A DNA stretch of 64,000 nucleotides, taken from contig JAXHNE010000003.1 of the NCBI GenBank assembly GCA_034520885.1, positions 22,073 through 86,072 on the forward strand, read 5' to 3'. Positions 1-64,000 of this stretch are shown one piece after another. Every line of letters begins with the position of its first letter. The stretch's first letter is position 1. A program made the position numbers and the translations under genes. This DNA comes from Candidatus Saccharimonadota bacterium. Its GTDB lineage: Bacteria; Patescibacteriota; Saccharimonadia; Saccharimonadales; JAXHNE01. The notes beneath the pieces were generated by a model. That model was not told where the DNA came from, searched no databases, and was given only the letters and a program-made list of their open reading frames with translations.

Positions 1-534
1 CAAGTCTTTGCGCTCACGCCGTTGGCTGGCCGTTAAACGTTCAATGATTGCGCCCACGGCTCCAAGCAATCCGATGGTCATCAGGGATTGATACAAAGAG
101 CCCCCTTGAACGACTAATCTAATCATGAGTACCGCGTAAAAGTATGAAAAGCTGAGCGCGTAGCCCTTGAGCCCGAACCAAAACACCGCCTCCGTGACGG
201 CGTATAACAGTATCAAATCGTACGGTGAGCCGGGCGGTATTACCAACGCGAATAAAAATCCCAGTAGCAAGTGGTTGCCGAGGAACTCGACCAAGTCATC
301 ACTCAGGAATCTTAAGGCTTTGCTGGATACCAGCGCGATCTGGAACAAAAAGGAACCGGCCATTATTACGTAAAACCAGTTACCGATGGAGCTATTAAGA
401 TTGTCGAAAAACGCGTAATCAGCAATCATGGCGACAATCATGCCGATCAATAACACTAGCGACCAATAGTTGTCGTAGAACTTCTTAAACAGACTTTTAT
501 GCGTAACGAGGGGTATATCTTGTTTGCGTGCCAT
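1..534 (-). CDS. integral membrane protein, C-terminus cut by window edge, function unknown
   Basis: Own reverse-strand translation from ATG at 534-532 (MARKQDIPLVTHKSLFKKFYDNYWSLVLLIGMIVAMIADYAFF...) stays open to position 1. It has several hydrophobic segments and is absent from the ORF track because it runs off the window. Confidence 0.5.
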   Translation of the reverse strand, partial: MARKQDIPLVTHKSLFKKFYDNYWSLVLLIGMIVAMIADYAFFDNLNSSIGNWFYVIMAGSFLFQIALVSSKALRFLSDDLVEFLGNHLLLGFLFALVIPPGSPYDLILLYAVTEAVFWFGLKGYALSFSYFYAVLMIRLVVQGGSLYQSLMTIGLLGAVGAIIERLTASQRRERKDL

Positions 535-712
535 AAGCGGTTTCCTCGTTACGTAGTATGCCACGATACGGAAGTAATTAATAGTTTAGGCGGGTTATTC
601 GTAAAAAAGACCGACACGACTTTGTCGTATTTCACGGTAGGCCAAGTAGTGAGCCTTCGAGACATTCACTTCGTGAATGAGAAGGAAGATCTCGAAGATC
701 TACTACTTGCCC

Positions 713-785
713 GTGGGTACCAGGATTCGTCCAGCCCATTAAATCCATTCAGGTGGCAGGGGCGGAGGGACTCGTCCAGCCCTTG
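713..785 (-). repeat. two tandem degenerate copies of the tRNA-Trp 3' end (785-754 and 737-713)
   Basis: Minus strand reads CAAGGGCTGGACGAGTCCCTCCGCCCCTGCCA, then ...GGGCTGGACGAATCCTGGTACCCAC. Compare the genuine 3' end GGCCGGGTTCGAATCCTGGTACCCCTGCCA. No cloverleaf can be drawn. Confidence 0.5.
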
Positions 786-861
786 TGGCAGGGGTACCAG
801 GATTCGAACCCGGCCTTTGGGTTTTGGAGACCCACGTGCTAGCCGCTAACACTATACCCCT
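786..861 (-). tRNA. trnW: tRNA-Trp (anticodon CCA), CCA encoded
   Basis: Minus strand AGGGGTATAGTGTTAGCGGCTAGCACGTGGGTCTCCAAAACCCAAAGGCCGGGTTCGAATCCTGGTACCCCTGCCA. Acceptor AGGGGTA/TACCCCT, anticodon stem TGGGT/ACCCA with loop CTCCAAA, T-loop TTCGAAT. Confidence 0.9.
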
Positions 862-871
862 ATCACAAGGG

Positions 872-925
872 CTGGGTTGGAGACCCGTGCTCTACATCCG
901 CTATACAGCGGAGAGCTATACCCCT
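872..925 (-). repeat. degenerate 5'-half copy of tRNA-Trp
   Basis: Minus strand AGGGGTATAGCTCTCCGCTGTATAGCGGATGTAGAGCACGGGTCTCCAACCC. It has the same acceptor and anticodon-arm words as the intact gene, but an oversized D-loop and no T-arm. Confidence 0.45.
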
Positions 926-1134
926 ATAAAATGGTTTTAACGTCCGTGCCGAACGTTGACGAATTATAGCGTATTTTACCGGCCGACGACACCCGCTTAC
1001 GGGTAAATCGTCTTTATTAATGGAGGCAAATCTGTTATACAATAGACTGACATGAGTCTCGCTAGAAATACAATTCATTGGAGTACGGAACTTTTTGGTG
1101 ACGTATTGTTTGATGTGAGAGGAGTTCTAGCGGG

Positions 1135-1797
1135 ATGAGCAAGATCCAATTACATAAACCGACACTCATAATGTTGTACGGTTACCCGGGCGCCGGCAAA
1201 ACCTATTTTGCGCGGCAGTTCTGCGAAGAAGTAGCCGCCGCTCACGTGCACGATGATAAAATTCGCCACGAAATTTTTGAACGGCCACGTTTCGACAAAC
1301 GAGAAAACCAGATATTGCAACAGCTTATGCAGTACATGACCGAGGAGTTTCTGAAAGCCAACGTGAGCGTGGTGTTCGATACCAACGCCATGCGCCTTGG
1401 CCATAGGCGACTGTTGCGGGACTTGGCCCGGAAATTTAATGCCAAACCGGAGCTGATATGGCTGCAAATTGATGCCGAGTCGGCGTACCAACGTTCCAGC
1501 AAGCGGGATCGGCGCAAAGCCGACGACAAGTACGGGGTGGAGATAAACAAGGACATGTTCGCCAAAGTCGCTAACTTTATGCAAAACCCTTCCCTTACCG
1601 AAGAATATATCGTGTTAAGTGGCAAACATACCTACGATACGCAATCCAAAATGCTTTTAAAGAAATTCTATGACGGCGGTTTATTGGACGCCCAAAACGC
1701 TTCCAGTAAGCTGGCAAGACCGGAGTTAATGAATCGTATCCCGAACCCGCTGGCCGGACGAGTGGATAACTCGCGCCGCAACATTCGCATCCGTTAA
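1135..1797 (+). CDS. P-loop kinase-like ATP-binding protein (AAA_33 / zeta-toxin-like fold)
   Basis: Walker A motif YGYPGAGKTYF close to the N-terminus; 220-aa ORF with an AGGAG-like RBS upstream. Confidence 0.55.
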   Translation: MSKIQLHKPTLIMLYGYPGAGKTYFARQFCEEVAAAHVHDDKIRHEIFERPRFDKRENQILQQLMQYMTEEFLKANVSVVFDTNAMRLGHRRLLRDLARKFNAKPELIWLQIDAESAYQRSSKRDRRKADDKYGVEINKDMFAKVANFMQNPSLTEEYIVLSGKHTYDTQSKMLLKKFYDGGLLDAQNASSKLARPELMNRIPNPLAGRVDNSRRNIRIR

Positions 1798-1799
1798 GC

Positions 1800-2498
1800 A
1801 TGCCTTATAAAAACATAAACATTGAAAACATCGGAACCGTAAAAATCTATAAACGGCGCGGCGTACGCAGTATTCGCCTGAGTATTGTCGGTGACGGTTC
1901 GGTGCGCGTCACGCAACCCAAGTGGCTTCCCTATAAAGCCGGTATTGAATTCGCCCAAAGCCGGAAACAATGGATTTCTAAAAACCAAAAACCCAGGGAA
2001 GAGCTGATTAATAACCAGCGCGTGGGTAAATCCTATAAATTGGCGTTCGGGCGTGGCCAGGGGCTTACGGCTCCCAAGACACGCGTGCAAAACGGATACG
2101 TTACCGTCACTCTCCCTCCTCGTATGTATCCTGGCGATCATCTCTCCCAACAGGCCGCCACCAAAGCCGTGGAACGGGCACTCAAAAAAGACGCCGAAAA
2201 GTTATTAGTTCCCCGGGCGAAGTTGCTCGCCACGCGTCACGGATTCCAATTTAAAAGCGTGCGGGTCAAAAAGCTCAAAAGCCGGTGGGGTAGCTGCTCG
2301 CAAAACAAAGACATCGTGCTAAGTAGTTACTTGATACAGTTGCCGTGGCATCTTATTGATTACGTGATCTTGCATGAGCTACAACACACGACCATGTTGG
2401 CGCACGGAAAAGACTTTTGGCTCTCCCTGGAGCGCCACGTGGAAGGGCTGGCGGATATTCGAAAAGATATGAAGAAGTTCCAGGCCAGAGTGATCTGA
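1800..2498 (+). CDS. YgjP/DUF45-type metal-dependent hydrolase (M48-like)
   Basis: C-terminal signature WGSCS...IDYVILHELQHTTMLAHGKDFW (HExxH plus H..FW), typical of the DUF45 family. Confidence 0.7.
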   Translation: MPYKNINIENIGTVKIYKRRGVRSIRLSIVGDGSVRVTQPKWLPYKAGIEFAQSRKQWISKNQKPREELINNQRVGKSYKLAFGRGQGLTAPKTRVQNGYVTVTLPPRMYPGDHLSQQAATKAVERALKKDAEKLLVPRAKLLATRHGFQFKSVRVKKLKSRWGSCSQNKDIVLSSYLIQLPWHLIDYVILHELQHTTMLAHGKDFWLSLERHVEGLADIRKDMKKFQARVI

Positions 2499-2534
2499 TA
2501 CGTAAACAAAAGCGTTTTATTTTGCCGGTCTCGT

Positions 2535-3716
2535 GTGCATAATATTGGTATGCAGGAATCTCCCAAGCCGCCGCGTAAGACGGTGCAAAGTGCAGAGCTG
2601 GAGCGCGAACGCCTTACCAGCCTGGTTAACAGCATGGCCGACGGCGTGATTGCGATTGACGACCAACTGGATATCGTGGTGAGCAACGGCGCCGCGCTGA
2701 ATATTCTGGACGTCAATGCCACCGTTAACGGCAAATCCATTGCCGACTTTCTGCGCCTGGTGGATAAAAACGGCGAAAAAGTGGATATTAAAAAGTTCAT
2801 TCAAGACGTGAAAACTCCCTACAGTACGCGTGACTGGCGCGTCGTGTACGGGGAGAACGACGAAATAAACGTCTACGTGAGTATCGCGCCGGTGCGCTTG
2901 GGCTTCGGTCAAGAAGGAATGCACGGGTACGTAATTTTGCTTCGCGACATAACCCGGGAAAAATCGCTGGAAGAAGAGCGTGACGAGTTCATAAGCGTCG
3001 TCAGCCACGAGCTGCGTACTCCGGTTACTATCGCCGAAGGCAACATAGGTAATATGGAGTTTTTACTGGAAAAGAACGGTATCGAGGACAAAATGCTCAA
3101 CGAAGCCGTCTCGCAAGCCCATACCCAAATTACGTTTTTGGCCGGGCTGATTAACGACTTGGCAACGCTTTCACGAGCGGAACGCGGCAAACTACACGTA
3201 GAGGTGGAGTCCATAAACGTACACGAACTTATAGACGATCTGGTCGGCAGTTATAAGGCCGATGCCGAGAAAAAGGGTCTGCAGCTAAAAAATGAACAAG
3301 ACCCCAACCTGGAGTTGTTGCGGTCCAGCAGGCTGTACGTCCGCGAAATCCTGCAAAACTTCATTACCAATTCCATAAAATACACCCAAGAAGGAAGCGT
3401 ACTGATCGGAGCCAGCCAAAAAGCCGGGGGCGTTGAGTTTTATGTGACTGATACCGGGATCGGTATGAGCAAAGCCGATAAAGAAAAGGTGTTTGATAAG
3501 TTTTTCCGCAGCGAGGATTTTCGCACCCGCGCCAATAGCGGAACCGGCCTGGGCTTATACGTCACCATGAAATTGTCTCGTCTGGTGCGGGCCGATATTA
3601 GCGTGGAGAGCGAACTCAACAAAGGCTCGACATTTTCGATTTACTTTCCCAACCTCCAACCGGAGAACACGCCCCAATCCGGGAAGACCGACTCTACGCC
3701 TTCGGCAAGCGCTTGA
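2535..3716 (+). CDS. sensor histidine kinase with PAS-like N-terminal domain
   Basis: H-box SHELRTP, N-box ILQNFITNSIKYT, G1 DTGIGM, G2 GTGLGL. No response regulator is adjacent. Confidence 0.85.
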   Translation: MHNIGMQESPKPPRKTVQSAELERERLTSLVNSMADGVIAIDDQLDIVVSNGAALNILDVNATVNGKSIADFLRLVDKNGEKVDIKKFIQDVKTPYSTRDWRVVYGENDEINVYVSIAPVRLGFGQEGMHGYVILLRDITREKSLEEERDEFISVVSHELRTPVTIAEGNIGNMEFLLEKNGIEDKMLNEAVSQAHTQITFLAGLINDLATLSRAERGKLHVEVESINVHELIDDLVGSYKADAEKKGLQLKNEQDPNLELLRSSRLYVREILQNFITNSIKYTQEGSVLIGASQKAGGVEFYVTDTGIGMSKADKEKVFDKFFRSEDFRTRANSGTGLGLYVTMKLSRLVRADISVESELNKGSTFSIYFPNLQPENTPQSGKTDSTPSASA

Positions 3717-5175
3717 TAACGTGCATGGCCGGTATACAAATATTGCGGCCTTTCCACTGCACCTTGCCGAACTCGTACTTGACCATCGAAGTCAGCGTTA
3801 AACCGATTTCGGTTAAAATGGCCACCGGAAGATTAAACAACGCCACGGTGCTGTGTAAGGGGTGACTGGCGGACATGATCGCGTAATGGGTAGCCACCAG
3901 TAATATGGTAGCCAAAGCGGCCAGAATGGTCGCGGTGGTCGGTCCGCTCCATAGCCAACTTACGGTAAGCACCAAAGGTCCGAGTAACAGCAGTGTTTCG
4001 ATAAATAGTAAAAATAGTACGTTTTCTGGGCGTTTGCGTAGCGAGGGGTACTTTATTCTCACGGCGGTTTTGAGTTGCTCTTCAATGGGCTTGACGGTGT
4101 TCACCTCTAACTGCTCATCGGCTCGGATGAAAGCGTAGCCGTCGGATTTAACCATTACGCGGGCAAAAAACCTCTCAGGCAAAATGTTATGGCTGACTCC
4201 TTTGAAACGCCCGGCTTCGTTAAGTTCTTTCCGGGATATGAGCCAACAGGTACTTAAAACCGGCGGTCGATTAAACGTGCGGCGCGGTAAGGCCAATTCC
4301 CACCAGTAGCGCAACGGCTGCACCAGGGACGTGTCCACACCACCACCGATACGAAAAGGCAATACGCTCATCATGTCGCGTTTTTTGTCTTTCATGGTGG
4401 TGACCAGGGCACGAATGGCACGCGGGCCGAAGCGGACGTCCACGCCGCAAAACAGCACGATTTCGCCGCTGGCATGCGAGGCAAGCGTTTCGTAGGCCTG
4501 ATTTTTGGCCAACCAACGGTCAGCCGGCGGGTCGCCCTGAATGAAACGTACGCCGTCGTGCGCGAAATCGCGGATAACTTCCGCGGTTCGATCTTGCGAA
4601 CAGTCGTCCAGCACCAATACCTCCAACTTGGGGTAATCATTGGCCAGTACGCTGCGGATACAAGAAGCCAGGTCGTTGGTTTCATTACGCGCGGGGATAG
4701 CTACCGTCACGGTGGGCAATTCTTTGTCGGTAAAATGATGATTCGTGGCGTGGTGTTTGGTTTTTTGCAAGTTTTTGGCGGTAAACGCCAGCAGAAGAAG
4801 CGCGGCGATCACTTGCGCGGCGGCCAAGGCGGTAAGTAGCGTCGTGCCGGCGACGTTCATCACGGCTTCATGGGCACCGACCACCAGAAGTGTCGCGAGC
4901 CCCAACACCAACGAAGTACGCCTCGCGGTTCGCCACTGATAATCGGGGTGGATATCCGGCTTATTCATTTTTAGCATGTTCAAAATTCGAAACAACGCGA
5001 TCAGTCCGAGCAACCACCACAAGCCCACTTTTGGTTCGATAAGGGCAAATCCGAGCCAGACGCTTACCGCCACCAAAGGTACTACCACCAAAAAACGGCG
5101 GTAGTTCCATAAAATTCGGAGTCGTGTGAGCAAAATTTCGGCAATAATACCACCCACAAGCACAAGCATCATCAT
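3694..5175 (-). CDS. membrane-embedded family 2 glycosyltransferase
   Basis: VTVAIPARNE and LVLDDCSQD (DxD-type) motifs flanked by multiple TM helices at both ends. Confidence 0.75.
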   Translation of the reverse strand: MMMLVLVGGIIAEILLTRLRILWNYRRFLVVVPLVAVSVWLGFALIEPKVGLWWLLGLIALFRILNMLKMNKPDIHPDYQWRTARRTSLVLGLATLLVVGAHEAVMNVAGTTLLTALAAAQVIAALLLLAFTAKNLQKTKHHATNHHFTDKELPTVTVAIPARNETNDLASCIRSVLANDYPKLEVLVLDDCSQDRTAEVIRDFAHDGVRFIQGDPPADRWLAKNQAYETLASHASGEIVLFCGVDVRFGPRAIRALVTTMKDKKRDMMSVLPFRIGGGVDTSLVQPLRYWWELALPRRTFNRPPVLSTCWLISRKELNEAGRFKGVSHNILPERFFARVMVKSDGYAFIRADEQLEVNTVKPIEEQLKTAVRIKYPSLRKRPENVLFLLFIETLLLLGPLVLTVSWLWSGPTTATILAALATILLVATHYAIMSASHPLHSTVALFNLPVAILTEIGLTLTSMVKYEFGKVQWKGRNICIPAMHVIKRLPKA

Positions 5176-5204
5176 GACCTTACTATAGCAAACCGCCGTG
5201 CCTA

Positions 5205-5233
5205 TTGACTATTGCCGATCGTTTGCGTACTAT
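5205..5233 (+). promoter_or_regulatory. sigma70-like promoter upstream of secE-nusG
   Basis: TTGACT (5205-5210), 17-nt spacer, TACTAT (5228-5233). Confidence 0.35.
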
Positions 5234-5244
5234 TGACAACAGCG

Positions 5245-5271
5245 ACCTACCAATCTCATGGTAGGTTTTTT
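5245..5271 (+). terminator. intrinsic terminator/attenuator hairpin in the secE leader
   Basis: ACCTACCA / TGGTAGGT 8-bp stem with a 6-nt loop, followed by TTTTTT. Confidence 0.45.
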
Positions 5272-5327
5272 AAATGTCAAATGTTCGGGTTCATGGAGCT
5301 TGAATTCGGAAAAGGAGCATAAAGGGA

Positions 5328-5726
5328 GTGGCAGACAAAAAGAAACGGACGGTCAAAAGGAGCGAAACTTTACGCGAGCGCAGCCAAAAGGAAGCGTCCA
5401 AGTCCGACAAACCTACCAAACGGCGGCGAGTGGTCAAAACCGCTTCCAAGCCCATAAAGGGAGCTTCCAAAGCCGGACGCAAAGAGTACCACCCGTTCAA
5501 ACTTCCCGATAATAAATTCGGACGTCGGTTGAATAAGCGAGCTCACATTATGCCGAAGTACTTCCGTGAAGCCTGGGAGGAAATCAAGCAAGTGGAGTGG
5601 CCGGACGCCCGGGAAACTACCAAACTGACTACCGCGGTGATCGTGTTCGCCTTGGTGCTCGGAGCGGTCGTGTACGTACTCGACTTCGGATTGAATAAAA
5701 TATTCAGAGAGGTGTTATTAGGATAG
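5328..5726 (+). CDS. secE: preprotein translocase subunit SecE with long basic N-terminal extension
   Basis: C-terminal WPDARETTKLTTAVIVFALVLGAVVYVLDFGLNKIF (single TM). GTG start after an AGGGAG RBS; lies immediately upstream of nusG. Confidence 0.8.
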   Translation: MADKKKRTVKRSETLRERSQKEASKSDKPTKRRRVVKTASKPIKGASKAGRKEYHPFKLPDNKFGRRLNKRAHIMPKYFREAWEEIKQVEWPDARETTKLTTAVIVFALVLGAVVYVLDFGLNKIFREVLLG

Positions 5727-5802
5727 TCCCCTTAGAAGTTTCGGGATTTTGGATAAAGGTATGAATGTATGAACAAATCAGAAGGAAAGGATTTTTAACG
5801 GG

Positions 5803-6345
5803 ATGGCAAAACGATACGATTCACAAAAACAGTGGTACGCGATCCACACTTATAGCGGATACGAAGAAAAGGTCGCGGAAAGCATCCGCCAACGCGCGGA
5901 AAGCTTGGACATGAACGACAAGATCTTTCAGATTATCGTACCCAAGGAAAAGATGATCGAGGTCAAAAACGGCAAGCGCCGCGTGGTGGAGAAGAAAATC
6001 TTCCAAGGCTACGTCATCGTGGAAATGAAAATGAGCGAAGACGCCTGGTACATCGTGCGCAATACGCCGTCGGTCACCGGTTTCGTGGGCTCCGGCAGCG
6101 AACCGACGCCGATCGGGCAGGACGAAGTCGACAAAATCCTAAAACGCATGGGCCGCGAAGAACCCAAGCACAAGATCGACTTCAAAGAAGGCGAAGTGGT
6201 CAACATTACCGACGGGCCGTTCAAAGGTTTCGACGGCACCATTAACGAAGTCGACGAAGCCAAAGGTAAACTGAAAGTCCTAGTCAACATGTTCGGCCGC
6301 GAAACACCGGTAGAACTCGACAGCTTACAAGTAAAGCGAGTGTAA
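5803..6345 (+). CDS. nusG: transcription termination/antitermination factor NusG
   Basis: NGN domain (WYAIHTYSGYEEKV) and KOW motif (GEVVNITDGPFKGFDGTINEVD). Confidence 0.95.
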   Translation: MAKRYDSQKQWYAIHTYSGYEEKVAESIRQRAESLDMNDKIFQIIVPKEKMIEVKNGKRRVVEKKIFQGYVIVEMKMSEDAWYIVRNTPSVTGFVGSGSEPTPIGQDEVDKILKRMGREEPKHKIDFKEGEVVNITDGPFKGFDGTINEVDEAKGKLKVLVNMFGRETPVELDSLQVKRV

Positions 6346-6349
6346 AATG
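6308..6349 (+). repeat. nusG 3'-end repeat, copy 1 (the functional nusG end plus the next ATG)
   Basis: CGGTAGAACTCGACAGCTTACAAGTAAAGCGAGTGTAAAATG, identical over 42 bp to 7147-7188. Confidence 0.9.
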
Positions 6350-6637
6350 AGCCAAGAAAAACCTACTAGTCTAAATGGTGCACTACATTTACGTTTTATG
6401 ACACCTTCTAGCGAAGAGTTTGAGTATTGTGATACGGACTCTGTAATAATTGGAGCACTCCAGAAAGATCCTGAGCAAACTCTAGATACGATTACAGGTG
6501 TTCGCAACTGGGCTGAAGAACATGCCTGCACTACAGATGCAGGGATTCGTATAATTTCAAGGTTGATCGATGCCAGTATCGGTAACTATGAAGGCAGTAG
6601 AACTCGACAGCCTCCAAGTAAAACGAGTTTAGCATGA
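6347..6637 (+). CDS. hypothetical protein (orphan, 96 aa)
   Basis: ATG lies 1 nt after the nusG stop. More AT-rich than flanks by eye; no recognisable motif. Confidence 0.4.
   Translation: MSQEKPTSLNGALHLRFMTPSSEEFEYCDTDSVIIGALQKDPEQTLDTITGVRNWAEEHACTTDAGIRIISRLIDASIGNYEGSRTRQPPSKTSLA
6597..6636 (+). repeat. nusG 3'-end repeat, copy 2 (diverged)
   Basis: GTAGAACTCGACAGCCTCCAAGTAAAACGAGTTTAGCATG. There are six differences from copy 1. In the NusG frame it still reads VELDSLQVKRV-stop, preceded by ATG AAG GCA. Confidence 0.85.
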
Positions 6638-6873
6638 ATATATTGAATAGAAATCTTGAAAGAGACCCACGCAGTGGTTTTTCGTGGCGTGAAGCCCGAA
6701 TCGAGGCTGAGGTCGGAGCTATAGCAATCGCAATGTCGCCATTAGGGCTCGTTGAAGGAGGTGGTGGTCCTATCGCCACTGTTTTAATGGCAGGGGTGGG
6801 TGCGCTAGCTATTGGCCACGGTCTAAACCAGCTGCGGAATCTCGATGAATGGGATAGAAGACAGCGGGGGTAA
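6634..6873 (+). CDS. hypothetical small membrane protein (79 aa, Gly/Ala-rich helices)
   Basis: ATGA stop-start overlap with the previous ORF; hydrophobic core AIAIAMSPLGLVEGGGGPIATVLMAGVGALAIGHG. Confidence 0.4.
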   Translation: MNILNRNLERDPRSGFSWREARIEAEVGAIAIAMSPLGLVEGGGGPIATVLMAGVGALAIGHGLNQLRNLDEWDRRQRG

Positions 6874-6875
6874 AA

Positions 6876-7184
6876 ATGGCAAATTCTGCTGATATTTTAG
6901 AAAAAGCCAAAGGTTATCTGATGAGCATGGAGTATGAAAACAGGGGTCGCCCGGGTGAAACTTATGAGCGCGCTATGGGTATCAGTGACATATGGCTTTG
7001 TGAGGAAATTGATGATGCATTCGAGAGAGGCGACTTAGATGCAATTAGGAACATCGGAGCGGCTGCATTCACCCGTCGATTTCAGACGGATTCTTCACCA
7101 AGTATTATCCGAACCGGTGCCGCGTTTAGTTTAGCAACTAAGAAGGCGGTAGAACTCGACAGCTTACAAGTAAAGCGAGTGTAA
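6876..7184 (+). CDS. hypothetical protein (102 aa) ending in the NusG C-terminal peptide
   Basis: The C-terminus ...KKAVELDSLQVKRV is encoded by repeat copy 3. Confidence 0.4.
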   Translation: MANSADILEKAKGYLMSMEYENRGRPGETYERAMGISDIWLCEEIDDAFERGDLDAIRNIGAAAFTRRFQTDSSPSIIRTGAAFSLATKKAVELDSLQVKRV

Positions 7185-7188
7185 AATG
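7147..7188 (+). repeat. nusG 3'-end repeat, copy 3
   Basis: 42/42 identical to 6308-6349, including TAA-A-ATG. Confidence 0.9.
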
Positions 7189-7548
7189 CCGTACCCAGAA
7201 GGCCCTCCTATTCGTAAAGAGGTTCATCAAAATGATTTTGAGATTCCTGACTGGGTGAACCAAGGCAGCACTCTTGACTTTGAAGAGCTGGAGTTTGGAG
7301 ATTTATGGAACGAACTTTCTACTAACCGTCAAAGAGCATTAAAGATATTTGGCAGTGCTGTTACCACATTTGCTGGCTTTACTATGATCTACTATGACGT
7401 CATGAATGATGGTGTGCTATCTGCCGTTTCTGGTTCAATAGGTAGTCCAACTGTGTTCGGGAGTACGGTGTATGGTATGTGGCACGGATGTATCTTACTG
7501 GCAGACAAGATGGCTGACTTCACTAGCCAAGATCGCAAACATGGATGA
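7186..7548 (+). CDS. hypothetical membrane protein (120 aa)
   Basis: ATG lies 1 nt after the preceding stop (same context as after nusG); hydrophobic segments FGSAVTTFAGFTMIYY and GSTVYGMWHGCILL. Confidence 0.4.
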   Translation: MPYPEGPPIRKEVHQNDFEIPDWVNQGSTLDFEELEFGDLWNELSTNRQRALKIFGSAVTTFAGFTMIYYDVMNDGVLSAVSGSIGSPTVFGSTVYGMWHGCILLADKMADFTSQDRKHG

Positions 7549-7888
7549 AGCGTATAGGAATACGCTCGAGAATGTAGAGGCATACTTTGCAGACGTTTTT
7601 CCAGGTGCATTTATAAATATCGAGGACATTCCAATGCCTGCCGCGCAATTAATTAACCTAACCCAAGCTGGGTTCGGTGCAGCTGAGGTTGTTCTTCCGA
7701 GTGGTGACGAAGTTATAGCAACATTCGTGATCGATGAAGAAACAATCGCCGCGAAGGCAATTTCAAGCATCTATGATGCTGAACAAGAAGGCTTGCTTGC
7801 TCCAGGTATTCACGACAAAGCTATGGATGACATCGCAAGAGGCACATTTCACTCACGCTGGGCTGACTTTATCTCCCACAAACAGTAA
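7541..7888 (+). CDS. hypothetical acidic protein (115 aa)
   Basis: In-frame ATG at 7541 gives an ATGGATGA overlap with the previous stop; the ORF track gives a longer version from 7472. Confidence 0.4.
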   Translation: MDEAYRNTLENVEAYFADVFPGAFINIEDIPMPAAQLINLTQAGFGAAEVVLPSGDEVIATFVIDEETIAAKAISSIYDAEQEGLLAPGIHDKAMDDIARGTFHSRWADFISHKQ

Positions 7889-8066
7889 GTAACTAGAGTG
7901 AATATATGTGCACGAGGCTAGACAACGGGGGTGATTTGTAGTACAATTGTGCAGTTACGCACCAGCGACATAGATGTCGCCGTTGTCAGTTGTCTGTCGT
8001 CAGTTATCTGTGAACTAACTGAATACGGAGTACTGATTACTGACTACTAACTTACGGAGTAAATTT

Positions 8067-8498
8067 ATGGCAAAAAAGATCACCGCCAATTTAAAGATGA
8101 AAATTCCCGCTGGGAAGGCCAATGCCGGTCCGCCCGTGGGTTCCACGCTCGGGCAATACGGCGTGAATATGATGGATTTCGTAAATCCGTTCAATGAACA
8201 AACCAAAGACATGGGGAACATCACCGTCACGGCACACATCACCGTGTACGAGGACCGCAGCATGGATTTCCGCATAGTCGGCGAACCGACGGACGATAAA
8301 ATCCGTCGCGTATTAGGCGTGGACAAAGGCTCCGGTACGCCCAATACCGAGAAATTGGATAAAAAGCTTACCGACGCCCAAGTGACCGAAATCGCCGAAG
8401 AAAAGGCCGAGGACATGAACACCACCGATGTAGAAGCCGTAAAGAAAATGGTCGCCGGAACCGCCCGCAGCATGGGCGTGGTGATTGAGGGTAGATGA
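8067..8498 (+). CDS. rplK: 50S ribosomal protein L11
   Basis: MAKKITANLKMKIPAGKANAGPPVGSTLGQYGVNMMDF... matches the canonical L11 N-terminus. Confidence 0.95.
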   Translation: MAKKITANLKMKIPAGKANAGPPVGSTLGQYGVNMMDFVNPFNEQTKDMGNITVTAHITVYEDRSMDFRIVGEPTDDKIRRVLGVDKGSGTPNTEKLDKKLTDAQVTEIAEEKAEDMNTTDVEAVKKMVAGTARSMGVVIEGR

Positions 8499-9232
8499 CT
8501 CACGAAGTAAACTCACCAGAATTTTTTGGGCTTCACCCAGGAGACGAAGGTTATGATACTTTCGCGGACGATTTTCCAGTCGGAGAGAACGGTGTTGCCG
8601 ACTACCGCACCTCTGATTTCGAGATGGGACATGACGTTGGAACGATGGTGTTACGCGATATAGTGCATCAGCACTGGAGTATTGCTAATGTCCACTTTGG
8701 TTACGCGGATATGGATACAAGCCAATACGAGTTCAATAATGGCACTGGTTTCCAGGTGCCACCACTTAGGCCAGAAACGAAGCAAGAGTTCGATAAAATT
8801 CGAAGGGAAATAGATCAACAAAGCCAGGAAATTCACGCACGTCGAAAAGGGCCGGGTTTCAGGTTTGTCCAAGAACGACCAACTCAACACGAAGCACTTT
8901 TGTTGAAAGCAAATAGGCTGCTTGAGAGAATTCAGGCTTTAGACGATCCCGAAGAACGGTCACCCGAGTTAACTGAGATCATTAAAAAAGAACTCAAGCA
9001 GCGAGGGGTGGATTATCTTGAGAAATTGTATGGTTGCGATGTAGCGCAACTTTCAGACGAAGACCGGGAAGTCTTGACAGCAACGAAAAATGCGCTGCGT
9101 ACAAGGGGCGTGTACTTAAAACCAGATTATCTTATGACCGTTAAAGCAAATCAGAAACCTGGAAAACCCGTTGGTAAGGAGCACGAACCCGTCTCTGACG
9201 ATTTAGCTTGGGAACTGATTTATCAAGATTAA
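8495..9232 (+). CDS. hypothetical protein (245 aa) inserted between rplK and rplA
   Basis: ATGA overlap with the rplK stop; no recognisable domain; more AT-rich than neighbours by eye. Confidence 0.45.
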   Translation: MTHEVNSPEFFGLHPGDEGYDTFADDFPVGENGVADYRTSDFEMGHDVGTMVLRDIVHQHWSIANVHFGYADMDTSQYEFNNGTGFQVPPLRPETKQEFDKIRREIDQQSQEIHARRKGPGFRFVQERPTQHEALLLKANRLLERIQALDDPEERSPELTEIIKKELKQRGVDYLEKLYGCDVAQLSDEDREVLTATKNALRTRGVYLKPDYLMTVKANQKPGKPVGKEHEPVSDDLAWELIYQD

Positions 9233-9339
9233 TAAATAATTTTTGTGGGAGCCGTCCTATGCGTAAAGCTACGGAGGCGATTGAACCACGACCCCAGTAG
9301 TAAGCCATGCTACGTACGGGGCAGGAAGGAGTAATAATT

Positions 9340-10302
9340 ATGGCAAAGACGAAAGCGGACTTACTGGCCGAGGCGAAAGAGCTGGGGCTGGATTTGAGTG
9401 AAAAATTAAAGGTAGCGGAAATTGCCGCCGAAATAAAAGCCGCGAAGACCGTGCCGACCGCCAAAGCCGGAAAGCGCAGTAGCAAAGGCATCAAAGAGGC
9501 CGCGGAAAAAGAAGCCAAGCTGGAGCTTCAACAAGAAGGCGACAAAGAAGCCGACGAAGAAGCAGGCAAACCTAAGCAGCCCGTAAAACCGGCGCGGCCT
9601 AAGCTGGAACGCCAAGGCAAGAAGCATCGCGAAGCCGCAAAACTAGTAGAAAAGGGCAAAAACTACGCCCTGAAACCGGCCGCCGAACTTTTACCCAAAA
9701 TTTCTACCGCTAAATTCGACGCGACCGCGGAACTGCACATTCGTTTGAACGTTGATCCCAAGCAGTCCGATCAAAACATTCGTGATCAAGTCGTTTTACC
9801 GGCCGGAACCGGAAAAGACGTTCGCGTGGCGGTATTCGGTGAAGACGCCGAAGTTGCCACGGCCAAAAAAGCCGGGGCGGAAGTAGCCGGGGGAGACAGC
9901 TTGCTTGCTAAACTCGATAAAGGTGAATTTGACTTCGATGTGTTAATTGCCAGCCCGAAAGTAATGGCCAAACTGGGCAAATATGCCCGCCAACTCGGAC
10001 CGAAAGGTTTAATGCCCAACCCGAAGAGCGGTACGGTTTCTACCGATATTGAAAAGGCCGTCACGGAAGCCAAGGCCGGGCGCGTGGAGTACCGGGTAGA
10101 CGAAGCCGGTATCGTACACGTCGCTTTCGGAAAAGTGAGTTTCGGTGCCGATAAATTGCTGGAAAACCTCCAGGCCATCCTGCGCAGCATTAAAAACAAT
10201 AAGCCGGGAAGCATCAAAGGTTCGTATATTTCCAGCGCTTTCGTAACCGTAAGCATGGGGCCGTCCGTGAAGCTGGACATCAGCGAAATAAACGCTTTGT
10301 AA
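9340..10302 (+). CDS. rplA: 50S ribosomal protein L1 with about 95-aa Lys/Ala/Glu-rich N-terminal extension
   Basis: Start chosen at the ATG after GGAAGGAG (the track ORF starts at 9307). Canonical L1 core from ...GKKHREAAKLVEKGKNYALKPAAELLPKISTAKFDATAELHIRL. Confidence 0.9.
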   Translation: MAKTKADLLAEAKELGLDLSEKLKVAEIAAEIKAAKTVPTAKAGKRSSKGIKEAAEKEAKLELQQEGDKEADEEAGKPKQPVKPARPKLERQGKKHREAAKLVEKGKNYALKPAAELLPKISTAKFDATAELHIRLNVDPKQSDQNIRDQVVLPAGTGKDVRVAVFGEDAEVATAKKAGAEVAGGDSLLAKLDKGEFDFDVLIASPKVMAKLGKYARQLGPKGLMPNPKSGTVSTDIEKAVTEAKAGRVEYRVDEAGIVHVAFGKVSFGADKLLENLQAILRSIKNNKPGSIKGSYISSAFVTVSMGPSVKLDISEINAL

Positions 10303-10306
10303 TAAC

Positions 10307-10330
10307 TGTTATATAACTAGTTATATAACA
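10307..10330. repeat. 24-bp perfect palindrome TGTTATATAACTAGTTATATAACA, copy 1
   Basis: Self-complementary by inspection; starts 5 nt after the rplA stop. Confidence 0.9.
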
Positions 10331-10445
10331 GTTTATAGTTGTCAGTCTTCAGTTGTCCGTTCTCAGTCTTCAATCAGCAGATTACAGACAACAAATCACG
10401 GATAACAATTCAAAATATGAAAACTGGCGCCAAACGGTTCAAATA

Positions 10446-10487
10446 AATAATACTAGAATTAATACTAGCATTAATTCTAGTATTATT
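10446..10487. repeat. AT-rich perfect hairpin (18-bp stem, 6-nt loop)
   Basis: AATAATACTAGAATTAAT-ACTAGC-ATTAATTCTAGTATTATT; all 18 pairs checked by hand. Confidence 0.85.
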
Positions 10488-10813
10488 GCTCTGCAACAGG
10501 GGTTAGACAACTGTAACTATAAGATCAATATCGTAGGCAGTAACGAATTATATGAAGCTGACTGGTCAGCTTCCCGTCAGCAATCTTTTGAGTCGGCAAA
10601 AGATTGCAACAAAAGCCGACAGGCGGCTGAAACAACAGCTACGGCCGTTGTCACAATCAGGCTTACTGTGAAACTCACAAAAATAGTCCCACTGGCACTA
10701 TTTTTGCTCAGACAGTCCTCGTACCCAAGGGCGCCTAATTCCCACAACGCCCGTCCAGGTTGTTCCAGAGCCTGGAGCCCAGGTGAACAACTGCCGAGGG
10801 CAGTTGTAACTAC

Positions 10814-10840
10814 ATAAAAAAACAAGCTTGAGGCTTGTTT
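10814..10840 (-). terminator. terminator-like hairpin (T-run on minus strand)
   Basis: A7 followed by AACAAGC-TTGAG-GCTTGTT. Confidence 0.35.
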
Positions 10841-10904
10841 GCCCAAACAGTTCGGTCAGAGCCCGGAACAACGCAACTACCGAAGACGGAGGACGGACAA
10901 CTGA

Positions 10905-11165
10905 CAACTACCACCCCTCATCTATCGCCTATCATCCATCAACTATCAATCCTCATCTATTGCGACGAAGTCGCTCGCCATCTTCCACCTTCCAAATTCC
11001 ATCTTCCACCTACCAACTACCACCTACTAACTACCACTCATCTATCATCCATTGCGACGAAGTCGCCTACCACCTACTAACTTCCATATTCCAACTTCTA
11101 CCCTCTAACCTCTAACCTCTAACGTCTACCCTCTAGCATCTAACCCTTAAAACCTATAAACTAAC
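10905..11165 (+). repeat. G-depleted tract with 7-nt periodicity, interrupted by two GCGACGAAGTCGC hairpins
   Basis: CCA recurs every 7 nt from 10978 to about 11036. CTA recurs every 7 nt from 11098 to 11163. ATTGCGACGAAGTCGC occurs twice (about 10959-10974 and about 11051-11066). Confidence 0.8.
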
Positions 11166-11169
11166 CAAC

Positions 11170-11649
11170 ATGGGGCATATTCACGAACTCTACGATTTTA
11201 CGGCCAGCGCGTTTATCGTGAATGATCAGCGAGTATTGCTTATACACCATAAAAAAATTGGCAAGTGGCTCCAGCCCGGAGGGCATATTGAGCTTGATGA
11301 AGACCCTTTGCAGGCGCTATACCGTGAAATCAAGGAGGAAACTGGCTTAACCAAAGACGCGCTTTCGATCATTGAGACGACACAGCATAAACGAAGTCGG
11401 GGCAAGAAAGGCAACAACAAAATATTGCCGCTACCGTTTGACATCAACGTGCATCCTTTTAACGACACTCATAAACATATTGATCTTTGCTACTTATTAA
11501 CCGCTAGTCACGACACTGTCGTAAATGAAGAGGATAAAGCCCATGATATTGGGTGGTTCACGCTGACAGAAATAAAACGATTAACTGCGCGCGGTCTGGC
11601 GTTCCCCGATACGCTGGAACTGGCTACCTTCGCGCTTAAATACGCCTGA
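11170..11649 (+). CDS. Nudix hydrolase
   Basis: Nudix box GGHIELDEDPLQALYREIKEETGL. Confidence 0.85.
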   Translation: MGHIHELYDFTASAFIVNDQRVLLIHHKKIGKWLQPGGHIELDEDPLQALYREIKEETGLTKDALSIIETTQHKRSRGKKGNNKILPLPFDINVHPFNDTHKHIDLCYLLTASHDTVVNEEDKAHDIGWFTLTEIKRLTARGLAFPDTLELATFALKYA

Positions 11650-11728
11650 AGTTCTGCTACAATAAACTTATGATTATGCTGGCAATTCGACGCTGGGTTC
11701 CGTATTTGGATGAAATGCAAGAAAGGGT

Positions 11729-12502
11729 GTGTTTTTCAAAATGATCGTACTGGGAATGACCGGGCCGATTAGTCACGGCAAAACCACCTTCGCCGAAGCC
11801 CTTGAAGAACTGGAGCCCAAAACCATCCACCTGGAGTCCAGTATCGTGATCGCGCGGGTGGCCAATGCCATGCACGCCGTTTTGGAGCGCGTGCCCGATC
11901 CGTACGATATCCAAGATTTGAACGAATGGCTGAAGCATCTGCCCCGAATTTTAAAAGAAACCGTCCACACCGACGCTACTTTCGAGCAACTTCGCCTGGA
12001 TCAAGCCAGTATCGAACAGCACCCGGTAGAGTATCAAAAACTGATTATTCACGTTGAACAACTGCGTAAAGACCCGGGGCTAGCGCGCCAGGCAATAACG
12101 ATTGACAATAAAGAAACGTATCGACCGTTTTTGCAGTGGCTGGGCGGTTATCTCGTGCAAAAAGTCGATTCCGACATCTGGTTCAACGAAATCGTTCGCA
12201 TGATGTACGAGGCCGAGTCCACCGGTGTGAAGCTGTGTATTATTGGTGGTTTACGTTTTCCCAACGATGCCGCGGCCATTCGCCACGCCGGCGGGCAAAT
12301 CGTAAAAGTCTATCGGCCCGGACATTTGCAAAACGACATGCTGGATCCGACGGAACGGGAACGTGATAATATTCCGGTGGACTGTACGATTATGAGTAAC
12401 GGCACCGTAGAAGACGTTAAAGTCTGTGCCAAACACGTACTGGAAGATATTCGCAATAATCGCTTGTCCTCGTTATACCAAACCAAACGCGAAAATACCT
12501 AA
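11729..12502 (+). CDS. P-loop nucleotide/nucleoside-monophosphate kinase-like protein
   Basis: N-terminal MIVLGMTGPISHGKTTFAE Walker A; sits inside a deoxypyrimidine gene cluster. The start could be the internal ATG at 11741. Confidence 0.45.
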   Translation: MFFKMIVLGMTGPISHGKTTFAEALEELEPKTIHLESSIVIARVANAMHAVLERVPDPYDIQDLNEWLKHLPRILKETVHTDATFEQLRLDQASIEQHPVEYQKLIIHVEQLRKDPGLARQAITIDNKETYRPFLQWLGGYLVQKVDSDIWFNEIVRMMYEAESTGVKLCIIGGLRFPNDAAAIRHAGGQIVKVYRPGHLQNDMLDPTERERDNIPVDCTIMSNGTVEDVKVCAKHVLEDIRNNRLSSLYQTKRENT

Positions 12503-12603
12503 GCATAAGCTTATTGGATAATATTACAACGCTTTTGACAATTTTTTACTTGCCGATTCCTCTGTTAGTTAGCTACACTGGTAGTCAAACGCGGAGGTAA
12601 CGT

Positions 12604-13317
12604 TTGGGAGTTTATAGTAATAAACAAATTCGTGAGGCGATAGAAAACGAGCATATTGTCTGCGTGCCGTTTAATCCGAGACACGTCAGCCATGCCAGTA
12701 TGGACGTAACACTGGGGTATTACTTTTATCAAACCGACCAGGCCAAAAAAGGCTATGTCTACAATCCGTTCGATGAAGCCGACGTCCGGCGCTATTTCGG
12801 AGAGGTACAGCAAGCAGTGCCGCACAAGGACTGGTGTGCCGCCAACGGCGTACGTTTACTCGAAGGCGTCCCGGGAGATCACCCGGTAATCCCGCTCGGC
12901 CCGGGAGAGCGAATCCTGGCTCACACCCACGAGTTCTTCGGTATCAAGCCGCCGGGAGCGTACGAGGTGAAATCCCGTTCCAGCTGGGGGCGCAACGGCA
13001 TCGCGGTATGTTTTGACGCCGGCTGGGTCGACCCGGGGTATATTAATCGCTTAACCCTGGAAATTTATAACTTGAACGAACACGAAACAGTGCTGCTTCC
13101 GGTCGGCGAACGAATCGCCCAGGCGGTCTTCTTAGAAACCGGTGAGGTCGAAGGCAACTACGGCGAAGGGCGTGACGACGGTATGAGCGGTAAGTACCAA
13201 ACCGGCACCAACCTGGAAGAGCTGATTTCCGGATGGACGCCGGAGCAGATGCTTCCCAAAGCGTACAAGGACAAGCGTTCTCTCCCGGGAGTGATAAAGG
13301 GTTTAAAAGCCCGGTAA
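12604..13317 (+). CDS. dcd: dCTP deaminase (dUTPase-fold)
   Basis: TTG start; motifs SMDVTLG, GWVDPGYINRLTLEIYN, VGERIAQAVF typical of the Dcd family. Confidence 0.8.
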   Translation: MGVYSNKQIREAIENEHIVCVPFNPRHVSHASMDVTLGYYFYQTDQAKKGYVYNPFDEADVRRYFGEVQQAVPHKDWCAANGVRLLEGVPGDHPVIPLGPGERILAHTHEFFGIKPPGAYEVKSRSSWGRNGIAVCFDAGWVDPGYINRLTLEIYNLNEHETVLLPVGERIAQAVFLETGEVEGNYGEGRDDGMSGKYQTGTNLEELISGWTPEQMLPKAYKDKRSLPGVIKGLKAR

Positions 13318-13394
13318 CCCCCGTTAAAAACGGTGATGGAGATTTATATGAGTCAGGACACGAGCAAACAAACACGGAAAGGGCCTTTAGCGGG

Positions 13395-15740
13395 ATGACA
13401 CAAGCCGAGGAACAAGGTGTGTTTTTTGTTATTGAAGGAACTGACGGTTCCGGCAAAGGTACTCAGTTTCAAAAATTAGCGGAACGGTTAAGCGGTGAAG
13501 GCTACGACGTCGCCACCTTTGACTTTCCGCGGTACGACCAACCCTCCAGCTATTTCGTACGTGAATATTTAAACGGCAATTACGGCTCCGCGGAAAATGT
13601 CGGCCCTTACACCGGTTCACTGTTTTACGCTTTGGATCGTTACGCGGCCGCCCGGCACATACGCGAAGCGTTAAACCAAGGCAAGATCGTACTGGCCAAC
13701 CGTTTCAGCGGCTCTAACATGGCGCACCAAGGAACGAAGTTCCAACACAGCGAAGAACGGCGCGGCTATTTCATTTGGCTGGATAATTTGGAATTCCAGA
13801 TGCTGGACATTCCGCGCCCGACCAAGTCGTTCGTGCTGCGCGTTCCGGCGGATATCGCCCAAAAACTGGTCGACCAAAAGGGCAAGCGCGAATATACCGA
13901 CAAAAAACGCGATTTGCACGAGGCAGATATTGACCACTTGCGAAAATCGGTAGAGGTGTTCGACGAACTGTGCGAACTCTTCCCCAGGGATTTTCAGCGG
14001 ATAGATTGCGTGCGGGATAAAAAGTTGATGGACGTTGAGCGGGTACACGAACAACTGTATAAAACCATTGAGTCGTATCTGCCCAAACCGAACGAAAAGC
14101 CTGGCTCTCAAGACTCCAAAGCGGCAAAAACGGAAGTCAAAACTACCAAGGGCGACGTTGAATACGTCACCAAGGATGACGAAGGCATTTACCGCATGAC
14201 GAAAGCCGGCGAGGATTACTTAAGTGATATCGTTACCAGCACCGAAGATAACGTCTACGCTTTTACCGAGGAACTGCCGCCATTGACCATTTCCGCGGCC
14301 ATGGCCCGCCTCTCACGCCGGGGTGACGATATGCGCGTGACCATTTTGGACGAGTTCACGCACGCCGCGCAAAAGGACGAAAAACTGCTTAAAAAGGTGA
14401 TCACCGCTTACGGGGACGACTCCGTGCAGCAGCTCGTCGGGCAACACGTCGTGGTGGAGGAAGCCTCCAACCTGCTGACAAAAAAGCTGGAATGGGGGCG
14501 TTTGGCGGCCTATTTGGAGCAGTCCACGCGCTACATTTACTTTGATCAGAAGGATCGCCGCGGTAAATACAAATATGTCGTACCCGATCACTTCGATGAA
14601 CCCACCAAAACGGCGTACGTAAAATCCATGGACACTATTTTTGACGGGTATTCCAAGCTGGTACGCCAACTGACCGATTATATTCGCGGCAAGGACAAAA
14701 CGCCGGAAAAAGAGCGTGACGGGGCGTGGAAAGGCGCGACGCGAGCCCAGGCCTGTGATGCCGCCCGCCCGCTGTTACCGGTGGCCACCAAGTCCACGGT
14801 GGGTATTTACGCCTCCGGACAGGCACTGGAAAGCCTGATCATGCACTTAATGGCCGACGAACTCCCGGAAGCCAAACGAACCGGTGAAAAACTCCTCAAG
14901 CACGCCCGCGAAGTCATCCCCACGTTTTTGGAAAGAGCCGACAAGCCGGATCGTGGCGGAGCCACCATTGCTTATTTGGCGAACACGCGAAAAGGCGTTG
15001 CCGAACTAGCCAAAAAAGAACTCCCGGAAAACTATGCCCCGGAAACCGAGGCGGTCACTCTTAATTCGCACTGGCCGAAAAATGAGCTCGACCTGGTGCC
15101 GGATATGCTTTATGAACACAGCAGCTTGCCGCTGGAAGACATTAAAAACGAAGTCCGCACCTGGCCGATCGATAAAAAATACGAAGTGTTCGACGCTTAC
15201 GTGGGCGAACGCCTGAATCGGCGGCACAAGCCGGGGCGAGCCATTGAAAAAGCGCATTACAGTTGGGATTTGGTGTGTGATTACGGGATTTTCCGTGATT
15301 TGCAGCGGCACCGCATGGTGGATGATTTGAATTGGCAAATACTTACGCCGCGTTACGGATATGACACGCCAAATATCGTGGAAGAAGCCGGTTTGAGCGA
15401 TCTGTTCCTGGCTTGTTTCGACGAAAGCCTAAAACTCTACAGCGCGCTACAATCCGCCGGTTACGAGCACGAAGCGCAATACGCCACGCTACTGGGGCAC
15501 AAAATGCGCTGGAAAGTGACTTACAACGCCCGTGAGGCCTTCCACTTGCACGAACTACGCACCAGCCCGCAAGGACACCCCGGGTATCGCAAACTCGTAA
15601 AAGAAATGCACGACAAGCTGTGCGAAGTCCACCCCGTACTTGGCGAAGCCATGAAATTCGTCAACAAAGGCGAAGATCCCGAATTATCGCGTCTAGCCGC
15701 GGAGCGCTACACCCAATTCAAGCTAAAAAACCTGTCTTAG
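13395..15740 (+). CDS. fusion protein: thymidylate kinase (N-terminal) plus duplicated ThyX-like FAD-dependent thymidylate synthase (C-terminal)
   Basis: The Tmk part carries FFVIEGTDGSGKGTQ and DRY. The ThyX-like halves carry AAYLEQSTRY, LQRHRMV...TPRYG and HLHELRTSPQGHPGYR. Start set at the in-frame ATG 13395 because the track ORF (13233) overlaps the dcd end. Confidence 0.7.
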   Translation: MTQAEEQGVFFVIEGTDGSGKGTQFQKLAERLSGEGYDVATFDFPRYDQPSSYFVREYLNGNYGSAENVGPYTGSLFYALDRYAAARHIREALNQGKIVLANRFSGSNMAHQGTKFQHSEERRGYFIWLDNLEFQMLDIPRPTKSFVLRVPADIAQKLVDQKGKREYTDKKRDLHEADIDHLRKSVEVFDELCELFPRDFQRIDCVRDKKLMDVERVHEQLYKTIESYLPKPNEKPGSQDSKAAKTEVKTTKGDVEYVTKDDEGIYRMTKAGEDYLSDIVTSTEDNVYAFTEELPPLTISAAMARLSRRGDDMRVTILDEFTHAAQKDEKLLKKVITAYGDDSVQQLVGQHVVVEEASNLLTKKLEWGRLAAYLEQSTRYIYFDQKDRRGKYKYVVPDHFDEPTKTAYVKSMDTIFDGYSKLVRQLTDYIRGKDKTPEKERDGAWKGATRAQACDAARPLLPVATKSTVGIYASGQALESLIMHLMADELPEAKRTGEKLLKHAREVIPTFLERADKPDRGGATIAYLANTRKGVAELAKKELPENYAPETEAVTLNSHWPKNELDLVPDMLYEHSSLPLEDIKNEVRTWPIDKKYEVFDAYVGERLNRRHKPGRAIEKAHYSWDLVCDYGIFRDLQRHRMVDDLNWQILTPRYGYDTPNIVEEAGLSDLFLACFDESLKLYSALQSAGYEHEAQYATLLGHKMRWKVTYNAREAFHLHELRTSPQGHPGYRKLVKEMHDKLCEVHPVLGEAMKFVNKGEDPELSRLAAERYTQFKLKNLS
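15711..15739 (+). repeat. 3'-end repeat of the tmk-thyX gene, copy 1 (functional end)
   Basis: ACCCAATTCAAGCTAAAAAACCTGTCTTA. Confidence 0.9.
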
Positions 15741-15874
15741 CTTCGTGGATTATTAGAGCAAAATTTTTAACTCCAGCGCGAAACATATCGAGTGATACGT
15801 TGAGCAAAGAGTTGGGAATTTTGGCTGATAAGGCCGGAGGTAAGGTGGTTATTTTGGTTTGACTTGGGTGTATG

Positions 15875-15903
15875 ACCCAATTCAAGCTAAAAAACCTGTC
15901 TTA
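15875..15903 (+). repeat. 3'-end repeat of the tmk-thyX gene, copy 2 (orphan)
   Basis: Identical 29 bp, preceded by ATG and followed by A, giving the mini-ORF MTQFKLKNLS-stop. Confidence 0.9.
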
Positions 15904-15912
15904 AGCCACTTT

Positions 15913-16371
15913 TTAGTCAGCTAGAGTAAGCAGGTCTTCGCGGACGCTTTCACTGGTTTCTGGTAATCGATGTGACAATACGGAAAAATTGGATGCATCG
16001 TCGATGAATCCCGTTTGGGTTGCCATTGGGCCGATACATTCAATTACTCTGAGCGTTCTTTCGCTTTCCGGATCGTAAAGATCAATCGCACCGGATATTG
16101 TGGATGGAGCTTCGAAAGTGTTTTCAGCTTCCTCGATTCCGTGAGATCGAAGATTCATGATCAAAGAAAGCCACACCTTATTGGAGACTGCTTCCGGATT
16201 GGCTACCCGAGGAAAGTGCCCAATATTAGCACTGGCTTGTTTCGTTTGGTCATTTCTAATTGCCTTAACGACTCTGTCAATTCGTTCATGCAATGGGGAA
16301 ATGTCGATTTCACCTTCCGGAGACGGTATTTCAATGCCATATTGTAGATACGGGTCATTCTCGATATTCAT
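15913..16371 (-). CDS. hypothetical protein (152 aa)
   Basis: ORF with a GAGGAAG RBS; no recognisable motif. Confidence 0.45.
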   Translation of the reverse strand: MNIENDPYLQYGIEIPSPEGEIDISPLHERIDRVVKAIRNDQTKQASANIGHFPRVANPEAVSNKVWLSLIMNLRSHGIEEAENTFEAPSTISGAIDLYDPESERTLRVIECIGPMATQTGFIDDASNFSVLSHRLPETSESVREDLLTLAD

Positions 16372-16383
16372 TGCTTCCTCATG

Positions 16384-16420
16384 AAAAAACCGGATCCCTT
16401 TTCTCGGAGATCCGGTTTTT
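16384..16420. terminator. bidirectional terminator-like hairpin
   Basis: AAAAAA-CCGGATC...GATCCGG-TTTTT. Confidence 0.45.
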
Positions 16421-16780
16421 GTCTTTCTTGATTCTTATCTATTTAAACCGTTTCCGAGTGAATTAAATGCGCACCTTCACGAATGCGTACATACGCACCG
16501 GAAGAATGTTGCAGGTAATTTGATGGATTCGGTTCATCACGTAGACAATCCTACTCTGGTAAAAAAACCTTGTCAAGTGCAAATTTTTGTACTATGGTGT
16601 GAATATTATGGCATTTAACCAATTGCGAAACTTGCTACTACTTCTCGGCCTTCGCGGGTCGTGCTTCGCAATGGTTGAAGCCGAGATCTCTTAAGAAAAA
16701 CAAAAAGATCTTGAAGACACGACCGATACAGCAAAGGCTTCAACTGTCTACGTATTAATTAAGTAAACAGGAGCTATGAA

Positions 16781-17050
16781 GTGAAGTTTGAATATGATCG
16801 ATGCGGAATACCCGAGGACGTTGATGTAGAATGGAGAGCAGTGCGCGTGGAGAATAACGACCCTGGAAGAGTGGCTCATTTTGAAGCAAGGATCCCAGAA
16901 GGTAGGCCTATTCCACACGAAGAAGCAGTACGCAAAGAGAGTGCAGAAATTCATCAACGTCGTGTTGAGGCTGATATTGTAGCTGGTGAGGAAGTTTCAG
17001 CTGAGCAAGTTGGCGTCGGTTCCATTGCCTCTCGAGTTTATGGTTCATAA
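16781..17050 (+). CDS. hypothetical protein (89 aa, GTG start)
   Basis: AGGAG RBS 7 nt upstream; no motif recognised. Confidence 0.35.
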   Translation: MKFEYDRCGIPEDVDVEWRAVRVENNDPGRVAHFEARIPEGRPIPHEEAVRKESAEIHQRRVEADIVAGEEVSAEQVGVGSIASRVYGS

Positions 17051-17051
17051 C

Positions 17052-17079
17052 TTGACAAATTAAAACAACGGCGTACTAT
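17052..17079 (+). promoter_or_regulatory. sigma70-like promoter
   Basis: TTGACA, 16-nt spacer, TACTAT. Confidence 0.4.
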
Positions 17080-17085
17080 TTTTGG

Positions 17086-17195
17086 TATGACTCTAGCGAG
17101 CACTATCATTATTACGATTGATGGAGCACACCCGAGCGGGCGCTAGGTTTATATTTGTCAAAAAAAACGAAACGGCCCCGCAAGGGGTCGTTTTT
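17086..17195 (+). ncRNA. candidate small RNA (promoter-to-terminator unit of about 110 nt)
   Basis: Bounded by the promoter at 17052-17079 and the terminator at 17173-17195; contains no ORF. Confidence 0.25.
17173..17195 (+). terminator. intrinsic terminator
   Basis: CGGCCCC-GCAA-GGGGTCG stem with a GCAA tetraloop, followed by TTTTT; an A-run precedes it. Confidence 0.6.
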
Positions 17196-17215
17196 AGTGA
17201 GAAAGGAAATAAGTT

Positions 17216-17728
17216 ATGACAACTGTACTCCCATCATCAAGAGAAGTATTAGAGAGTCAAGACCCTGGAGACTTCAAGGTAAAACAAAAAACACCAACCG
17301 AAAGATTGCTAGAAGACGATCCCATGCTGATTTTTAAATTGACGAAGCTAGCGGGTTTGGCAGGTTTTCGTGTTGAACCCACGAGAAACAACGACGGCAT
17401 GTCTAAACAGCAGCGACACGGCCAAAACGAACACAGGAGAAAATACGCGCAGGTTAGCTCCGTAACGGACCGAGTTCATGAAAGACTTGAGGGGTTTGCG
17501 TTATCGGACGACCAAATGGATCAGATCCGTCAGTTTGAAAACGGTTTTTTTCCAGCGGGCTGCGATTTTGACGATAAGGAACGTGAAACGGTGAGAAGTG
17601 GGGCCGAAAATGACGAGTTCTTGGCCTTGAGCTACGAATACTTGCCAGAGCCACAATTAGAACCGCGGGTAAATAAGTCGATTTCACACGCGGCACGGTT
17701 GGCGATAATCAATCAACACAGTGATTAA
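17216..17728 (+). CDS. hypothetical protein (170 aa)
   Basis: GAAAGGAAA RBS; no motif recognised. Confidence 0.45.
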   Translation: MTTVLPSSREVLESQDPGDFKVKQKTPTERLLEDDPMLIFKLTKLAGLAGFRVEPTRNNDGMSKQQRHGQNEHRRKYAQVSSVTDRVHERLEGFALSDDQMDQIRQFENGFFPAGCDFDDKERETVRSGAENDEFLALSYEYLPEPQLEPRVNKSISHAARLAIINQHSD

Positions 17729-17882
17729 GCGTTGATTAATAAGCGATTTTTTGCTACACTCACGATGTTACCAAAGACAGCGACCGTCTTTAGGACTTAA
17801 TCCGCCGAATGGCGAAGTCGCCGAGGAATAACTAGTGATTAGGGCTTAGGGTCTAGGATCTAGATTATGCAAGAACTTGATA

Positions 17883-17912
17883 AGTCTTTGGGTTACACCA
17901 AAGGCTTTTTTT
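17883..17912 (+). terminator. intrinsic terminator/attenuator upstream of rplJ
   Basis: AGTCTTTGG-GTTACA-CCAAAGGCT (9 bp including one G-U pair), followed by T7. Confidence 0.55.
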
Positions 17913-17925
17913 ATGGTAACGAATA

Positions 17926-17990
17926 GTGCAAAGAATGTTTGGTCGATCTTCTTTGCACGCAGCTCGTAGTTCCTACGAAATATGAGCTGC
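17926..17990 (+). promoter_or_regulatory. structured rplJ 5' leader (possible L10 autoregulatory leader)
   Basis: Hairpins GTGCAAAGAA...TTCTTTGCAC and GCAGCTC...GAGCTGC directly upstream of rplJ. Confidence 0.3.
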
Positions 17991-18024
17991 TAAATACTAA
18001 ATACGAAACTCCAAAGGAGTTTAA

Positions 18025-18549
18025 ATGGCTTTAACTAAAGCAAAAAAGAAGGAAGTCGTTGAGGAAGTCTCTCAGCTTTTGAAAGATTCCAAGATGACGA
18101 TCATTGCTTCTTACCAAGGAACGCCCGTGAAGGCCATGCAAGCGCTTCGTGCGCAAGGCAGGGAAAACGGAACGGAGCTTAAGGTGATCAAGAACCGTTT
18201 GGTTATCCAGGCGCTAAAAGACACCGACTCCCATAAGGACGCCGATACGTCCGCACTGGAAGGTATGTTGTTATACGCTTTTAACGAGGGTGATGAAGTC
18301 GCTCCCGCGCAAACCATTGCCAATTTTGCCAAAAAGCAAAAGACGCTGCAGTTCGTCGGAGCGTACACCGCGGACGGAAAGTTTCTTCCGGCGGATGAAG
18401 TACGCGAACTTTCCGAATTGCCAAGCCAAACCCAGTTGATCGCACAAGTGATGAGCACGCTTTCGTCACCGCTGGACGGTTCAATCAGCGGATTGGCCGA
18501 TGGACTATCGGGAATTCTTTCCGGGTTAGAAGAAAAAGCGGCGAACTAA
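18025..18549 (+). CDS. rplJ: 50S ribosomal protein L10
   Basis: MALTKAKKKEVVEEVSQLLKDSKMTIIASYQGTPVKAMQALR...; followed by rplL. Confidence 0.95.
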   Translation: MALTKAKKKEVVEEVSQLLKDSKMTIIASYQGTPVKAMQALRAQGRENGTELKVIKNRLVIQALKDTDSHKDADTSALEGMLLYAFNEGDEVAPAQTIANFAKKQKTLQFVGAYTADGKFLPADEVRELSELPSQTQLIAQVMSTLSSPLDGSISGLADGLSGILSGLEEKAAN

Positions 18550-18655
18550 GTTCGCATGTAAAACGTCCAAAGTTTAAAGTTCAAAGAATCCATGAGCTTC
18601 ATAACTTTCTACTTTTAAACATTTAACTAGTAATTTTCACGAAAGGAAAATTTCA

Positions 18656-19042
18656 ATGGCAACTGATTTAAAGAAATTAGCCGAGCAACTGACAGGACTT
18701 ACCGTTCTGGAAGTAAACGAACTAAAGAACATCCTAAAAGACGAATACGGCATTGAGCCGGCCGCTGCCCCCGTAGCAGTCGCTGGTGCTCCCGCTGCCG
18801 GCGGTGAAGACGAAGGCGGTGAGGAAGAAAAGAGCGAATACGACGTCGTTCTGAAGGACGCCGGCGCTCAAAAGGTCGCCGTTATCAAGGCCGTCAAAGA
18901 CATGACCGGTCTCGGACTCGGTGAAGCCAAGGCTATCGTTGATGGCGCACCAAAGGCCGTCAAGGAAAAGGCTCCGAAAGAAGAAGCCGAAGAAGCCAAG
19001 AAGACGCTCGAAGAAGCCGGAGCTACAGTCGAGTTAGGATAA
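18656..19042 (+). CDS. rplL: 50S ribosomal protein L7/L12
   Basis: Ala/Pro hinge and C-terminal domain [29 protein letters not shown]. Confidence 0.95.
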
Positions 19043-19195
19043 CTCGACTAGGCGTAGATCCCGCCGCATTTCTGAGTGGAGCGATAAGCAATCTGATCGT
19101 GAAACTTCACGAAATGCAGCGGTGACCGGAGCGACCGTAGAACTAGCGTAGCTAGTTCAGCAACTAGTAACTAGAAATTAGGAACTAGCCAAAAA

Positions 19196-19221
19196 CCGCT
19201 CGGAAACCCCGGGCGGTTTTT
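19196..19221 (+). terminator. intrinsic terminator after rplL
   Basis: CCGCTCGG-AAACC-CCGGGCGG, followed by TTTTT. Confidence 0.6.
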
Positions 19222-19367
19222 ATATTATTCGATTATGAAGCGGAATATCACCACGTGTGCCGTTATTTATCCACAGGTTTGGTGTCTGTTTTGACTTCTC
19301 TGAGAAAAGGTGATAGTTTTATGTCAGAAGTGTGCCAAATAAAAACACTTTGAGAGAGACGAATAAA

Positions 19368-19880
19368 ATGGCAGACATTCCAGACAAACAGATAAAACGC
19401 CTGAAAGCTCTAATTCAAGAATCAGAGACATCCTTGGCAGCGGCCAAAGAATTGTTATTGAGTTTGGTCGGTGAAGAACCGGTAGCAGAGAAGCTCTCCG
19501 AAGAAGAACAGCAAACCGGAAAGATCATTGAAGGTGTATTTGACGGCCAAAATATGGTCGGATCGGACGGCAAAACCTATCCCGTTCCGGCGAACTATGC
19601 CAGCAAATCCAAGCTCGTCCAGGGTGACATTTTGAAACTGACTATCGCGGACGACGGGTCATTCATGTACAAGCAAATCGGTCCGATTCCCCGTAAACAG
19701 GTTGTCGGTGAACTGGTGCAGGAAAACGGCCATTATTACGTAAAAGTCGGTGACCGCGACTACCGTGTTCTGCTCGCCAGCGTAACGTACTTTAAAGCCA
19801 AGCCGGGCGATCAGGTGAGCGTGAATATTCCGGAAGATGATGCCCACGCGGAATGGGCAGCTTTGGAAGCAGCGCTTTAG
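19368..19880 (+). CDS. hypothetical protein (170 aa)
   Basis: Start at MADIPDK; no motif recognised. Confidence 0.5.
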   Translation: MADIPDKQIKRLKALIQESETSLAAAKELLLSLVGEEPVAEKLSEEEQQTGKIIEGVFDGQNMVGSDGKTYPVPANYASKSKLVQGDILKLTIADDGSFMYKQIGPIPRKQVVGELVQENGHYYVKVGDRDYRVLLASVTYFKAKPGDQVSVNIPEDDAHAEWAALEAAL

Positions 19881-20109
19881 CGCAGCTTCCAATTTTCAAT
19901 TTTCAAGTCTCAATTTTCAAACGCAGCGTTTAAATTCTTCTTGTGGTTTGTTCGAAGAAACTCGCAACTTAAAACGCAGTAAAAAAACCTTGAAGAATAT
20001 GAAGTTGTTGCTGTTGTTTTGACCTGGAATCGCGTGCCGTAGAACGTTATAATTGGGCAAGCAAAGGAGGTTGGCTAGTTTCTATTTTCTCGTTGCTAGT
20101 TACTAATAT

Positions 20110-21639
20110 ATGGGGCAAGCACTATACCGGCGTTATCGGTCGAAAAATCTTGGCGAAATTGTCGGCCAGGAACACATTACGCGCACGTTGGATAACACCA
20201 TAAAACGCGGCGCGGTCGGTCATGCGTACCTGCTTACCGGACCGCACGGGGTCGGGAAAACCAGTATCGCTCGTATTTTGGCGCATGAAATTAACGAATT
20301 ACCGTATGAAACCGAGCAAGTTCACCTGGACATCATTGAAATTGACGCCGCCAGTAACCGACGAATCGATGAAATTCGTGATTTACGCGACAAAGTGCAT
20401 ATCGCACCCACCAGCGCCAAGTATAAAGTGTATATCATCGACGAAGTCCACATGCTCACCAAGGAGGCGTTCAACGCGCTTCTAAAAACATTGGAAGAGC
20501 CGCCCAAGCACGTGATCTTTATATTGGCGACGACCGACGTGCACAAACTACCCGAAACGATTATTAGCCGCACACAACACTTTACTTTCCGCCCCATTCC
20601 GGCGGCCAAGATCGTAAGTCACCTGGAAGAGATCGCCAAAAACGAAAACGTGGCAATAGATAAAGAGGCGTTGGAGCTAATCGCGGAGCATGGCAACGGG
20701 TCGTTTCGCGACAGTATCGGTTTACTGGAGCAAGCGTCCAGGCTCTCCGACAAGGTGACCGGCGAGCAAGTGCGGGAGATGATCGGCGCGCCGCCGAAAG
20801 AGCTGGTGAGCGAACTGGTCGATCTGCTCCGTGAGGGCGATCCGAGGCAACTGGTCAATAAACTGGAGGCTTTGAGCGTTCAGGGGTATTTGGCGGAAGA
20901 AATTGCCCACCAAATGAGCGGACAACTGCGTGAGAGCGTGCTGGCCGGAGACACTCAGCAGCATGAGGAGATGATCTCGCTGATTGCCGAATTGATTGAA
21001 GTTCCCGCTTCGCGTGATCCGGAAACCTTGCTGGAGGTGACCTTGCTAAAACACTGTGTGCCGAGTAAAAGTTCCGCGCCGGCGCGAGTCGCGAAAAGCT
21101 CGGTGAGCGCCGATCCGAAACCGCCACAAACGCCGCCAAAACCATCCGAGCCGAGCAAGTCACGATCCACGAAAGCGGAGGCACAAAAAAACAAACAAGA
21201 AAAATCCGAAAAATCCCGAACTCCTAAAAAAACGAAGCAAGAGCCTAAAGAACAAAAAAAACCCGAGCAACCGGCTCCACCGACGGACGCGCAGTTAAAT
21301 GACGAAGCTTGGGAGCAAACCTTGGCCAAACTAAAAACCTCCCATTCGACGTTGTATAGCATTGCTCGCATGGCGACGTTTCGCACCAACGGAACATCGG
21401 TGACTCTGGCATTTAAGTTTCCTTTTCATAAAAAACGCATGGAAACCGCCAAGAACAAAGCGTTATTACAAGAATTACTACACGGCTACAGCGGTATTTC
21501 CGCGGAAATTACCTGCGAGGTATTGGAAAAACAACCCGAACGAGAAAACTACACTCCTGCCCCGGCGCAGCCGGTTGATAACGGATCCCTGGAAGCCGTA
21601 AGCAATATCTTCGGTGGCGGAGAAGTGCTAGAATCGTAA
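20110..21639 (+). CDS. dnaX: DNA polymerase III subunit gamma/tau
   Basis: YRSKNLGEIVGQEHI, Walker A GPHGVGKTS, IDEVHML, SRTQHF; Lys/Pro/Glu-rich linker. Confidence 0.9.
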   Translation: MGQALYRRYRSKNLGEIVGQEHITRTLDNTIKRGAVGHAYLLTGPHGVGKTSIARILAHEINELPYETEQVHLDIIEIDAASNRRIDEIRDLRDKVHIAPTSAKYKVYIIDEVHMLTKEAFNALLKTLEEPPKHVIFILATTDVHKLPETIISRTQHFTFRPIPAAKIVSHLEEIAKNENVAIDKEALELIAEHGNGSFRDSIGLLEQASRLSDKVTGEQVREMIGAPPKELVSELVDLLREGDPRQLVNKLEALSVQGYLAEEIAHQMSGQLRESVLAGDTQQHEEMISLIAELIEVPASRDPETLLEVTLLKHCVPSKSSAPARVAKSSVSADPKPPQTPPKPSEPSKSRSTKAEAQKNKQEKSEKSRTPKKTKQEPKEQKKPEQPAPPTDAQLNDEAWEQTLAKLKTSHSTLYSIARMATFRTNGTSVTLAFKFPFHKKRMETAKNKALLQELLHGYSGISAEITCEVLEKQPERENYTPAPAQPVDNGSLEAVSNIFGGGEVLES

Positions 21640-21667
21640 AGAAGAGATTCGAGCGAAGGGAGAATAC

Positions 21668-23026
21668 GTGCCACCGAACCAACCGAACATACCGCCACAA
21701 AACGCGGAAGCCGAAGCTTCGCTACTCGGCGCTATTTTGCTGGATCCCGACGCCATCGTAAAAATCGCGGATACCGTGTCCGCCGATGATTTTTACGAAG
21801 AGAGGCATCGGCACATTTTTACCGCCATTCGTTCCTTGTACGAAAAACACAGCCCCATTGACGTGCTTACGTTAAGTGACGAACTGAAATCCACCGGTTT
21901 TTTGGATACCGTGGGCGGTGCTTCGTACCTTACCGAGCTTACCAACTTCGTGCCGACGGCCGCCCACGTGGAGCGATACGCCCAAATCGTTTCGCAAAAG
22001 GCCACTCGCCGCCGCCTCATTAAGGTTTCACAGGATATTACCGGTTTGGGGTATGACGAAAACCAAAGCTTGCAGGCCTTGATTGAAGCCGCGGAATCCA
22101 AACTATTCGAAGTAAGCCAAACGCATATCAAGCAAGATGTCACCAGCCTGGAGGAAATTCTAAGCGACAGCTTTGAGCGGTTGGATGATTTACACCGCGA
22201 CAAAGGAAAAATCCGCGGCGTCCCCACCGGATTCAAAGATTTGGATAACATTTTGGCCGGCCTGCAGCGCAGTGACTTGTTCGTGCTGGCCGCCCGACCG
22301 TCCATGGGAAAAACCGCTTTGGCGCTTAACTTGGCACATAACGTGGCGGTAAAATCCGAACTGCCGGTACTGCTGTTCAGCCTGGAAATGAGCAAAGAAC
22401 AACTGGTTGATCGCATGCTATCCATGGAATCCGGCGTGGATGCCTGGGCACTTCGCACCGGGAACTTATCGGATAGTGATTTTGAAAAGATCGGGCACGC
22501 CATGGGGACGCTTTCCGAAGCCCAGATTTACATTGACGACACGCCCGGCATAACCGTCAGCGAAATGCGTACCAAAGCCCGGCGTGAAGCGCACCAACGC
22601 CCCCTGGGATTGATTATCGTGGACTACCTGCAGCTTATGAGCGGAGGTGTGCGTTTTTCCGGTGAAAGCAACCGGGTTCAGGAAATTTCGGAAATTTCCC
22701 GCGGCTTAAAAGGCATCGCCCGGGAACTGAACGTGCCGCTGGTATCACTCAGCCAGTTGAGCCGTTCCGTGGAAAGCCGTCATCCACAAATTCCCCAACT
22801 CGCCGACTTGCGTGAATCCGGATCCATCGAACAGGACGCCGATGTCGTGGCCTTTATTTACCGCGAGGAATACTATAATCCGGAAACCGAGCGGCGCAAT
22901 ATTACCGACATCTTAGTCAAAAAGCATCGAAACGGGCCGACCGGTGGCGTAGAATTATACTTTGATCAGGAAAAGCAACGATTCCGCAGCCTGGATACCA
23001 AACATAGTACGCCATTCGCACAGTAA
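21668..23026 (+). CDS. dnaB: replicative DNA helicase DnaB
   Basis: PQNAEAEASLLGAILLD, Walker A ARPSMGKTA, IVDYLQLM, SQLSR, DADVV. Confidence 0.95.
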   Translation: MPPNQPNIPPQNAEAEASLLGAILLDPDAIVKIADTVSADDFYEERHRHIFTAIRSLYEKHSPIDVLTLSDELKSTGFLDTVGGASYLTELTNFVPTAAHVERYAQIVSQKATRRRLIKVSQDITGLGYDENQSLQALIEAAESKLFEVSQTHIKQDVTSLEEILSDSFERLDDLHRDKGKIRGVPTGFKDLDNILAGLQRSDLFVLAARPSMGKTALALNLAHNVAVKSELPVLLFSLEMSKEQLVDRMLSMESGVDAWALRTGNLSDSDFEKIGHAMGTLSEAQIYIDDTPGITVSEMRTKARREAHQRPLGLIIVDYLQLMSGGVRFSGESNRVQEISEISRGLKGIARELNVPLVSLSQLSRSVESRHPQIPQLADLRESGSIEQDADVVAFIYREEYYNPETERRNITDILVKKHRNGPTGGVELYFDQEKQRFRSLDTKHSTPFAQ

Positions 23027-23057
23027 CGCTTATGTTTATGTATAATACGCATAGGAA

Positions 23058-24245
23058 ATGACAAAACCCAAGATAAGCACCGTGATTAGGGATAGGTGGC
23101 AGTCGGTAGTACTGGCGCTCGTCGCGTTAGTGGGGCTTTTTGGCGTGTTCTTTTATCAATTCGGGACGATCGCCCCGAGCGTACGCCCGGAAGAACTGAA
23201 CGTTTTGGGAAGCGGCCTGAGCGATATTTTGCGTTCGCCGCTACATTTGCACCAGCAAATCGTACAAAAAGTCGCCACGCTTTTGGGCGCCAGTGACTTG
23301 TTGGCCGTGAGGCTCACGCCGGCTATCAACGCCGTTATCAGCGTGGGAGCGTTTTACTTGATCGTTCGTTCCTGGTTTACCCGTCGAATCGCATTGATGG
23401 GCAGCGCGCTGTTTTTGTCTTCCTCATGGTTGCTACATACCGCGCGCATGGGAACGACGGACGCCAACTACTTGCTGATCGTGGTTCCGGTGCTGGCACT
23501 TACCATGTTATTAAAGAATAAATTTTCTTTGCGCGGTAGTATACTTTTGCTGCTTAGCGGAATCGTACTTTTGTACGTTCCGGGGTTCATCTGGTTAGTG
23601 GTTCCGGCTCTTATACTCCGGCGCAAACTAATAATTGATAGCGTTCGGGTTTTGCCGCCGTGGGCAATCGGTCTCGTTTCGCTGTGCGTGGTATTCGGGT
23701 TACTCCCGCTCGTTGTGGCCGCAACTGCCGACCCGCGTTTTTTGTGGGAGATTACCGGTCTTCCCAGTGATTTTTCGCGGCTATCCGAAGTTCCGGCCTC
23801 TCTCGTGGAAGGCCTAAAAGCGCTATTTGTTGCCCGGGAGTTCAATCCATTGTTCGGGATAGGCACGTTGGCGTATCTGAACATTGCTACCATGGCTTTG
23901 ATAGTTTTGGGCATGGCGCAATCGTACCGCGAAAGGCGGCTCGAGCGGAACAAAGCCCTGGCCATTATTTGTCTGGTGGGTGTCGTGTTACACGGGCTCA
24001 GCCTCGGGGCGATCTCCTTGGCGTTCGTGATGCCGTTTTTATTCATGTACGCCACCAAAGGATTGGCCTATCTACTGCAAAATTGGCGGGCGGTATTCCC
24101 GAAAAATTTCCTTGCCGAAAAACTGGCGGTCGTGGCGTTAATAGCCGTACTGGTAGGCATTGGCACGTACGAAACCATCCGCTATTTCGAAGCGTGGCCG
24201 CATTCCGACGGCTACGCGGAAATTTTTAAAACCACTGACACGTGA
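23058..24245 (+). CDS. polytopic membrane protein (possibly GT-C/ArnT-like glycosyltransferase)
   Basis: More than 8 predicted TM helices; the function call rests on topology only. Confidence 0.4.
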   Translation: MTKPKISTVIRDRWQSVVLALVALVGLFGVFFYQFGTIAPSVRPEELNVLGSGLSDILRSPLHLHQQIVQKVATLLGASDLLAVRLTPAINAVISVGAFYLIVRSWFTRRIALMGSALFLSSSWLLHTARMGTTDANYLLIVVPVLALTMLLKNKFSLRGSILLLLSGIVLLYVPGFIWLVVPALILRRKLIIDSVRVLPPWAIGLVSLCVVFGLLPLVVAATADPRFLWEITGLPSDFSRLSEVPASLVEGLKALFVAREFNPLFGIGTLAYLNIATMALIVLGMAQSYRERRLERNKALAIICLVGVVLHGLSLGAISLAFVMPFLFMYATKGLAYLLQNWRAVFPKNFLAEKLAVVALIAVLVGIGTYETIRYFEAWPHSDGYAEIFKTTDT

Positions 24246-24280
24246 CATCTGTTACAATGGAACAATGAATATAAGGAGGA

Positions 24281-24577
24281 ATGATGGGTAAATTCGATCA
24301 GGCCAAAACGCTCATGCAGGCCAAGAAGTTGCAAAAAGAACTAAAAAAGATGGTCATAGAAGTGGAAAAAGGTGAGGGAGCCGTAAAGGTTGCCATTACC
24401 GGCGAGCAAAAAATTAAAAAAATCAGTATCGATCCCGAATCGGTCAACTTGGATGACATCAGTGAACTGGAACGATGGGTCGAAGAAGCCGTAAAAGAGG
24501 CGATCGCCGAAAGCCAAAAAGTCGCGGCCGAGAAAATGCAGCCCATGATGGGTATGCTCGGCGACCTTGGAATGTAA
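24281..24577 (+). CDS. ybaB: nucleoid-associated protein YbaB/EbfC
   Basis: 98 aa; KKLQKELKKM...GEGAVKVAITGEQKIKKISIDPE; located upstream of recR as usual. Confidence 0.85.
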   Translation: MMGKFDQAKTLMQAKKLQKELKKMVIEVEKGEGAVKVAITGEQKIKKISIDPESVNLDDISELERWVEEAVKEAIAESQKVAAEKMQPMMGMLGDLGM

Positions 24578-24586
24578 GGCGGACTC

Positions 24587-25192
24587 ATGTCGGTTTTGCC
24601 GCCCGCACTACAAAAAACCATTGAAGCGCTCGGATCTTTGCCGGGCGTCGGGCCGCGCACTGCCGAACGTTACGCGTATCATTTGCTAAAAGGGCATGAA
24701 AGCAAAGCCCAAGACATTGCCAAACGGTTGCAATCTTTGCACGAAGGTATCGATTACTGCCAAAAAACCTTCGCTTTGGTGGAAAAAGGGCAAAAGCTTT
24801 CGCCGCTGTACACTGATACCAGCCGGGATAAAACCCTGGTCGCGGTAGTGGCCGAACCTTTCGACGTGGTAGCACTGGAAAACGCGCACGGATTCAGCGG
24901 CACGTACCACGTACTCGGCGGACTTATTTCCCCGATAGACGGCATCGGGCCGGAGCATCTGCACATTAAGGAGTTGATCGAGCGGGTCAACCAAGACGGA
25001 GTCAAGGAGATCATTCTGGCGACCAACGCCAGCGTGGAAGGCGAATCCACGGCACTTTACATTCAAAAGCAGCTTGATGGCCTTGAGGTTAAGATTTCAC
25101 GTTTGGCACGCGGATTGCCGGTCGGGATCGACCTGGAATATGCCGATCAAGTTACCTTGAGCCGCGCCCTTGAGGGAAGGACACGCGTGTGA
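24587..25192 (+). CDS. recR: recombination protein RecR (zinc-finger cysteines mostly absent)
   Basis: HhH LPGVGPRTAERYAYHLL and a Toprim domain. Only one Cys remains where CxxC...CxxC is expected. Confidence 0.9.
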   Translation: MSVLPPALQKTIEALGSLPGVGPRTAERYAYHLLKGHESKAQDIAKRLQSLHEGIDYCQKTFALVEKGQKLSPLYTDTSRDKTLVAVVAEPFDVVALENAHGFSGTYHVLGGLISPIDGIGPEHLHIKELIERVNQDGVKEIILATNASVEGESTALYIQKQLDGLEVKISRLARGLPVGIDLEYADQVTLSRALEGRTRV

Positions 25193-26199
25193 TTTCCAGC
25201 GATAACGTTACCCGGATACGCTCAATTATCGAGGCCGCCAATCACGTTTTGGTGATTCAGGCCGATAATCCCGACGCGGACAGCTTGGGCTCGGCGCTGG
25301 CACTGGAAGAACTATTAGAAGAACAAGGAAAACGCGTCACACTTTATTGCGGGGTAAACATCCCGGGTTACCTGGGTTATGTGGAAGGATACGACCGCGT
25401 TACCGGGGAAGTGCCGCGATCTTTCGATGCCGGCGTCATCGTTGACGCCTCTACCACCACGTTGCTACAAAAATTACAAGAAGGCGGCGAGCTGTCCTGG
25501 GTGGCCGCCAAACCGTGCATCGTGCTGGATCACCACGAAAGCGTGCAGAACGTTATTGATTTTGCCGAAGTAAGCGTAGTGCACCCCGAAGCGGCCTCTA
25601 CCGGAGTAATTATTACCGAGCTGGCTAGAAAGCTGGGGTGGAAAGTAACACCCGTCGCCGCGGTCGCTCTTATGGTCTCCGTTCTGGGCGACACCCAAGG
25701 ATTGACCAACAATCTGGCTTCCGCGGATACGTACCGGGATATGGCGGAACTGATTGAAGCCGGCGCGGATCGCCCCGCGTTGGAAGAAAAACGCCGTGCC
25801 CAATCCAAGATGACCCGCGACATTCTGGCCTACAAAGCCACGTTGATTCAAAAAGTCGTATTTTCGGCGGAAAACCGGGTTGCCAGCGTTGTTGTTCCCC
25901 AGGACGAAATCGTTACTTATAGCCCGCAATATAACCCCGCACCGCTGATACAAGGAGATTTACTGCAAACCGAGGACGTACGCGTAGCGATCGTATTCAA
26001 GGTGTACGATAACGGCCGTGTGACCGGATCGATCCGCTGCAATAACACCGCGCCGATTGCTAACACTTTGGCGGAAGCGTTTGGCGGCGGCGGCCATCCT
26101 TTTGCCGCCGGATTTAAACGGGAAGACGTGTCCGATCCCCAAAAACTCGTCGACGAAGTACGCGCCAAAGCAACGAAGTTACTGGGGAATGAATCATGA
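25189..26199 (+). CDS. DHH-family phosphoesterase (NrnA-like)
   Basis: DADSLGS, VLDHHES and GGGGHPFAAGF motifs. Confidence 0.8.
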   Translation: MISSDNVTRIRSIIEAANHVLVIQADNPDADSLGSALALEELLEEQGKRVTLYCGVNIPGYLGYVEGYDRVTGEVPRSFDAGVIVDASTTTLLQKLQEGGELSWVAAKPCIVLDHHESVQNVIDFAEVSVVHPEAASTGVIITELARKLGWKVTPVAAVALMVSVLGDTQGLTNNLASADTYRDMAELIEAGADRPALEEKRRAQSKMTRDILAYKATLIQKVVFSAENRVASVVVPQDEIVTYSPQYNPAPLIQGDLLQTEDVRVAIVFKVYDNGRVTGSIRCNNTAPIANTLAEAFGGGGHPFAAGFKREDVSDPQKLVDEVRAKATKLLGNES

Positions 26200-27566
26200 A
26201 GCTATATAACACGCTTTCTCGGAAAATTGAGCAAGTAGCACCCCTAAGCGATAAAAGCTTATCACTCTACACCTGCGGTTTAACGGTGTATAGCCGGCCG
26301 CATATCGGCAACTGGGTGGCGTATATCTACTGGGACGTATTAGAACGCACGCTCCGCGCCGAAGGCTACGAGGTAAATCGCGTGCAAAATATAACCGACG
26401 TCGGGCATTTGGTCAGCGACGAGGACGAAGGCGAAGACAAATTGCAAAAAGGCGCCGACCGTGAAGGCGTGACCGCCTGGGAAATTGCCAAAAAGTACGC
26501 GCGAATTGCCGATAAAGAGGCCTTTGAGGAGCTCGGGTTGCGGCGTCCGGAGCATATGCCCAAAGCAACTGATTATATTAAACAGCAAATTGATTTCGTG
26601 CGCGAACTGGAAAACAAAGGGTTTACCTATCAAATTGAAGACGGTATTTACTTCGATACGAGCAAGCTTGACGATTATGGCAAGCTGGCCAAGTTGGATA
26701 TTGAGGGATTGCAAAGCGGTGCGCGGGTGGCGGACGCCGGCAAAAAAAACGTCACCGATTTTGCGCTGTGGAAGTTTTCGCCCCGGGATCAAAAGCGAGA
26801 CATGGAGTGGGACAGTCCTTGGGGCAAAGGTTTTCCCGGATGGCATTTGGAGTGCAGTGTCATGGCCCGGGAACTACTCGGCGATCAAATAAACATTCAC
26901 ACCGGCGGCGTCGACCATATTCCAGTGCACCACACCAATGAAATCGCCCAAACCGAAGCGCTTACGGGCAAGCAATTCTCACAGTTTTGGCTTCATGCCA
27001 ACCATATAAAAGTCGACGGCGCCAAAATGAGCAAATCGCTAGGGAATATCTACACTCTTGACGATATCAAAAACAAGGGATTTTCCCCGCAGGCTTTCAA
27101 ATTACTCGTGTTAAGCAAGCATTACCGCACGGAGGGAAACTTCACGTGGGACATACTGGAAGCCGCCCAAAATCGGCTCAACAACTGGCGAGCAATGTTT
27201 AATCGGCGTTGGCAGCTCGCGGTGTTGTCGAACGATCAGCCGGACATCTCCAGCGAAATTCTCGCAGCGTTACACAACGACATCGATACGCCGGCCGCGT
27301 TGGCCAGAATAGATACGTACTTTGACGACGTTGACAAGTCGCGGGCAATGCCCAACCGCGACACACTACTGACCATTCGGGATGTGCTTGGTATGGATTT
27401 GCTTGAATACGATATAACTGACGAGCAAAAGCAGCTTATCCAGCAGCGCCAAGAAGCCAAAGCCAAAAAAGAATTCGAGGCGGCGGATACGATCCGGGGC
27501 CAACTAGAAGAGCAGGGAATACTTTTAAAGGATACTCAGCACGGAACAATTTGGTCGCGAAAATAA
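26196..27566 (+). CDS. cysS: cysteine--tRNA ligase
   Basis: HIGN and KMSKS class I motifs; WHLECS zinc site. Confidence 0.95.
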   Translation: MKLYNTLSRKIEQVAPLSDKSLSLYTCGLTVYSRPHIGNWVAYIYWDVLERTLRAEGYEVNRVQNITDVGHLVSDEDEGEDKLQKGADREGVTAWEIAKKYARIADKEAFEELGLRRPEHMPKATDYIKQQIDFVRELENKGFTYQIEDGIYFDTSKLDDYGKLAKLDIEGLQSGARVADAGKKNVTDFALWKFSPRDQKRDMEWDSPWGKGFPGWHLECSVMARELLGDQINIHTGGVDHIPVHHTNEIAQTEALTGKQFSQFWLHANHIKVDGAKMSKSLGNIYTLDDIKNKGFSPQAFKLLVLSKHYRTEGNFTWDILEAAQNRLNNWRAMFNRRWQLAVLSNDQPDISSEILAALHNDIDTPAALARIDTYFDDVDKSRAMPNRDTLLTIRDVLGMDLLEYDITDEQKQLIQQRQEAKAKKEFEAADTIRGQLEEQGILLKDTQHGTIWSRK

Positions 27567-27571
27567 ATCGG

Positions 27572-28648
27572 CTAAGCTTCTTTGGTCTCGGACGGGTCGG
27601 GATAGCGATCCAAAATCCATACGCGAATACAGCCGGCAACCGGAATGGCCGCGAGCGCGCCCAGTAGTCCGCCAAAGCCGGCGCCCACGATAGCCGCCAC
27701 GAATACCGTCAACGGAGTGAGTTGATTGCTACGGGCTTGTATGTAAGGCTGCAAGGAAGCGTTTTCTACCTGCTGATAGACGATAAAGAACACGGCCATG
27801 ATCAACGCCAAGGTCGTAGAAGCGAATAAACTGAAAAGAACCACCAACGAGGCGGCCAAAATATTACCTATCAGCGGAATCAAGCCGAAGATAAACACAA
27901 TCGCGGCCATGGCCACCACGTTAACGTTGGCTCCCACAATGGAAGAGGCGATCAACAGCGCTATCAAGGCAAAGCTGGCGGCAATCGCGGCAATCAATAC
28001 TTGTCCGTTCACGTAGCCGGTGACTACTCCGTACATTTTTTGCAGCAGGTTCCGCCGCCGTTTTTGTTGTTTGGGATCCGTGTAATGAAACAGCTTATCG
28101 ATTGTCCCCGGGCCTTCGACTAGCATCATAAAGGTCAACACCAGTACCGTAATAATGGAGACTAACGTGCCACCTACCCGGCTGGCGGTATTCAGGACAT
28201 CACCACCCCCGAACTGGTTGCTAAAATCGCTGGCGGCTTGGTTGAGCCTTCCGTCCAGATCGTTTTCGCGAACGAACTCGGCCAGGGCGGTATCTTGCGC
28301 CTGAAACTCACGCACCGTTTGCGGGACGTTTTCTATGAACTGTGAGCTTTGGTTTACGAGCGGAGGTACAATCAACACCAAAAAACCGATCAAAATAGAA
28401 ATTACCGCCACGTAAGCTATGCCCGCCGCTTTTATACGGCTTTTGAGCTTCAAGCGTTTGGTGAACCAGGAAACGGCCGGGTTAAGCGCCATGGCCAAAA
28501 ACGCGGAGACTAAAATTAAACGAATCTGGTGGGTGACCTGGGAGGCGAACTCTAAAACCAGTACCGCCAAAATGGTATATACGATAGCCCGGATGATAGT
28601 GTCCGAACTGATGCTAATGGCGTGATCCGATCGTCTAAAAAATCCCAT
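27572..28648 (-). CDS. AI-2E family transporter (PerM-like)
   Basis: Polytopic; motifs IPLIGNILAA and AIPVAGCIRV are typical of UPF0118. Confidence 0.75.
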   Translation of the reverse strand: MGFFRRSDHAISISSDTIIRAIVYTILAVLVLEFASQVTHQIRLILVSAFLAMALNPAVSWFTKRLKLKSRIKAAGIAYVAVISILIGFLVLIVPPLVNQSSQFIENVPQTVREFQAQDTALAEFVRENDLDGRLNQAASDFSNQFGGGDVLNTASRVGGTLVSIITVLVLTFMMLVEGPGTIDKLFHYTDPKQQKRRRNLLQKMYGVVTGYVNGQVLIAAIAASFALIALLIASSIVGANVNVVAMAAIVFIFGLIPLIGNILAASLVVLFSLFASTTLALIMAVFFIVYQQVENASLQPYIQARSNQLTPLTVFVAAIVGAGFGGLLGALAAIPVAGCIRVWILDRYPDPSETKEA

Positions 28649-28671
28649 GGTATTTTATGCCTTCCATTATG

Positions 28672-29796
28672 CTAATCTTTGTCGTGTTTTGCAATTACTT
28701 CTTGATAAATTCGTTCGATGGATCGCGTAACTTTGGGGAGCGTAAAATCACGGACACGCTTTTGTTGCCACTGCCGTGATTTTTGGCGGTCTTTCGGAGT
28801 GGTTAAATAGTGAATAAGCAAGGCGGAGAATGTCTTTTTGTCACTCGGGTCAATTAAATGTTGTTCTCGGCCGTCCATAACGAAACGGTAGCCCGGGTTA
28901 TCGCCGGCTATCACTACTTCCGATCCCGCGGCCATGGCTTCAATGAGTACGATGCCAAAGCTTTCGCCCCCTGTACTGGGAAACACGGCGATGGTTGCCG
29001 TTTGCAGGTGACGGATCTTTTCGTCTTCCTTTACCCGCCCGGCAAACGTCACGATATCTTCCAAGTGGTGAGAGTTTACGAATCGCCACAGTTGTTTTTT
29101 GAGCGGTCCGTCCCCGCAAATGGTCACCTTGGTATCACGCAAGAAATCGCGATCGTGCATCCAAGCCAAAGCTTCCAGCAACTTGTGGCAGCCTTTCCGT
29201 TCCACTAAACGCCCCACGAATACGATACGTTTTTGTTTCGGCGTGTTTTTTAACGGTTTATAGCGTGAAACGTCAACCGGATTAGGAATGACCTTGGCCT
29301 TGATATTAAAAATGTCTTCAAAGCACTGCCTGGCCGGTTCGGAAACCGCGATAACCCGTGACATTGACCGTAATGTTGGTTTTTGCGCGGCGGCCAACAG
29401 CTTCAGGCCACGTTTTTCCAGTGAGCTCGCCGGCAGGATATGAAAAGTGCCAACGGTAGGGATGCCGAGTTTTTTCGCCCGGCTGAGTACGCGGCCGCCC
29501 AAAGACGGGCTGTAAGGCATTTGTATGTGTAAAATGTCGAATTTTTCACGGGTGAGTAATCGCTTTATCCTACGTGGCGGGGCTAACACCGGCATGGACA
29601 GGCGATTCTTGTTAAAGCTGACCTTTACGTTTCGTCCCAGACTGTGTATGTGCGGAATATCGGTTCTCTCGGATTGCCCTACGAGGTAATGAACTTCGTG
29701 GCCGTGTTTGCCAAGTTGACGGCCGAGCCCCAGGACGTATTGTTGTACGCCGTCCGTAGAATCCAGCGTATCGTCCAGTACGAAACCGATTTTCAT
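28672..29796 (-). CDS. family 4 glycosyltransferase
   Basis: GT-B signature GGESFGIVLIEAMAAGSEVV. Confidence 0.8.
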   Translation of the reverse strand: MKIGFVLDDTLDSTDGVQQYVLGLGRQLGKHGHEVHYLVGQSERTDIPHIHSLGRNVKVSFNKNRLSMPVLAPPRRIKRLLTREKFDILHIQMPYSPSLGGRVLSRAKKLGIPTVGTFHILPASSLEKRGLKLLAAAQKPTLRSMSRVIAVSEPARQCFEDIFNIKAKVIPNPVDVSRYKPLKNTPKQKRIVFVGRLVERKGCHKLLEALAWMHDRDFLRDTKVTICGDGPLKKQLWRFVNSHHLEDIVTFAGRVKEDEKIRHLQTATIAVFPSTGGESFGIVLIEAMAAGSEVVIAGDNPGYRFVMDGREQHLIDPSDKKTFSALLIHYLTTPKDRQKSRQWQQKRVRDFTLPKVTRSIERIYQEVIAKHDKD

Positions 29797-30956
29797 TCGT
29801 CAAGCAACCTTTGATAAAAGTCTTCGTAGTGGGACACTACTTCTTCGTAATCAAACCGTTTTACGTAAGTTTTCGCCCAGTTTTGCCAGGTGTCTCTTAA
29901 TTGCTCGTTTTCCGCGAACACCAACAAGCGGCGAGTGAACTCCTCAGTATCTTTGGGATTCACCACGGAAATGGCACCTAAATCTTGTAGCACACCGGTG
30001 TAACCCGGGTTGTTACCGGCAACGAGCGGCAGGCCGTAGGCCATGGCCTCCAAAAGCACGATTCCGAAACTTTCGCCATACATCGCCGGTGAACAAAACA
30101 CGCGCGACGTTTTAAAAAGCCGATCTTTCTCTTCCTCGCTCACGAATCCGGCGAAGTGCACGTCGTCGCTAATTTCCAGCTGCTGGCATAGTAGTTCGAG
30201 TTTGGGCCGGTCGGGGCCGTCGCCGGCAATGACCAACTTGGCATCCGGTAAGGAATCGACCAATCCGGCGAAAGCCTTAATAAGATACTTCACGCCTTTG
30301 CGCCGCTCCAAACGGCCAACGTACAAAAACGTGTTATGCCCGTTATCGCGTTTGCCCGTAAAGTTTTGCAAATGAATGCCATTGGGAATGATTTCAATCG
30401 GTTCGTCGGTGATTGAAGCCACGTACTCCGCCGCGGCGTCGGAAACGGCGGTGTAGCCGTCCAGGTAACTAATGATGGATTTGGTATAGGGCGTAATGAC
30501 TCGTTCGATGGTTTTGGACATCATGGTATCGGGTAATTTGGCATGAAAGGTCGCAACATTTTTGGCGGTGGAGCGGGAAAGTATCTGCCGGCTGACGATG
30601 GGCACCCACGGTTCGTGGAAATGCAAAATATCGAACCGTTCTTTTTCGAGCACACTTTCCATGGCCTTGGTGTTAATGCTGACCGAAATTTGTCCGACGG
30701 TCGCGAACGGCGATTTAAAGTCACGCGCGCGGCCGACGTAAATGACATCTTTCTCCTCCACGACGTTGTTTTGGCGGGGAAGCGGAGTAATGATTTTTAC
30801 CGCGTGGCCGCGTTTGGCCAGCCCGTCGCGCAAGGCGCGGACGCATTCTTGTACGCCACCACCTTTGGTCATGTTATAGGGGCAGACTAAGCCAATTCGC
30901 ATTGGATTCTTCATGATTACGTCCAGTATAACAGGTGCACGTTTTACTGGCTCCAT
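29793..30956 (-). CDS. family 4 glycosyltransferase
   Basis: YGESFGIVLLEAMAYGLPLV; an alternative start is at 30914 (MKNPMRIGLV). Confidence 0.8.
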   Translation of the reverse strand: MEPVKRAPVILDVIMKNPMRIGLVCPYNMTKGGGVQECVRALRDGLAKRGHAVKIITPLPRQNNVVEEKDVIYVGRARDFKSPFATVGQISVSINTKAMESVLEKERFDILHFHEPWVPIVSRQILSRSTAKNVATFHAKLPDTMMSKTIERVITPYTKSIISYLDGYTAVSDAAAEYVASITDEPIEIIPNGIHLQNFTGKRDNGHNTFLYVGRLERRKGVKYLIKAFAGLVDSLPDAKLVIAGDGPDRPKLELLCQQLEISDDVHFAGFVSEEEKDRLFKTSRVFCSPAMYGESFGIVLLEAMAYGLPLVAGNNPGYTGVLQDLGAISVVNPKDTEEFTRRLLVFAENEQLRDTWQNWAKTYVKRFDYEEVVSHYEDFYQRLLDE

Positions 30957-30962
30957 CCGGAG

Positions 30963-31934
30963 TTATTGTTTGGCCAGAATACGCCGCATTTTTTGCGGGA
31001 TAAACGCTGCCGCTTCCTTGGCTTCGGCGATTACCGAAGGCGCGTGAGCCGGCATGGTCGTCGGAATGACCGTAACTTTATCAAAAATCACGCCGAGGTG
31101 CTGCTTTACGATGTTGTTGTCGAAATAGCGGTCATCTTCCACGGCTACGTGATACACCTTAAGCGGCACCCGGCTATTACACAAGTCCACGGTAAGCATT
31201 TGTTTGCCGGTGTACATGTAGGTACGCACGTCATTACATTGCCACAAGGTTATTTCAAAGTTGACCCGGCGGCGTATTTCCGCGCTGTCGGCATTACGAA
31301 ACTTGGAATGGTTCTTTTCGGACATTTTGTAGGCGAGACGAATCATTGGCTTGGTAAGGAGCGTGCGCCGTACGAAACGGGCCGGCCACTTGCGCGAAAA
31401 CAACGATGCGCCGATTCTTAGTAACCAGTAATTGCTCCGTTTGAACTTAAAATCTTCGTGGTGGGAAAAGCCCACGATACTTACTAACGTATCCACTTTT
31501 TTAATGATGTCCGGGTGGCGCTGTAACATGCGGGTCACCACCAACGAGCCGAACGACATACCGGCAATGGTTACGCGGCGCCGTTTGTAACGGAGTTTCA
31601 CGAACGCGGCCAGGTAATCGGCCAGGTTATCCAGCGTGGGCTTTTCGCCGATGCTATAAAACGTATCCATGCCGCCAAAGCCGGGAAGATCGGGCATGGT
31701 AACCGCACCGTACTTGTTCATGTATTCCGCAAAGCCGAACATGCGCTCCAGGCTGCAGTGATGTCCGTACACCAGAAGTATTTGCCGTCGCTTGCCTTTC
31801 GGAGCCGGCATATGCAGCATGCGCCCGCGCAAGCCGTCCATATTCAAGGGTGAAATATAAGCACTGGCCTGACTATTATCAGTTTTCTTTTTCATCTTAA
31901 TACTTACTTTACGGTGTTGGCGTAGTTTGGGCAA
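30963..31934 (-). CDS. alpha/beta hydrolase
   Basis: Nucleophile elbow AGMSFGS; HG-type oxyanion region LLVYGHH. Confidence 0.6.
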   Translation of the reverse strand: MPKLRQHRKVSIKMKKKTDNSQASAYISPLNMDGLRGRMLHMPAPKGKRRQILLVYGHHCSLERMFGFAEYMNKYGAVTMPDLPGFGGMDTFYSIGEKPTLDNLADYLAAFVKLRYKRRRVTIAGMSFGSLVVTRMLQRHPDIIKKVDTLVSIVGFSHHEDFKFKRSNYWLLRIGASLFSRKWPARFVRRTLLTKPMIRLAYKMSEKNHSKFRNADSAEIRRRVNFEITLWQCNDVRTYMYTGKQMLTVDLCNSRVPLKVYHVAVEDDRYFDNNIVKQHLGVIFDKVTVIPTTMPAHAPSVIAEAKEAAAFIPQKMRRILAKQ

Positions 31935-31946
31935 GCAATAGCTCGT

Positions 31947-32831
31947 TTATTCGTAGAGCTGCAAAGTGCCTACCCAAATGAATTCCCATGGTTCCGGCCG
32001 TGGGCCTTGGCCGGACGCTTCTTCGGGGTAACCGGGTACCCAGCCATGTTGTTTGGCCGCTTTGAAATTATCCTTACTGATCCATTCGTAGCAGCTGGTG
32101 TTCTTGAATCCGTGCAGTCCAACGCCGTCACACGCCAGGTCAATGGTATAGCCGTTGTGGTGGCGCGAATAACCAGGAGGCGCGACCTCGTTCATGACCC
32201 GGTTAATCGCTTCGTCGGAATAGCCGTCCGCGACGCCGTTTTCGGTAATGCCAGCGTTGCGCATTCTGCTTAAGAACAAGCTGCGCTGAAGCTCGATAGA
32301 ACGATAGGCGGAGGTGATTTGCAGGGGCACGCCGGCTTTATCGGCGGCTTCGGACAATCCGTCCCATCCGATTTTGGCGTTTTGCTGCAGGAGGTCGTCG
32401 TCCGTCAAATATGGTTCATCAATTTTTACTATATTGGACACCGGCACGGCGCTGAGCACGTAGCCGCGTGCTTCGGCCAAACGCTGAATCCGATCGTCCG
32501 CCACTTCGTTCCCGGTAATCGCCGGAGCTTCGGTAAGCGGTTGCGTGTTGGGGTAGGCGAAGGAGGTGTAGAGCTCCTTAAACTGCTTATCACTGAATCT
32601 TTTCAAGCTCAATTGTTGGCTCGATGGCGGGGAGACCGATTGGGAGCTTTCGTCGGAGTCGCTTGGCGTACCGTTGGTGCCGGGCTTATGAACCAGTTCC
32701 TGCCCGTAAAACACGTAAGCTAGCACCCCGGCCGTAAGCAAAATCGGTATCAATAAAGTAGCCCGCGGGAGGTGTTTCTTCTTGCGTTTGTGCTTTATCT
32801 TATTAAATTGGTGTGGTTCAACGACGCGCAT
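31947..32831 (-). CDS. VanY/M15-family D-alanyl-D-alanine carboxypeptidase, membrane anchored
   Basis: SAYRS, PGYSRHHNGYTIDL and WEFIWVG motifs; N-terminal TM. Confidence 0.75.
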   Translation of the reverse strand: MRVVEPHQFNKIKHKRKKKHLPRATLLIPILLTAGVLAYVFYGQELVHKPGTNGTPSDSDESSQSVSPPSSQQLSLKRFSDKQFKELYTSFAYPNTQPLTEAPAITGNEVADDRIQRLAEARGYVLSAVPVSNIVKIDEPYLTDDDLLQQNAKIGWDGLSEAADKAGVPLQITSAYRSIELQRSLFLSRMRNAGITENGVADGYSDEAINRVMNEVAPPGYSRHHNGYTIDLACDGVGLHGFKNTSCYEWISKDNFKAAKQHGWVPGYPEEASGQGPRPEPWEFIWVGTLQLYE

Positions 32832-32949
32832 ATACTCGTTAGTATACCGTATGACGCTTGTGGATAACTCATTGACAAACTAAAAAACAGGAGCATAGTA
32901 GTTACCAGAGGCTTAAATTACAACAAAAACACTCTAGAAAAGAGGCGAA

Positions 32950-33453
32950 ATGACTACAATAGAAATCGGCAGCCTTGTCGAATTAAATCAATCTCAACGA
33001 GACAGTCGGGCTACCGGGCTTATCGACCCGCAAGAGTTTGAGTTTTTTGTCGAGGAAGACCCGGAAAAGGTTAAAGAGGCTCGTGAACTGTTCCAAACAA
33101 CACTGCACTCAGTCGGAAGAAGCGCCTTGTATCCCGTCTCTCGTCAACTTGTCAGTCTCCATGAATACTCCGAAGGGCCTCTGGACGCGACGATTGAAAG
33201 TTTTTCAATTCACACCGAGAGGAAAGGAAATGGAATCGTCCGCGAAAACCTATGTATGGTGACCACTAGTGAGGGTACGGGCTTTGAACATCATCAAGAT
33301 TTTGTCGTTCCGGGCAGAACACTCAAAGAACCCGCGGTTGGCGACCCTGAACTCGTACGACATTGGAGCGACATCCAGTGGAAAAAGTTTATGGAGATCG
33401 GAAAAACCGCCGTTCCGGTGCGTGGACGAACTCGCGCTCTCTCTGTTGCTTAA
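32950..33453 (+). CDS. hypothetical protein (167 aa)
   Basis: ORF with a GAAAAGAGG RBS; no motif recognised. Confidence 0.4.
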   Translation: MTTIEIGSLVELNQSQRDSRATGLIDPQEFEFFVEEDPEKVKEARELFQTTLHSVGRSALYPVSRQLVSLHEYSEGPLDATIESFSIHTERKGNGIVRENLCMVTTSEGTGFEHHQDFVVPGRTLKEPAVGDPELVRHWSDIQWKKFMEIGKTAVPVRGRTRALSVA

Positions 33454-33481
33454 AAGTGCCAATTACGTTAGAATCAATCTG

Positions 33482-35020
33482 TTAATTTACGGTTAATGGG
33501 GCGTGGCCAAGTGGTAAGGCACCAGTTTTTGGTACTGGCATTCGCAGGTTCGAATCCTGCCGCCCCAGCCAAGAAGGATTTTCAGATTTTTCAGACAGAA
33601 CGCGCCAGCGATCGCCAAAGGCGAGGCTGGCGTTTTTGTTGGTCAGGTGGCGGTTCGTTCCGATTTTTCCGACAAACGATTTGATTTCATCATAATCGTT
33701 TGAAACAGCCAGTTTTTCAGCGTGGTGAGCGTCTCGAACCCATTGTTTCAATGGTTCGATCCAATTGTTCCCCTTTTGCCCAAAATCGGCTTTCTTTTGT
33801 TTCAAAGCCAATTTCTGCTTGATAAGCTCGTCTTTCTTGGCGAGGTAAACTTGTTTTTCAATGTTGCCGTCCAAGAATTCATTGACGAGCTTGTCCAGCT
33901 TGGTTTCGGTGGCTTTGATGCGTTCTTCAAGATTTTGAGCAAAAGCCTGCGAAGACTGGCTATTTTCCTTTCCCCAGACATCAATCTGCGCCAGCATCTT
34001 TTCTTGCCAGTCTTCGCTGATAGCAACTTTTGAGATTAACGACTTTAACTGCTCCAGCAATTTATCATCTCGCACATAGCCCTGCGAGCAAGGCACAAGC
34101 CGTTTCGAACAGCGATAGTAGGCATAAGTCCCACCGTTGCCACGAGCATATTGCGCCGTGATTGCCGCACCGCACTCACCACAAGTAAAAAGTCCGGTAA
34201 ACGGAAAGTTATGACTACGCTTGCTCTTTCTCGGCTTGGCCTTGGTCTTTAACACCTTTTGCACTTTCTCAAAAGTTGCTATGGGAACAATTGGCGGAAA
34301 ATCGCCCTCGTATACTTCGCCATTTCGCTTGATAAGCCCGATATACACAGGATTTATTAGGGTCCTCTGCATCATCGATTGGCTAAGCGGTTTTCCGCTG
34401 GCGCTCACCACGCCCCAAAAACTCAGGCGCTGGCGCAGACTCTCCAGACTGTGTCTGCCATCAGAATATTCTTCAAAAGCTCGTTTGAGTATGCGAGCCT
34501 TCACAGAGTCAAGTTCAATGTTGTGTGTCTTGAGATTGTTGACATAACCAATGGGAGCTTTACCAGGCCACTCGCCGCGCCTGAGTTTTTGGCGAATCCC
34601 ACGCTTTACATTCTCCGACAGGTTGTCGGAGTAATATTTACTTTGTCCAAAGGCCACTTGGAGCATAAACAAGCCTTGCGGAGTTGGCTCAAACCAAAAG
34701 GTTGGAAAGCGCAAAGCAACAATTTTGCCAGTGTCTATGCTGTAAATGATCTGCCCGCCATCCATACTATTTCTAGCTAGTCGGTCAGGATGCCAGGCCA
34801 GTATCCCGACTGGCTGTTTACTCTCGTGTATTTTAGCGATCATTTCGTTAAAGACAGGTCGGCCTGGTTGCTTTGCGCTTCTGCTCTCGGTGAAAGTTTC
34901 GGCAATGGCGATATTCTCTCGCTTAGCAAAGTCCGCCAACTCCGCAAGCTGCGCCTCTATGCTCATAACCTGGCGTTCTTCGTCCTCGCTGGACTTTCTG
35001 GCATAGAGAAAATACTTCAT
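33482..35020 (-). CDS. large serine recombinase (true C-terminus uncertain)
   Basis: Catalytic N-terminus MKYFLYARKSSEDEERQ, recombinase domain, Zn-ribbon CGECG...YYRCS, then a coiled coil. The last roughly 55 codons are read from IR-A and antisense tRNA-Gln. Confidence 0.85.
   Translation of the reverse strand: MKYFLYARKSSEDEERQVMSIEAQLAELADFAKRENIAIAETFTESRSAKQPGRPVFNEMIAKIHESKQPVGILAWHPDRLARNSMDGGQIIYSIDTGKIVALRFPTFWFEPTPQGLFMLQVAFGQSKYYSDNLSENVKRGIRQKLRRGEWPGKAPIGYVNNLKTHNIELDSVKARILKRAFEEYSDGRHSLESLRQRLSFWGVVSASGKPLSQSMMQRTLINPVYIGLIKRNGEVYEGDFPPIVPIATFEKVQKVLKTKAKPRKSKRSHNFPFTGLFTCGECGAAITAQYARGNGGTYAYYRCSKRLVPCSQGYVRDDKLLEQLKSLISKVAISEDWQEKMLAQIDVWGKENSQSSQAFAQNLEERIKATETKLDKLVNEFLDGNIEKQVYLAKKDELIKQKLALKQKKADFGQKGNNWIEPLKQWVRDAHHAEKLAVSNDYDEIKSFVGKIGTNRHLTNKNASLAFGDRWRVLSEKSENPSWLGRQDSNLRMPVPKTGALPLGHAPLTVN
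33497..33571 (+). tRNA. trnQ: tRNA-Gln (anticodon TTG), CCA encoded
   Basis: TGGGGCGTGGCCAAGTGGTAAGGCACCAGTTTTTGGTACTGGCATTCGCAGGTTCGAATCCTGCCGCCCCAGCCA. Anticodon stem CCAGT/ACTGG with loop TTTTGGT, T-arm GCAGG-TTCGAAT-CCTGC. Confidence 0.9.
33566..33657. repeat. IR-A left arm (92 bp)
   Basis: Perfect reverse complement of 35139-35230 by hand comparison; includes the last 6 nt of tRNA-Gln. Confidence 0.9.
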
Positions 35021-35138
35021 TTGTTTATGCTCCTAGTCCGTAAAGCGTGGGGTTAAAAACTGTCTGTTTAGTGTCGCTTGCGACGCTTTGGAAAAATCGG
35101 AATACAAAAACTTGTTTTTGTGCGTTGCCCGGCAACGC

Positions 35139-35230
35139 CGAACCGCCACCTGACCAACAAAAACGCCAGCCTCGCCTTTGGCGATCGCTGGCGCGTTCTG
35201 TCTGAAAAATCTGAAAATCCTTCTTGGCTG
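35139..35230. repeat. IR-A right arm (92 bp)
   Basis: Reverse complement of 33566-33657. It is an inverted copy of the recombinase 3' end placed upstream of the recombinase start. Confidence 0.9.
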
Positions 35231-35404
35231 CAGTTGTTGAATGAAGCTCGAACCCTGTTCGAGCGAGATAATTAAATCCCGCCCTGCGGCTCCGCCCGCT
35301 GGCATAGCCAGCGGCCCAAACCAAAAGATTTTTCTTCATGATTGTTTTGAATTTCGGCGGGTGGTTTTTTCTTTTTAATTGAATTCGAAAAATATTTTGG
35401 TTTG
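35225..35404. repeat. IR-B left arm (180 bp)
   Basis: Perfect reverse complement of 39099-39278; its outer end TGGCTG overlaps the IR-A right arm. Confidence 0.9.
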
Positions 35405-35507
35405 ACGAGCCGACCTTACAATAGTCCCATTCTTCTGGTAACATTGTAATGTAGTTTGAGGCCAATTTTCTCATTCCACCCATACAATTTAATGTTACTA
35501 TTTCAAT

Positions 35508-35699
35508 ATGATTAAATCAACTAAAATAAAGCAATTACGAGAAGATTTAGGGCTATCACGAGAAAAGCTAGCTCGACTGGCGGATGTTTCTAATAATACT
35601 CTCATCAACATAGAGTCTGGCAAACAACAAAATCCAACTATTGAAACTATGAAAAAAATAGCAAAAGCGCTTAATGTGTCGATTGAGGAGTTAGTTTAA
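35508..35699 (+). CDS. XRE-family helix-turn-helix transcriptional regulator (63 aa)
   Basis: IKQLREDLGLSREKLARLADVSNNTLINIESGKQQNPTIETMKKIAKALNVSIEEL is a typical HTH_3 sequence. Confidence 0.8.
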   Translation: MIKSTKIKQLREDLGLSREKLARLADVSNNTLINIESGKQQNPTIETMKKIAKALNVSIEELV

Positions 35700-35701
35700 T
35701 T

Positions 35702-36337
35702 ATGAAATTCGATTCACAAAAAACAATAGAGCAACTTGTGGACTATCTCATGCCAGAGTTAACGCCGTATGAGGTGGCGATGTATATACTGCTGTTCCGC
35801 AACACATATTTAAGGAGTGCAAAATCCGAAATACGAATAGGAAAAAGAACAATAGCTGATCTTTATGGTAAAGGCTCGCGTGGAGAAAAAACGAATTATG
35901 CACATGTAACAAAGCTCGTGAAGGGGCTCCAATCAAAAGATTGCATCCACATTGGCGATACAAACCGAGACGGTACCCTATATACGATATTTCTCCCAAG
36001 TGAAATACCACTGGTGAAGGAAAAATTATCCATTACTGCAGATCCAGCAGAAGAAGATTACTATACTGATCCTGAAAAAAGAAAAGAAATACTTGAAAGG
36101 GATAACTATACCTGCCACTACTGTGGTGAGAAAGTGACCGAAGATAATGCAACATTGGATCATCTATTTCCACAACATAAAGGCGGCAAACACGGAAAAG
36201 ACAACCTAAAGACAAGTTGTTTGATTTGCAATAGTATTAAGTCTGGCAAGACCTATGAAGAAGCTGCTCCACACCTGTTAAAAAGCATTCAAGATAGAAG
36301 ACAAAAACAAGTCGATCGAACAAAGTCTGGAAAGTAA
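35702..36337 (+). CDS. HNH endonuclease with N-terminal winged-helix-like domain (211 aa)
   Basis: CHYCGEKV...DHLFPQHKGGKHGKDNLKTSCLICNSIK (HNH, Cys4 type). Starts 2 nt after the HTH stop. Confidence 0.8.
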   Translation: MKFDSQKTIEQLVDYLMPELTPYEVAMYILLFRNTYLRSAKSEIRIGKRTIADLYGKGSRGEKTNYAHVTKLVKGLQSKDCIHIGDTNRDGTLYTIFLPSEIPLVKEKLSITADPAEEDYYTDPEKRKEILERDNYTCHYCGEKVTEDNATLDHLFPQHKGGKHGKDNLKTSCLICNSIKSGKTYEEAAPHLLKSIQDRRQKQVDRTKSGK

Positions 36338-36339
36338 TA

Positions 36340-38976
36340 ATGTCGGTTTCGGTGAAGACACATGCAAAAGATTATCTTCTTGAATATAAAACCAAGAATG
36401 ATATGCCTCAATGGTTAGCGTTGTTAATCCAGAAGACAATTGACACAAATGCAAAACTCTCTGATGGAGAGAAGAATCTAGTGTTCCAAAAACTACTCGA
36501 AGAAAATGGAATTAATACTCAGCAAGGCCTTGAAGAGACCAAGAGCGACAAAGGAATAGACAATAAAGAAACAATAGCCAGTTCAAAAGAACAAAAGCTT
36601 ACTTTGCAAAAAATTACTCATGTAAAAGGTGTTAATGCTCTTATTCCGAATCAGTCAATTACTCTAAGTTCAGCGTGTACTGTAATCTTTGGACTTAACG
36701 GCGCTGGTAAAAGTGGATACTTTAGAATACTCCATGAACTTGCAGGTGGAATTAAATCTAAAAACATTTTAGACAATATTCATAACCAAGGCGACGGTTT
36801 AGAAGTTAATGTGGATTTTTTATTAGATAACAGAACGCAAAAACCCTTCAAATGGGATGATAAAACACTGCGCGGTATTGCTCCGTTTGATCGGGTAAAA
36901 GTTTTTGATACGGAATATTTACCAATTTTCTTAAATGAGCGTGAAAGCTCAGTAAATATAGAGCCGCTTGGGCTTAATTTTTTTCAGACAATTGCAACAG
37001 TTATCGACGGATTTAAGGAAAAGCTAGACCAAGATCGACAGCAAGAACAAAACACGTCCCCTGACCTACAAACATTAATAGAAGTTATTCACTCTAATGA
37101 ATTGAAAATATTACTTGACAAGGATTCATTAACAAAGCAGGAAGAACAACTATTAAATAGCAATAAGCACTTTTCAAATGATGACACAGAAAAACTCACT
37201 AAATTGAAAAACGACAAGACTTTACTTGAAAAAAACAATACGGAAGACAGTAGAAAAGTGTTAAATCAAGAAAAGAAGGAGATTGATGATCTCGATAATC
37301 ACTTATCTTGCCTAAAAACAAACCTTGAAAAACTAACCAAGGATATCTCATCTGCCATAAATAATTATCTAAAAACTAAGAAAATAAGGGATGAGCGGCT
37401 AAAACAATTTGAGGTTTTAAAAAACATACCTTCTCAAGACAGTGAGGAGTGGCAAGGTTTTGTTGAGTCAGCGAAAGAATACGGTACAGAAATTGACCAG
37501 TCCACGTTTAACAGTGACGAAAAATGTATCTATTGCCATCAGCCATTGAGTGATGAGGCAATGAAGCTCATTCAGGCGTATGCTCAATATCTGGATGATC
37601 AGTCTCAACAAAATTTTAAAGACTCTGTTGATAAAGTTACCGAGCTGAAAGAAGAAATTGATGATTTAATCACGGATTTTGCTTTTTCTGAAAATTTGGA
37701 AAAAGCATTGGCCAAGATACACAATGCTCAGGAACAAGACTACAAGACGTTGGTTGCTCAAATTTTAACAGCAGCAAAGAGCCAAAAAGGAGGTTTAGAT
37801 AAAGCACTAAATGAAAAAACTGCTGTAGCTGAAAAGTATACGCTAGATTTATTTAGCGCAGACGAAAAACTTGAAAAGCTGTCAGAATCAAAGCAAAAAG
37901 AGCTGGATGGCTTGCAGCAATCATATGCGCAAAAATCTAAAAAAATAAATGAGATTGTAGTAGAGATTAACAGGCTTGAAGACAAGCGAAATATTACAAA
38001 ATGGAAAACAAAGATTGAAAATTATTTCTCAACTAGCAAGTGTGTACAAAAATATTCAGCCCTTAATCAAGCAATTAGCACAAGGGGAATTACAGAGCTG
38101 GGCTCAAAAGCACATGATGAGCTTTTGACAGATTCAATAAAAAAATCTTTTGAGGAGGAGTTAAAGGCTCTTGGCAAAGATATAGAAGTTAGTCCTGAAA
38201 CAACAGGAGCAGGAAAGGGTTCTGTGCGCACAGGACTTAAAATTTTAGGAAAAGATGTGCGTACTATCCTAAGTGATGGCGAGCAAAAAGCAGTTGGCCT
38301 TGCACTATTTCTAGCAGAGATTGAAAGCCAAAATGATAAAAGCCCTATTGTGTTCGATGACCCTGTTACAAGTATTGATCATGAAGTAGCCGATGCATTA
38401 GCAAAAAAACTTATGAGTTTGTCATCTGACAGACAAATCATTGTCTTTACTCACAACAAACTGTTCTATGACTCATTAGTCTATTGGGGAGGAAGTCTTA
38501 AGGATGAAAAAGATAATAAAACTCATCATGTGTGCAAAAACTACACTCAAAAAGGTTGTAGCGGCCAAGGTTGTCACGTTTACACTTATAAAGTCGATAG
38601 AGAAGCAAAGGATAAAACGGGTAAAATATTTGAAGCACAGAACGAATCATGCAGTTATTTTATTGAAAAAGCCGAGAAAGAGATGAAGGGCAATTACTCG
38701 TTAAGCAGTGTTTCTGGTTACTTAAAGTCAGCAATCGAATATTATATTGATGAGAAAGTGCTATTAAAAACCGGCTTGATGAAGGATCGACTTCGCGGCA
38801 TTGGAGTGCCCTGGGAAAATCTTAAAAAAATCGATAATAAAGAAGAAATCATCAATAAACCTGAGGCCTACTGGAGTAATTTAAGTAATCGCGGAACTCA
38901 TGTCACTCAAAATTCAAATGAGAACCCTTTGAAAACCGAAGACTTAAATAACATCATTGATTTTTTAAAATCTTAG
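36340..38976 (+). CDS. Rad50/SMC-like ABC ATPase with coiled-coil CxxC hook, AAA_13 / RloC-like (878 aa)
   Basis: Walker A GLNGAGKSG, long Lys/Glu-rich coiled coil with CIYCHQPL in the middle, signature LSDGEQKAV, Walker B IVFDDPVTSID, H-loop VFTHN. The C-terminal tail has LKSAIEYY...NRGTH, reminiscent of the PrrC/RloC nuclease motif. Confidence 0.65.
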   Translation: MSVSVKTHAKDYLLEYKTKNDMPQWLALLIQKTIDTNAKLSDGEKNLVFQKLLEENGINTQQGLEETKSDKGIDNKETIASSKEQKLTLQKITHVKGVNALIPNQSITLSSACTVIFGLNGAGKSGYFRILHELAGGIKSKNILDNIHNQGDGLEVNVDFLLDNRTQKPFKWDDKTLRGIAPFDRVKVFDTEYLPIFLNERESSVNIEPLGLNFFQTIATVIDGFKEKLDQDRQQEQNTSPDLQTLIEVIHSNELKILLDKDSLTKQEEQLLNSNKHFSNDDTEKLTKLKNDKTLLEKNNTEDSRKVLNQEKKEIDDLDNHLSCLKTNLEKLTKDISSAINNYLKTKKIRDERLKQFEVLKNIPSQDSEEWQGFVESAKEYGTEIDQSTFNSDEKCIYCHQPLSDEAMKLIQAYAQYLDDQSQQNFKDSVDKVTELKEEIDDLITDFAFSENLEKALAKIHNAQEQDYKTLVAQILTAAKSQKGGLDKALNEKTAVAEKYTLDLFSADEKLEKLSESKQKELDGLQQSYAQKSKKINEIVVEINRLEDKRNITKWKTKIENYFSTSKCVQKYSALNQAISTRGITELGSKAHDELLTDSIKKSFEEELKALGKDIEVSPETTGAGKGSVRTGLKILGKDVRTILSDGEQKAVGLALFLAEIESQNDKSPIVFDDPVTSIDHEVADALAKKLMSLSSDRQIIVFTHNKLFYDSLVYWGGSLKDEKDNKTHHVCKNYTQKGCSGQGCHVYTYKVDREAKDKTGKIFEAQNESCSYFIEKAEKEMKGNYSLSSVSGYLKSAIEYYIDEKVLLKTGLMKDRLRGIGVPWENLKKIDNKEEIINKPEAYWSNLSNRGTHVTQNSNENPLKTEDLNNIIDFLKS

Positions 38977-39098
38977 ATAGAATTTATAGTGCCTGATTTG
39001 GTTAAATTTAGCATCACATTTACAAGTTTGCCACTAGGCCCGCGCCGAAGGCGCGGCTGGGGTGGGAGCGGCTCCCTTACTTGCTTTAGCAAGGGAGA

Positions 39099-39278
39099 CA
39101 AACCAAAATATTTTTCGAATTCAATTAAAAAGAAAAAACCACCCGCCGAAATTCAAAACAATCATGAAGAAAAATCTTTTGGTTTGGGCCGCTGGCTATG
39201 CCAGCGGGCGGAGCCGCAGGGCGGGATTTAATTATCTCGCTCGAACAGGGTTCGAGCTTCATTCAACAACTGCAGCCA
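39099..39278. repeat. IR-B right arm (180 bp)
   Basis: Reverse complement of 35225-35404. Ends ...GGGTTCGAGCTTCATTCAACAACTGCAGCCA, which resembles a tRNA 3' end. Confidence 0.9.
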
Positions 39279-39757
39279 TTCGACCCTGAAAACCATCCGG
39301 CTCAGGGCGAAGCAGGCTCATGGCTGTAAGCCATCAGACGAAATCATGATTTTTTCAGCCGGAGACTGGAGAATGTCCTGAGCAACGTCGAAGGACTATT
39401 CATGTACTATCTATACATTCTGCGCAATGCGCACAACCGACTATACATTGGGCATACGAACAACCTGGAACGTCGCCTCCAAGATCATAGCAGTCAGTCA
39501 GGCGCTAAGTTTGTTAAAGATTATGGCGATTTTGAATTAGTTTATTTTGAAGAATTTGCCAGTAGAGCCAAAGCCATGAAACGGGAAAAACAAGTAAAAG
39601 GTTGGTCAAGAGCCAAAAAAGAAGCCTTGATTTCAGCCGATATTGAAACCTTAAAGAGTCTTTCAAGAACTCGTGGCAGTAAGGAGGCTCGCCAAAATAC
39701 ACCTTCGTAATCCTATCTACCGCCCTAAGCCTGACGCGATAAAGGACTACACCAATC
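39273..39757 (+). mobile_element. GIY-YIG element: conserved 5' flank, GIY-YIG ORF, conserved 3' flank
   Basis: The flanks recur without the ORF at 42000-42177. The 5' flank and a gene stub recur at about 40660-40789. Confidence 0.45.
39402..39710 (+). CDS. GIY-YIG nuclease family protein (102 aa)
   Basis: MYYLYILRNAHNRLYIGHTNNLERRLQDH...E...KREKQVKGWSRAKKEALI is the classic small GIY-YIG (UPF0213-like) pattern. Confidence 0.85.
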   Translation: MYYLYILRNAHNRLYIGHTNNLERRLQDHSSQSGAKFVKDYGDFELVYFEEFASRAKAMKREKQVKGWSRAKKEALISADIETLKSLSRTRGSKEARQNTPS

Positions 39758-39974
39758 ACTATAAATTCGAGGTTAAAGCAAATATGTACTCACGCAACTT
39801 TGTTATAATTAAAGTGCCTGGTTGCCCGTAAAACTATGGTCAGGCGAGCAACTTGACTGTGTCGAGCTGCTCGCCGGGCCATAGAAACCAGCTTATTACA
39901 AGGAAGGTTGGGCAACGGTATCCAGGCTTTGGACCTGTATGCCCTAGCCAAGTATTGCAACAAAGGAGACCAGG

Positions 39975-40637
39975 GTGTCAAAGAGAAACAAATTCCAGAA
40001 AATTAGGAAATGGTTAGAACATGACATCAATAACAGAGTTAAGCGAAAGACCAGTCAAGATCTTTTCGACTGGCTTATGCTTGCCATATGGGCAGTTGTA
40101 ACCTTATTAATTGCCTTATTCTCTGAAGACGATCTTCTAAACAACTTGATTTTATGGTTTACCGCCTATGCAGTTATCAGATATACAAAAGAGACATACT
40201 GGCTAAAGGTAATTGCACAGAAAGATCTGGAAAGTAACAAGGTGTCTCAAAAAAATGAGTTTATGCCAATCTTAACGTTTAGTGGAGAAGGGTCAATAAT
40301 TCAAGGCCGTAACTTGAACATAAAATTAACAAATATCGGCAAAGGCTTGGCTAGAAATATCACTATCTGGGTTGAGGGACATAAGATCACTGATGGATTT
40401 GATATGGCTCCCGACATTAATAATTATTCACCCGGTGTATCTCCAGAGATAAGTGACGCAATAAATGCATTGACTGCAGAAGAAGGGCGAACAGAGCTCA
40501 ATATGTCTATAGACTATTATGATATATTCGAGAGACACTTCAAGTTAACTGGAGTTAAGTTTCTTAAAGATGATGACATCTCTGGGAATCGATATGTGTT
40601 GCAAAGGTTCACTGGTAAAAGTAAGTTTCCATTTTAA
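39975..40637 (+). CDS. hypothetical membrane-anchored protein (220 aa, GTG start)
   Basis: Two N-terminal TM helices; no motif recognised. Confidence 0.4.
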   Translation: MSKRNKFQKIRKWLEHDINNRVKRKTSQDLFDWLMLAIWAVVTLLIALFSEDDLLNNLILWFTAYAVIRYTKETYWLKVIAQKDLESNKVSQKNEFMPILTFSGEGSIIQGRNLNIKLTNIGKGLARNITIWVEGHKITDGFDMAPDINNYSPGVSPEISDAINALTAEEGRTELNMSIDYYDIFERHFKLTGVKFLKDDDISGNRYVLQRFTGKSKFPF

Positions 40638-40744
40638 ATAAATTCTTATCTCTAATCTAGACCGCAATGCTCAGCCATCAGACAAAATCATCAACTTTCA
40701 GCCATCAGGTTGGAGAATGTTCTGAGCAAAGCCGAAGAACGATC

Positions 40745-40789
40745 ATGTTTGTATATGTCCTTAGGTGTACGAGGCTTGTACAGGATTGA
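40745..40789 (+). pseudogene. truncated GIY-YIG gene remnant
   Basis: The same leader as the intact copy (GGAGAATGTTCTGAGCAAAGCCGAAGAACGATC) precedes ATG. It reads MFVYVLRCTRLVQD-stop, against MYYLYILRNAHNRLYIGHT in the intact gene. Confidence 0.4.
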
Positions 40790-40898
40790 ATATCGAAAAA
40801 CTACCTCTTAGTCTTGAGAGACGAAATCCGTGCAAGCGAAGCGCATCCTGCATCCCCGGCCATTCATTATGTTATAATTTTAATATTAACAATTTGAC

Positions 40899-40996
40899 AA
40901 TATAAAGAGTGCGGGGAGAGACTTGCTTGTTGATCCGCCAGCAACCTATCTAACGACAAGGTGCTCCATCAAGCCCTGTATAGGGAAAGATATACA
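40899..40996 (+). promoter_or_regulatory. SAM-I (S-box) riboswitch aptamer
   Basis: Hand alignment to the S-box consensus. AAGAG junction, kink-turn-like GGAG/UGAU in P2, CAGCAACC...GGUGCU (P3), CCCU-GUAU-AGGG (P4), AAAGAUAU closing P1. GGGAAAG can alternatively pair with the terminator 5' arm. Confidence 0.6.
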
Positions 40997-41006
40997 CAAT
41001 TCTTAC

Positions 41007-41032
41007 ACCTTTCCTTGTACGGAAAGGTTTTT
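41007..41032 (+). terminator. riboswitch expression-platform terminator
   Basis: ACCTTTCC-TTGTAC-GGAAAGGT followed by TTTT, ending 3 nt before the metA ATG. Confidence 0.6.
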
Positions 41033-41034
41033 AA

Positions 41035-41958
41035 ATGCCCATCGTTACGCCAGAATATAGCACAGACACACACCTATTTGAACGTCTCCAAGATTGTGGA
41101 GCAATAGTTATTGATCAAGAGGAAGCAGAGACACAAGACATACGTCCGGCAAAAATTGGCTTATTGAATCTTATGCCGGCACAAGTCATGGAAGCAACAG
41201 AACTTAGATGGCTTAGATTTATTAGTCATACTGTCCTTCAGATTGAACCGGTATTATTGAAGTTTGATGATGACAAACGAGAACTGCCTAATTCAAGTCG
41301 CAGAAACGTTCTTAAAAGATATCATCCATTTTCAGCTGCTACTGAGGATGGCTTAGATGGTCTTATTGTAACTGGGGACAACCAGGAGCGTCAGCAGGAT
41401 GGCACACCACTACCTATGAATGAACTACATTACGCCGAAGATCTAAAAGAGGTTATCGACTGGGCAAACAGCAATATTAGCGCCTCAATCTATTCCTGCC
41501 TTGCAAGCCACTATGCCCTCAACTACCAATACGGACTGTGTCGAGATATTAAAAACAGGAAATTTTTTGGTGTCTACGATCACCATGTTATGAAAGAGTC
41601 AGAAATAACTTTTGCAATGGATGATCTGATAAGGGCGCCACACTCTCGATGGGGGACTATTGCCACAGAGCATCTTGAAGCAGCAGGCTTGGATGTGTTA
41701 GCAGTAAGCGAAGAAGCAGGATGGCTTATTGCAGAAGATGTCTCATTAAGTGGCAACACAAATACTTATCTACAAGGTCATCCAGAATATTGGCGCTACG
41801 ATTTACATGATGAGTACGTAAGAGACAGGCAGTATGTGCCGGAAAATTACTACCCAGGCGACAATCCAGAGTTGCAGCCTATTTTATCGTGGTCTGGTGA
41901 CGCACGATCACTACTCTCGAACTGGATTCAAGGGATATATAAGAGCTATTCTTCGTAG
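41035..41958 (+). CDS. metA: homoserine O-acyltransferase, MetA family
   Basis: IRPAKIGLLNLMP, VLLKFDDD, LDGLIVTG, HSRWG motifs match MetA/HTS. Confidence 0.8.
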   Translation: MPIVTPEYSTDTHLFERLQDCGAIVIDQEEAETQDIRPAKIGLLNLMPAQVMEATELRWLRFISHTVLQIEPVLLKFDDDKRELPNSSRRNVLKRYHPFSAATEDGLDGLIVTGDNQERQQDGTPLPMNELHYAEDLKEVIDWANSNISASIYSCLASHYALNYQYGLCRDIKNRKFFGVYDHHVMKESEITFAMDDLIRAPHSRWGTIATEHLEAAGLDVLAVSEEAGWLIAEDVSLSGNTNTYLQGHPEYWRYDLHDEYVRDRQYVPENYYPGDNPELQPILSWSGDARSLLSNWIQGIYKSYSS

Positions 41959-41999
41959 CTTCTCATTTTACGCCGCAAGAGGTTTCAGACCACAACGCT

Positions 42000-42177
42000 C
42001 AGCCATTCGACCCTGAAAACCATCCGGCTCAGGGCGCGCAGGCTCATGGCTTGCGGCCCAGCCAGCAAGAAATGAGATTGAGAATGTCCTGAGCAACACC
42101 GAATGACTTAGAAGAATATACCTTCGTAATCCTATCTACCACCCTAAACTTCACGTAATAGAGGGCTACCCCAACCA
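42000..42177 (+). repeat. ORF-less copy of the GIY-YIG element flanks, including a tRNA-Gln 3'-end-like segment
   Basis: The 5' flank CAGCCATTCGACCCTGAAAACCATCCGGCTCAGGGC...GAGAATGTCCTGAGCAAC joins the 3' flank ACCTTCGTAATCCTATCTACC through only about 12 nt. 42038-42064 GCAGGCTCATGGCTTGCGGCCCAGCCA resembles the tRNA-Gln T-arm/acceptor. Confidence 0.6.
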
Positions 42178-42189
42178 ATTTTGTAAAAC

Positions 42190-42375
42190 GTGTATTATAG
42201 AAATATGAAATGTCCGGTTTGTATTAAAGAAATGAAAAAAGTTCGTTGGCACATTAGCTATAATCCCGACGAGAACAATAAGGAATACGACTACACCACA
42301 TATCAATGCGTTGATGACGATGTTTGGGTTAATACTGAAATCCCAAAAAATGATTCAAATGAGCACAACGGCTAA
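42190..42375 (+). CDS. hypothetical small Cys-containing protein
   Basis: MKCPVC...YQCVDDD suggests a zinc ribbon; short and uncertain. Confidence 0.3.
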   Translation: MYYRNMKCPVCIKEMKKVRWHISYNPDENNKEYDYTTYQCVDDDVWVNTEIPKNDSNEHNG

Positions 42376-42599
42376 AAGGTTCCTGACCCAGACGCTTAGC
42401 CATGATTTGCACCAAAGGAGATTCGGATGCCTTTTATTCAGGCTTTTACTTTGTGGCTTGTCGTAAGTGCAACAAAAAGTTCTGGTGCTAATTTAAGTCA
42501 GGGTACACACAAGAAAATCTGCGCTTTCTTCTGTCTATTTGCGCCAAGCTGTAAACTAAATGTAAACTGTCTATATATTTCAGAATAGGAGGCACAACA

Positions 42600-43211
42600 T
42601 TGGCTAACGAGGACAGAAAACAAGCCAAAACAGAAGCTAATGCCACCAAAGCTAAATCAAAGGCAATGCGACCATGGTACAAAAAGAAACGCTTCATAAT
42701 TCCAGGCATCTTTTTGGCGTTATTGTTTTTAGCTCCAACTGAGGACACATCACCCACTTCGCAGGGAAATGGTAGTGAAACGACCATAGAAGAGCCAAGT
42801 GAAATGGGGGTAATTCCACCAGGAGAAACCACTTCCTTCGCTGAGTGGGACTACAAAGTAGTAGATATTGAAACTCACAACGTTCTTGGCGATGAAAGGC
42901 CAAGAGGTCAATTCGTTACATTTATAGTTGAAGTTACGAATAATGCGAATACTGAAAGAGAAATCGGTGACTTATTCTATGCGGAAGACAGCCAGGAAAG
43001 AGTGTTCAACTTTAACTCAAGTGCATCATTGGCGCACCATCACACATACGAAGTCGACACTTGGCATTACGAAGCCATAGGTGCATCTTTCTCGGCGAAA
43101 CTGCCTGTAACGTTTGATGTCCCTGAAGATGTTGAAGAACTATATCTTTACCCTCAAGATATCGAGGAAAGAGATTTCGACACCACGAAAGCCATTCACG
43201 TTAAACTTTGA
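42600..43211 (+). CDS. membrane-anchored DUF4352-like protein
   Basis: TTG start after TAGGAGG; N-terminal basic region plus TM, then a beta-rich domain (FVTFIVEVTNNANTEREI). Confidence 0.5.
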   Translation: MANEDRKQAKTEANATKAKSKAMRPWYKKKRFIIPGIFLALLFLAPTEDTSPTSQGNGSETTIEEPSEMGVIPPGETTSFAEWDYKVVDIETHNVLGDERPRGQFVTFIVEVTNNANTEREIGDLFYAEDSQERVFNFNSSASLAHHHTYEVDTWHYEAIGASFSAKLPVTFDVPEDVEELYLYPQDIEERDFDTTKAIHVKL

Positions 43212-43314
43212 TGGCTATTTCTTGAACTGGGTAGTTGCGGACTCTTTTTTTACAAAGTAAAGCAAGCCCACATCACAAATTCGGAGTAATAGCTTATTTT
43301 GATATACTACCCGA

Positions 43315-43863
43315 ATGAAAATTACGTTTGTGACCGGCAATCCACGTAAACTCGGTGAGGCCAAGGAGGCTTGTAAACCTTTCGGCATCGAGGTAGGACA
43401 AACAAAACTGGACATACACGAAATCCAACATCACAACCCAATACAAATTTCAAAACATAAGGCCAACGAAGCGTATGACCTCATAAAAACCCCCTTGGTT
43501 ATCAATGATGCGACCTGGAAAATACCCGCCCTGAACGGTTTTCCCGGCGGCTACATGAAAGATGTTGCGGAGTGGTTCTCACCGGAGGACTTCATTGCAT
43601 TAATGAAGAATAAACGCGACAAACGACTGTGCTGCGTCGAAACTGTAATTTATAAAGATAAAAATGTGGAAAAGATATTCCACAGGGAATTTTGGGGAGA
43701 AGTCTCAAATAACCCCAAAGGAAGCGGCAACTCAATTGAGCAAATAGCTAAGTTTAACGGTAAAACGATCGGCGAACACCGCGATCAGGGGCGTTTTGCG
43801 TTCGATGCCAAAGATTATATCTGGCACGATTTCGCCAAATGGTACTCGGAGTCGAGTCACTAA
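43315..43863 (+). CDS. non-canonical purine NTP pyrophosphatase (Ham1/RdgB family)
   Basis: MKITFVTGNPRKLGEAKE and ALNGFPGGYMKD motifs. Confidence 0.75.
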   Translation: MKITFVTGNPRKLGEAKEACKPFGIEVGQTKLDIHEIQHHNPIQISKHKANEAYDLIKTPLVINDATWKIPALNGFPGGYMKDVAEWFSPEDFIALMKNKRDKRLCCVETVIYKDKNVEKIFHREFWGEVSNNPKGSGNSIEQIAKFNGKTIGEHRDQGRFAFDAKDYIWHDFAKWYSESSH

Positions 43864-43883
43864 AAAGTTATTCTAGGTATTAC

Positions 43884-43906
43884 TGTACAAGGTTGAACCT
43901 TGTACA
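43884..43906. repeat. 23-bp palindrome TGTACAAGGTTGAACCTTGTACA, copy 1
   Basis: 11-bp arms; the second copy lies at 45446-45468. Confidence 0.85.
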
Positions 43907-43974
43907 AAAGCACAAAATGTTATTGACCCAGTTAACACTTGGTGTCATAATAAAGCTTCAGGAAAGGAGACAGA

Positions 43975-44424
43975 ATGCCTGATTTATCACAACCTCAGTA
44001 TTTTATCGCCCAAGCCGAAAGCATGGAAGGTCTAAGATTGAGCGTCTACTATGCTCCACATAGTGAAAATTTTATTGTGCCACAAGAAGTGCTACGTGCC
44101 GAAAGCGCAGACACGCTAGCATCAGGAGCGCTCTGGAAGCTACTAACAGGTAAGTTGACACCAAACCAAGATGATCCGGAAACTACAATTGAACCGAGCA
44201 CTCCTGAAGACGTAAAAGCTAGACTGGATAGCTTTTTACGAACCCAGCCAGCTGATGAGATATTTGTAGACGAAAACGCACCGGAAGGCATCAAAGAGGC
44301 TCTGGAGTCAGTGCAGACTGCTCTCGCAAGTGAAGCACAAACAATGCTTGGAGAAATGTTGGGATTGAAGCTTCCACCTCCTGTAGAAGACGACGACAGG
44401 CCATACCCCGGCCAATACCTGTAA
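43975..44424 (+). CDS. hypothetical acidic protein (149 aa)
   Basis: GGAAAGGAG RBS; no motif recognised. Confidence 0.45.
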   Translation: MPDLSQPQYFIAQAESMEGLRLSVYYAPHSENFIVPQEVLRAESADTLASGALWKLLTGKLTPNQDDPETTIEPSTPEDVKARLDSFLRTQPADEIFVDENAPEGIKEALESVQTALASEAQTMLGEMLGLKLPPPVEDDDRPYPGQYL

Positions 44425-44509
44425 CTGTTCAGCTTTCTTACCTATTCTTTTCATCACCCCGTAAAAGTAGGTCAAAGGCCGCGCCGAAACAGCTTTTTTA
44501 ACACTTAGG

Positions 44510-44533
44510 TGTTATATAACTAGTTATATAACA
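44510..44533. repeat. 24-bp palindrome, copy 2
   Basis: TGTTATATAACTAGTTATATAACA. Confidence 0.9.
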
Positions 44534-44616
44534 AAACCAAGCCAAATGGTGCGCTGTTATGCCAAGCGGCAGTATTTTCAGTATTTAATGTGGTAAGTAC
44601 ATGTTATGTTTAAACC

Positions 44617-45378
44617 ATGAAGAAAAACACCCAACGCTCATTACAAAAGCTAAATATAATTGCCGGAACTTTCCACTCAGTACTTGCTCTAGGAATATTG
44701 TATTTTTCCAATTCATTTTCGCTCCCCGTTACCGCGACGTACTTGGCGGGCCCGCCCGGCTCGGCTTTCACGGATCCTGTCGTACTGTTTAGCGTCCGAA
44801 TTGGCTACGCGGTTGCGTTGTTTTTGGCGCTGTCGGCTACCTTTCACTTTATTGTTGCTTCTAAAACCTTTTTTAAGCGTTATATCGGCGGCTTACATAA
44901 CAAAATCAATGTTTTTCGGTGGGTAGAATACTCAATTAGTTCTACGCTGATGATCTTGCTGATTGCCCAAATTACTGGAATTAGTAATTATGGGGCGTTA
45001 CTAGCAATTGCCGGTGCGAACGCCTCTATGATTTTATTTGGCTGGCTGCAGGAAAAATATGAATCTCCAGGGTCTGGTGGGTGGTTGCCGTTTATTTTTG
45101 GGTGTATAGCCGGGATTGTCCCATGGTTAGTTGTTCTTATTGCCGTGCTTTCACCAGGCTCACCATCAAGCGCTACGCCGCCGGCCTTTGTCTACGGGAT
45201 AATCGTTTCTATTTTTGTGCTGTTTAACTCTTTTGCGCTAATACAGTACAAGCAGTACAAAGCCAAAGGGAAGTGGAAGGACTACCTAAGGGGTGAGCGA
45301 GCCTACGTTATCTTGAGCTTTACCGCCAAAGCTGCGCTTGCTATCCAGATTTTTGCCAACACCCTGATACCGAACTAA
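44617..45378 (+). CDS. heliorhodopsin
   Basis: 7-TM protein. Long stretches match my recollection of the 48C12 prototype: FHF.V.S..FFKRY, FRWVEYS, NASMILFGWLQEKY, FGCIAGIVPW, FVYGII, FNSFAL, KGKW..YLRGERAY. The retinal lysine lies in SFTAKAALAIQIF. Confidence 0.85.
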   Translation: MKKNTQRSLQKLNIIAGTFHSVLALGILYFSNSFSLPVTATYLAGPPGSAFTDPVVLFSVRIGYAVALFLALSATFHFIVASKTFFKRYIGGLHNKINVFRWVEYSISSTLMILLIAQITGISNYGALLAIAGANASMILFGWLQEKYESPGSGGWLPFIFGCIAGIVPWLVVLIAVLSPGSPSSATPPAFVYGIIVSIFVLFNSFALIQYKQYKAKGKWKDYLRGERAYVILSFTAKAALAIQIFANTLIPN

Positions 45379-45445
45379 ATAACATAGGTGGGTAAACCTA
45401 CCGTGTTGGTACAAGAATTAATGTTTTTGTTCCAAATATAACTAG

Positions 45446-45468
45446 TGTACAAGGTTCAACCTTGTACA
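45446..45468. repeat. 23-bp palindrome, copy 2 (centre C instead of G)
   Basis: TGTACAAGGTTCAACCTTGTACA, preceded by an ATATAACTAG half-site of the 24-bp palindrome. Confidence 0.85.
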
Positions 45469-45493
45469 TGTATGTGGGTATCGTTGGGAAAAG

Positions 45494-45517
45494 TGTTATA
45501 TAACTAGTTATATAACA
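45494..45517. repeat. 24-bp palindrome, copy 3
   Basis: Identical sequence, between convergent gene ends. Confidence 0.9.
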
Positions 45518-45527
45518 ACGAAATTCA

Positions 45528-46343
45528 CTATGTGAGTTCGTAGAGTTTTGACAGGGAAGGGGGTTGGCAGATTTTGTCGTGGTTGCCGGTGATGAGCTTC
45601 AACCGGTGCGGTTTGACGGCATTTTCCGTGATCTCCCGCCTGTCTTGGGCACGGTGCACGTGGCTGTCTTTGGATAGTACCAACGTAAGCGGCGGGTTGC
45701 TGCTATCGGCAACGTACTCCATGACTTGCTTTTTAAAGCGATCACTGGCCCAGTAACGGGCTCGTTTTTCGAACATACTACCCGTGGCGAAGTACTGCTC
45801 ACGATCCATGGGTGTCCACCACCCGCGCGAAATTCGGTGCCGATACGCCACGACATGCTTTAAGAAGGCATGCGGTACGGCCAATACGTTGTTGAGCATC
45901 CCGTGAGGTCGCAACCCGCTGGGTTCGACCAAAACGACTCCGGAGCATCCACTTCCCGACGCGGAAGCCGCGGCCAGTGCCGCGCTGCCACCGGCCGACG
46001 ACCCGCCAAGAACGTAGTTCCCACTTTGGTGGTTAGCAGCGAGGATCCGTTCAACCGCCTGGTGGTAGATTTGGGCGAACTGAAAATCACCCACACGGGA
46101 CATACGCTTTTTTTCGGCTTTGGATAATTGGTTGTCGCTGGCGCCGCCGGACGCAATGCGATCCGCGAACAACACCGCTCCGTACACCTTACGCTCCAGC
46201 ACCATATCGGCCAGATACTCGGAAAAAATTGAGCTCGCGCCGGACCGCCACTGATTAAATAACACTAGCGTGGGTTTATTTCCGTTTTGGGACGCGTATA
46301 ACGTCCCGGCGACTCGTTCGTGTTTAACTTTTTTTGCTTTCAC
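45528..46343 (-). CDS. alpha/beta hydrolase-like protein
   Basis: GGSSAGGSAA nucleophile-elbow-like motif. Confidence 0.5.
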   Translation of the reverse strand: MKAKKVKHERVAGTLYASQNGNKPTLVLFNQWRSGASSIFSEYLADMVLERKVYGAVLFADRIASGGASDNQLSKAEKKRMSRVGDFQFAQIYHQAVERILAANHQSGNYVLGGSSAGGSAALAAASASGSGCSGVVLVEPSGLRPHGMLNNVLAVPHAFLKHVVAYRHRISRGWWTPMDREQYFATGSMFEKRARYWASDRFKKQVMEYVADSSNPPLTLVLSKDSHVHRAQDRREITENAVKPHRLKLITGNHDKICQPPSLSKLYELT

Positions 46344-46398
46344 CCCACTTATACTAGCATTTTACCGCCCGCGTGAAACGAGCTGTTATTATGAAAGC

Positions 46399-46740
46399 AT
46401 GCGAAACCTAGATAAACTTTCTTTCGAGCCGGCCGGGTCTTACGCCCGGGCACCACTGTATGACGAGGGCGGTAATCGGGTTCAAGTCGTCAAGGTTCCG
46501 CCGAAAGCGACCGTCCGCCCGCATTACCACGAGCAACGTACGGAAGTATTCATTATTCTGCGGGGCCAGGGAAGGATTATGATCAACGACCAAATAGCAG
46601 CCCGAAACGTCCATGATTTTGCGATATGCCGCCCACAAGACGTACACGCCGTAGTTAACGAAGGTGACGACGACATGCTTATCGGTGTCAGCGCGTTCGG
46701 CTACCAACAAGGCGACTCCACGGCGGCAAAGGAGGAGTAA
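46399..46740 (+). CDS. cupin domain protein
   Basis: HYHEQRTEVFIILRGQG...H cupin motifs. Start set at the in-frame ATG 46399 (MRNLDK) rather than the track start, which overlaps the upstream gene. Confidence 0.7.
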   Translation: MRNLDKLSFEPAGSYARAPLYDEGGNRVQVVKVPPKATVRPHYHEQRTEVFIILRGQGRIMINDQIAARNVHDFAICRPQDVHAVVNEGDDDMLIGVSAFGYQQGDSTAAKEE

Positions 46741-47120
46741 TGGAAATTTCAGTTAAAACCACCCAAAAACGCGAGATGATTGATATTACCGATCAAATTG
46801 CCAGGCACGTCTCGCAAAAAAACGGTGTATTGCATATGTTCGTTCGCCATACCACGGCGGCAATTTCCACGGCGGACATGGATCCCGGTGGTACGGATTT
46901 GGATTACCTGGACGCTTTCGACAAAATTATCCCACGGCTGGAATATCGCCACCCGCATGACCCGGCGCACATGCCCGATCACATACTGGCTACGATTATC
47001 GGCCCGTCACTTTCCGTACCCGTGGTGGACGGTAAGCTTCAACTGGGAACGTGGCAGCGATTGGTGCTCATAGAGTGCGACGGCCCGCGCGAACGATCCG
47101 TCGTCATTACCGAGTCGTAA
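46740..47120 (+). CDS. YjbQ/UPF0047 family protein
   Basis: HTTAAISTADMDPG, YRHPHDPAHMPDH and LQLGTWQRLVLIECDGPRER motifs. Confidence 0.85.
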   Translation: MEISVKTTQKREMIDITDQIARHVSQKNGVLHMFVRHTTAAISTADMDPGGTDLDYLDAFDKIIPRLEYRHPHDPAHMPDHILATIIGPSLSVPVVDGKLQLGTWQRLVLIECDGPRERSVVITES

Positions 47121-48024
47121 ACTCGTCCTGATCCTTGGCAATACCGCGTTTTTCCAGAAAGATAATGAGCGAGTAGCCCACCAGGAACAAGCCGACGGCC
47201 ACTAAAAGCGACCAATTTGCCGAAGGCAAGTAGGGGTGAAAGCTCGCGTAGCCGTCACCGGTTTGCCACGGCCACACCCGGCGTAATGATCCCAACATAA
47301 CGCCCACCAAAAACACCAAAGTCGCCGCGTGGTACTTCTTGAGCAACCAACTGAGCGCGCGCGAGAATACCGCCAACCCCGCTAACGCTCCCAAGGCGAA
47401 AACACCCATCAGTAAAACGTCCAGCCGGCTGACGGCGTTAATCACCGTTTCGTACTGCCCGAGCAACACCATAATTAATGACCCTGAAATACCGGGTAAG
47501 ATCATGGCGCTAATCGCGATCATGCCGGTCGCGAATATCGCGGCTTCTCCTTCCGATCCGCCCAAAGCCGGTAGCCCTACGATAAAATAGGTTATGAAAA
47601 ACCCGGCGGCGAGTAGCAAAACCCGGGAGCCGTTCCAGGCGGCAACCCGCCGGGACACCACGTACGCCGAGCCCAGAATCAGTCCGAAAAACAGCGACCA
47701 CACCAACACCGGATGAGCCTCCAACAGATAAGAGATAATGCGCACCAAACTAAAAATAGCCAATAAAATACCCATGAATAGCGGTAACAAGAACCCCAGT
47801 GGTACGGCACGGAGCGCTGCCTTGAACTTGCCTCGCAGTAATAACCGCGGCACGTCGCCGGTCACAATTTTAATGCTTTTTAACAGTTCTTCGTATACGC
47901 CGTACAAGAGCGCGATGGTGCCGCCGGAAACTCCGGGCACTAGGTCGGCCAGTCCCATGGAAAATCCGGTAAACACCAACTTTCCGCGCCGGTCGTTTTT
48001 TGCGGGTTTTTTGGCTTTTTTCAT
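47107..48024 (-). CDS. DUF368 family membrane protein (PopT-like polyprenyl-phosphate transporter family)
   Basis: LVPGVSGGTIALLYGVYEEL and LPGISGSLIMVLLG repeats. Confidence 0.75.
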   Translation of the reverse strand: MKKAKKPAKNDRRGKLVFTGFSMGLADLVPGVSGGTIALLYGVYEELLKSIKIVTGDVPRLLLRGKFKAALRAVPLGFLLPLFMGILLAIFSLVRIISYLLEAHPVLVWSLFFGLILGSAYVVSRRVAAWNGSRVLLLAAGFFITYFIVGLPALGGSEGEAAIFATGMIAISAMILPGISGSLIMVLLGQYETVINAVSRLDVLLMGVFALGALAGLAVFSRALSWLLKKYHAATLVFLVGVMLGSLRRVWPWQTGDGYASFHPYLPSANWSLLVAVGLFLVGYSLIIFLEKRGIAKDQDEFTTR

Positions 48025-48102
48025 ACCTGTTTGCCAGTATACAGCACTTTACGATCCGAGACATTTGCTATTATGTAGTTACGATTAAACGAGGAGGGTG
48101 AA

Positions 48103-48294
48103 ATGTCCAAAGCCAAGAAAGCCAGTGAAAGCTCCGGCGGAATGTTGTATTTCGTGGGATTTATCGGCGCGTTTTTGTATTACATGCAGGCGGCAACCGG
48201 TATCGTTACGGTGTTAACCGGGTTATTAAAAGCTCTTGTTTGGCCGGCGATTATCGTCTATAAGTTTTTGGAAAACTTTTACGGCCTGGTATAA
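48103..48294 (+). CDS. hypothetical small membrane protein (63 aa)
   Basis: GAGGAGGG RBS; two hydrophobic helices. Confidence 0.35.
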   Translation: MSKAKKASESSGGMLYFVGFIGAFLYYMQAATGIVTVLTGLLKALVWPAIIVYKFLENFYGLV

Positions 48295-48313
48295 ACACAG
48301 GAAGGGGGCGGCT

Positions 48314-48871
48314 TTGCACCGAATTGACGAAGCCTTCGCGGCGGTAAAACGCCGTCATTTTTTGCCGAAAACCAAACGGGCGTTGAGTTTTGCGGACGCA
48401 CCGCTTTCTATCGGGTACGGGCAAACCAATTCGCAACCGTACACCGTGCGTTTATTGTTGGAGTGGCTCGACCCTCGTCCGGGAGAAAAAGTGCAAGACA
48501 TCGGTTCCGGCTCCGGCTGGACGACGGCGCTACTGGCTCACCTGGTGGGGAGCCAAGGCTACGTCCATGCCGTGGAAAAAGTACCGGAGCTCGTGCAGTT
48601 CGGCCGGGAAAACTGCCAAAAAGCCGGCATCAAAAACGCCACCTTTTATCAGGCGGGCGATGAACTCGGCTTGCCGGACAAAGCACCCTTTGATCGAATT
48701 TTAGTCAGTGCCGCCGCGGACAAGCTCCCCGGACGGCTTCTCGAGCAACTGGCCGCTCCCGGAAGACTCGTGGTGCCCGTCCAAAACGATGTTTACGTCG
48801 TAGACAAGAACGCTTCGGGGCGGGTCAGTAAAACCTCCCACGGGGGTTTTGCGTTCGTACCGCTACGGTAA
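48314..48871 (+). CDS. pcm: protein-L-isoaspartate O-methyltransferase
   Basis: GYGQTNSQPYTV and VQDIGSGSGWTTALLAHLVG motifs. TTG start after GAAGGGGG was chosen instead of the overlapping track start at 48236. Confidence 0.8.
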   Translation: MHRIDEAFAAVKRRHFLPKTKRALSFADAPLSIGYGQTNSQPYTVRLLLEWLDPRPGEKVQDIGSGSGWTTALLAHLVGSQGYVHAVEKVPELVQFGRENCQKAGIKNATFYQAGDELGLPDKAPFDRILVSAAADKLPGRLLEQLAAPGRLVVPVQNDVYVVDKNASGRVSKTSHGGFAFVPLR

Positions 48872-48879
48872 TCTACCCG

Positions 48880-49260
48880 TTAACGTATATATTGAAAAAC
48901 CTCAAGGGCGACCACTATCGCCCAAACGCTGAGCCCAATGGCGATGACGTTAAATAAGGCCTTTTTGGAGGCTTTGAAGTGGCGCAAACGAAACGCCGCC
49001 ATAAGCACGGTAAGGCCGCCGAAAAAGAACGCGATAACCACCACCGGCAAGGCCAATAATCCGCCGACGGCACTCCCGCCGAACTCGGAAATTCGTGCTT
49101 CCGCGTCCGAAGAACCCTCCGTTACTCCCGGTTTTCTCGTAAGCAGGGTAGCAATGCCGGCGGCGGACAGCGCAATAAAGGAAAGAAAAATGGTCAGTAA
49201 CCCGCCTTTGTGCCGCTTGGGAAGCTCGGGAGCTCCCGCCTCCGCAGTGTGCTCACTCAT
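48880..49260 (-). CDS. hypothetical membrane protein (126 aa)
   Basis: Four hydrophobic helices; no motif recognised. Confidence 0.45.
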   Translation of the reverse strand: MSEHTAEAGAPELPKRHKGGLLTIFLSFIALSAAGIATLLTRKPGVTEGSSDAEARISEFGGSAVGGLLALPVVVIAFFFGGLTVLMAAFRLRHFKASKKALFNVIAIGLSVWAIVVALEVFQYIR

Positions 49261-49338
49261 ATACCCATAATACCACCAAAATAAGCGAAAGGGGTATTTC
49301 GTAAAAAGCCCTCCTCATCTACAATACACTCCATACAT

Positions 49339-50256
49339 ATGAAAACCGTACTCGCCTTACTTACCGTCACCCTGGCCGAAGCGACTATCGGTGTTTTCGT
49401 AAAATTAGTGAGCGATGACGTGCCCATTTTGGCACTGAACTTTTACCGCGTGCTGTTCGCGACCGTATTTTTGGCGATCGCCTTGGCGGTAACAGGTAAG
49501 AAGTTTTGGAAGTTTCCCGATCACAACGCCAGAGACGTACTTTTGATCGCCGCTTTGATCGGCTCCCAAATCAGCTTATACAACTGGGCGATTAGCCTCA
49601 CCACCATTGCCAACGCCGTGGTGTTTTGGAGTATCGCGCCGTTTTTCGTGTTTATATTTTCCTGGGCGTTCTTGGACGAACCCGCCAAAAAACAATACGT
49701 ACTGATATTTTTGGTGGCTTTCCTGGGACTCTTTATCGCCGAGCCGTTCGGTGGCGGGCATGTTACCGGCAACCTCATTGCTTTGTTGACGGGCGCGGTT
49801 TACGCCGGAGCGATCACCTACATGCGCCACGAGGGCAAGGAAGAGACGGGTACCGACGTGTTCTGGTATTTACTAATCGCCGTGGTGTATTTGCTCCCGG
49901 GTATATTCATAAGCGGCACCGGACCGATCACCGAAATAAGCAAGCACGGTTTGTTCGGCCTTCCGGTTCCCATTATTTTTTGGGCGGTATGTTTGGGCGT
50001 AATTTCTACCGGTTTGGCCTACTTTTTCATCAGCGTGGTGTTGCGAACCGTCAGTGCGAACGTCTACTCCTTAGTGGACATTATTGTGTCGCCGCTAGTC
50101 GCGGCATTGCTGGGTTACTTGGTGTTGGCCGAAGTACCTTCCGTCGAGTTGGTTTATGGTGGCGTTCTTTTACTGGGATCGGGCTTTTGGCTCACCCGGG
50201 CCATGTCTCAGGCGGAAAAGAAGAAAATGCCGCCACCAACTAGTAACCCGCGTTAG
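49339..50256 (+). CDS. EamA/DMT-family transporter
   Basis: 10-TM duplicated EamA-like topology. Confidence 0.75.
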   Translation: MKTVLALLTVTLAEATIGVFVKLVSDDVPILALNFYRVLFATVFLAIALAVTGKKFWKFPDHNARDVLLIAALIGSQISLYNWAISLTTIANAVVFWSIAPFFVFIFSWAFLDEPAKKQYVLIFLVAFLGLFIAEPFGGGHVTGNLIALLTGAVYAGAITYMRHEGKEETGTDVFWYLLIAVVYLLPGIFISGTGPITEISKHGLFGLPVPIIFWAVCLGVISTGLAYFFISVVLRTVSANVYSLVDIIVSPLVAALLGYLVLAEVPSVELVYGGVLLLGSGFWLTRAMSQAEKKKMPPPTSNPR

Positions 50257-50280
50257 TGTTATATAACTAGTTATATAACA
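50257..50280. repeat. 24-bp palindrome, copy 4
   Basis: Starts at the base after the EamA stop codon. Confidence 0.9.
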
Positions 50281-50338
50281 ACGTATGAAGATGCGCGCGG
50301 ATTCGTATAATTTTTCATATAAGTCCGAACACCGGGCG

Positions 50339-50722
50339 TTATTTGCGCCAACGTTTTTCAATGGCGTGGATGTGCTCGTGATCCAGCCCGTAGTAGTGAG
50401 CGATTTCGTGCCACAGCGTATGCTTAACGTTGGATTTGAGCTGAACTTCGTCGGCGCTTACGTGCAAAATCGGCTTTTTAAACAGCGTAATTTTATCCGG
50501 TAACACCAAGTTATTTATGCCGCCGCGGCTGGTACGGGGAACGCCTTCGTACAAGCCGAAAAGCAGGGAATCGCAGCGGAGTTTGAGTTTTTCGCGTTGC
50601 CCGGGACTAGGCTCGTCTTCGTAGGTAATGGCCACATTATCCAGTCCGGCAATGTACTTTTGAGGCAACTCATCCATGGTCAGGTTAATAATTTCTTCGA
50701 ACCGTTCGTCGCTTACGTGCAT
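50339..50722 (-). CDS. zincin-like metallopeptidase family protein (DUF1025-like)
   Basis: HTLWHEIAHYYGLDHEHI motif. Confidence 0.7.
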   Translation of the reverse strand: MHVSDERFEEIINLTMDELPQKYIAGLDNVAITYEDEPSPGQREKLKLRCDSLLFGLYEGVPRTSRGGINNLVLPDKITLFKKPILHVSADEVQLKSNVKHTLWHEIAHYYGLDHEHIHAIEKRWRK

Positions 50723-50735
50723 GGATTATACTCGG

Positions 50736-51386
50736 TTACTCTTCATTTTGGTTGGTTTCCGCGTGTTTGCGCTTGCCGCGTATCGCGAGCAAAGCCAATA
50801 AGCCGAGGATCCCGGCTCCGACCACAAGGATTACACCGATATTTATGCCGGAGTCCCCCGTGCTGGCCGCATGAGGACTCACTACGCCTTGACCGACCGT
50901 GTCGGCTCGTACGTTGCCCCCGTCCGGCCGTTCACGCACCGACCCGTCTTCATTTAGTGTGACAACTTCAAGCCGCGAAGGTCGGCCTTCCTCCGGTGTT
51001 GTCACCGTTATACGCCGTACGTCAGTTCGCTTGGCAGTGCCGTTATTCGTGGCACGTAGAGAATACTCGTAAGCGCCATCTTCCGGCACTTCGACGCGGA
51101 ATTCGCCGTCTCCGCCACCACGGGGCGCGGTTTCCGACTGAACGCGGTCATCACCCCGCAGTAAATCGACGCGTATTTCCAGGAATTCGTCCGTCACCAG
51201 TACGTTGTACGGTAGTATAAAAGAGCGGGAGCCGACATTCACTACCGGGTCATTCATAACGATCTTCCAGTATGCTTGAGCCGACACGCCAGGGTGCAGC
51301 AATCCGGCACTGAGCAGTACGGCCACCGCAACCGTAGTGAACCGGCTGAAAAATCCCCGTAGGCTTACCGTGTTCATGGTTTTCAT
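50736..51386 (-). CDS. exported protein with C-terminal membrane anchor
   Basis: N-terminal signal-like segment; C-terminal INIGVILVVGAGILGLLALLAIRGKRK. Confidence 0.45.
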   Translation of the reverse strand: MKTMNTVSLRGFFSRFTTVAVAVLLSAGLLHPGVSAQAYWKIVMNDPVVNVGSRSFILPYNVLVTDEFLEIRVDLLRGDDRVQSETAPRGGGDGEFRVEVPEDGAYEYSLRATNNGTAKRTDVRRITVTTPEEGRPSRLEVVTLNEDGSVRERPDGGNVRADTVGQGVVSPHAASTGDSGINIGVILVVGAGILGLLALLAIRGKRKHAETNQNEE

Positions 51387-51564
51387 ATGGGTTTAGTATA
51401 CAAGTTATCGCCTACCGTATTCCACTATGAATTATAAAAATCCGACACGACGCGATCACACCCAACTCAGATTTTCATTGCAGTTTTAGGGTAGATTGAG
51501 AATCTTTTGCAGTTTAATGCGTGAATGATTATCGTAAATCCATGAACATAATTCAGGAGAACAC

Positions 51565-52482
51565 ATGGCAGATTACATAGACGTACTACTTTTTTCCGCG
51601 GCGGGAGGACTTATCTCCTTGGTCGGCGGACTATTTTTACTACGCAATAACAAACGGGCCACTCACATGGTGTCCTACGCGACCCCATTTGCCGCCGGCG
51701 CGTTACTGGCCGCGGCGTTTTTGGACTTACTCCCCGAGGCCGCGCATCAAGGCAACATTGAACACGCACTGCGGGCGACCGTGGCGGGAATTATTTTGTT
51801 CTTTTTGTTGGAGCGGTTTTTACGCTGGTTCCACCACCATCACGACGAAAAAGACAAACCGCACAAAGACGCCAACGCCAGCCTCATCGTCGCCGGCGAC
51901 ACCCTGCACAACTTCATTGATGGTATCGCCATTGCCGCCGGCTTTTTGGTCAGCGTGCCGAGCGGTATTATCGTAACGCTGGCCGTCGCGGCGCACGAAA
52001 TACCCCAAGAGATCGGCGATTTCGCGTTGCTTCTTAAAAAAGGGTACAGCAAACGGAAGGTGGTTATCGTAAACTTGCTTTCCGCGGTGGCAACCGTGGT
52101 GGCCGCACTGGCCTTCTTCCGTATCGGTGAGGCGGGGCTAAGTTACTTGGACATCGTACTGGGGCTTACCGCCGGGTTCTTCATCTACATAGCCGTGAGC
52201 GACATTATTCCCGAAATACATAGACACGAAACCCGCCGAATCGCCGGTCCGCACACTTTGTTGCTCATTGGAGGGCTCTTGACCGTCGGATTGGTGACCA
52301 CCACGCTACACGATTACATTGACACCCACCGTCATGAACACGAGTCAAGCCAACACGAACGCGAGGAAGCACATCATGATGAACATGAAGCGGGTGAAGA
52401 GCACCATGAAGAGCATAATGAAGACCACGAAGCTCACGATGAAGCGCATGAGCCGGAGCCCCCACACGAACACCAACATTAA
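51565..52482 (+). CDS. ZIP-family metal transporter with His/Glu-rich C-terminal tail
   Basis: HNFIDGIAIAAGF and HEIPQEIGDFALL motifs; tail HEHESSQHEREEAHHDEHEAGEEHHEEH... Confidence 0.85.
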   Translation: MADYIDVLLFSAAGGLISLVGGLFLLRNNKRATHMVSYATPFAAGALLAAAFLDLLPEAAHQGNIEHALRATVAGIILFFLLERFLRWFHHHHDEKDKPHKDANASLIVAGDTLHNFIDGIAIAAGFLVSVPSGIIVTLAVAAHEIPQEIGDFALLLKKGYSKRKVVIVNLLSAVATVVAALAFFRIGEAGLSYLDIVLGLTAGFFIYIAVSDIIPEIHRHETRRIAGPHTLLLIGGLLTVGLVTTTLHDYIDTHRHEHESSQHEREEAHHDEHEAGEEHHEEHNEDHEAHDEAHEPEPPHEHQH

Positions 52483-52530
52483 ACCGTAAGTTGCGTGTTT
52501 GGCCGACGAACGCTAGTATAAAGCGTAAGC

Positions 52531-53169
52531 ATGTCCGCCGAAGAACCATTCGAAGAACAATTCAGCGATATTGACCGCGTCCCATTGAATGTCATAGAAC
52601 ACATGAGCGGGTACTGGAAGTTGGTCGCCGAACGAAAAAAACGCCAACATGACGTCAGCATTAAACGTATCGTGCTCGGGCAAATCATCACCATAGTGGT
52701 GGTCGGCCTGAGCGCGCTGTTAATTGAAGACCGGCAAGGCTTTTTGCTGATCGGTTCCACCTTGCTTTTGTACCCGGCATTGACGGATTTACTGCTGTCC
52801 AGCGGCGCGGTGCTCAGCGCCAACGTGCACCACGAACTCGATATCCAAGACGAGTCGCCGTATCGATTCGGCTTATTCGCCATTCTCAGGTCTATTTTTA
52901 GTACTACCGTGGCCGGCTTGGTCGTCGGATCGGTAGCCGGAGCGATCGGCTTATTCGTCCTGGACATCGCCTTCTTGGAAACCATCAAGCTGGCCTTGCT
53001 CGCCACGAGTATCTCCGCGGCCTTCGGGCTACCGCTGGTACTTTTTATGACGTTTATCATACGCAAGGCACGCGCCAATCCCGATGACATAATTCCCGCG
53101 CTCCAAAGCAGCGTTTTTAACGTACTTATGTTGTTTTCAATCGCCATCTCGGCCAGGATTTTGGCATGA
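52531..53169 (+). CDS. MgtE-like divalent cation transporter, membrane domain only (subunit 1)
   Basis: LLLYPALTDLLLSSGAVLSA and NPDDIIPALQSSVFNVL resemble the MgtE TM domain. Confidence 0.55.
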   Translation: MSAEEPFEEQFSDIDRVPLNVIEHMSGYWKLVAERKKRQHDVSIKRIVLGQIITIVVVGLSALLIEDRQGFLLIGSTLLLYPALTDLLLSSGAVLSANVHHELDIQDESPYRFGLFAILRSIFSTTVAGLVVGSVAGAIGLFVLDIAFLETIKLALLATSISAAFGLPLVLFMTFIIRKARANPDDIIPALQSSVFNVLMLFSIAISARILA

Positions 53170-53702
53170 AACCGGCCATTCCGCACAACAAACTGATCGC
53201 CGCGATTATACTTTCCGGCGTGCTGGCCTCCGTCGGGCTTATCGGCGGGCTGGGAATTCAGTTGGTACGGCGGGAAATATTGAGCTTTCTGCCGCTGTTA
53301 ATCGCTTTGCCGGCCATGAACGCCATGGCGGGGGACTACGCCACCTTAACGGCCTCCCACTTGGGCGACCCGGAGAATTATAAGAAACGCACGCAAAAAC
53401 TGGTTATCGCCCTTTTGGTGAGTTTTCCGGTAAGCGCTTTGGGCGTCAGCGGCTTGAGCCTGGGAGTGGCGCATCTGAAAGGCTTCGTTATCACTACCGA
53501 ACTGGCATTGGAATATACACGACTGATTTTTACGACCCTGGGCGTGGTGATCGTGGCAATGTTCGCCATTATCTATCTGGCCAAACTGCTTTTGGAGCAC
53601 CAGCGAATCAACATTGACGACACCTTAATTCCCATAGCCAACACCATTGCTTCGGTACTATTGCTGACCGGATTTGCCATAATGAGCGCCCGTCTCGTTT
53701 AG
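53166..53702 (+). CDS. MgtE-like divalent cation transporter, membrane domain only (subunit 2)
   Basis: LIALPAMNAMAGDYATL and IDDTLIPIANTIASVL motifs; ATGA overlap with subunit 1. Confidence 0.55.
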   Translation: MKPAIPHNKLIAAIILSGVLASVGLIGGLGIQLVRREILSFLPLLIALPAMNAMAGDYATLTASHLGDPENYKKRTQKLVIALLVSFPVSALGVSGLSLGVAHLKGFVITTELALEYTRLIFTTLGVVIVAMFAIIYLAKLLLEHQRINIDDTLIPIANTIASVLLLTGFAIMSARLV

Positions 53703-53731
53703 TTTTCCGCGTACACTGCTAAAATACCCGT

Positions 53732-56700
53732 ATGGATTTTACCCAAAGCTACCGAACGCTTAACGCCGAGCAGAAACGTGCGGTCGACCTCATTGACGGC
53801 CCGCTTCTGGTGTTAGCGGGGCCGGGGACCGGGAAAACGCAGCTACTCAGTACCCGGGTCGCCAACATTTTACGCCGAACCGACGCGGCGGCCAGCAATA
53901 TTTTATGCCTGACATTTACGGAATCCGGCGCGCAAACCATGCGGGAACGTTTACGCGGACTAATCGGTGATGACGCCTATAACGTCACTATCAGCACCTA
54001 CCACGGCTTCGGCAGTGACATCATTAAAAACTATGCCGAACACTTTCAACGAATCGGCCTGGAGCGTTCCGAGGACATTCGCCTGGAACGCCCGGTGGAC
54101 GAACTTACGCAAGTACGGATTATTGAAGATATCGTCGCCAAACTTCCGTTCGACAGCCCATTGATAAGCGCCCGTTACTACGTAAAAAGCGTGGTCAGCA
54201 CCATAAGCGATCTCAAACAACACCTTATCCGGCCGGATGACTTGCGCGATATCGCCAAAGAGAATTTACGCCACATCGAAACCGCGCAGCGGCTCATCGA
54301 CGACGTGGTTAACCAAGCGGGCGGCATCTCCAAGAAAAAAGCCCAAAAGTACGCCCAATACGAAAAACTACTAAACGGCCTACGCGATCTTGATGGCGAG
54401 CTAATCGACCGGGCCGCCACCGATCTGGAGGAAGCGCACCAAGAGGCCGACGAAGCGCAATCACCCACGCCCTTGCGCGAATGGAAAGACGCCTGGCTTT
54501 ACAAGGACGAAAACGATCGTTTCACCCTGACGGATCCGCAAAAAAGCCGGCGCATGACCGAGCTGGCCAAGGTGTACGAAGCGTACGAACGGGCGTTGCG
54601 CGAGCGGGCGGCCTACGATTTTGACGACATGATTTTACACGCCATACACGGGTTAAAAACCAACGACGAACTGCGTTTTAATTTACAAGAACGGTATCAA
54701 TACATTCTGTTGGACGAATTTCAAGACACTAATCCGTCGCAGTTCGAACTGGTCAAGCGCATTGCCGACCACCCGGTACACGAAGGCCGCCCGAACGTTA
54801 TGGCGGTAGGGGATGACGACCAAGCCATTTTCGCGTTCCAGGGCGCCAACGTCGGTAACATGAGGGATTTTTTACAAAGCTTTCAGGACGTAAAAGTAAT
54901 CAACTTGGTCGATAACTACCGCTCGCATCCCGATATTTTGCACGTGGCCGGTAACGTCGCCGGGCAAATTGAAGACCGTTTACACCAACGAATCCCGGAT
55001 ATCGATAAAACCTTGCGCGCCAGCAATCGGAATCTGCCCGATTCCGTGCAGGTGAACCGCCGCTCCTTTACCGCGGAAGCCAGTGAAAACGCCTGGGTCG
55101 CCGAACGAATTACGGACTTGATCCACGACCATGGAATAAAACCCAAGGAAATCGCCGTACTGGCTCCCAAACACAAAATCCTGGAAGGTTTGGTACCGTT
55201 CTTAAAAGACAAAGACATCCCCATTACGTACGAAAAACGCGAGAACATCCTGGAAACCGAAATCGTTCAAGGGCTGCGTTTATGCGCCCGGCTTTTGGAC
55301 GCGCTGTTTCATAAGGACCTTGCGCGAGCCAACGAATACTTCCCATTGGTGCTTAGCTTGCCGTACTGGCACATCCGCGCCCGTGATATCTGGAAGGTCA
55401 ACTGGCAGTTCGCCAAGCGCGCCGAAACGCGGGACTGGGCGGAAATCGCCCTGGAAACCCCGGAACTCGGGCACGCGGTAGAGTTTTACCTGTACTTGAG
55501 CGCCACCGCCGGTATCGAACCGCTGGAACTCACACTGGACAAACTCAGTGGTACCTTGCCGGTAAAAGTCGACGGCAAAGACGTTTATGCGCCGCTTAAG
55601 AGCCATTACTTCGACGAAAAAAACCGCGACAAGGATCCGCTAGCCTACTACGAAGCCATTTCCCACCTCAGTGTTATTCGCTCCCGTTTGCGTGACCACC
55701 AGGCGAACGCCGACGCGCCCTTAACGCTCCGGGATTTTTTGGATCTGTTCATTATGTACGAATCGGCCGAAACACCACTCATAAATTCGCATCCCATCGC
55801 TCAAAAGCCCGATTCCGTACAATTAATGACCGCGTACAAGGCCAAGGGGCTGGAATTTGAAAACGTCTTTTTATTGCAAGCGCACGATGACGTGTGGGGA
55901 AGCGCCAGCCGCGGAGGCAACAACAAACTGGCTTTGCCGCCGAACCTGGAACACATCCGCTACGTAAATTCCAGTGACGATGAACGGCGGCGGCTGTTGT
56001 TCGTGGCCATTACGCGCGCCAAACACAACTTATACATTACTTCTCACTCCACCAAGGACAGCGGCAAACGGACAGTACCGCTCAATTATTTGCCGGAAGC
56101 GGACGGCGAATCAACACTCTTGCCCGAAAAGTCCCGGCGGATTATCGTGCACGAAACCGACGCCAAGCATCTGGCCGCCGATACCGAAAAGCTATGGCAA
56201 GCCGGCCAGGTAAGCCTGCCGGCCGACTTCCGCAGCCTCCTGGCCGAGCGTCTCAAGAGTTATCAAATGAACCCCACGCATTTGAATACCTTCGTTGATT
56301 TGGAGCGTGGCGGGCCGGAAAGCTTTTTAGTGCAAACTCTTCTTCGGTTTCCGCAAGCGCCGAATGCCAGCGGCGAGTTCGGTACCGCCATACACAACAC
56401 GCTGGAGTGGTACCAAAACCGAATTAACGCGGGTGAAACCCCTACGACGGACGACGCGCTCGGTTATTACGACAAACAGCTGGACAGGCGCTACTTAACC
56501 GACATCGACCGCGAACAAGCCCGGGACAAAGGCCACGCCTGCCTGCGAAAATACCTTGCCGCCCGCAAAGACATGTTCACGAAACAAGCCAAAGCGGAAG
56601 TCAACTTTTATAGCGAAGGCGTGGTGCTGGGCGACGCCAAGCTCAGCGGTAAAATTGACCGGTTGGAGGTAGACCAAAAAAACAAAACCGTGAATATCGT

Positions 56701-57046
56701 GGATTATAAAACCGGCAAGCCGCTCACCAAGTGGGGGAGTGATATGAAATCCCTCAAGTACAAACAACAACTCTACTTTTACAAGCTACTCATAGAGGGA
56801 AGTTCCAGTTGGCGCGATTACAGCGTCAACGAAGCCCGGTTGGAATTCGTGGAAGCCGACAAAAACGGAGCGGGGAAAATCGTAGAACCTTTGTTGATTA
56901 CGTTTGACCGAAACGAACTCCTTGAGTTAAAAGACCTCATAAAAGAGGTGTGGAACAGAATTATGCGGCTTGACCTGCCCGACGTCGACACCTACGCCCA
57001 AACCGCCAAAGATTCCAAGAAATTCATTAAGGATTTGCTCGCCTAG
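53732..57046 (+). CDS. UvrD/PcrA-type helicase fused to C-terminal PD-(D/E)xK nuclease (AddA/RecB-like)
   Basis: AGPGTGKTQ, LLDEFQDTN, VGDDDQAIFAFQGA, YRS, MTAYKAKGLEFENVF, TRAK; C-terminal GKIDRL...IVDYKTGK. Confidence 0.85.
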   Translation: MDFTQSYRTLNAEQKRAVDLIDGPLLVLAGPGTGKTQLLSTRVANILRRTDAAASNILCLTFTESGAQTMRERLRGLIGDDAYNVTISTYHGFGSDIIKNYAEHFQRIGLERSEDIRLERPVDELTQVRIIEDIVAKLPFDSPLISARYYVKSVVSTISDLKQHLIRPDDLRDIAKENLRHIETAQRLIDDVVNQAGGISKKKAQKYAQYEKLLNGLRDLDGELIDRAATDLEEAHQEADEAQSPTPLREWKDAWLYKDENDRFTLTDPQKSRRMTELAKVYEAYERALRERAAYDFDDMILHAIHGLKTNDELRFNLQERYQYILLDEFQDTNPSQFELVKRIADHPVHEGRPNVMAVGDDDQAIFAFQGANVGNMRDFLQSFQDVKVINLVDNYRSHPDILHVAGNVAGQIEDRLHQRIPDIDKTLRASNRNLPDSVQVNRRSFTAEASENAWVAERITDLIHDHGIKPKEIAVLAPKHKILEGLVPFLKDKDIPITYEKRENILETEIVQGLRLCARLLDALFHKDLARANEYFPLVLSLPYWHIRARDIWKVNWQFAKRAETRDWAEIALETPELGHAVEFYLYLSATAGIEPLELTLDKLSGTLPVKVDGKDVYAPLKSHYFDEKNRDKDPLAYYEAISHLSVIRSRLRDHQANADAPLTLRDFLDLFIMYESAETPLINSHPIAQKPDSVQLMTAYKAKGLEFENVFLLQAHDDVWGSASRGGNNKLALPPNLEHIRYVNSSDDERRRLLFVAITRAKHNLYITSHSTKDSGKRTVPLNYLPEADGESTLLPEKSRRIIVHETDAKHLAADTEKLWQAGQVSLPADFRSLLAERLKSYQMNPTHLNTFVDLERGGPESFLVQTLLRFPQAPNASGEFGTAIHNTLEWYQNRINAGETPTTDDALGYYDKQLDRRYLTDIDREQARDKGHACLRKYLAARKDMFTKQAKAEVNFYSEGVVLGDAKLSGKIDRLEVDQKNKTVNIVDYKTGKPLTKWGSDMKSLKYKQQLYFYKLLIEGSSSWRDYSVNEARLEFVEADKNGAGKIVEPLLITFDRNELLELKDLIKEVWNRIMRLDLPDVDTYAQTAKDSKKFIKDLLA

Positions 57047-57088
57047 CCGGTTACCACCCGATACACGGCTTAACGGTTGGCTTGGGGG

Positions 57089-57112
57089 TGTTATATAACT
57101 AGTTATATAACA
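57089..57112. repeat. 24-bp palindrome, copy 5
   Basis: Between the convergent helicase and MIP channel genes. Confidence 0.9.
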
Positions 57113-57199
57113 AAACGAAAAACCCTTTCGCACTTAAAAAAGCGCCCGCTCTCGGCGGACGCTTTATTAAGTAATAGCGTTGAAGTGACGTAGGCGTTA

Positions 57200-57892
57200 T
57201 TACTTACGTTTTTTGGGTGATTTTTTGCTCGATTTTTTAACGGACTTTTTGGCTTGCTTGGCGCTACGGGCGTCCATGGCTTGCATCATCGGTACGACGT
57301 TCATACCAATGAAACCGCCGGCCAGTGGTCCGAGAACGAACGTCCAACTCCACGATTGAATACCGAGTGCCAGTGCGGGGTTAATGATACCGAACGCACC
57401 TTGTGGCATAGAAGCGATCAGCATGCCCACGGTAAGCGCGGCGAATCCGACCAAGTACAGCTTGCCGTCGTCCAATTTTTTACTGAAAAGCACTAAGGAG
57501 AGCAAGAAGGTAAACACGAATGCCCCGAGCAACTCCGCGGTGAAAATTGACCAATTGAACTTATCGCCGGCCAAACTACTGAGCGGTCGGTCAAGTATAA
57601 GTTCGCTTAAACGCCAAGCCACCAGCCCACCGAGCATTTGCACGCCGATAGTCACCAGCGTTCGTAAAGTGGAAAGTTTGCGTGCCATCCAAAGCCCTAA
57701 CGTCACGATAGGGTTTAGCTGCGCCACGTAGTTCGGGCGAGCCGCGGCGTTCACACCGGCGAAAAGCAGTCCCGCCGCAATGGCGCCGAAGACTTGGCCC
57801 GACCTTAACAGTGCCGCGTAAAGCACCATTGATGTTGCTGCCACACCCACGAACTCCAAGAGCAAGGGCATCGCCCGCTCTGATTTTTTCAT
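57200..57892 (-). CDS. MIP-family channel (aquaporin/glycerol facilitator-like)
   Basis: Two NPx motifs (NPIVTLG, NPALALG). Start at MKKSERA after a CAAAGGAGGG RBS; Lys-rich C-terminal tail. Confidence 0.75.
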   Translation of the reverse strand: MKKSERAMPLLLEFVGVAATSMVLYAALLRSGQVFGAIAAGLLFAGVNAAARPNYVAQLNPIVTLGLWMARKLSTLRTLVTIGVQMLGGLVAWRLSELILDRPLSSLAGDKFNWSIFTAELLGAFVFTFLLSLVLFSKKLDDGKLYLVGFAALTVGMLIASMPQGAFGIINPALALGIQSWSWTFVLGPLAGGFIGMNVVPMMQAMDARSAKQAKKSVKKSSKKSPKKRK

Positions 57893-57948
57893 AAACCCTC
57901 CTTTGTTATGCCTCCAGCATAGTAGTTTTTGCGGTCGTGTCAAATAGT

Positions 57949-58941
57949 TTACGCCGTAACCGCCGCCGGCTCCGCGGAAACACGATACACCGGCAGGTCG
58001 CCTTTGGTGAGTGTCGCGGCGGTCGCCAAGGTGTAAATAAGCATACTTTGCAAAGCTTTTTGTTCACCGGTTCGGTCGCTTGGGCACAGGCGCCGTGCCA
58101 AATTTTGCAAGCGCCAGATATCCACCGCGAACACTTGCAGGGAGTCATTGCTCAACTCCCGCACCTTGGATTGATTAACCGTGTAGCCGCTGACGTCGTT
58201 AAGAATGACCGCGACTTCACGGTGGCCGCCGGCCAGTTCCTTGACGACCTTTTGATTACCAATAATATCGTGCATCACCTTTTGTCCGGCGTAGGTTTGG
58301 GTGTTCGCTCGCCGCGACAGTTCCCGGTAGGAATCAAAAATGGATTCCACGCCATCCGTGGGCACTCCGAGCGCGCTAAGCGAATCGGTAATTTCACCTT
58401 GGAACGTAACGGCGTTTCGCACGATGGCCGGGGCGTTATCGATTGCGCCGCAGCCGGACTTTTCTTCACTGGCGTGGCCGTCGGTATGGCCGCCGAAATC
58501 AATTTCGTAAGCTTGCAAGCGGTCAATCCCGGCCAAAAACAAGGCTTCTACCGATGATGGAACCTCGCTTTCGTTAGCCAATAGCGACGCGCCGGCCATC
58601 ACCGGACCGCCGCCAAAAATTTTGGCACGGTGGAGTGAACGGGACTTGTGTTCCAGCTGGTCACCGTTTTTCACGAACGTTGTATTGACGCCGCGACCGT
58701 CCCCGCAGCCATCGTCGTCCAGTTGGATTTTCGGGTCTACCGCGTCAACTCGCACCAATACGTCGGGCGAGTGGATGAAATTCTCCAGTTTAATAAGTTG
58801 CAATTCCTGAACGTGCTCGCTGTCCTTCGCCGGCAAACCCAAGCGATCGTTGAGTGAAATTGATCCGGTGCCGTATCCCAAACCGTCCGGAGCAACAACC
58901 TCCACCTTTACGTCGCCGATTTCATTAATTTCATTCGCCAT
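57949..58941 (-). CDS. conserved hypothetical protein with CxDxR...H...CG motif set
   Basis: DDDGCGDGRG and GGHTDGHASEEKSGCGAID motifs. Start chosen at MANEINE after AAAGGA; the track ORF extends to 58965. Confidence 0.45.
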   Translation of the reverse strand: MANEINEIGDVKVEVVAPDGLGYGTGSISLNDRLGLPAKDSEHVQELQLIKLENFIHSPDVLVRVDAVDPKIQLDDDGCGDGRGVNTTFVKNGDQLEHKSRSLHRAKIFGGGPVMAGASLLANESEVPSSVEALFLAGIDRLQAYEIDFGGHTDGHASEEKSGCGAIDNAPAIVRNAVTFQGEITDSLSALGVPTDGVESIFDSYRELSRRANTQTYAGQKVMHDIIGNQKVVKELAGGHREVAVILNDVSGYTVNQSKVRELSNDSLQVFAVDIWRLQNLARRLCPSDRTGEQKALQSMLIYTLATAATLTKGDLPVYRVSAEPAAVTA

Positions 58942-59028
58942 AAAATATCCTTTTTCTATAATCATCTCGTTTTTTATTTAACAAATATAAAAGTATGCTA
59001 CGCCTTCGCGCGGCGGTTTACAAGGGGA

Positions 59029-59457
59029 TTAGCCGCGGCGTTTACGGTGTTTAAGTTCCGCTACCTTGAGTTGCGTGTGCGTTCGTTGTACCAGCGTGTG
59101 CGCTTTGTCCAGCGACAGCTGGTCTTTGGCGTTCTTACGTAGCTCCAGGGCTTCTTGGTGGGCTTTTTTGATTGATGCTTCGTCAATCTCGTCCTCGGTG
59201 TCCGCCGCGTCGACTAATACGCGCACCGTGTTATCTTCTACGTCGACCACGCCACCACTAGTAGCAATGAGTTCCTGCTGGGCGTCCGATTCGTTGGATT
59301 TATGTCGAATCTTAATAATACCGGTATCCGCCAGCGTTACCAACGGCATGTGATCCTTGAAAATTCCCACGTAGCCTTCGGTGGTGGGTAACTGAACCTC
59401 GTAGACTTCCTGCGAAAACTTTACGCCGTCCAGCGTAACCAACTCAAAGTGAATCAT
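59029..59457 (-). CDS. atpC: F0F1 ATP synthase subunit epsilon
   Basis: MIHFELVTLDGVKFSQEVYEVQLPTTEGYVGIFKDHMPLVT. Confidence 0.9.
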   Translation of the reverse strand: MIHFELVTLDGVKFSQEVYEVQLPTTEGYVGIFKDHMPLVTLADTGIIKIRHKSNESDAQQELIATSGGVVDVEDNTVRVLVDAADTEDEIDEASIKKAHQEALELRKNAKDQLSLDKAHTLVQRTHTQLKVAELKHRKRRG

Positions 59458-59714
59458 TGGTCGTATCCTCGGCCTTTCAGACTAAGAAGGCGATCAATCC
59501 CGGTGATTGCGGCATGCCCGGCTTTGCGCGCTATGGTCGAAAGGGTCGACTGATTACCGTACTGCCCACGTTCGGGACGCGGCATAATATCTAACGCGTG
59601 TGGATCCTCTCCCAATGGGTCAAGCCCACCTTCGTGGGGCACGCCCAATTCATCACTCACCTTGGCGCTCTCATCCAACTCAACTTTTTCCAGCGCTTCT
59701 TCGAACCGTGACAT
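59454..59714 (-). CDS. hypothetical small protein (86 aa) between atpD and atpC
   Basis: Start MSRFEEALEK with a TAATG overlap to the upstream mini-ORF; its stop overlaps the atpC ATG (ATGA). Confidence 0.4.
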   Translation of the reverse strand: MSRFEEALEKVELDESAKVSDELGVPHEGGLDPLGEDPHALDIMPRPERGQYGNQSTLSTIARKAGHAAITGIDRLLSLKGRGYDQ

Positions 59715-59883
59715 TACGTCGTCCCTTCCTGAGCCGGTAAGCATTCAACGAATGCCTTTAAACCTTCAAGGCCAAGTTCGCCTTTTAAATGCAGTACCTC
59801 GGAGACGACCTCCCACTCCGCATCGTGCGCCGCGGAGATGTCTTCTCTAAAACTTGAAGCGGATGGCTCTTCAAGAAACGGCA

Positions 59884-59884
<1 letters not shown>
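59714..59884 (-). CDS. hypothetical small protein (56 aa) between atpD and atpC
   Basis: Own translation gives MPFLEEPSASSFREDISAAHDAEWEVVSEVLHLKGELGLEGLKAFVECLPAQEGTT. TAATG overlap with the atpD stop. Below the ORF-track size cutoff. Confidence 0.35.
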
Positions 59885-61524
<1,640 letters not shown>

Positions 61525-61532
<8 letters not shown>

Positions 61533-62256
61533 CGGCTTCCTCCATAGTTTCGTCCAAATCTTCCGTTTTGGATGTACTAATCGCAGCCGCAAAGCGTGCG
61601 CCTTCGACAAACTCATCATAATAATTACCGACTAACTGCGCTGAAGCAAACCTGCCTCTCTTACGAATATGCTCCTCTTCTTTGGTGCGTACATAGTCCT
61701 CGGCCGCCTCGACAAACTCGAGCGCCCCAGGGGCGAGACACGCAAGGTCAACTTCTGGGAATGCTCGTGACAGAATACCTTTATTTTCAACGGCTGGCCC
61801 CGGTTCATCCGCACCCGAACTTTCCTCAGGCGCGGTTACTAACTCGCCGTGCAAGACATCTTCAGCATTTTGAGATTCAACGTATTCATTATGCTTTGCC
61901 TGCATCGCTTCCATTATTAACAGCTCTTGGCGCGTCGACAAACATTGCGGTTCAATACCGCCTTGATCCGCGCGGCCACAAATAATATTTACGAGCTCGT
62001 TCCTTTCAAGCTGGGAAAGTTCAGTAGTGTCAACCGGCGCGTCAAGTAAGCCCACGTAGTGATAGGCGCTCACCACAAGTTCAGCTTCTTGTTCGCTCAA
62101 TCCAAGATATCGAGGAGTCGAGTCATCATCCTCATAACCAAGAATACCTATCGCCTCCTTAAAAGGGGGGAGGGAGTCGGTTTCTGAGGTCGCTGGAGAA
62201 GGCGGCATGTATGGCAAATCCGGATCAACTGGAAAATGCATGCTTTCAATACCCAT
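61525..62256 (-). CDS. hypothetical acidic protein (243 aa)
   Basis: ORF of good length; no motif recognised. Confidence 0.45.
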
Positions 62257-62275
62257 TACGCGTCCTCCATGTCTT

Positions 62276-62461
62276 CTATGTCAGGAAAGATATCACCCCC
62301 AATAAGTCCTGCGGCATCCCCATTTTTAAGCGCGAGCATGTACGCACCAAGTTGCCGCGACGTTTGTTCTGGACGCCGCCGGATAAGTCGCTCGGAACAT
62401 TGGGTAGTGGAGTAGGTACCGTAATGGACGTTTTATCCGAACCAAAAACTTCGCCTCTCAT
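62276..62461 (-). CDS. hypothetical small protein (61 aa)
   Basis: ATGA overlap with the stop of the preceding ORF, in the same context as the atpG stop. Confidence 0.3.
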   Translation of the reverse strand: MRGEVFGSDKTSITVPTPLPNVPSDLSGGVQNKRRGNLVRTCSRLKMGMPQDLLGVISFLT

Positions 62462-62489
62462 TTCATGGCCTCCACTGCACCTGTTAGCT
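62457..62489 (-). repeat. atpG 3'-end repeat, orphan copy
   Basis: CTCATTTCATGGCCTCC (plus strand) is identical over 17 nt to 62885-62901, followed by about 16 nt of partial identity. Confidence 0.8.
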
Positions 62490-62889
62490 CCACGTAACGG
62501 TGAACTTTTCTTGCGCTTGCTAAAACATCCCCAAAAACACGAATTGCTTGTACTCTTGTTATTGCTGCCTCGTCAGGGAACTCAACATCAACCATATCTT
62601 TAAGTAGATTACCCGTAAATAATTCTACTGCTGTTTCTTTGTACTCGGTGTCCGCTGTCGTATCAAGGACGCCGACAGCACCCTGAAACGCAGCACAGAG
62701 TATTTGCTCAGGATCGATTTCTATGTCATAGACACCTTGTGTTTCAAGTCGTTCATCACACGTTGCAGCAAAAAACTCCCGTGCTATTCCATCCATTTGC
62801 TCCACTAATGTATCCGTAAAGTACGTCTGCGGCATCAACCTTTCATATGTATGCCTTAATTGAAACAACGTTGTGTCCCCGTCACTCAT
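62458..62889 (-). CDS. hypothetical protein (143 aa) ending in an AtpG-like C-terminal peptide
   Basis: C-terminus ELTGAVEAMK, compared with AtpG EITGGAEAMK; ATGA overlap with the atpG stop. Confidence 0.45.
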   Translation of the reverse strand: MSDGDTTLFQLRHTYERLMPQTYFTDTLVEQMDGIAREFFAATCDERLETQGVYDIEIDPEQILCAAFQGAVGVLDTTADTEYKETAVELFTGNLLKDMVDVEFPDEAAITRVQAIRVFGDVLASARKVHRYVELTGAVEAMK

Positions 62890-62917
62890 TTCATGGCCTC
62901 CGCTCCGCCGGTTATTT
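62885..62917 (-). repeat. atpG 3'-end repeat, functional copy
   Basis: See the orphan copy at 62457-62489. Confidence 0.8.
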
Positions 62918-63752
62918 CGGCCAGTTCTTGGGTGATCGCCGCTTGCCGGGCGGTGTTGAATTCCAGCGTTAAATCATCCACCAAATCGTTAGCGTTATCC
63001 GTGGCGTTCTTCATGGCGTTGCGGCGCATGGATTGCTCGCTGGCCTGCGCTTCGTAAAACGCTTGGCTCAAAAGCAGTTCGATAAATCGTTCGGTGACCG
63101 CGTCCAGGACTTTGTCCGGGCTCGGTTCAAAAATGGCTTTTTCTTCCTGGTCTTCTTTTGTGGTGGGTTCGAACACCGCGGGGAGCAAGCGAAGCGTTTC
63201 GACTTCCTGCAGTAAGCTGGTTTTAAAATCGGTATAGGTTACGTCCACGGCGTCGGCTCGTTCTTCTTTGAAGGCCGCCAGTAACTCCTTAAGAATCGGG
63301 CGAATGTCCGCGGCTGTGGGCTTTTCGGGGAAGCCGTCGTAAGCCGCTATTACCTCAACGCCGTCCAGCTTGGCCACGAAACGCTGGCCTTGTTTGCCAA
63401 TAACAATGACTTGGCTTTTGCGTCCTAAGTCGCGATCTTCCACCAACTCTTTGGTGAAGGCTTTGAACAGGTTACTGTTGAGCGCTCCGGCCAGGCCGCG
63501 ATCCGAGCTGATCAAAATGTGCAGGCGAGTGTTAATGGCGCGTTGCTTGTACAGCGGGTGCTGCGTGACGTCGGTTAGCTCGCTCAAACGATTTAACAAA
63601 TCAATAGCCATATTACGGAACGCGCGGGAACGCGCGGCATGTTCTTGCGCCCGGCGCATTTTGCTAGCGGACACCAGCTCCATGGCCTTCGTTATCTGTT
63701 TGGTGTTTTTGACTGACGTGATTCGCCTTTTTAGAGCCGTTGTATTAGCCAT
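62886..63752 (-). CDS. atpG: F0F1 ATP synthase subunit gamma
   Basis: MANTTALKRRITSVKNTKQITKAMELVSASKMRRAQ...ITQELAEITGGAEAMK. Confidence 0.95.
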   Translation of the reverse strand: MANTTALKRRITSVKNTKQITKAMELVSASKMRRAQEHAARSRAFRNMAIDLLNRLSELTDVTQHPLYKQRAINTRLHILISSDRGLAGALNSNLFKAFTKELVEDRDLGRKSQVIVIGKQGQRFVAKLDGVEVIAAYDGFPEKPTAADIRPILKELLAAFKEERADAVDVTYTDFKTSLLQEVETLRLLPAVFEPTTKEDQEEKAIFEPSPDKVLDAVTERFIELLLSQAFYEAQASEQSMRRNAMKNATDNANDLVDDLTLEFNTARQAAITQELAEITGGAEAMK

Positions 63753-63766
63753 TTTGGCCTCCGGCC

Positions 63767-63808
63767 ATAGGTGATAGATGATAGTTGATAGGTGATAGGT
63801 GATAAGTT
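63767..63808. repeat. six tandem heptamers ATAGNTG (plus strand), equal to CANCTAT on the atpG sense strand
   Basis: ataggtg atagatg atagttg ataggtg ataggtg ataagtt, directly upstream of the atpG RBS. Confidence 0.85.
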
Positions 63809-64000
63809 ATTCATTGGAAACCATTTTGCCTTGACTTACAGATTCCACTGCGAAATCAAATCTACTGGGCAATAAGCCATCACGATGTAAAGCTGCACCA
63901 ACAATTATGCCGATTTGTAGAATTTGATCACGCTTTAACCCATGAGGTAAAAGGCCATTCACTGCTAAAAAATTCTCAGCATCTGAATCGATCGAGCCTG
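63807..64000 (-). CDS. hypothetical protein, N-terminus outside window (not AtpA-like)
   Basis: Own translation gives ...GSIDSDAENFLAVNGLLPHGLKRDQILQIGIIVGAALHRDGLLPSRFDFAVESVSQGKMVSNE-stop; AT-rich by eye. Confidence 0.4.
   Translation of the reverse strand, partial: GSIDSDAENFLAVNGLLPHGLKRDQILQIGIIVGAALHRDGLLPSRFDFAVESVSQGKMVSNE

Follow-up and report, generated by a model that had tools for sequence, protein, structure and literature searches.

How do orphan genes come to lie directly behind the stop codon of an essential gene? The question is raised by the nusG-rplK region of a Saccharimonadales (TM7) metagenome-assembled genome (MAG), which derives from a short-read metagenome and of which we analysed a stretch of 64,000 nucleotides (the window). 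Patescibacteria have genomes of roughly 1 Mb and many orphan genes of obscure origin. At this locus orphan genes immediately follow the stop codons of essential genes in operons, and duplicated tail/start junctions beside them form the footprint of a possible entry route. One of these junctions appears to carry the nusG allele of another lineage.

Five orphan ORFs at the end of the secE-nusG unit

The array lies on the forward strand between nusG (5803-6345, 180 aa) and rplK (L11; 8067-8498), its conserved downstream flank. The secE-nusG transcription unit begins with secE (5328-5726, forward strand), which is conserved in 157 of 160 related loci and is preceded by a promoter-like site at 5205-5233. 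NusG is 84-97% identical to its counterparts in 160 Saccharimonadales loci, and its C-terminus, VELDSLQVKRV, is almost invariant among related loci. A promoter-like site for rplK, TAGACA-17-TACAAT (7919-7947, forward strand), was recognized by consensus match alone (10/12, the best in the region), and its position makes the array the 3'-terminal part of the secE-nusG unit.

The array consists of five forward-strand orphans: o1 (6347-6637, 96 aa), o2 (6634-6873, 79 aa, with two hydrophobic segments), o3 (6876-7184, 102 aa), o4 (7186-7548, 120 aa) and, most distal, the acidic o5 (7541-7888, 115 aa). A first inspection of the DNA, made without database searches (the sequence-only reading), had described them as chained by overlaps and 1-nt gaps. 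We found 1-nt gaps between nusG and o1 and between o3 and o4, an ATGA overlap between o1 and o2, and a ATGGATGA overlap between o4 and o5; only the o2-o3 spacing departed from the description, measuring 2 nt instead of 1. The block had also looked AT-rich by eye, and base composition agreed: GC was 0.42-0.51 in o1-o5 compared with 0.51-0.53 in nusG and rplK, and GC3 was 0.28-0.41 compared with 0.66-0.69.

None of the five proteins matched a family in Pfam, PHROGs, PADLOC or NCBIfam, and no toxin or immunity domain was detected in the cargo ORFs with Pfam, PADLOC or NCBIfam. The structure prediction that had been proposed for the orphans gave poor single-sequence AF2 models (pLDDT 39 and 61, the latter for o5), and Foldseek returned no fold match with E below 0.9 in the PDB. 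A concatenated o1-o5 query had no match among 5.8 billion proteins, but the search was flawed, having also missed a 100%-identical fragment, and carries no weight. The only database match of o3 was the identical NCBI protein U5L95_01010, and o2 had no homologue among the 160 related loci. A homologue of o1 (50% identical; pN 0.40, pS 0.71) lies immediately 3' of nusG in locus L003, whose NusG is 94% identical. The homologue of o5 (47% identical; pN 0.39, pS 0.87) is the sole gene of the nusG-rplK gap in L017, and a weaker o5 match was found in L117; NusG identity in the genomes with o5 homologues is 87-88%. The orphans are genuine proteins that evolve rapidly; most are acidic, and a small membrane protein is among them.

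Beyond the array, another orphan, o245 (8495-9232, forward strand), separates rplK from rplA and is joined by an ATGA overlap, without a repeat. Other orphans occupy this position in relatives.

Copies of the nusG terminus within the array

The sequence-only reading had pointed to three copies of the nusG 3' end. The first, R1 (6308-6349, forward strand), is the final 38 nt of nusG with its stop codon, followed by an A and the ATG that opens o1. It recurs without a mismatch as R3 (7147-7188, forward strand; 42/42 nt, a match with negligible probability of arising by chance within 64 kb), and the last ATG of R3 is the start of o4. This identity indicates that the duplication is recent. The copy between them, R2 (6595-6636, forward strand), is diverged and ends with a TAG stop, a C and the ATG of o2, so that each of the three tails is directly followed by the start codon of the next ORF, as had been claimed. 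Six of the 40 nt in 6597-6636 set R2 apart from R1 (TTA>CTC, AAG>AAA, GTG>GTT, TAA>TAG and spacer A>C), the longest perfect block in common being only 15 nt.

Despite its six substitutions R2 still encodes VELDSLQVKRV-stop in the NusG frame, as the sequence-only reading had noticed, and the codons ATG AAG GCA immediately before it give a mini-ORF at 6588-6632. None of the five coding differences changes an amino acid (P about 4e-4), and the nusG tails of two other species (L012 and L074) are only two mismatches away from R2. Synonymous-only change and this proximity to the tails of other species argue that R2 was once a working nusG end, in line with the earlier proposal that it had evolved as a real terminus, and the allele pattern argues that it arrived, or was displaced, through recombination. 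R2 thus has the look of an authentic nusG end, either foreign or former.

When CCA-Pro alleles are allowed, the start of R2 shifts 2 nt leftward to 6595, and R2 and R3 then begin at the identical nucleotide, inside a nusG Pro codon. Upstream of both lies an 11-nt arm that is missing from nusG: J1, AACTATGAAGG (6584-6594, forward strand), and J2, AACTAAGAAGG (7136-7146, forward strand), which match at 10/11 nt (consensus AACTAWGAAGG). J occurs in the window at these two places only and in none of 160 related loci; a near-match at 59480, on the wrong strand and within an ORF, was discarded as chance. The identical starting nucleotide together with the common arm suggests that the cassettes carry a common site of ~53 nt. 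The arms are also read as protein. J2 and R3 encode the final 15 residues of o3 (…TKKAVELDSLQVKRV), which agrees with the claim that the third copy is joined in frame to the end of the 102-aa ORF, and o1 crosses J1 and R2 in another frame.

Tail copies at tmk-thyX and atpG, and a possible copy at rplL

The same signature had been suspected at two further genes of the window, and it was found at both. In the tmk-thyX fusion gene (13233-15740), the final 29 nt form a perfect direct repeat (15711-15739 and 15875-15903, forward strand) around an insert of 135 nt, with an ATG preceding the second copy. At atpG, on the minus strand, the tail (62885-62918, EITGGAEAMK-stop) contains a junction core, GGAGGCCATGAAATGAG (62885-62901), laid out as GGAGG, 7 nt and an ATG overlapping TGA. 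The orphan a143 (62457-62889, minus strand) starts in this first junction copy and ends in a second one, reading ELTGAVEAMK-stop, in which a perfect 17-nt core (62457-62473) is embedded in a diverged 34-nt tail copy. Three further orphans, a61, a243 and a110, are chained from a143 to atpD (61287-62461, minus strand), and none of these had a family match. Most orphans in the neighbourhood of such sites, including o245, a243, a110 and a96, have no flanking repeat.

A second genome offered a comparison at atpG. The single homologue of a143, P0004 (36% identical), likewise ends with an AtpG-like tail, and the order in its locus, L163, is atpG, junction, orf158, junction, P0004, junction, compared with atpG, junction, a143, junction in the window. 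The extra cassette, orf158, is absent from the window and in L163 adjoins atpG, ahead of the a143/P0004 gene. Repeat boundaries in L163 take in the first four codons (MSER) of orf158 and P0004, and the inserted bodies run from duplicated start to duplicated tail, orf158 being stop-free over 158 codons. The atpG repeats in GCA_041600755.1 measure 20-25 nt.

At 19125-19151 (forward strand) there is possibly a diverged copy of the rplL tail (TGATVELA-stop), a weak candidate that begins 83 nt past the rplL stop and is followed by a terminator-like hairpin. It is identical at 18/27 nt, and six of the nine differences fall at third codon positions.

The nusG-rplK gap among relatives

We then compared the contents of the gap across relatives, as the sequence-only reading had suggested. 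In 134 related Saccharimonadales loci the gap ranged from 25 to 4388 bp and its contents were hypervariable, with 285 of 313 ORF families being singletons. The fixed synteny in all relatives that would have spoken for an old operon was absent. In 37 of 92 loci the first gap ORF began no more than 6 nt from the nusG stop. These comparisons support an insertion hotspot immediately after the nusG stop codon.

The array in the window combines genes that occupy the gap in other species (o1 in L003, o5 in L017). Homologues of the distal o5 are found in more distant relatives and that of the proximal o1 in a nearer one, and o5 is probably the oldest occupant of the gap. A duplication of the nusG junction was seen in none of 160 nusG-centred loci of relatives (2.0 Mb), and the process must therefore be rare, lineage-restricted or soon erased. 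One apparent tail duplication, in L012, proved to be an intergenic 26-nt repeat with a spurious ORF. As for the serial cassette insertion at the nusG stop codon that had been proposed, the hotspot, the foreign R2 and the atpG cassette indel lend it partial support, with a conjectural order of events and mechanism.

Possible recombination at a duplicated junction

The explanation that we favour, to which we give slightly less than an even chance, is that the nusG-rplK block is built of small gene cassettes, which joined the secE-nusG operon at its 3' end by recombination at a short duplicated junction. The junction would run from the final 17-42 nt of the conserved upstream gene through the stop codon to the start codon of the following ORF, and a cassette would move as cargo plus one junction copy. 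It might travel as a small circle that repeat-by-repeat recombination has cut out, or in transforming DNA of a relative that already holds a repeat-cargo-repeat unit. The incoming cassette would recombine with the resident junction via short homology, giving the order conserved gene, junction, new cargo, junction, old cargo. The terminus of the essential gene would stay intact and older cassettes would shift downstream, and the new ORFs would take the duplicated start codon together with the duplicated tail and stop. Each ORF could then be translated by termination-reinitiation behind nusG, a possibility that follows from the stop/start geometry kept at every junction, and at atpG the junction would additionally supply a GGAGG Shine-Dalgarno sequence. 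We infer translational coupling of the cargo to nusG purely from this geometry.

As to the process itself, we infer homology-dependent recombination (RecA or short-homology), a circular intermediate and uptake by natural transformation. The repeat at each site is the tail of that site's own gene and the lengths vary, which fits homology and is a poor fit for one enzyme with one target. Bodies that span the duplicated start to the duplicated tail, as in L163, are expected of a single crossover with a circle or of a double crossover in which the second repeat serves as a short arm. The positions of o5 (distal), o1 (proximal) and orf158 (directly behind atpG) fit insertion beside the conserved gene. 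Natural competence has been shown in cultivated Saccharibacteria (PMC10633639). Several points count against recombination at the junction. No circle, empty site or strain polymorphism was seen in the one sample that contains the species, most nearby orphans and all nusG loci of the relatives lack the repeats, the explanation gives no account of how the first duplicated junction originated, and its homology is short. Lengths of 17-42 nt are at or under those usually needed for efficient RecA recombination. A more speculative form, which we regard as unlikely, is that recombinase-free 'ORF circles', a kind of mobile cassette not recognized before, whose start and stop overlap in a mimic of the host junction, plug into essential operons of Patescibacteria by short-homology recombination, leave the essential gene whole and are expressed via a ribosome relay. 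If so, ultra-small genomes would have a general route for gaining and turning over orphan genes.

Relation to known systems

No description of such an arrangement in Saccharibacteria was found in the literature, and the closest parallel is the displacement of C-terminal tips in rhs and CDI loci. The model published for rhs arrays (Jackson et al. 2009, PMC2935791) has tips excised and re-inserted by homologous recombination via a small circle, between closely related alleles only. There, as proposed here, new units lie beside a conserved gene, older ones are shunted downstream without a dedicated recombinase, and the displaced units keep a 3' fragment of the conserved gene in the same orientation (here R2, R3 and the atpG and tmk-thyX copies). 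The conserved gene is nusG, atpG or tmk-thyX, however, and not a polymorphic toxin with its immunity gene; the homology is far shorter (17-42 nt); and the fragment extends through the stop codon into the following start, which makes the cargo a set of separate coupled ORFs rather than a swapped C-terminal domain.

Integrative elements at gene 3' ends that carry a replacement end, such as phage 21 and e14 in icd and SCCmec at rlmH, also leave the gene whole, with direct repeats of its terminus on either side of the insert. The element copy there differs synonymously, as R2 does, and SCC composites form tandem arrays with several repeats. In contrast, those elements are kilobases long and encode or need a specific integrase (Int, Ccr), whereas the cassettes described here measure 0.13-0.8 kb, have no integrase and target several genes per genome, each with its own tail.

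In integron cassettes and CALINs, as in the array, the ORFs lack promoters, are mostly orphans and each precede a site-like repeat, and insertion is beside a fixed site, with expression from an upstream promoter. They differ in that the array has neither IntI nor attC hairpins and that its repeat is host coding sequence specific to the locus; since CALINs lack IntI by definition, the missing IntI alone does not exclude a CALIN. Insertion of the transposon, casposon or CRISPR type would differ from the array, where there is no fixed duplication length, no conserved terminus and no transposase or Cas1. The minimal mobile elements of Neisseria are whole-gene cassettes between two conserved genes, in a transformable group, and their exchange is attributed to homologous recombination in the flanks (PMC3787668). 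The different cassettes between nusG and rplK across 134 loci are reminiscent of them, but minimal mobile elements swap without stacking, and they show neither a duplicated gene tail nor translational chaining. An origin of the block from phage or plasmid was rejected, because o4 and o245 had no relatives among IMG/VR viral contigs and the block had no blastn match in phage and plasmid collections.

Were recombination at the duplicated junction to hold, new genes would gain immediate expression without promoters of their own, and the mechanism would account for the nusG-rplK gap ranking with the most variable places of genomes that are syntenic elsewhere. It would also suggest a gene-insertion design for cultivable, competent Saccharibacteria, with the cargo placed between tail repeats of 30-40 nt, and would extend the displacement principle of rhs loci beyond toxin loci to housekeeping operons.

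Alternative explanations

Transformation could also have built the array by homology-facilitated illegitimate recombination, a process documented in competent bacteria. The donor would be anchored in nusG and its far end joined inside the resident nusG tail, the tail being duplicated rather than downstream DNA deleted, with selection keeping an intact nusG and its start context. Competence of Saccharibacteria (PMC10633639) agrees with this, and illegitimate joining accounts for the tails of foreign allele (R2 and the atpG and rplL copies), the varied repeat lengths and the absence of a recombinase; the adjacency of o1 and nusG in L003 is what such a donor would carry. Two independent joins, however, should not match both in the nusG breakpoint and at 10/11 nt on the donor side, and random breakpoints would rarely give the exact start-to-tail reading of orf158. 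We consider this explanation doubtful.

A dedicated enzyme acting in trans is less plausible still. It could be a site-specific recombinase recognizing J-R in the style of integrons or pdif, or an integrase or transposase making staggered cuts, in which case the repeats would be target-site duplications. The precise boundary of R2 and R3 with the conserved arm J is what an enzyme would produce. Cassettes without a recombinase of their own are known from integrons, and the layout of ORF followed by repeat resembles attC arrays. The common arm J implies a common cassette end, and a dedicated recombinase could be encoded elsewhere in the genome. On the other side, the repeats are wholly different between sites and their lengths are not fixed (17, 20-25, 29 and 42 nt). 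Pfam scans of neighbouring ORFs found no recombinase beside the nusG, atpG, tmk-thyX or rplL sites and no tyrosine recombinase of the IntI type, and there was no transposase or Cas1 near the sites. The sequence-only reading had noted that no integrase is adjacent; indeed, the 64 kb contain a single recombinase, of the large serine type (33482-35020), which lies in an unrelated island by tRNA-Gln. Large serine recombinases leave no long direct repeats. Folds of R1, J1-R2 and J2-R3 on both strands gave no attC-like hairpin and resembled shuffled sequences (z +0.04 to -1.2); the cassettes have no terminal inverted repeats, and their left ends have no sequence in common. Furthermore, target-site duplication alone could yield the synonymously diverged R2 only if the allele was replaced afterwards.

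Equally improbable, in our view, is local tandem duplication of a junction and the next gene, followed by rapid divergence or de novo ORF emergence, with the tails persisting only as the translation-initiation region of the next gene. The junction core is retained between a143 and P0004 at just 36% identity, which indicates that it is under selection, and it holds GGAGG, 7 nt and the ATG overlapping TGA. Moreover, orf158 and P0004 each begin with MSER(I/L)V, and orphans evolve fast. Yet R1 and R3 are recent by their identity, while o1-o3 have no detectable similarity to o4-o5. Neither all-against-all BLASTP nor a tblastn search of the remaining array with o1 and its L003 homologue detected paralogy among the cassettes, and orf158 and P0004 were unrelated by BLASTP. 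The homologues of o1 and o5 sit singly behind nusG elsewhere, which marks them as independent genes and not local paralogues, and R2 is a different nusG allele.

An assembly artefact, with the MAG stitched from strain variants or collapsed repeats, is conceivable for a short-read metagenome whose k=31 graph forks in the 42-nt repeat and allows an 839-bp circle, but is very improbable, as R2, the atpG copy and the 29-nt tmk-thyX repeat are too short or diverged to confuse assembler k-mers, the copies are joined in frame to ORFs, an independent contig spans atpG-a143-a61, and a different genome from a different study has a like architecture at atpG.

R3-o4-o5-rplK and atpG-a143-a61 both appear, at 100% identity, in the independent Logan k=31 assemblies of SRR26473340. 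Contig L161 begins 12 nt within R3 (30 nt before its end) and continues into o4, and the independent contig L162 spans atpG-a143-a61. The fork within the 42-nt repeat fits both the integrated form and nusG-R-o4 plus the 839-bp circle. Exact-protein look-ups of NusG, o1, o2, tmk-thyX and P0002 gave no match; those of RplK and o5 found one Logan sample only, and the species is seen in a single sample. The nearest NusG is 97% identical among genomes and 91% among metagenomes, with synonymous sites saturated.

The gene block behind nusG

NusG (5803-6345) shares 84-97% identity with its counterparts in 80 Saccharimonadales (Saccharibacteria/TM7) genomes and 84-91% with those on 80 metagenome contigs, and the window and these relatives have a common gene order: secE, nusG, rplK, rplA, NUDIX, two conserved genes, a tmk-thyX fusion, the L10 leader, rplJ and rplL. 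From 6347 to 7888 one strand is filled by five orphan ORFs, o1 (6347-6637) to o5 (7541-7888), linked by 1-2-nt gaps or by ATGA or ATGGATGA overlaps. The chaining proposed in the sequence-only reading thus holds for the overlaps and short gaps, except that not every gap is 1 nt. Its impression of an AT-rich block was confirmed, with a GC3 of 0.28-0.41 in o1-o5 compared with 0.62 in twelve core genes pooled. None of the five ORFs matched Pfam, PHROG, PADLOC or NCBIfam, and the structure predictions run on the orphans, as the reading had advised, gave no usable fold. Strongly acidic proteins prevail among the orphans, o2 contains a pair of hydrophobic segments, and o3 matches at 100% identity the NCBI protein U5L95_01010, encoded on an 88.7-kb contig of a 'Candidatus Saccharibacteria bacterium' MAG. 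Since o5 and rplK are separated by a promoter-like site (TAGACA-17-TACAAT, 7919-7947), the array seems to extend the secE-nusG transcription unit at its 3' end.

A homologue of o1, 50% identical, lies directly 3' of the nusG stop (TAA C ATG) in L003, one of the nearest relatives. The sole gene in the nusG-rplK gap of another relative, L017, is a homologue of o5 (47% identical), and a second, weaker one was found in L117. In both homologue pairs pN is about 0.4 and pS 0.7-0.9, which marks o1 and o5 as real proteins that evolve fast.

We compared the nusG-rplK content across relatives. In the 134 loci with both genes the gap ranges from 25 to 4388 bp, and its ORFs of at least 35 aa fall into 313 families, of which 285 are singletons and the two-member ones mostly represent one genome sampled twice. 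The first gap ORF starts no more than 6 nt from the nusG stop in 37 of 92 loci, and the three nearest relatives (L001, L002 and L003) each have a different gene behind nusG. Together, these data indicate that the site is a clade-wide hotspot of lineage-specific, tightly abutting ORFs. The window array combines genes that fill this gap in other species; its most distal cassette (inserted ORF or ORFs plus junction copy) is o5, with homologues in more distant relatives, and o1 is proximal.

Copies of the nusG tail

The three copies of the nusG tail described from the sequence are present, all on the plus strand. R1 (6308-6349) comprises the final 38 nt of nusG followed by TAA, A and ATG; R3 (7147-7188) is identical to it over 42 nt, and R2 (6595-6636) is a diverged copy. 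R2 and R3 start at one common nucleotide inside a nusG Pro codon (C|CR GTA), and directly 5' of both lies an 11-nt arm, J (AACTAWGAAGG), which is foreign to nusG and has no further occurrence in the window and none in 160 related loci. This common start and the otherwise absent arm indicate that the two downstream copies descend from one site of about 53 nt. Each of the five coding differences that separate R2 from R1 is synonymous (P about 4e-4 under random substitution), and R2 is two mismatches from the genuine nusG tails of L012 and L074. Both observations argue, in agreement with the earlier proposal, that R2 evolved as a working nusG terminus, either in another lineage or as an earlier resident allele.

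Junction duplications at other genes

The same signature had been noted at tmk-thyX and atpG, and we found it at both. The last 29 nt of tmk-thyX are repeated perfectly 164 nt downstream, with an ATG before the second copy, and the two copies flank a 135-nt insert. On the minus strand, AtpG ends in EITGGAEAMK-stop; the orphan a143 starts in an ATGA overlap with atpG and ends in ELTGAVEAMK-stop, with the same overlap into a second orphan, a61. A 17-nt core, GGAGGCCATGAAATGAG, is identical in the two atpG junction copies, and the junction (GGAGG, 7 nt, ATG overlapping TGA) reads as a textbook translational coupling signal. A weaker candidate tail copy lies downstream of rplL.

One homologue of a143, P0004 (36% identical), emerged from a full HMMER search against 1.84 billion representatives; its C-terminus is likewise AtpG-like (…GLTDGAEAMK). 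P0004 is encoded in the atp operon of GCA_041600755.1 (locus L163), the genome that also yielded L003, in the order atpG, orf158 (…SEAMK-stop), P0004, orf74, orf84, atpD. The junction CGGAGGCTATGAAATGAGCG occurs three times in this operon, and copies 1 and 2 agree perfectly over 25 nt, a stretch that takes in the four opening codons (MSER) of both orf158 and P0004. Compared with the window, GCA_041600755.1 has one additional cassette, orf158 plus junction, whose breakpoints fall precisely within the repeats; the body of orf158 reads from the duplicated start to the duplicated tail. L163 also has orphans of 111 and 151 aa between atpA and atpG (7873-8668) and an 83-aa orphan between atpD and atpC (12368-12619). 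Both genomes thus have orphans inserted throughout the atp operon, although they do not share the individual genes.

We scanned the nusG-centred loci of 160 relatives (2.0 Mb) in three ways: for the last 10 aa plus stop with at least 7/10 matching, for 18-nt ORF ends, and for perfect repeats of 16 nt or more located where a long ORF has its stop codon. The scans detected no genuine junction duplication in the 160 relatives; in the 64-kb window they picked up nusG, tmk-thyX and atpG, and in L163 atpG. Thus the footprint is rare or short-lived at nusG and shared at atpG.

Origin of the duplications

As a check for an assembly artefact, the window was compared with Logan k=31 contigs from SRR26473340, which matched it at 100%. 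One of them, L161 (7159-10333), begins inside R3, 30 nt short of its end, a start that fits because a 31-mer graph must branch there at a 42-nt repeat. An assembler cannot be misled by a 29-nt repeat or by diverged copies, a second contig (L162) covers atpG-a143-a61, and the same design is found in a second genome. The pairing of R1 with R3 could alternatively resolve into nusG-R-o4 and an 839-bp circle.

Insertion of the cassettes by one site-specific enzyme is unlikely, since every locus repeats its own gene tail, the repeats range from 17 to 42 nt and have no hairpins or inverted termini, and, as the sequence-only reading had noted, no integrase lies near the repeat sites. We rejected an integron, a transposon and a conventional integrative element. 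Tandem duplication is also an unlikely source of the repeats and ORFs, because the ORFs flanked by perfect repeats are unrelated; paralogy of neighbouring cassettes was rejected, with no similarity between adjacent ones.

The data are best explained by homology-driven insertion and displacement at a duplicated junction. A small circle carrying junction and cargo, excised through repeat-by-repeat recombination, could enter by a single crossover. Alternatively, DNA taken up from a relative could recombine by a double crossover in which nusG serves as the long arm and the second repeat as the short one; both routes would give the identical product. Natural competence is known in Saccharibacteria (PMC10633639). 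A crossover in J plus the 15-nt block common to R2 and R3 with their left arms (J1-R2 and J2-R3) would reproduce the observed pattern, in which R1 equals R3 and R2 differs. A junction at both ends would leave the essential gene intact and preserve the stop/start context for each later ORF, which probably explains why such insertions survive. Essentially the same model has been proposed for rhs C-terminal displacement (PMC2935791); the likeness to displacement arrays lies in the way of working, whereas the targets here are housekeeping genes. The earlier interpretation, cassette insertion at the stop codon of an essential gene, is supported in part, by the gap hotspot, the foreign-type R2 and the atpG cassette indel.

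Other features of the window

Further orphans lie between conserved genes (rplK/rplA, atpD/atpC and tmk-thyX/rplJ), at 8495-9232, 59454-59744 (minus strand), 15913-16371 (minus strand) and 17216-17728, often with ATGA or TAATG overlaps and without flanking repeats; other orphans occupy the same positions in L001, L003 and L163. The window rplK has one additional codon (…EGR-stop), creating an ATGA overlap with the orphan o245 between rplK and rplA. The tmk-thyX gene (13233-15740) encodes an 835-aa thymidylate kinase-ThyX fusion (Pfam Thymidylate_kin and Thy1) present in 79 of 160 related loci.

An integrated island at 33482-39710 adjoins tRNA-Gln (33497-33571). Its large serine recombinase gene (33482-35020, minus strand) overlaps the tRNA gene with its 3' end; also encoded are an HNH endonuclease (35702-36337), an 878-aa AAA_13 ATPase (36340-38976) and, at 39402-39710, a small GIY-YIG nuclease. 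The region resembles a defence or mobile island with no relation to the nusG cassettes. The GIY-YIG gene with its flanks (39273-39755) has a second, 'gutted' copy at 42000-42174, which lacks the ORF body, so that its flanks meet directly (matches of 37 nt perfect, 29 nt at 90% and 60 nt at 83%). Between the copies lie an orphan (39975-40637), a SAM riboswitch (40897-40996) and metA/HTS (41035-41958).

This Saccharibacteria genome has a heliorhodopsin gene (44617-45378; Pfam E-value 2e-87). Around it, after rplA and at other gene ends a near-perfect palindrome, GTGTTATATAACTAGTTATATAACA, occurs five times (10305-10337, 44508-44540, 45492-45524, 50255-50287 and 57087-57119); it is possibly a bidirectional terminator or operator, and L161 terminates within one of the copies. 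In the rplA-NUDIX interval, at 10953-11123, TCATCYATTGCGACGAAGTCGC occurs twice, each time followed by C-rich CCA/CTA-type tracts, and GC skew falls to -0.5.

Follow-up and report, generated by a model that had tools for sequence, protein, structure and literature searches.

Five identical tandem-box palindromes at gene ends in a Saccharibacteria genome and their likeness to promoter arrays of AbrB-fold genes in other CPR bacteria

Background

The closest described counterparts of the sequence studied here are the autoregulatory operators of MazE, VapB (AbrB-type), AbrB and SpoVT, whose proteins have a small dimeric beta-barrel DNA-binding domain (PF04014), as has the protein family reported below. 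Operators of the AbrB type consist of palindromic repeated boxes over the regulator's own promoter region, and the same arrangement is found here in other CPR genomes. The likeness has its limits. Compared with AbrB and MazE, the CPR protein is a DNA-binding domain only, with 55-62 aa, and usually has no adjoining toxin gene at the loci examined. Its box is sharp (TTATATAA with 12-bp spacing), whereas the AbrB consensus is loose. In addition, the sites described here are located at gene 3' ends and not at the protein's own gene, as far as the window is concerned, by which we mean the whole stretch of 64 kb, from an 88.7-kb contig of a Saccharibacteria (CPR) MAG, that was analysed.

Operators with at least two short subsites about one helical turn apart, occupied by adjacent cooperating dimers, are those of Arc, Mnt, MetJ, CopG and omega. 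The tandem subsites make these systems similar to the present one by analogy only, as they have the ribbon-helix-helix fold in place of the swapped hairpin, and their operators are not dispersed round the chromosome. Another related group is REP/RAYT (REPINs), which likewise includes short multi-copy extragenic palindromes at gene ends or in convergent spacers, with a dedicated protein gene beside the repeat. However, REPs are imperfect, variable and G+C-rich, have a GTAG head, and are moved as ssDNA hairpins by a Y1 HUH enzyme, whereas the window copies are perfect, A+T-rich and composed of two tandem mini-palindromes, and the associated protein is without a catalytic module. The parS sites of ParB are also perfect palindromes in several identical copies and conserved across distant lineages, but have another sequence and length; moreover, the window copies are not significantly clustered, no ParB link is found, and the relatives are without sites.

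To our knowledge, almost nothing is known about transcription control in CPR/Patescibacteria, and our literature search returned nothing on the motif in a relevant context, nor on an AbrB-type regulator in CPR. The single components, namely the swapped-hairpin repressor, the tandem-dimer operator and the dispersed extragenic palindrome, are all known; the combination of a CPR-wide box-protein pair with perfect putative operators multiplied to gene ends in one lineage is new. A sharp operator together with one tiny AbrB-fold protein across CPR classes would make a testable regulator-operator pair.

Copies of the palindrome and their positions

The exact 24-mer TGTTATATAACTAGTTATATAACA is detected five times in the window, and the copies are numbered c1 to c5 from left to right (Table 1). 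No additional copy with one to three mismatches is present in the window, and the 24-mer is absent from 100 shuffles of it, with a chance expectation of 0. A Logan contig (SRR26473340) corresponds to window positions 42007-50958 with two mismatches and includes c2-c4; as this independent assembly reproduces them, the copies are real and not an artefact of the MAG assembly.

Table 1. Palindrome copies and related sequences in the 64-kb window
Feature	Coordinates	Strand	Description
c1	10304..10333	.	24-mer 10307-10330; flanks AAC/GTT, giving a 30-bp palindrome
c2	44508..44537	+	GG-(24-mer 44510-44533)-AAAC
c3	45492..45520	+	AG-(24-mer 45494-45517)-ACG
c4	50256..50283	+	AG-(24-mer 50257-50280)-ACG
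c5	57087..57116	+	GG-(24-mer 57089-57112)-AAAC
Partial copy ATATAACTAGT	45438..45448	.	11 of 24 nt, 56 nt left of c3, same spacer
Degenerate double box TTCGTATAATTTTTCATATAAG	50302..50323	.	22 nt right of c4

All five copies are intergenic, and each follows a stop codon of the + strand at a distance of 0-115 nt, so that the preliminary description of five identical copies at gene ends stands. The + strand genes upstream of c1 to c5 are, in order, those for rplA, a 149-aa ORF, heliorhodopsin, an EamA transporter and an AddA-like helicase-nuclease. Two close positions had been pointed out before and are both confirmed: c1 lies 5 nt past the rplA stop (and 5 nt ahead of a 575-nt structured non-coding element), and c4 begins at the first base past the EamA stop codon. 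The copy c2 is found 85 nt past the stop of the 149-aa ORF and 83 nt upstream of the heliorhodopsin ATG, with a terminator-like hairpin on its 3' side (44553-44570). The other copies are in convergent spacers. Among them, c3 follows the heliorhodopsin stop (45378) by 115 nt, with the stop of an alpha/beta hydrolase gene (45528-46343, minus strand) only 10 nt away, c4 is 58 nt from the stop of a Zincin-like (Zincin_1) gene (50339-50722, minus strand), and c5 is 42 nt past the AddA-like stop (57046) and 87 nt from the stop of an MIP channel gene (57200-57943, minus strand). At about 57146-57158, the spacer of c5 also contains a separate G+C hairpin that has a T-rich tail on either side.

Convergent spacers thus hold three of the five copies (c3, c4 and c5), as the preliminary description had stated, yet they make up only about 10% of intergenic bases; the enrichment is estimated at a binomial p of about 0.01. 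It had also been stated that two copies flank the heliorhodopsin gene, and this is the case, as c2 precedes its start and c3 follows its stop. A sigma-70 promoter scan of the window does not flag the palindromes.

Anatomy and spread of the repeat

The 24-mer has the structure T-GTTATATAAC-TA-GTTATATAAC-A, with two 10-bp palindromic boxes whose centres are 12 bp apart. It is both a direct and an inverted repeat because it contains two copies of one 10-bp palindrome, 12 bp from centre to centre. Within the window, the octamer core TTATATAA is confined to the ten boxes of the five copies, and the 10-mer is likewise seen only inside the palindromes.

Beyond the 24 bp, the flanks are alike in pairs. 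Copies c2 and c5 share GG on the left and AAAC on the right, c3 and c4 share AG and ACG, and a G on the left and an A on the right are common to all four. The agreement is present in one polarity only, with none when the flanks are flipped, and has P of about 4.5e-4 against random intergenic positions. Such paired flanks of one polarity argue for an asymmetric unit of 26-30 nt and for copies descended from one another. Judged by these sequences, the repeat unit slightly exceeds 24 bp and has a polarity, with the form RG-(24-mer)-A(AAC/CG), and appears to have been multiplied by duplication. The perfect 24-bp palindrome described at first is therefore correct in itself, while the tandem 10-bp boxes and the longer polar unit had been overlooked.

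A larger mobile element around the copies, which the preliminary description considered as another source of their identity, is rejected, as the alignment of 100-nt flanks shows unrelated sequence beyond about 2-4 nt on each side. Neither a target-site duplication nor flanking direct repeats are found at any copy, and the roughly 50 window ORFs scanned include no Y1 (RAYT, PF01797) or DDE transposase.

The five copies are identical at all positions, including those which vary among the putative operators elsewhere. In three syntenic 23-kb regions of the closest sampled relatives, whose AddA-like protein is only 68% identical, no boxes are detected; any function of the copies would therefore be lineage-specific. 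Taken together, the identical copies, the paired flanks, the relatives without the motif and the single copies in other genomes (see below) point to a recent lineage-specific dispersal. The earlier suggestion of recent spread is thus supported, also by the lack of degenerate copies with one to three mismatches.

Partial copies are few. With up to two mismatches, the 12-mer half-site has three extra matches in the window where four are expected. Four isolated half-sites had been listed before, and those at 17829, 18626 and 19162 prove to be 7-9-mers containing ACTAGT, with no enrichment. The fourth, ATATAACTAGT at 45438, is probably a real partial copy, and it may be the remnant of an older one; its chance match in one spacer is estimated as about 14 x 150 / 4^11, or roughly 5e-4. 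In addition, the degenerate double box TTCGTATAATTTTTCATATAAG has cores 12 bp apart with three mismatches in total, and 0.18 such matches are expected per window.

Occurrence in other genomes

The exact 24-mer was searched in 185,579 species-representative genomes, one genome per species. Overall, it is detected in four of them with one copy each, and none has more than one. Three of the four are CPR, namely a Saccharibacteria MAG, a Moranbacteria MAG and an unclassified MAG, and in all three the 24-mer is located directly upstream of a 55-62-aa gene annotated as AbrB/MazE/SpoVT (PF04014) or of its truncated remnant. The Moranbacteria locus has four boxes in phase, and its gene lies among rpsU, ybeY, ftsA and ftsZ with no adjoining toxin gene. 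In the Saccharibacteria MAG (CAYSQL010000116; L001 505-717), the AbrB-like gene behind the exact 24-mer is reduced to about 22 conserved residues that lead into a DUF167-like gene, which makes the locus look like an operator with a decayed regulator gene.

The fourth carrier is the chromosome of Mycobacterium sp. WMMD1722 (L003 3414-3455). In this high-G+C actinobacterium the sequence is part of a perfect palindrome of 34 bp, which precedes an NADP-oxidoreductase-TetR operon by about 60 nt, and the 24-mer is presumably the operator of that TetR. We take the site as an independent operator or a coincidence because a perfect palindrome of 24 bp has only 12 free positions. As Saccharibacteria live as epibionts on Actinobacteria, a transfer between Saccharibacteria and Mycobacterium as the source of the common 24-mer is conceivable.

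A metagenome scan gives 120 matches, mostly unrelated, and viral contigs give only two. Many short freshwater-lake contigs (in the series L008-L117, such as L061, L051, L099 and L077) have dense GTTATATAAC arrays, with up to six GTTATATAAC-AT-GTTATATAAC arrays plus degenerate copies per 2 kb. The ORFs of these contigs have a eukaryotic, transposase-like appearance, and the arrays look like subterminal repeats of a eukaryotic DNA transposon using the same 10-bp box. Another group is the contigs with names beginning JAABU (L007, L018, L037, L074, L080, L087, L089, L095, L106, L108, L121 and L124), in which the 22-mer is inside a longer repeat, ctaagcctta-(22-mer)-cttaggttag. These contigs are A+T-rich, mostly with 22-29% G+C (one with 37%), have few or no ORFs, reach up to 627 kb, and are probably eukaryotic.

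The AbrB-type protein family and its box arrays

A profile search with the small protein yields 282 clusters, and the named members of the family belong to Doudna-, Moran- and Paceibacterota, Spechtbacterales and Saccharimonadales. The members match PF04014 with E-values from 4e-10 to 7e-4, and six of the eight scanned are above the Pfam gathering cut-off. The AlphaFold model (pLDDT 80.6) has the order strand-strand-helix-strand-strand and matches MazE, AbrB-N (including DNA-bound forms), VapB and SpoVT at TM 0.55-0.75, with 1mvf, 2k1n and 5l6l among the fold matches. All tested family proteins are from other CPR genomes, not from this MAG. Homologues of the AbrB-like protein are absent from the phage and plasmid collections searched.

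The link between array and gene does not depend on a search by the box. In a protein-first test, the loci of six lineages (L128, L130, L131, L135, L141 and L145) were fetched by protein alone, and five of them, all but L131, are shown to have two to three exact TTATATAA cores with 12-bp spacing, with the core start 25-98 nt upstream of the start codon. The upstream region of L131 has no TTATATAA box array. For L130, L135 and L141 the promoter array is the sole double box in 5-20 kb. When all loci are pooled, the array is present in nine of ten lineages, with two to four TTATATAA cores 17-108 nt upstream of the ATG; the spacing is 12 bp across lineages and once 11 bp. The outer box base and the 2-bp spacer vary by lineage (TA, AT, AC, GG, CC and TT), and the core is invariant. 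A placement of the autoregulator type, with the site at the regulator's own promoter, is accordingly found in nine of ten other CPR lineages.

The Saccharimonadales contig L128 has a second double box, GTTATATAACTAGTTATATAAA (1897-1918), which precedes a 50-aa ORF and an HNH endonuclease gene by 68 nt. The AbrB-like gene, with a variant palindrome of its own, CTTATATAATTAATTATATAAG, comes directly after these two genes.

Extra double boxes are also seen in other CPR contigs. Among those on contigs that also have the AbrB-like gene, one (L145:3045) is 6 nt past a stop codon and 17 nt ahead of the next start codon, and another is at L147:990. The contig with L027, a twin of the Moranbacteria locus L004, has a second double box at L023 that adjoins a terminator. 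On contigs possibly of the same lineage as L027, there is one between convergent ORFs (L021) and one upstream of the trigger factor gene (L063). A CPR-like contig on which the AbrB-like gene is not seen has a double box upstream of ychF (L092). On a further contig (L102) the double box extends over a stop codon, with a canonical terminator behind it; no AbrB-like gene is found in the 12.6 kb of this contig that were covered, and for this reason it counts only as a CPR-like example. These extra double boxes show that the use of multiple sites, including those at 3' ends and near terminators, is not unique to the window.

Proposed interpretation as operators

Because array and gene go together consistently in the genomes, and in view of what is known about proteins of this fold, we infer that the array serves a SpoVT/AbrB-fold family of 55-62 aa, widespread in CPR/Patescibacteria, as its consensus tandem operator. 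The possibility raised at first of an operator or insulator for a dimeric DNA-binding protein gains weight from this, since in other CPR the same sequence makes up the box array close to the promoter of a SpoVT/AbrB-fold gene. As for the five window copies, we give about an even chance to the reading that they are high-affinity tandem operators of an AbrB-like protein, dispersed by duplication to gene ends.

The AbrB-like protein would then be encoded elsewhere in this genome. Each copy would hold two of its dimers, one per box, cooperating side by side, and the perfect operator would have been copied into at least five intergenic spacers of this Saccharibacterium, mostly just behind stops. 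The copy c2 might serve as an operator of heliorhodopsin from its place upstream, and c2 and c3 around this gene may permit looping. Where genes converge, the copies in the spacers would be protein roadblocks or insulators that hold back read-through and antisense transcription, or would simply be tolerated there.

Several observations count against operators in this genome. The sequence of this MAG covered here is the 64 kb of the window and, from L127, about 1.5 kb more on its upstream side, and a second search for the family gives no member attributable to this MAG. Three of the five copies have no annotated promoter at their place. The identity at 24 of 24 positions, together with common flanks, has the look of copy-and-paste rather than of an evolved regulon. 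Besides, the Mycobacterium site apparently is the operator of a TetR-family operon, which means that a different protein family could read the sequence. Within the window, neither tblastn nor the family HMM on the six-frame translation detects an AbrB-like gene or remnant. A degraded AbrB-like pseudogene downstream of c1 was tried as a candidate on weak tblastn hints and rejected, as the same HMM search found nothing there.

A more ambitious proposal would be that the CPR AbrB-fold protein, with its perfect 24-bp double box placed deliberately at gene 3' ends, and in other lineages also beside intrinsic terminators or over stop codons, makes up in such reduced genomes a protein-dependent roadblock system for insulation or termination, or else a new REP-like pair in which a plain DNA-binding protein promotes the dispersal of its own operator; we regard it as quite doubtful. 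If functional, the copies would mean protein roadblocks as insulators in compact genomes, or a new spreading route for short palindromes, and if not, operator sequences that behave as REP-type junk.

Alternative explanations

Much of the duplicative evidence can also be claimed by a selfish or neutral repeat, REP- or MITE-like, that is dispersed by copy-and-paste, survives where it is harmless such as at gene ends, and has no cellular role. Such a repeat would account for five identical copies with no degenerate ones, for the paired flanks of c2/c5 and c3/c4 in one polarity, for the decayed partial copies in two of the same spacers and for the enrichment in convergent spacers, as well as for the missing motif in the syntenic regions of relatives and the lack of any species-representative genome with more than one exact copy. 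Moreover, c1 and c5 are located at the edges of lineage-specific insertions, as compared with the usual rplA-rplJ order and with L132 and L133. The known classes of such elements, however, differ from what is found here. Unlike REPs, the palindrome is perfect, with no GTAG head, no sequence variability and no diverged copies, and PF01797 is missing from the window ORFs scanned, as is a DDE transposase; unlike MITEs, it has no flanking direct repeats or target-site duplications, and its unit of 24-30 bp is far below the usual length of at least 50 bp. The exact identity to promoter arrays of distant CPR would be left as an unexplained coincidence of about 1 in 1.7e7 (12 free positions). A selfish repeat is compatible with recognition by a protein and mainly disputes function; on balance we consider it unlikely, though it is the strongest of the alternatives.

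An element acting in RNA, that is, a 3'-UTR hairpin working as a bidirectional terminator, a stabiliser or an RNase site, would suit the position of every copy behind a stop codon and of three copies between convergent genes. At c2, c4 and c5 the palindrome stands between the stop codon and a terminator-like hairpin (the hairpins being hits of a consensus scan) and would therefore be transcribed; at two other metagenome loci, L015 and L021, the double box lies between an A-run and a T-run, like an A+T-rich terminator. The hairpin itself is weak. The RNA fold of the 24-mer is a stem of 10 pairs, 8 of them A-U, with -6.2 kcal/mol, far from a stable G+C-rich stem, and in none of the five window copies is the stem followed by a U-run on either strand (the + strand 3' flanks are GTTTAT, AAACC, ACGAA, ACGTA and AAACG). 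The spacers of c2, c4 and c5 already have their separate terminator-like G+C hairpins with T-rich tails. These facts agree with the initial opinion that the palindrome is not a textbook intrinsic terminator. Neither the tandem 10-bp boxes nor the promoter-side position at AbrB-like genes is explained in this way, and we regard a role in RNA as very unlikely.

We find it similarly hard to believe that the copies are site-specific recombination sites at the boundaries of gene cassettes, like pdif modules or a serine-recombinase crossover with central TA. Such sites are suggested by the two copies around heliorhodopsin, a patchily distributed gene, by the place of c1 on the left border of the 7.4 kb inserted between rplA and the L10 leader, by that of c5 at the border of the MIP and 338-aa genes, neither of which L132 and L133 have at that position, and by a large serine recombinase at 33482-35020. 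The layout, with arms of 11-12 bp round a 2-bp centre, is also like that of hix/gix, whereas a 2-bp spacer is too short for tyrosine recombinases. But a symmetric site with a palindromic TA core has no polarity, so five identical copies would scramble the region. Furthermore, the putative insertions have no palindrome at their right edges, and the recombinase island has none at its ends. A dif/Xer site has 28 bp, with 11-bp arms and a 6-8-bp centre as against the 2-bp centre here, and no match to the dif sequence ATAATRTAYATTATGTNAANT at up to three mismatches is present in the window. The position at promoters of AbrB-like genes would again be unexplained.

Chromosome-organisation sites near the replication terminus, like matS, parS or Noc sites, are extremely improbable, for although the cumulative GC skew peaks near c2 and c3 at about 44-46 kb regardless of gene strand, and perfect multi-copy palindromes conserved across phyla recall parS, also in their TGTT...AACA ends, the skew signal depends on no more than 20 kb with negative skew, four of five copies within 12.6 kb are not significant (P = 0.28), the match to the 16-bp parS palindrome TGTTNCACGTGNAACA is limited to the outer TGTT and AACA, 4 nt at each end, the relatives are without the motif, and the boxes elsewhere in CPR are at promoters of assorted genes. 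Clustering of the copies near the GC-skew switch was rejected on the same P value. A DNA uptake sequence would be a 9-12-mer in very many single copies, also within genes, whereas the core here is seen only in the five palindromes. A target of modification, one of the roles first proposed, or of restriction is rejected, as CTAG is not depleted in the window (82 observed against 84 expected) and nothing else supports it.

Other features of the window

The 575-nt structured non-coding element behind c1 extends over 10336-10910 and is closed by inverted arms of 28-32 nt with 86% complementarity. Its RNA fold has -199 kcal/mol, compared with -138 +/- 6.7 kcal/mol for shuffles (z = -9.1), and includes many perfect hairpins as well as a 42-bp A+T-rich palindrome at 10446-10487. 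The element has no Rfam match at E <= 1, no family-matching ORF and no phage match, and its arms are not repeated within the window. Possible identities are a large structured RNA and a MITE-like insert. The remainder of the 840-nt gene-free spacer before the NUDIX gene is filled by two 79-nt direct repeats (10953-11123; 75% identical and 92 nt apart) and by shorter C/A/T-rich repeats. On the whole, about 7.4 kb (10303-17750), with c1 at its left edge, separates rplA from the L10 leader (17753-17920) and rplJ (18025-18549). The insertion has genes of nucleotide metabolism, namely those for NUDIX, a dNMP kinase of the phage type and a dCTP deaminase, as well as an ORF of 835 aa in which a thymidylate kinase domain is combined with a ThyX domain.

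A probable integrated defence island is located at 33482-40700, where the 512-aa large serine recombinase adjoins a tRNA gene (33497-33568). A stretch of low G+C content (35-41%) comes next, with genes for a GIY-YIG protein and for an HNH endonuclease that forms a Septu-like pair with an 878-aa AAA_13 ATPase; the island contains no copy of the palindrome. Around 44000-46000 the cumulative GC skew has its peak, with positive skew to the left and negative skew to the right whatever the gene strand, which is a terminus-type pattern. In addition, a SAM riboswitch (S-box) is found at 40897-40996, directly upstream of a homoserine O-succinyltransferase (metA-type) gene at 41035-41958.

Follow-up and report, generated by a model that had tools for sequence, protein, structure and literature searches.

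Triplets or heptads repeated at a short, constant spacing are a proven target of oligomeric proteins: the HutP RNA site is UAG-N4-UAG-N4-UAG, that of TRAP is (G/U)AG-N2-3 x11, and the omega repressor recognizes (WATCACW)n. Tandem heptamers termed STRR, with the words CCCCAGT, TTGGTCA and CAACAGT, reportedly occur in the cyanobacteria Calothrix/Anabaena; STRR sequences are also mentioned in PMC4692102. Heptanucleotides have been described as the most abundant long simple-sequence repeats (SSRs), for which polymerase slippage was proposed (Mrázek, Guo & Shah 2007, as summarized in PMC4679880 and PMC4692102). TAACTGA direct repeats are found in Beggiatoaceae, Cyanobacteria and Bacteroidetes, where arrays mix several words, the spacers of relatives are shorter and repeat-free, insertions and deletions occur in units of 7 nt and contigs break off within the repeats (MacGregor 2015, PMC4679880), and GGGAATC/GGGGAYT heptamers are found in Xanthomonas and Nostoc (Rehm et al. 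2015, PMC4692102). So far, this heptanucleotide-repeat syndrome has comprised cyanobacteria, Beggiatoaceae, some Bacteroidetes, Xanthomonas and Burkholderia.

The arrays described here lie in a 64,000-nt stretch of DNA (hereafter, the window) from the metagenome-assembled genome of an uncultured Candidatus Saccharimonadota bacterium and extend the syndrome to the Candidate Phyla Radiation (CPR), for which, as for Saccharibacteria, our literature search returned no report of heptad arrays. They are decayed tandem repeats, a form of bacterial microsatellite familiar from cyanobacteria, giant sulfur bacteria and Xanthomonas, and most likely arose by replication slippage rather than as a placed signal. 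The genome is streamlined and the operons that hold them are among its most conserved, so that a non-coding insert of 867 nt is unexpected there.

With the cyanobacterial STRR, the arrays share that several heptamer families occur per genome and that these are intergenic and transcribed; one relative (L137) has CCCCAGT-like units at 15562-15713. In contrast to STRR, the host belongs to another phylum (Saccharibacteria rather than a heterocystous cyanobacterium) and no STRR word is tandemly repeated in the window. Like the long SSRs of Mrázek and colleagues, as far as these are summarized by others, the arrays consist of tandem 7-nt units over-represented relative to chance and to other unit lengths, lie in intergenic, non-coding DNA and are sporadically distributed across the phylogeny; unlike them, they are strongly degenerate (76-90% unit identity), change their word within one array and reside in a roughly 1-Mb-class episymbiont lineage. 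The TAACTGA repeats are similar in lying directly upstream of start codons, including within ribosomal-protein operons, in being predicted without RNA structure, in mixing with other heptamers in long arrays, in the shorter, repeat-free spacers of relatives and in breaking contigs, and array A itself (Table 1) holds one TAACTGA plus the variants TACTGAT, TACTGAC and TACTAAC. There is, however, no single favoured word here: TAACTGA occurs as six single copies in the window, none in tandem, and the shared forward location a few to tens of nucleotides before a start is a likeness of position only. Finally, the Xanthomonas/Nostoc heptamers are likewise intergenic, recur between the same gene pairs in related strains with length and sequence variation, and in part form inverted array pairs (PMC4692102), but they are G-rich and G-quadruplex-forming, whereas the main tract here is G-depleted on the sense strand, and the G runs of its complement are no longer than GG.

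An earlier note, made from the letters of the window, had indexed eleven arrays by hand, each with a trinucleotide recurring every 7 nt. All eleven are present with these trinucleotides to within 1-2 nt, including the C..G words at 7987-8053 in the region of array A. Fixation is less strict than proposed in some of them: CAG/CNG at 10343-10412 holds in 7 of 10 units (the remainder being CAA), CCA at 10978-11036 in all units but one of nine, and CTA in 9/10 units at 11098-11163 and 4/5 at 20075-20109, with one deviating unit each. Head-to-tail tandem units were confirmed by a seven-column layout and, independently, by Tandem Repeats Finder, which called periods of 7, 14 or 21 at 7982, 8018, 10329, 10918, 10978, 11006, 11093, 17990, 18568, 19162, 19890 and 63767. 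Across the whole window, 364 sliding windows reached an identity of at least 0.57 at lag 7; Markov shuffles gave 0-14 such windows, and the other lags 3-56. Restricted to spacers, lag 7 yielded 318 windows (within-spacer shuffles: mean 1.25, maximum 26), the harmonic lag 14 yielded 218, lags 12 and 8 yielded 33 and 14, and all remaining lags in the range 4-15 yielded none. Period 7, with its harmonics 14 and 21, is the sole non-coding periodicity of the window, and the enrichment over shuffled spacers that the note had asked for is strong. Coherent Fourier power at 1/7 was weak (0.95 vs 0.67) because words and phases change; the appropriate statistic here is autocorrelation.

Ten of the eleven period-7 segments are non-coding, although coding sequence makes up 88.7% of the window (binomial P = 3e-9). 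The arrays do lie in spacers, but 'many intergenic stretches' was too broad a description, since only 7 of the 37 spacers of at least 40 nt carry one; six of these seven fall in the rplK-rplA-rplJ-rplL-dnaX cluster (7.9-20.1 kb), and the seventh is the atpA-atpG spacer. Words vary from site to site while the period stays at 7, and every array property other than the period is heterogeneous: the arrays are not alike in composition, strand bias, stop content or folding, and many different triplets are fixed. No uniform G-depletion of the sense strand was found among the arrays (G<C in 19, G>C in 13), nor uniform hairpins or a uniform lack of structure, with fold z-scores of -3.0 for array A, -4.5 for one tract of L137 and about 0 for others.

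Table 1. Heptad arrays and associated features in the window (positions count from its first letter).
Feature	Start	End	Strand	Description
Array A	7982	8050	+	rplK (L11) 5' leader; (GTTGTCA)x4, then (ACTGAYT/ACGGAGT)x5
Array B	10336	10412	+	CAGTYKT-type units x10, just 3' of rplA (L1) stop and a palindrome
Hairpin-rich insert	10372	10878	+	Lineage-specific, between inverted heptad arms; at least 8 near-perfect stem-loops
Main tract (array C)	10879	11165	+	41 heptad units, one continuous array
Mini-hairpin ATTGCGACGAAGTCGC, copy 1	10959	10974	+	Exactly two heptad units, in phase with the array
Mini-hairpin ATTGCGACGAAGTCGC, copy 2	11051	11066	+	One Logan contig begins here
Array D	17829	17865	+	(NNNNTAG)x5, rplJ (L10) leader
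Array E	17983	18010	+	CTAAATA-type units, between leader hairpin and SD-sequestering hairpin of rplJ
Array F	18567	18640	+	rplJ-rplL spacer; (NAAAGTT)x3, GCTTC-containing loop, (NAACTTT)-type units
Array G	19141	19190	+	AACTAGN / NNNNTAG x6, rplL 3' region
Array H	19888	19922	+	(CAATTTT)x5, directly 3' of the stop of a conserved 170-aa gene
Array I	20075	20109	+	CTAGTTT-type units x5, abuts dnaX ATG (20110)
Array J	63767	63808	-	atpA-atpG spacer; sense strand (CTATCAC)x6, G-free

The main tract keeps a constant phase over 23 units (10879-11039), followed by a one-base slip (+1), while its words morph from ACGGAGG through ACTGACA, CTATCA and TCCACCT to CTCTAAC; the unbroken phase spans four word families and a hairpin of exactly 14 nt. 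Lag identity within the tract is 0.57, 0.55, 0.52 and 0.48 at lags 7, 14, 21 and 28, respectively, and 0.18-0.35 at other lags. From 10905 onward it is depleted of G, and the ~260-bp G-depleted tract reported in the note (10905-11165) indeed contains only 14 G in 261 nt (5.4%), at 39.5% C; no G-free runs elsewhere in the window are as long as two that lie inside it (76 and 58 nt). Both copies of the mini-hairpin ATTGCGACGAAGTCGC that it was said to carry are there; they contribute 10 of the 14 G, and the hairpin is included in a 79-nt internal duplication (10953-11031 vs 11045-11123, 75% identical). The tract folds to merely -19.6 kcal/mol over 276 nt, its G-free sense strand offers almost no Shine-Dalgarno (SD)-like sequences, start codons or structure, and its 3' end lies 4 nt before the ATG (11170) of a NUDIX gene that starts without an SD. 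On its upstream side, the first 35 nt of array B are the inverted partner of 10879-10910, and the two inverted repeats (I1/I2) are 75-86% complementary and 510 nt apart. The region 10300-10920 is strongly folded, at -211 kcal/mol compared with -140 ± 6.8 for shuffles (z = -10.4). Within 10250-11250, no Rfam family was matched, with just sub-threshold miRNA noise, and a phage or plasmid origin of the insert was rejected for lack of any match.

The remaining arrays occupy diverse places in their transcripts. Array A ends 16 nt before the rplK ATG (8067), just 5' of a GGAG SD, and its halves are roughly complementary; upstream of it lie two elements also conserved in relatives, a promoter-like site (7919-7947) and GTTACGCAC, the start of the leader. 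By the Rfam RF00557 model, array D falls within the unpaired linker that joins the L10-binding domain to the attenuator hairpin, a linker with a 21-nt insertion relative to that model. The hairpin predicted for array F is no stronger than shuffles (z = -0.7), array G directly precedes an intrinsic terminator (19191-19221), and array H has zero stops and no structure. At the position of array I, relatives have TATACT 9-10 nt before the dnaX ATG instead. Array J, the longest C-free run on the + strand of the window, lies within its operon, with the atpA stop on one side and the GGAGG of atpG on the other. The distance from the array end to a following SD or ATG is 0-16 nt in arrays A, C, E, I and J.

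Comparison with other loci bore out the expectation in the note that the period would be conserved while words drift, and showed that the arrays are not confined to the window. Period-7 arrays with other words occur in L083, L103, L132, L137, L146 and L149, partly in the same spacers; most relatives have no arrays, and the close relatives L085, L082, L088 and L084 lack them at the same spacers. Across 645 kb (window plus relatives), 106 period-7 triplet runs were counted, compared with 5-14 at periods 5, 8, 10 and 11, whereas 270 kb of other Saccharibacteria loci showed no period-7 excess; sporadic hot loci turned up in Peribacteria, Chloroflexota and Eubacteriaceae, and array presence is not in line with the L11 phylogeny. 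In relatives, at least 33 of 44 segments are non-coding (P = 6e-19). Of 33 non-coding arrays, ~24 have their end no more than 50 nt from a start codon. Spacers with arrays are longer than their counterparts: the L1-NUDIX spacer measures 22 nt in syntenic L083, L084 and L085 vs 867 nt in this genome, the part of the L11 leader beyond GTTACGCAC ~50-57 nt in relatives without an array vs ~106 nt here and in L083, and the L10-L12 spacer 26 nt in L082 vs 106 nt here. Judged by this synteny, the arrays are net insertions; between L1 and NUDIX, the main tract of 290 nt and the hairpin-rich insert have together expanded the junction from 22 to 867 nt. The syntenic series, with 22-nt junctions and short leaders on one side and arrays with other words on the other, amounts to a natural before/after comparison that could help settle whether such arrays are a neutral product of slippage or a tuned spacer, and why the step is 7.

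We give a probability of about 60% to the reading that the arrays are heptanucleotide SSRs, born by slippage, decayed by substitution and tolerated as transcribed spacer. Strand slippage would lengthen short 7-nt duplications in non-coding DNA by 7, 14 or 21 nt at a time; point substitutions would blur the units, and variant units would be re-amplified locally, so that the words differ from block to block while the phase runs on. An array may have been copied into an inverted partner arm by template switching at quasi-palindromes. Since 7 is not a multiple of 3, such arrays would be found almost only outside genes. Transcribed within 5' leaders, intercistronic spacers and 3' regions, they would act there as passive spacer, setting conserved RNA elements (promoter, leader hairpins, attenuator, SD) further apart while probably carrying no sequence-specific signal themselves. 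Stepwise duplication has left a signature in the units: adjacent ones differ at 2.9 of 7 positions, compared with 4.5 when unit order is shuffled (none of 2000 shuffles reached 2.9), and the distance climbs steadily with separation, three L137 arrays behaving alike. Among the possibilities listed in the note, 'slippage-generated filler' fits best, given this gradient of unit similarity, the phase kept across word changes, the spacers longer than in relatives and the fact that the arrays have only their period in common. The orthologous L10-leader arrays of the window and L083 share their end units (TAACTAGTGAWTAG ... TATGCAARAAC) and differ by whole units. In L137, heptads run through the disordered N-terminal extension of L1, as is expected of a mutational process, and the patchy distribution of the arrays also speaks for this reading.

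Other observations speak against slippage. The arrays cluster in the r-protein, dnaX and atp spacers while 30 other spacers of at least 40 nt are array-free, and such clustering is not predicted by a purely neutral process; the proximity of most non-coding arrays to start codons and the retention of TAG in the L10 leader weigh in the same direction. No indels and no length polymorphism were seen in the near-identical pairs L131/L132, L145/L146, L163/L164 and L116/L117, which thus give no direct sign of ongoing slippage. Slippage also leaves the step of 7 without account.

An unlikely alternative is that the arrays are mRNA platforms for a protein or subunit ring reading single-stranded RNA in a 7-nt register, for instance a cold-shock-domain or S1-type chaperone (6-7-nt footprint) or, for the UAG-N4 arrays, a HutP/TRAP-like oligomer; such binding would adjust how strongly highly expressed operons are translated or attenuated. 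Arrays do lie in transcribed leaders beside ribosome-binding sites and in the L10 attenuator linker. Arrays D and G have the exact UAG-N4 format of the HutP site, with five UAG at period 7 (17833-17865) located 17 nt before the attenuator hairpin, and three consecutive UAG-N4 units were seen 15 times vs 0.12 expected. In L083, an orthologous TAG array sits at the same place as array D, and TAG is kept in every unit of the (NNNNTAG)5 in both lineages, the L10 proteins of which are 67% identical. NNNNTAG arrays recur in L103, L132, L146 and L165, and this recurrence, together with TAG retention, could reflect selection. The UAG-N4 arrays may be protein-binding arrays. The same idea was proposed by MacGregor for TAACTGA repeats (PMC4679880). 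However, the words of the arrays are wholly different, with so many fixed triplets that no single reader protein fits, and sense strands carry both TAG and CTA orientations. The absence of arrays from the same spacers of close relatives indicates that they are dispensable. A candidate reader is likewise missing: array-adjacent ORFs of unassigned product had no Pfam match, the part of the window's ORFs scanned against Pfam gave no HutP hit, and no cognate protein comparable to HutP, TRAP or the omega repressor was found here.

A bolder form of this alternative, in which some Saccharibacteria use heptad lattices on translation and ATP-synthase mRNA leaders, is rather improbable. Its clearest case would be the UAG-N4 arrays of the rplJ attenuator linker and the rplL 3' end, and a HutP/TRAP-like ring or cold-shock-type chaperone would be the binder. 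If such a register were read, slippage would be the generator of a selected element, providing tiny genomes with a cheap, evolvable regulator of ribosomal-protein stoichiometry and the field with a tractable model for the long-open role of STRR-type heptamers.

Specific to one site is the reading, also rather improbable, of the G-depleted, C-rich tract as a rut-like entry site for Rho or attenuator that parts the L1 transcript from NUDIX, or as an unstructured ribosome standby site for the NUDIX start that lacks an SD. The main tract does provide at least ~80 nt of C-rich, G-poor, unstructured and untranslated RNA, directly 5' of an SD-less ATG: C/G is 103/14 in 261 nt, with 65 YC dinucleotides, and all 50 windows of 78 nt on the + strand with at most 3 G and at least 25 C lie inside 10968-11172. 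In L137, too, a G-poor heptad leader without SD precedes the NUDIX gene. Yet the other arrays do not have this property, a junction of 22 nt suffices in three relatives, and heptad arrays are abundant in cyanobacteria, which are not known to have Rho.

It is more doubtful still that the 867-nt L1-NUDIX spacer, and perhaps other arrays, represent a mobile or duplicative cassette, be it a MITE-like element whose terminal inverted repeats are heptad arrays or a 'leader module' of array plus SD that can move. Inverted arms (10336-10371 and 10879-10910) flank 510 nt missing from relatives, L137 has two array-plus-SD leaders that are 81-84% identical over ~210 nt before different genes, and the patchy presence of arrays departs from the L11 phylogeny. 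Of the hallmarks of a mobile element, however, the spacer has only the terminal inverted arms. Neither the window nor any fetched locus contained the insert a second time, no target-site duplication was evident by inspection of the arm ends, and neither a phage or plasmid match nor a nearby transposase was detected; moreover, the right arm continues in phase into the main tract, which fits in-situ growth.

A function at the DNA level, as heptad operators for a cooperative repressor (like the omega repressor of pSM19035) or through intrinsic curvature, is highly improbable. Contiguous heptads are a proven binding format, and array J, (TATCACC)n, resembles the omega heptad WATCACW. Still, tandem WATCACW is absent from the window, array J lies between atpA and atpG rather than at a promoter, and words vary among sites. 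A period of 7 bp does not match the 10.5-bp helical repeat, so that phased bending would not be expected and curvature is unlikely.

We rejected on stop counts the leading suggestion of the note, that the arrays are all-frame translational insulators, whose stops every 7 nt would catch ribosomes between coupled genes. In arrays A, C, D, F and G, TAG/TAA units at period 7 do close every frame, but this is hardly credible as a general property, since in 5 of 10 arrays one or more sense frames stay open (H is free of stops and J has a single one), several lie in 5' leaders or 3' of terminators where no ribosome arrives, and relatives have tight junctions without arrays.

As to the reliability of the sequence, the Logan assembly SRR26473340 is 100% identical over 11046-21649 and 61719-63771, with contigs that stop inside the main tract and inside array J; the tract part 10905-11045 comes from one assembly only, and its exact unit number may be an assembly artefact. 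Assembly artefact as a class was rejected, as independent assemblies of other samples carry the same kind of arrays. Because Logan contigs break at arrays, they extend little beyond the window (1.5 kb on the left, none on the right). In practical terms, the arrays break short-read assemblies of these genomes and create spurious ORFs. A protein-coding tract was rejected, as the ORFs 10828-11115 and 10353-10817 had no Pfam match and the translation does not resemble a protein. G-free sequence yields long ORFs by chance, and 10828-11115 is an example of such an array-made spurious ORF.

All arrays that the earlier note had indexed by hand were recovered at the coordinates given there, and the G-depleted tract of ~260 bp that it had described indeed carries 14 G in 261 nt. 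Tandem Repeats Finder reported a period of 7, 14 or 21 at 12 places in the window, and identity within the tract was 0.57 at lag 7 and 0.55, 0.52 and 0.48 at lags 14, 21 and 28 (other lags, 0.18-0.35). Over the whole window, 364 sliding windows attained at least 0.57 at lag 7, as compared to 0-14 in Markov shuffles and 3-56 at other lags. The period-7 enrichment that the note had proposed for intergenic sequence was likewise borne out: in spacers only, 318 windows passed at lag 7 versus a mean of 1.25 with each spacer shuffled, while the other lags from 4 to 15 gave 218 at lag 14 (the harmonic), 33 at lag 12, 14 at lag 8 and 0 elsewhere. Lag-7 identity was 0.301 in non-coding versus 0.246 in coding sequence, and 10 of 11 segments were non-coding (P = 3e-9; coding share of the window, 88.7%). 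Arrays lie in 7 of the 37 spacers of at least 40 nt (upstream of rplK, rplA-NUDIX, the rplJ leader, rplJ-rplL, after rplL, upstream of dnaX and atpA-atpG), and every array occupies a transcribed non-coding RNA position.

Pfam and Rfam identified SecE, NusG, L11, L1, NUDIX, dNMP kinase, dCTP deaminase, a Tmk-ThyX fusion, the L10 leader (RF00557), L10, L7/L12, a conserved 170-aa protein, DnaX and, on the minus strand, ATP synthase gamma; expression levels were taken from these gene identities. The best DnaX matches in reference genomes were Saccharibacteria (identity ≤48%), and L1 is identical to that of an NCBI 'Candidatus Saccharibacteria bacterium' MAG (88.7-kb contig). A Logan assembly of SRR26473340 matched two stretches, of 10.6 kb and 2 kb, at 100% identity; its contig ends fall inside the tract and inside the atpA-atpG array, as is usual for short-read assemblers at repeats.

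Features of the window and of related loci (nt; window positions unless a metagenome locus, L plus three digits, is named; SD, Shine-Dalgarno sequence)
Feature	Position	Setting
Array A		rplK leader, between conserved promoter/leader start and SD
Array B		after rplA
Array C (main array)	10879-11165	before NUDIX (gene from 11170)
G-depleted tract	10905-11165	within array C
Array D		rplJ leader, unpaired linker of L10 attenuator
Array E		rplJ leader, between two leader hairpins
Array F		fills rplJ-rplL spacer
Array G		immediately 5' of rplL terminator
Array H		after conserved 170-aa gene
Array I		upstream of dnaX
Array J	63767-63808, minus strand	between atpA stop and atpG SD
Hairpin-rich segment	10372-10878	between arrays B and C
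L10 leader (RF00557)	17753-17920	
GCGA(C)…(G)TCGC hairpins	7965, 10962, 11054, 17812, 18541	in or next to five array-bearing spacers
Palindrome TGTTATATAACTAGTTATATAACA	10304-10333, 44510-44533, 45490-45517, 50257-50280, 57089-57112	just 3' of a gene end
GCTTC-loop hairpin	18590-18602	rplJ-rplL spacer
rplJ SD hairpin	17990-18030	
dnaX upstream region	20040-20112	
Nucleotide-metabolism block, with added genes	8067-20110	between rplKA and rplJL
L1 N-terminal extension	9340-9640; L137 3422-3800	
Duplicate leaders	L137 11660-11869, 15567-15772	before different genes
Multi-word arrays near dnaX	L042 11449-11577; L020 6026-6263; L018 2151-2242; L037 5816-7051	Peribacteria; Eubacteriaceae; Chloroflexota; unclassified bacterium
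SAM riboswitch	40897-40996	upstream of gene at 41035
tRNA-Trp; tRNA-Gln	786-861; 33497-33571	

The sole invariant across arrays is the period. Their fixed triplets are many and different, and the sense strand has less G than C in 19 arrays and more in 13. Some arrays (tract, H, J, E) have no predicted structure, and others (A, F and the syntenic locus L137) are predicted to form weak or moderate hairpins from complementary heptad arms. Phase is kept across word changes, and adjacent units differ by 2.9 mismatches versus 4.5 with unit order shuffled (0 of 2000 shuffles reach 2.9), a pattern repeated in three L137 arrays. This neighbour-similarity gradient with kept phase is the mark of units duplicated step by step in place and then altered by substitution, as in slippage in unit steps. 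With the period alone constant and such a footprint, a passive role as tolerated transcribed spacer is therefore the most likely reading (probability ~0.6). Arrays would grow by local duplication, substitution would then blur the units, and the product would lengthen leaders and junctions. Against pure neutrality, arrays are concentrated in the spacers of r-protein, dnaX and atp genes (in the 64 kb of genome covered), ~24 of the 33 non-coding arrays have their end no more than 50 nt from a start codon, TAG is kept in every unit of orthologous L10-leader arrays, and no length polymorphism was seen in a few near-identical locus pairs. Reading of the arrays by a register-specific RNA-binding protein is unlikely, given the diversity of words among arrays and the array-free state of the same spacers in close relatives; that a protein reads UAG-N4 arrays in particular has a small chance.

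When the stretch 10200-11400 was laid out at seven bases per line, the long C/A/T tract formed vertical columns over 41 units of array C, the unit number inside 10905-11045 being that of one assembly. Phase is continuous over units 1-23, with a single-base slip (+1) near 11039, and the mini-hairpin TTGCGACGAAGTCGC takes up exactly two units, leaving it undisturbed. The words shift gradually, from ACGGAGG over ACGGACA, ACTGACA, ACTACCA, CTATCA, TCCACCT, ACCAACT and TTCCAAC to CTCTAAC. Ten of the tract's 14 G lie inside its two hairpin copies, both of the window's longest G-free runs fall within it, and start codons, SD-like sequences and structure are almost absent from the G-free sequence; NUDIX starts without an SD, preceded by ~290 nt of open RNA. 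This composition fits the tract alone being a candidate rut-like or standby site, a role we consider quite unlikely. The two hairpins (GCGAC-GAA-GTCGC) have a C-GAA-G loop similar to the GCGAAGC mini-hairpin, which is very stable; GCGA(C)…(G)TCGC has 16 matches in the 64 kb.

The unusual gene order recurs in four syntenic loci (L082-L085; L1 identity, 65-73%), the L1-NUDIX distance being 22 nt in three of the four versus 867 nt in the window. The insert comprises a 30-nt perfect palindrome, array B, a 510-nt hairpin-rich segment and array C. Array B is the inverted partner of the first units of array C, and the non-coding segment, flanked on both sides by inverted heptad arms and missing from the syntenic relatives, holds at least eight near-perfect stem-loops and folds far more stably than shuffles (z = -10.4); Rfam, phage and plasmid searches returned no match to it. 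A mobile cassette is very unlikely, as no second copy was found in the window or in the loci sampled. Template switching at quasi-palindromes may have given rise to the inverted array pairs and to the insert's numerous perfect hairpins. A DNA-level heptad operator or curvature is highly improbable, the omega consensus not being found in tandem in the window, and the all-frame insulator of the earlier note is scarcely credible from its stop counts, with stops in all three frames in only 5 of 10 arrays.

In relatives, sampled around rplJ and dnaX with crude ORF calls, L083 carries period-7 arrays of other words at the same spacers (L11 leader, L10 leader, upstream of L10, L10-L12). Its L10-leader (NNNNTAG)5 is orthologous to that of the window, with end units in common and whole-unit differences. 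In the closest relatives by L11 (L085, L082, L088, L084), leaders are short and array-free. L137 contains eight arrays (maximum length, 280 nt) built from numerous words, CCCCAGT-like units among them. A pair of its leaders, each an array plus SD, shares 81-84% identity and the same unique 3' sequence …CTCTAACCTCC…GTTTTGCAAAATGCCC…AACGGAGTATA; such a leader was thus duplicated inside a single genome. Heptads also extend through the disordered N-terminal extension of L137 L1, where heptanucleotide arrays (GCTCAAA, GAAGATA) encode the initial ~65 aa and some of the linker, so that repeats are translated into disordered protein.

Across 80 metagenome loci around L10 relatives, 53 lag-7 segments were found as compared to 11-19 at lags 4, 5, 8, 10, 11 and 13, and in the window plus relatives (645 kb) exact triplet runs numbered 106 at period 7 versus 5-14 at periods 5, 8, 10 and 11. 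Other labelled Saccharibacteria loci (270 kb) gave no excess at period 7; in 1 Mb of other phyla the excess (47 versus 10-16) was due to a few loci from Peribacteria, Chloroflexota and Eubacteriaceae. Thus, the trait is real, lineage-patchy and not confined to the window, a confinement that the earlier note would have held against it. Several of the multi-word arrays near dnaX are paired with an inverted array, e.g. ATGTACA…/…ACATTGT.

The window arrays match the syndrome described for heptanucleotide repeats in the literature. As cited in PMC4679880 and PMC4692102, Mrázek and colleagues ranked heptanucleotides first in abundance among long SSR classes, with polymerase slippage as the proposed cause. 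The TAACTGA repeats of MacGregor 2015 (PMC4679880) lie immediately upstream of start codons, r-protein operons included, with other heptamers intermixed, 7-nt-step indels, contigs ending in repeats, and shorter, repeat-free spacers in relatives; the intergenic heptamers that Rehm et al. 2015 (PMC4692102) reported from Xanthomonas and Nostoc include inverted arrays and vary between strains. A scan of the window found no tandem TAACTGA, STRR words or WATCACW; the arrays belong to the general heptanucleotide-repeat class, and strict membership of word-defined families fails. The kind is thus already known, and our literature search found no report of such arrays for Saccharibacteria or CPR.

Nine L11 leaders (L085, L082, L088, L084, L104, L113, L119, L003, L120) share a hairpin 3' of the conserved promoter and leader start GTTACGCAC. 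Its GCUUC(A) loop is invariant, its stems co-vary, and heptads lengthen the stem arms in L083 and L137; the window L11 leader lacks this loop. Upstream of dnaX, L082, L083, L084, L003 and L004 lack an SD and carry a TATACT/TATAAT box at a distance of 9-10 nt from ATG, suggestive of a leaderless mRNA; in the window, TATAAT, the SD-like AAGGAGG and a 35-nt heptad array precede ATG in this order. The rplJ SD sits within a conserved small hairpin, CUCC-AAA-GGAG (variants UUCC-AAA-GGAA; also in L082, L083 and L103), just 5' of which heptad arrays stop. The nucleotide-metabolism block (NUDIX, dNMP kinase, dCTP deaminase, Tmk-ThyX fusion, small unknown ORFs) is conserved in this Saccharibacteria clade (L082-L085, L137), with additional unknown genes in the L11-L1 interval and 3' of L12. 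The L1 extension (~100 aa) has a helix-extension-helix-like start and then a K/E-rich linker. The perfect 24-30-nt palindrome, between convergent genes in three of its five copies and without a following T-tract, may be REP-like, a bidirectional terminator or an operator. Finally, the window holds a SAM riboswitch and two tRNA genes.
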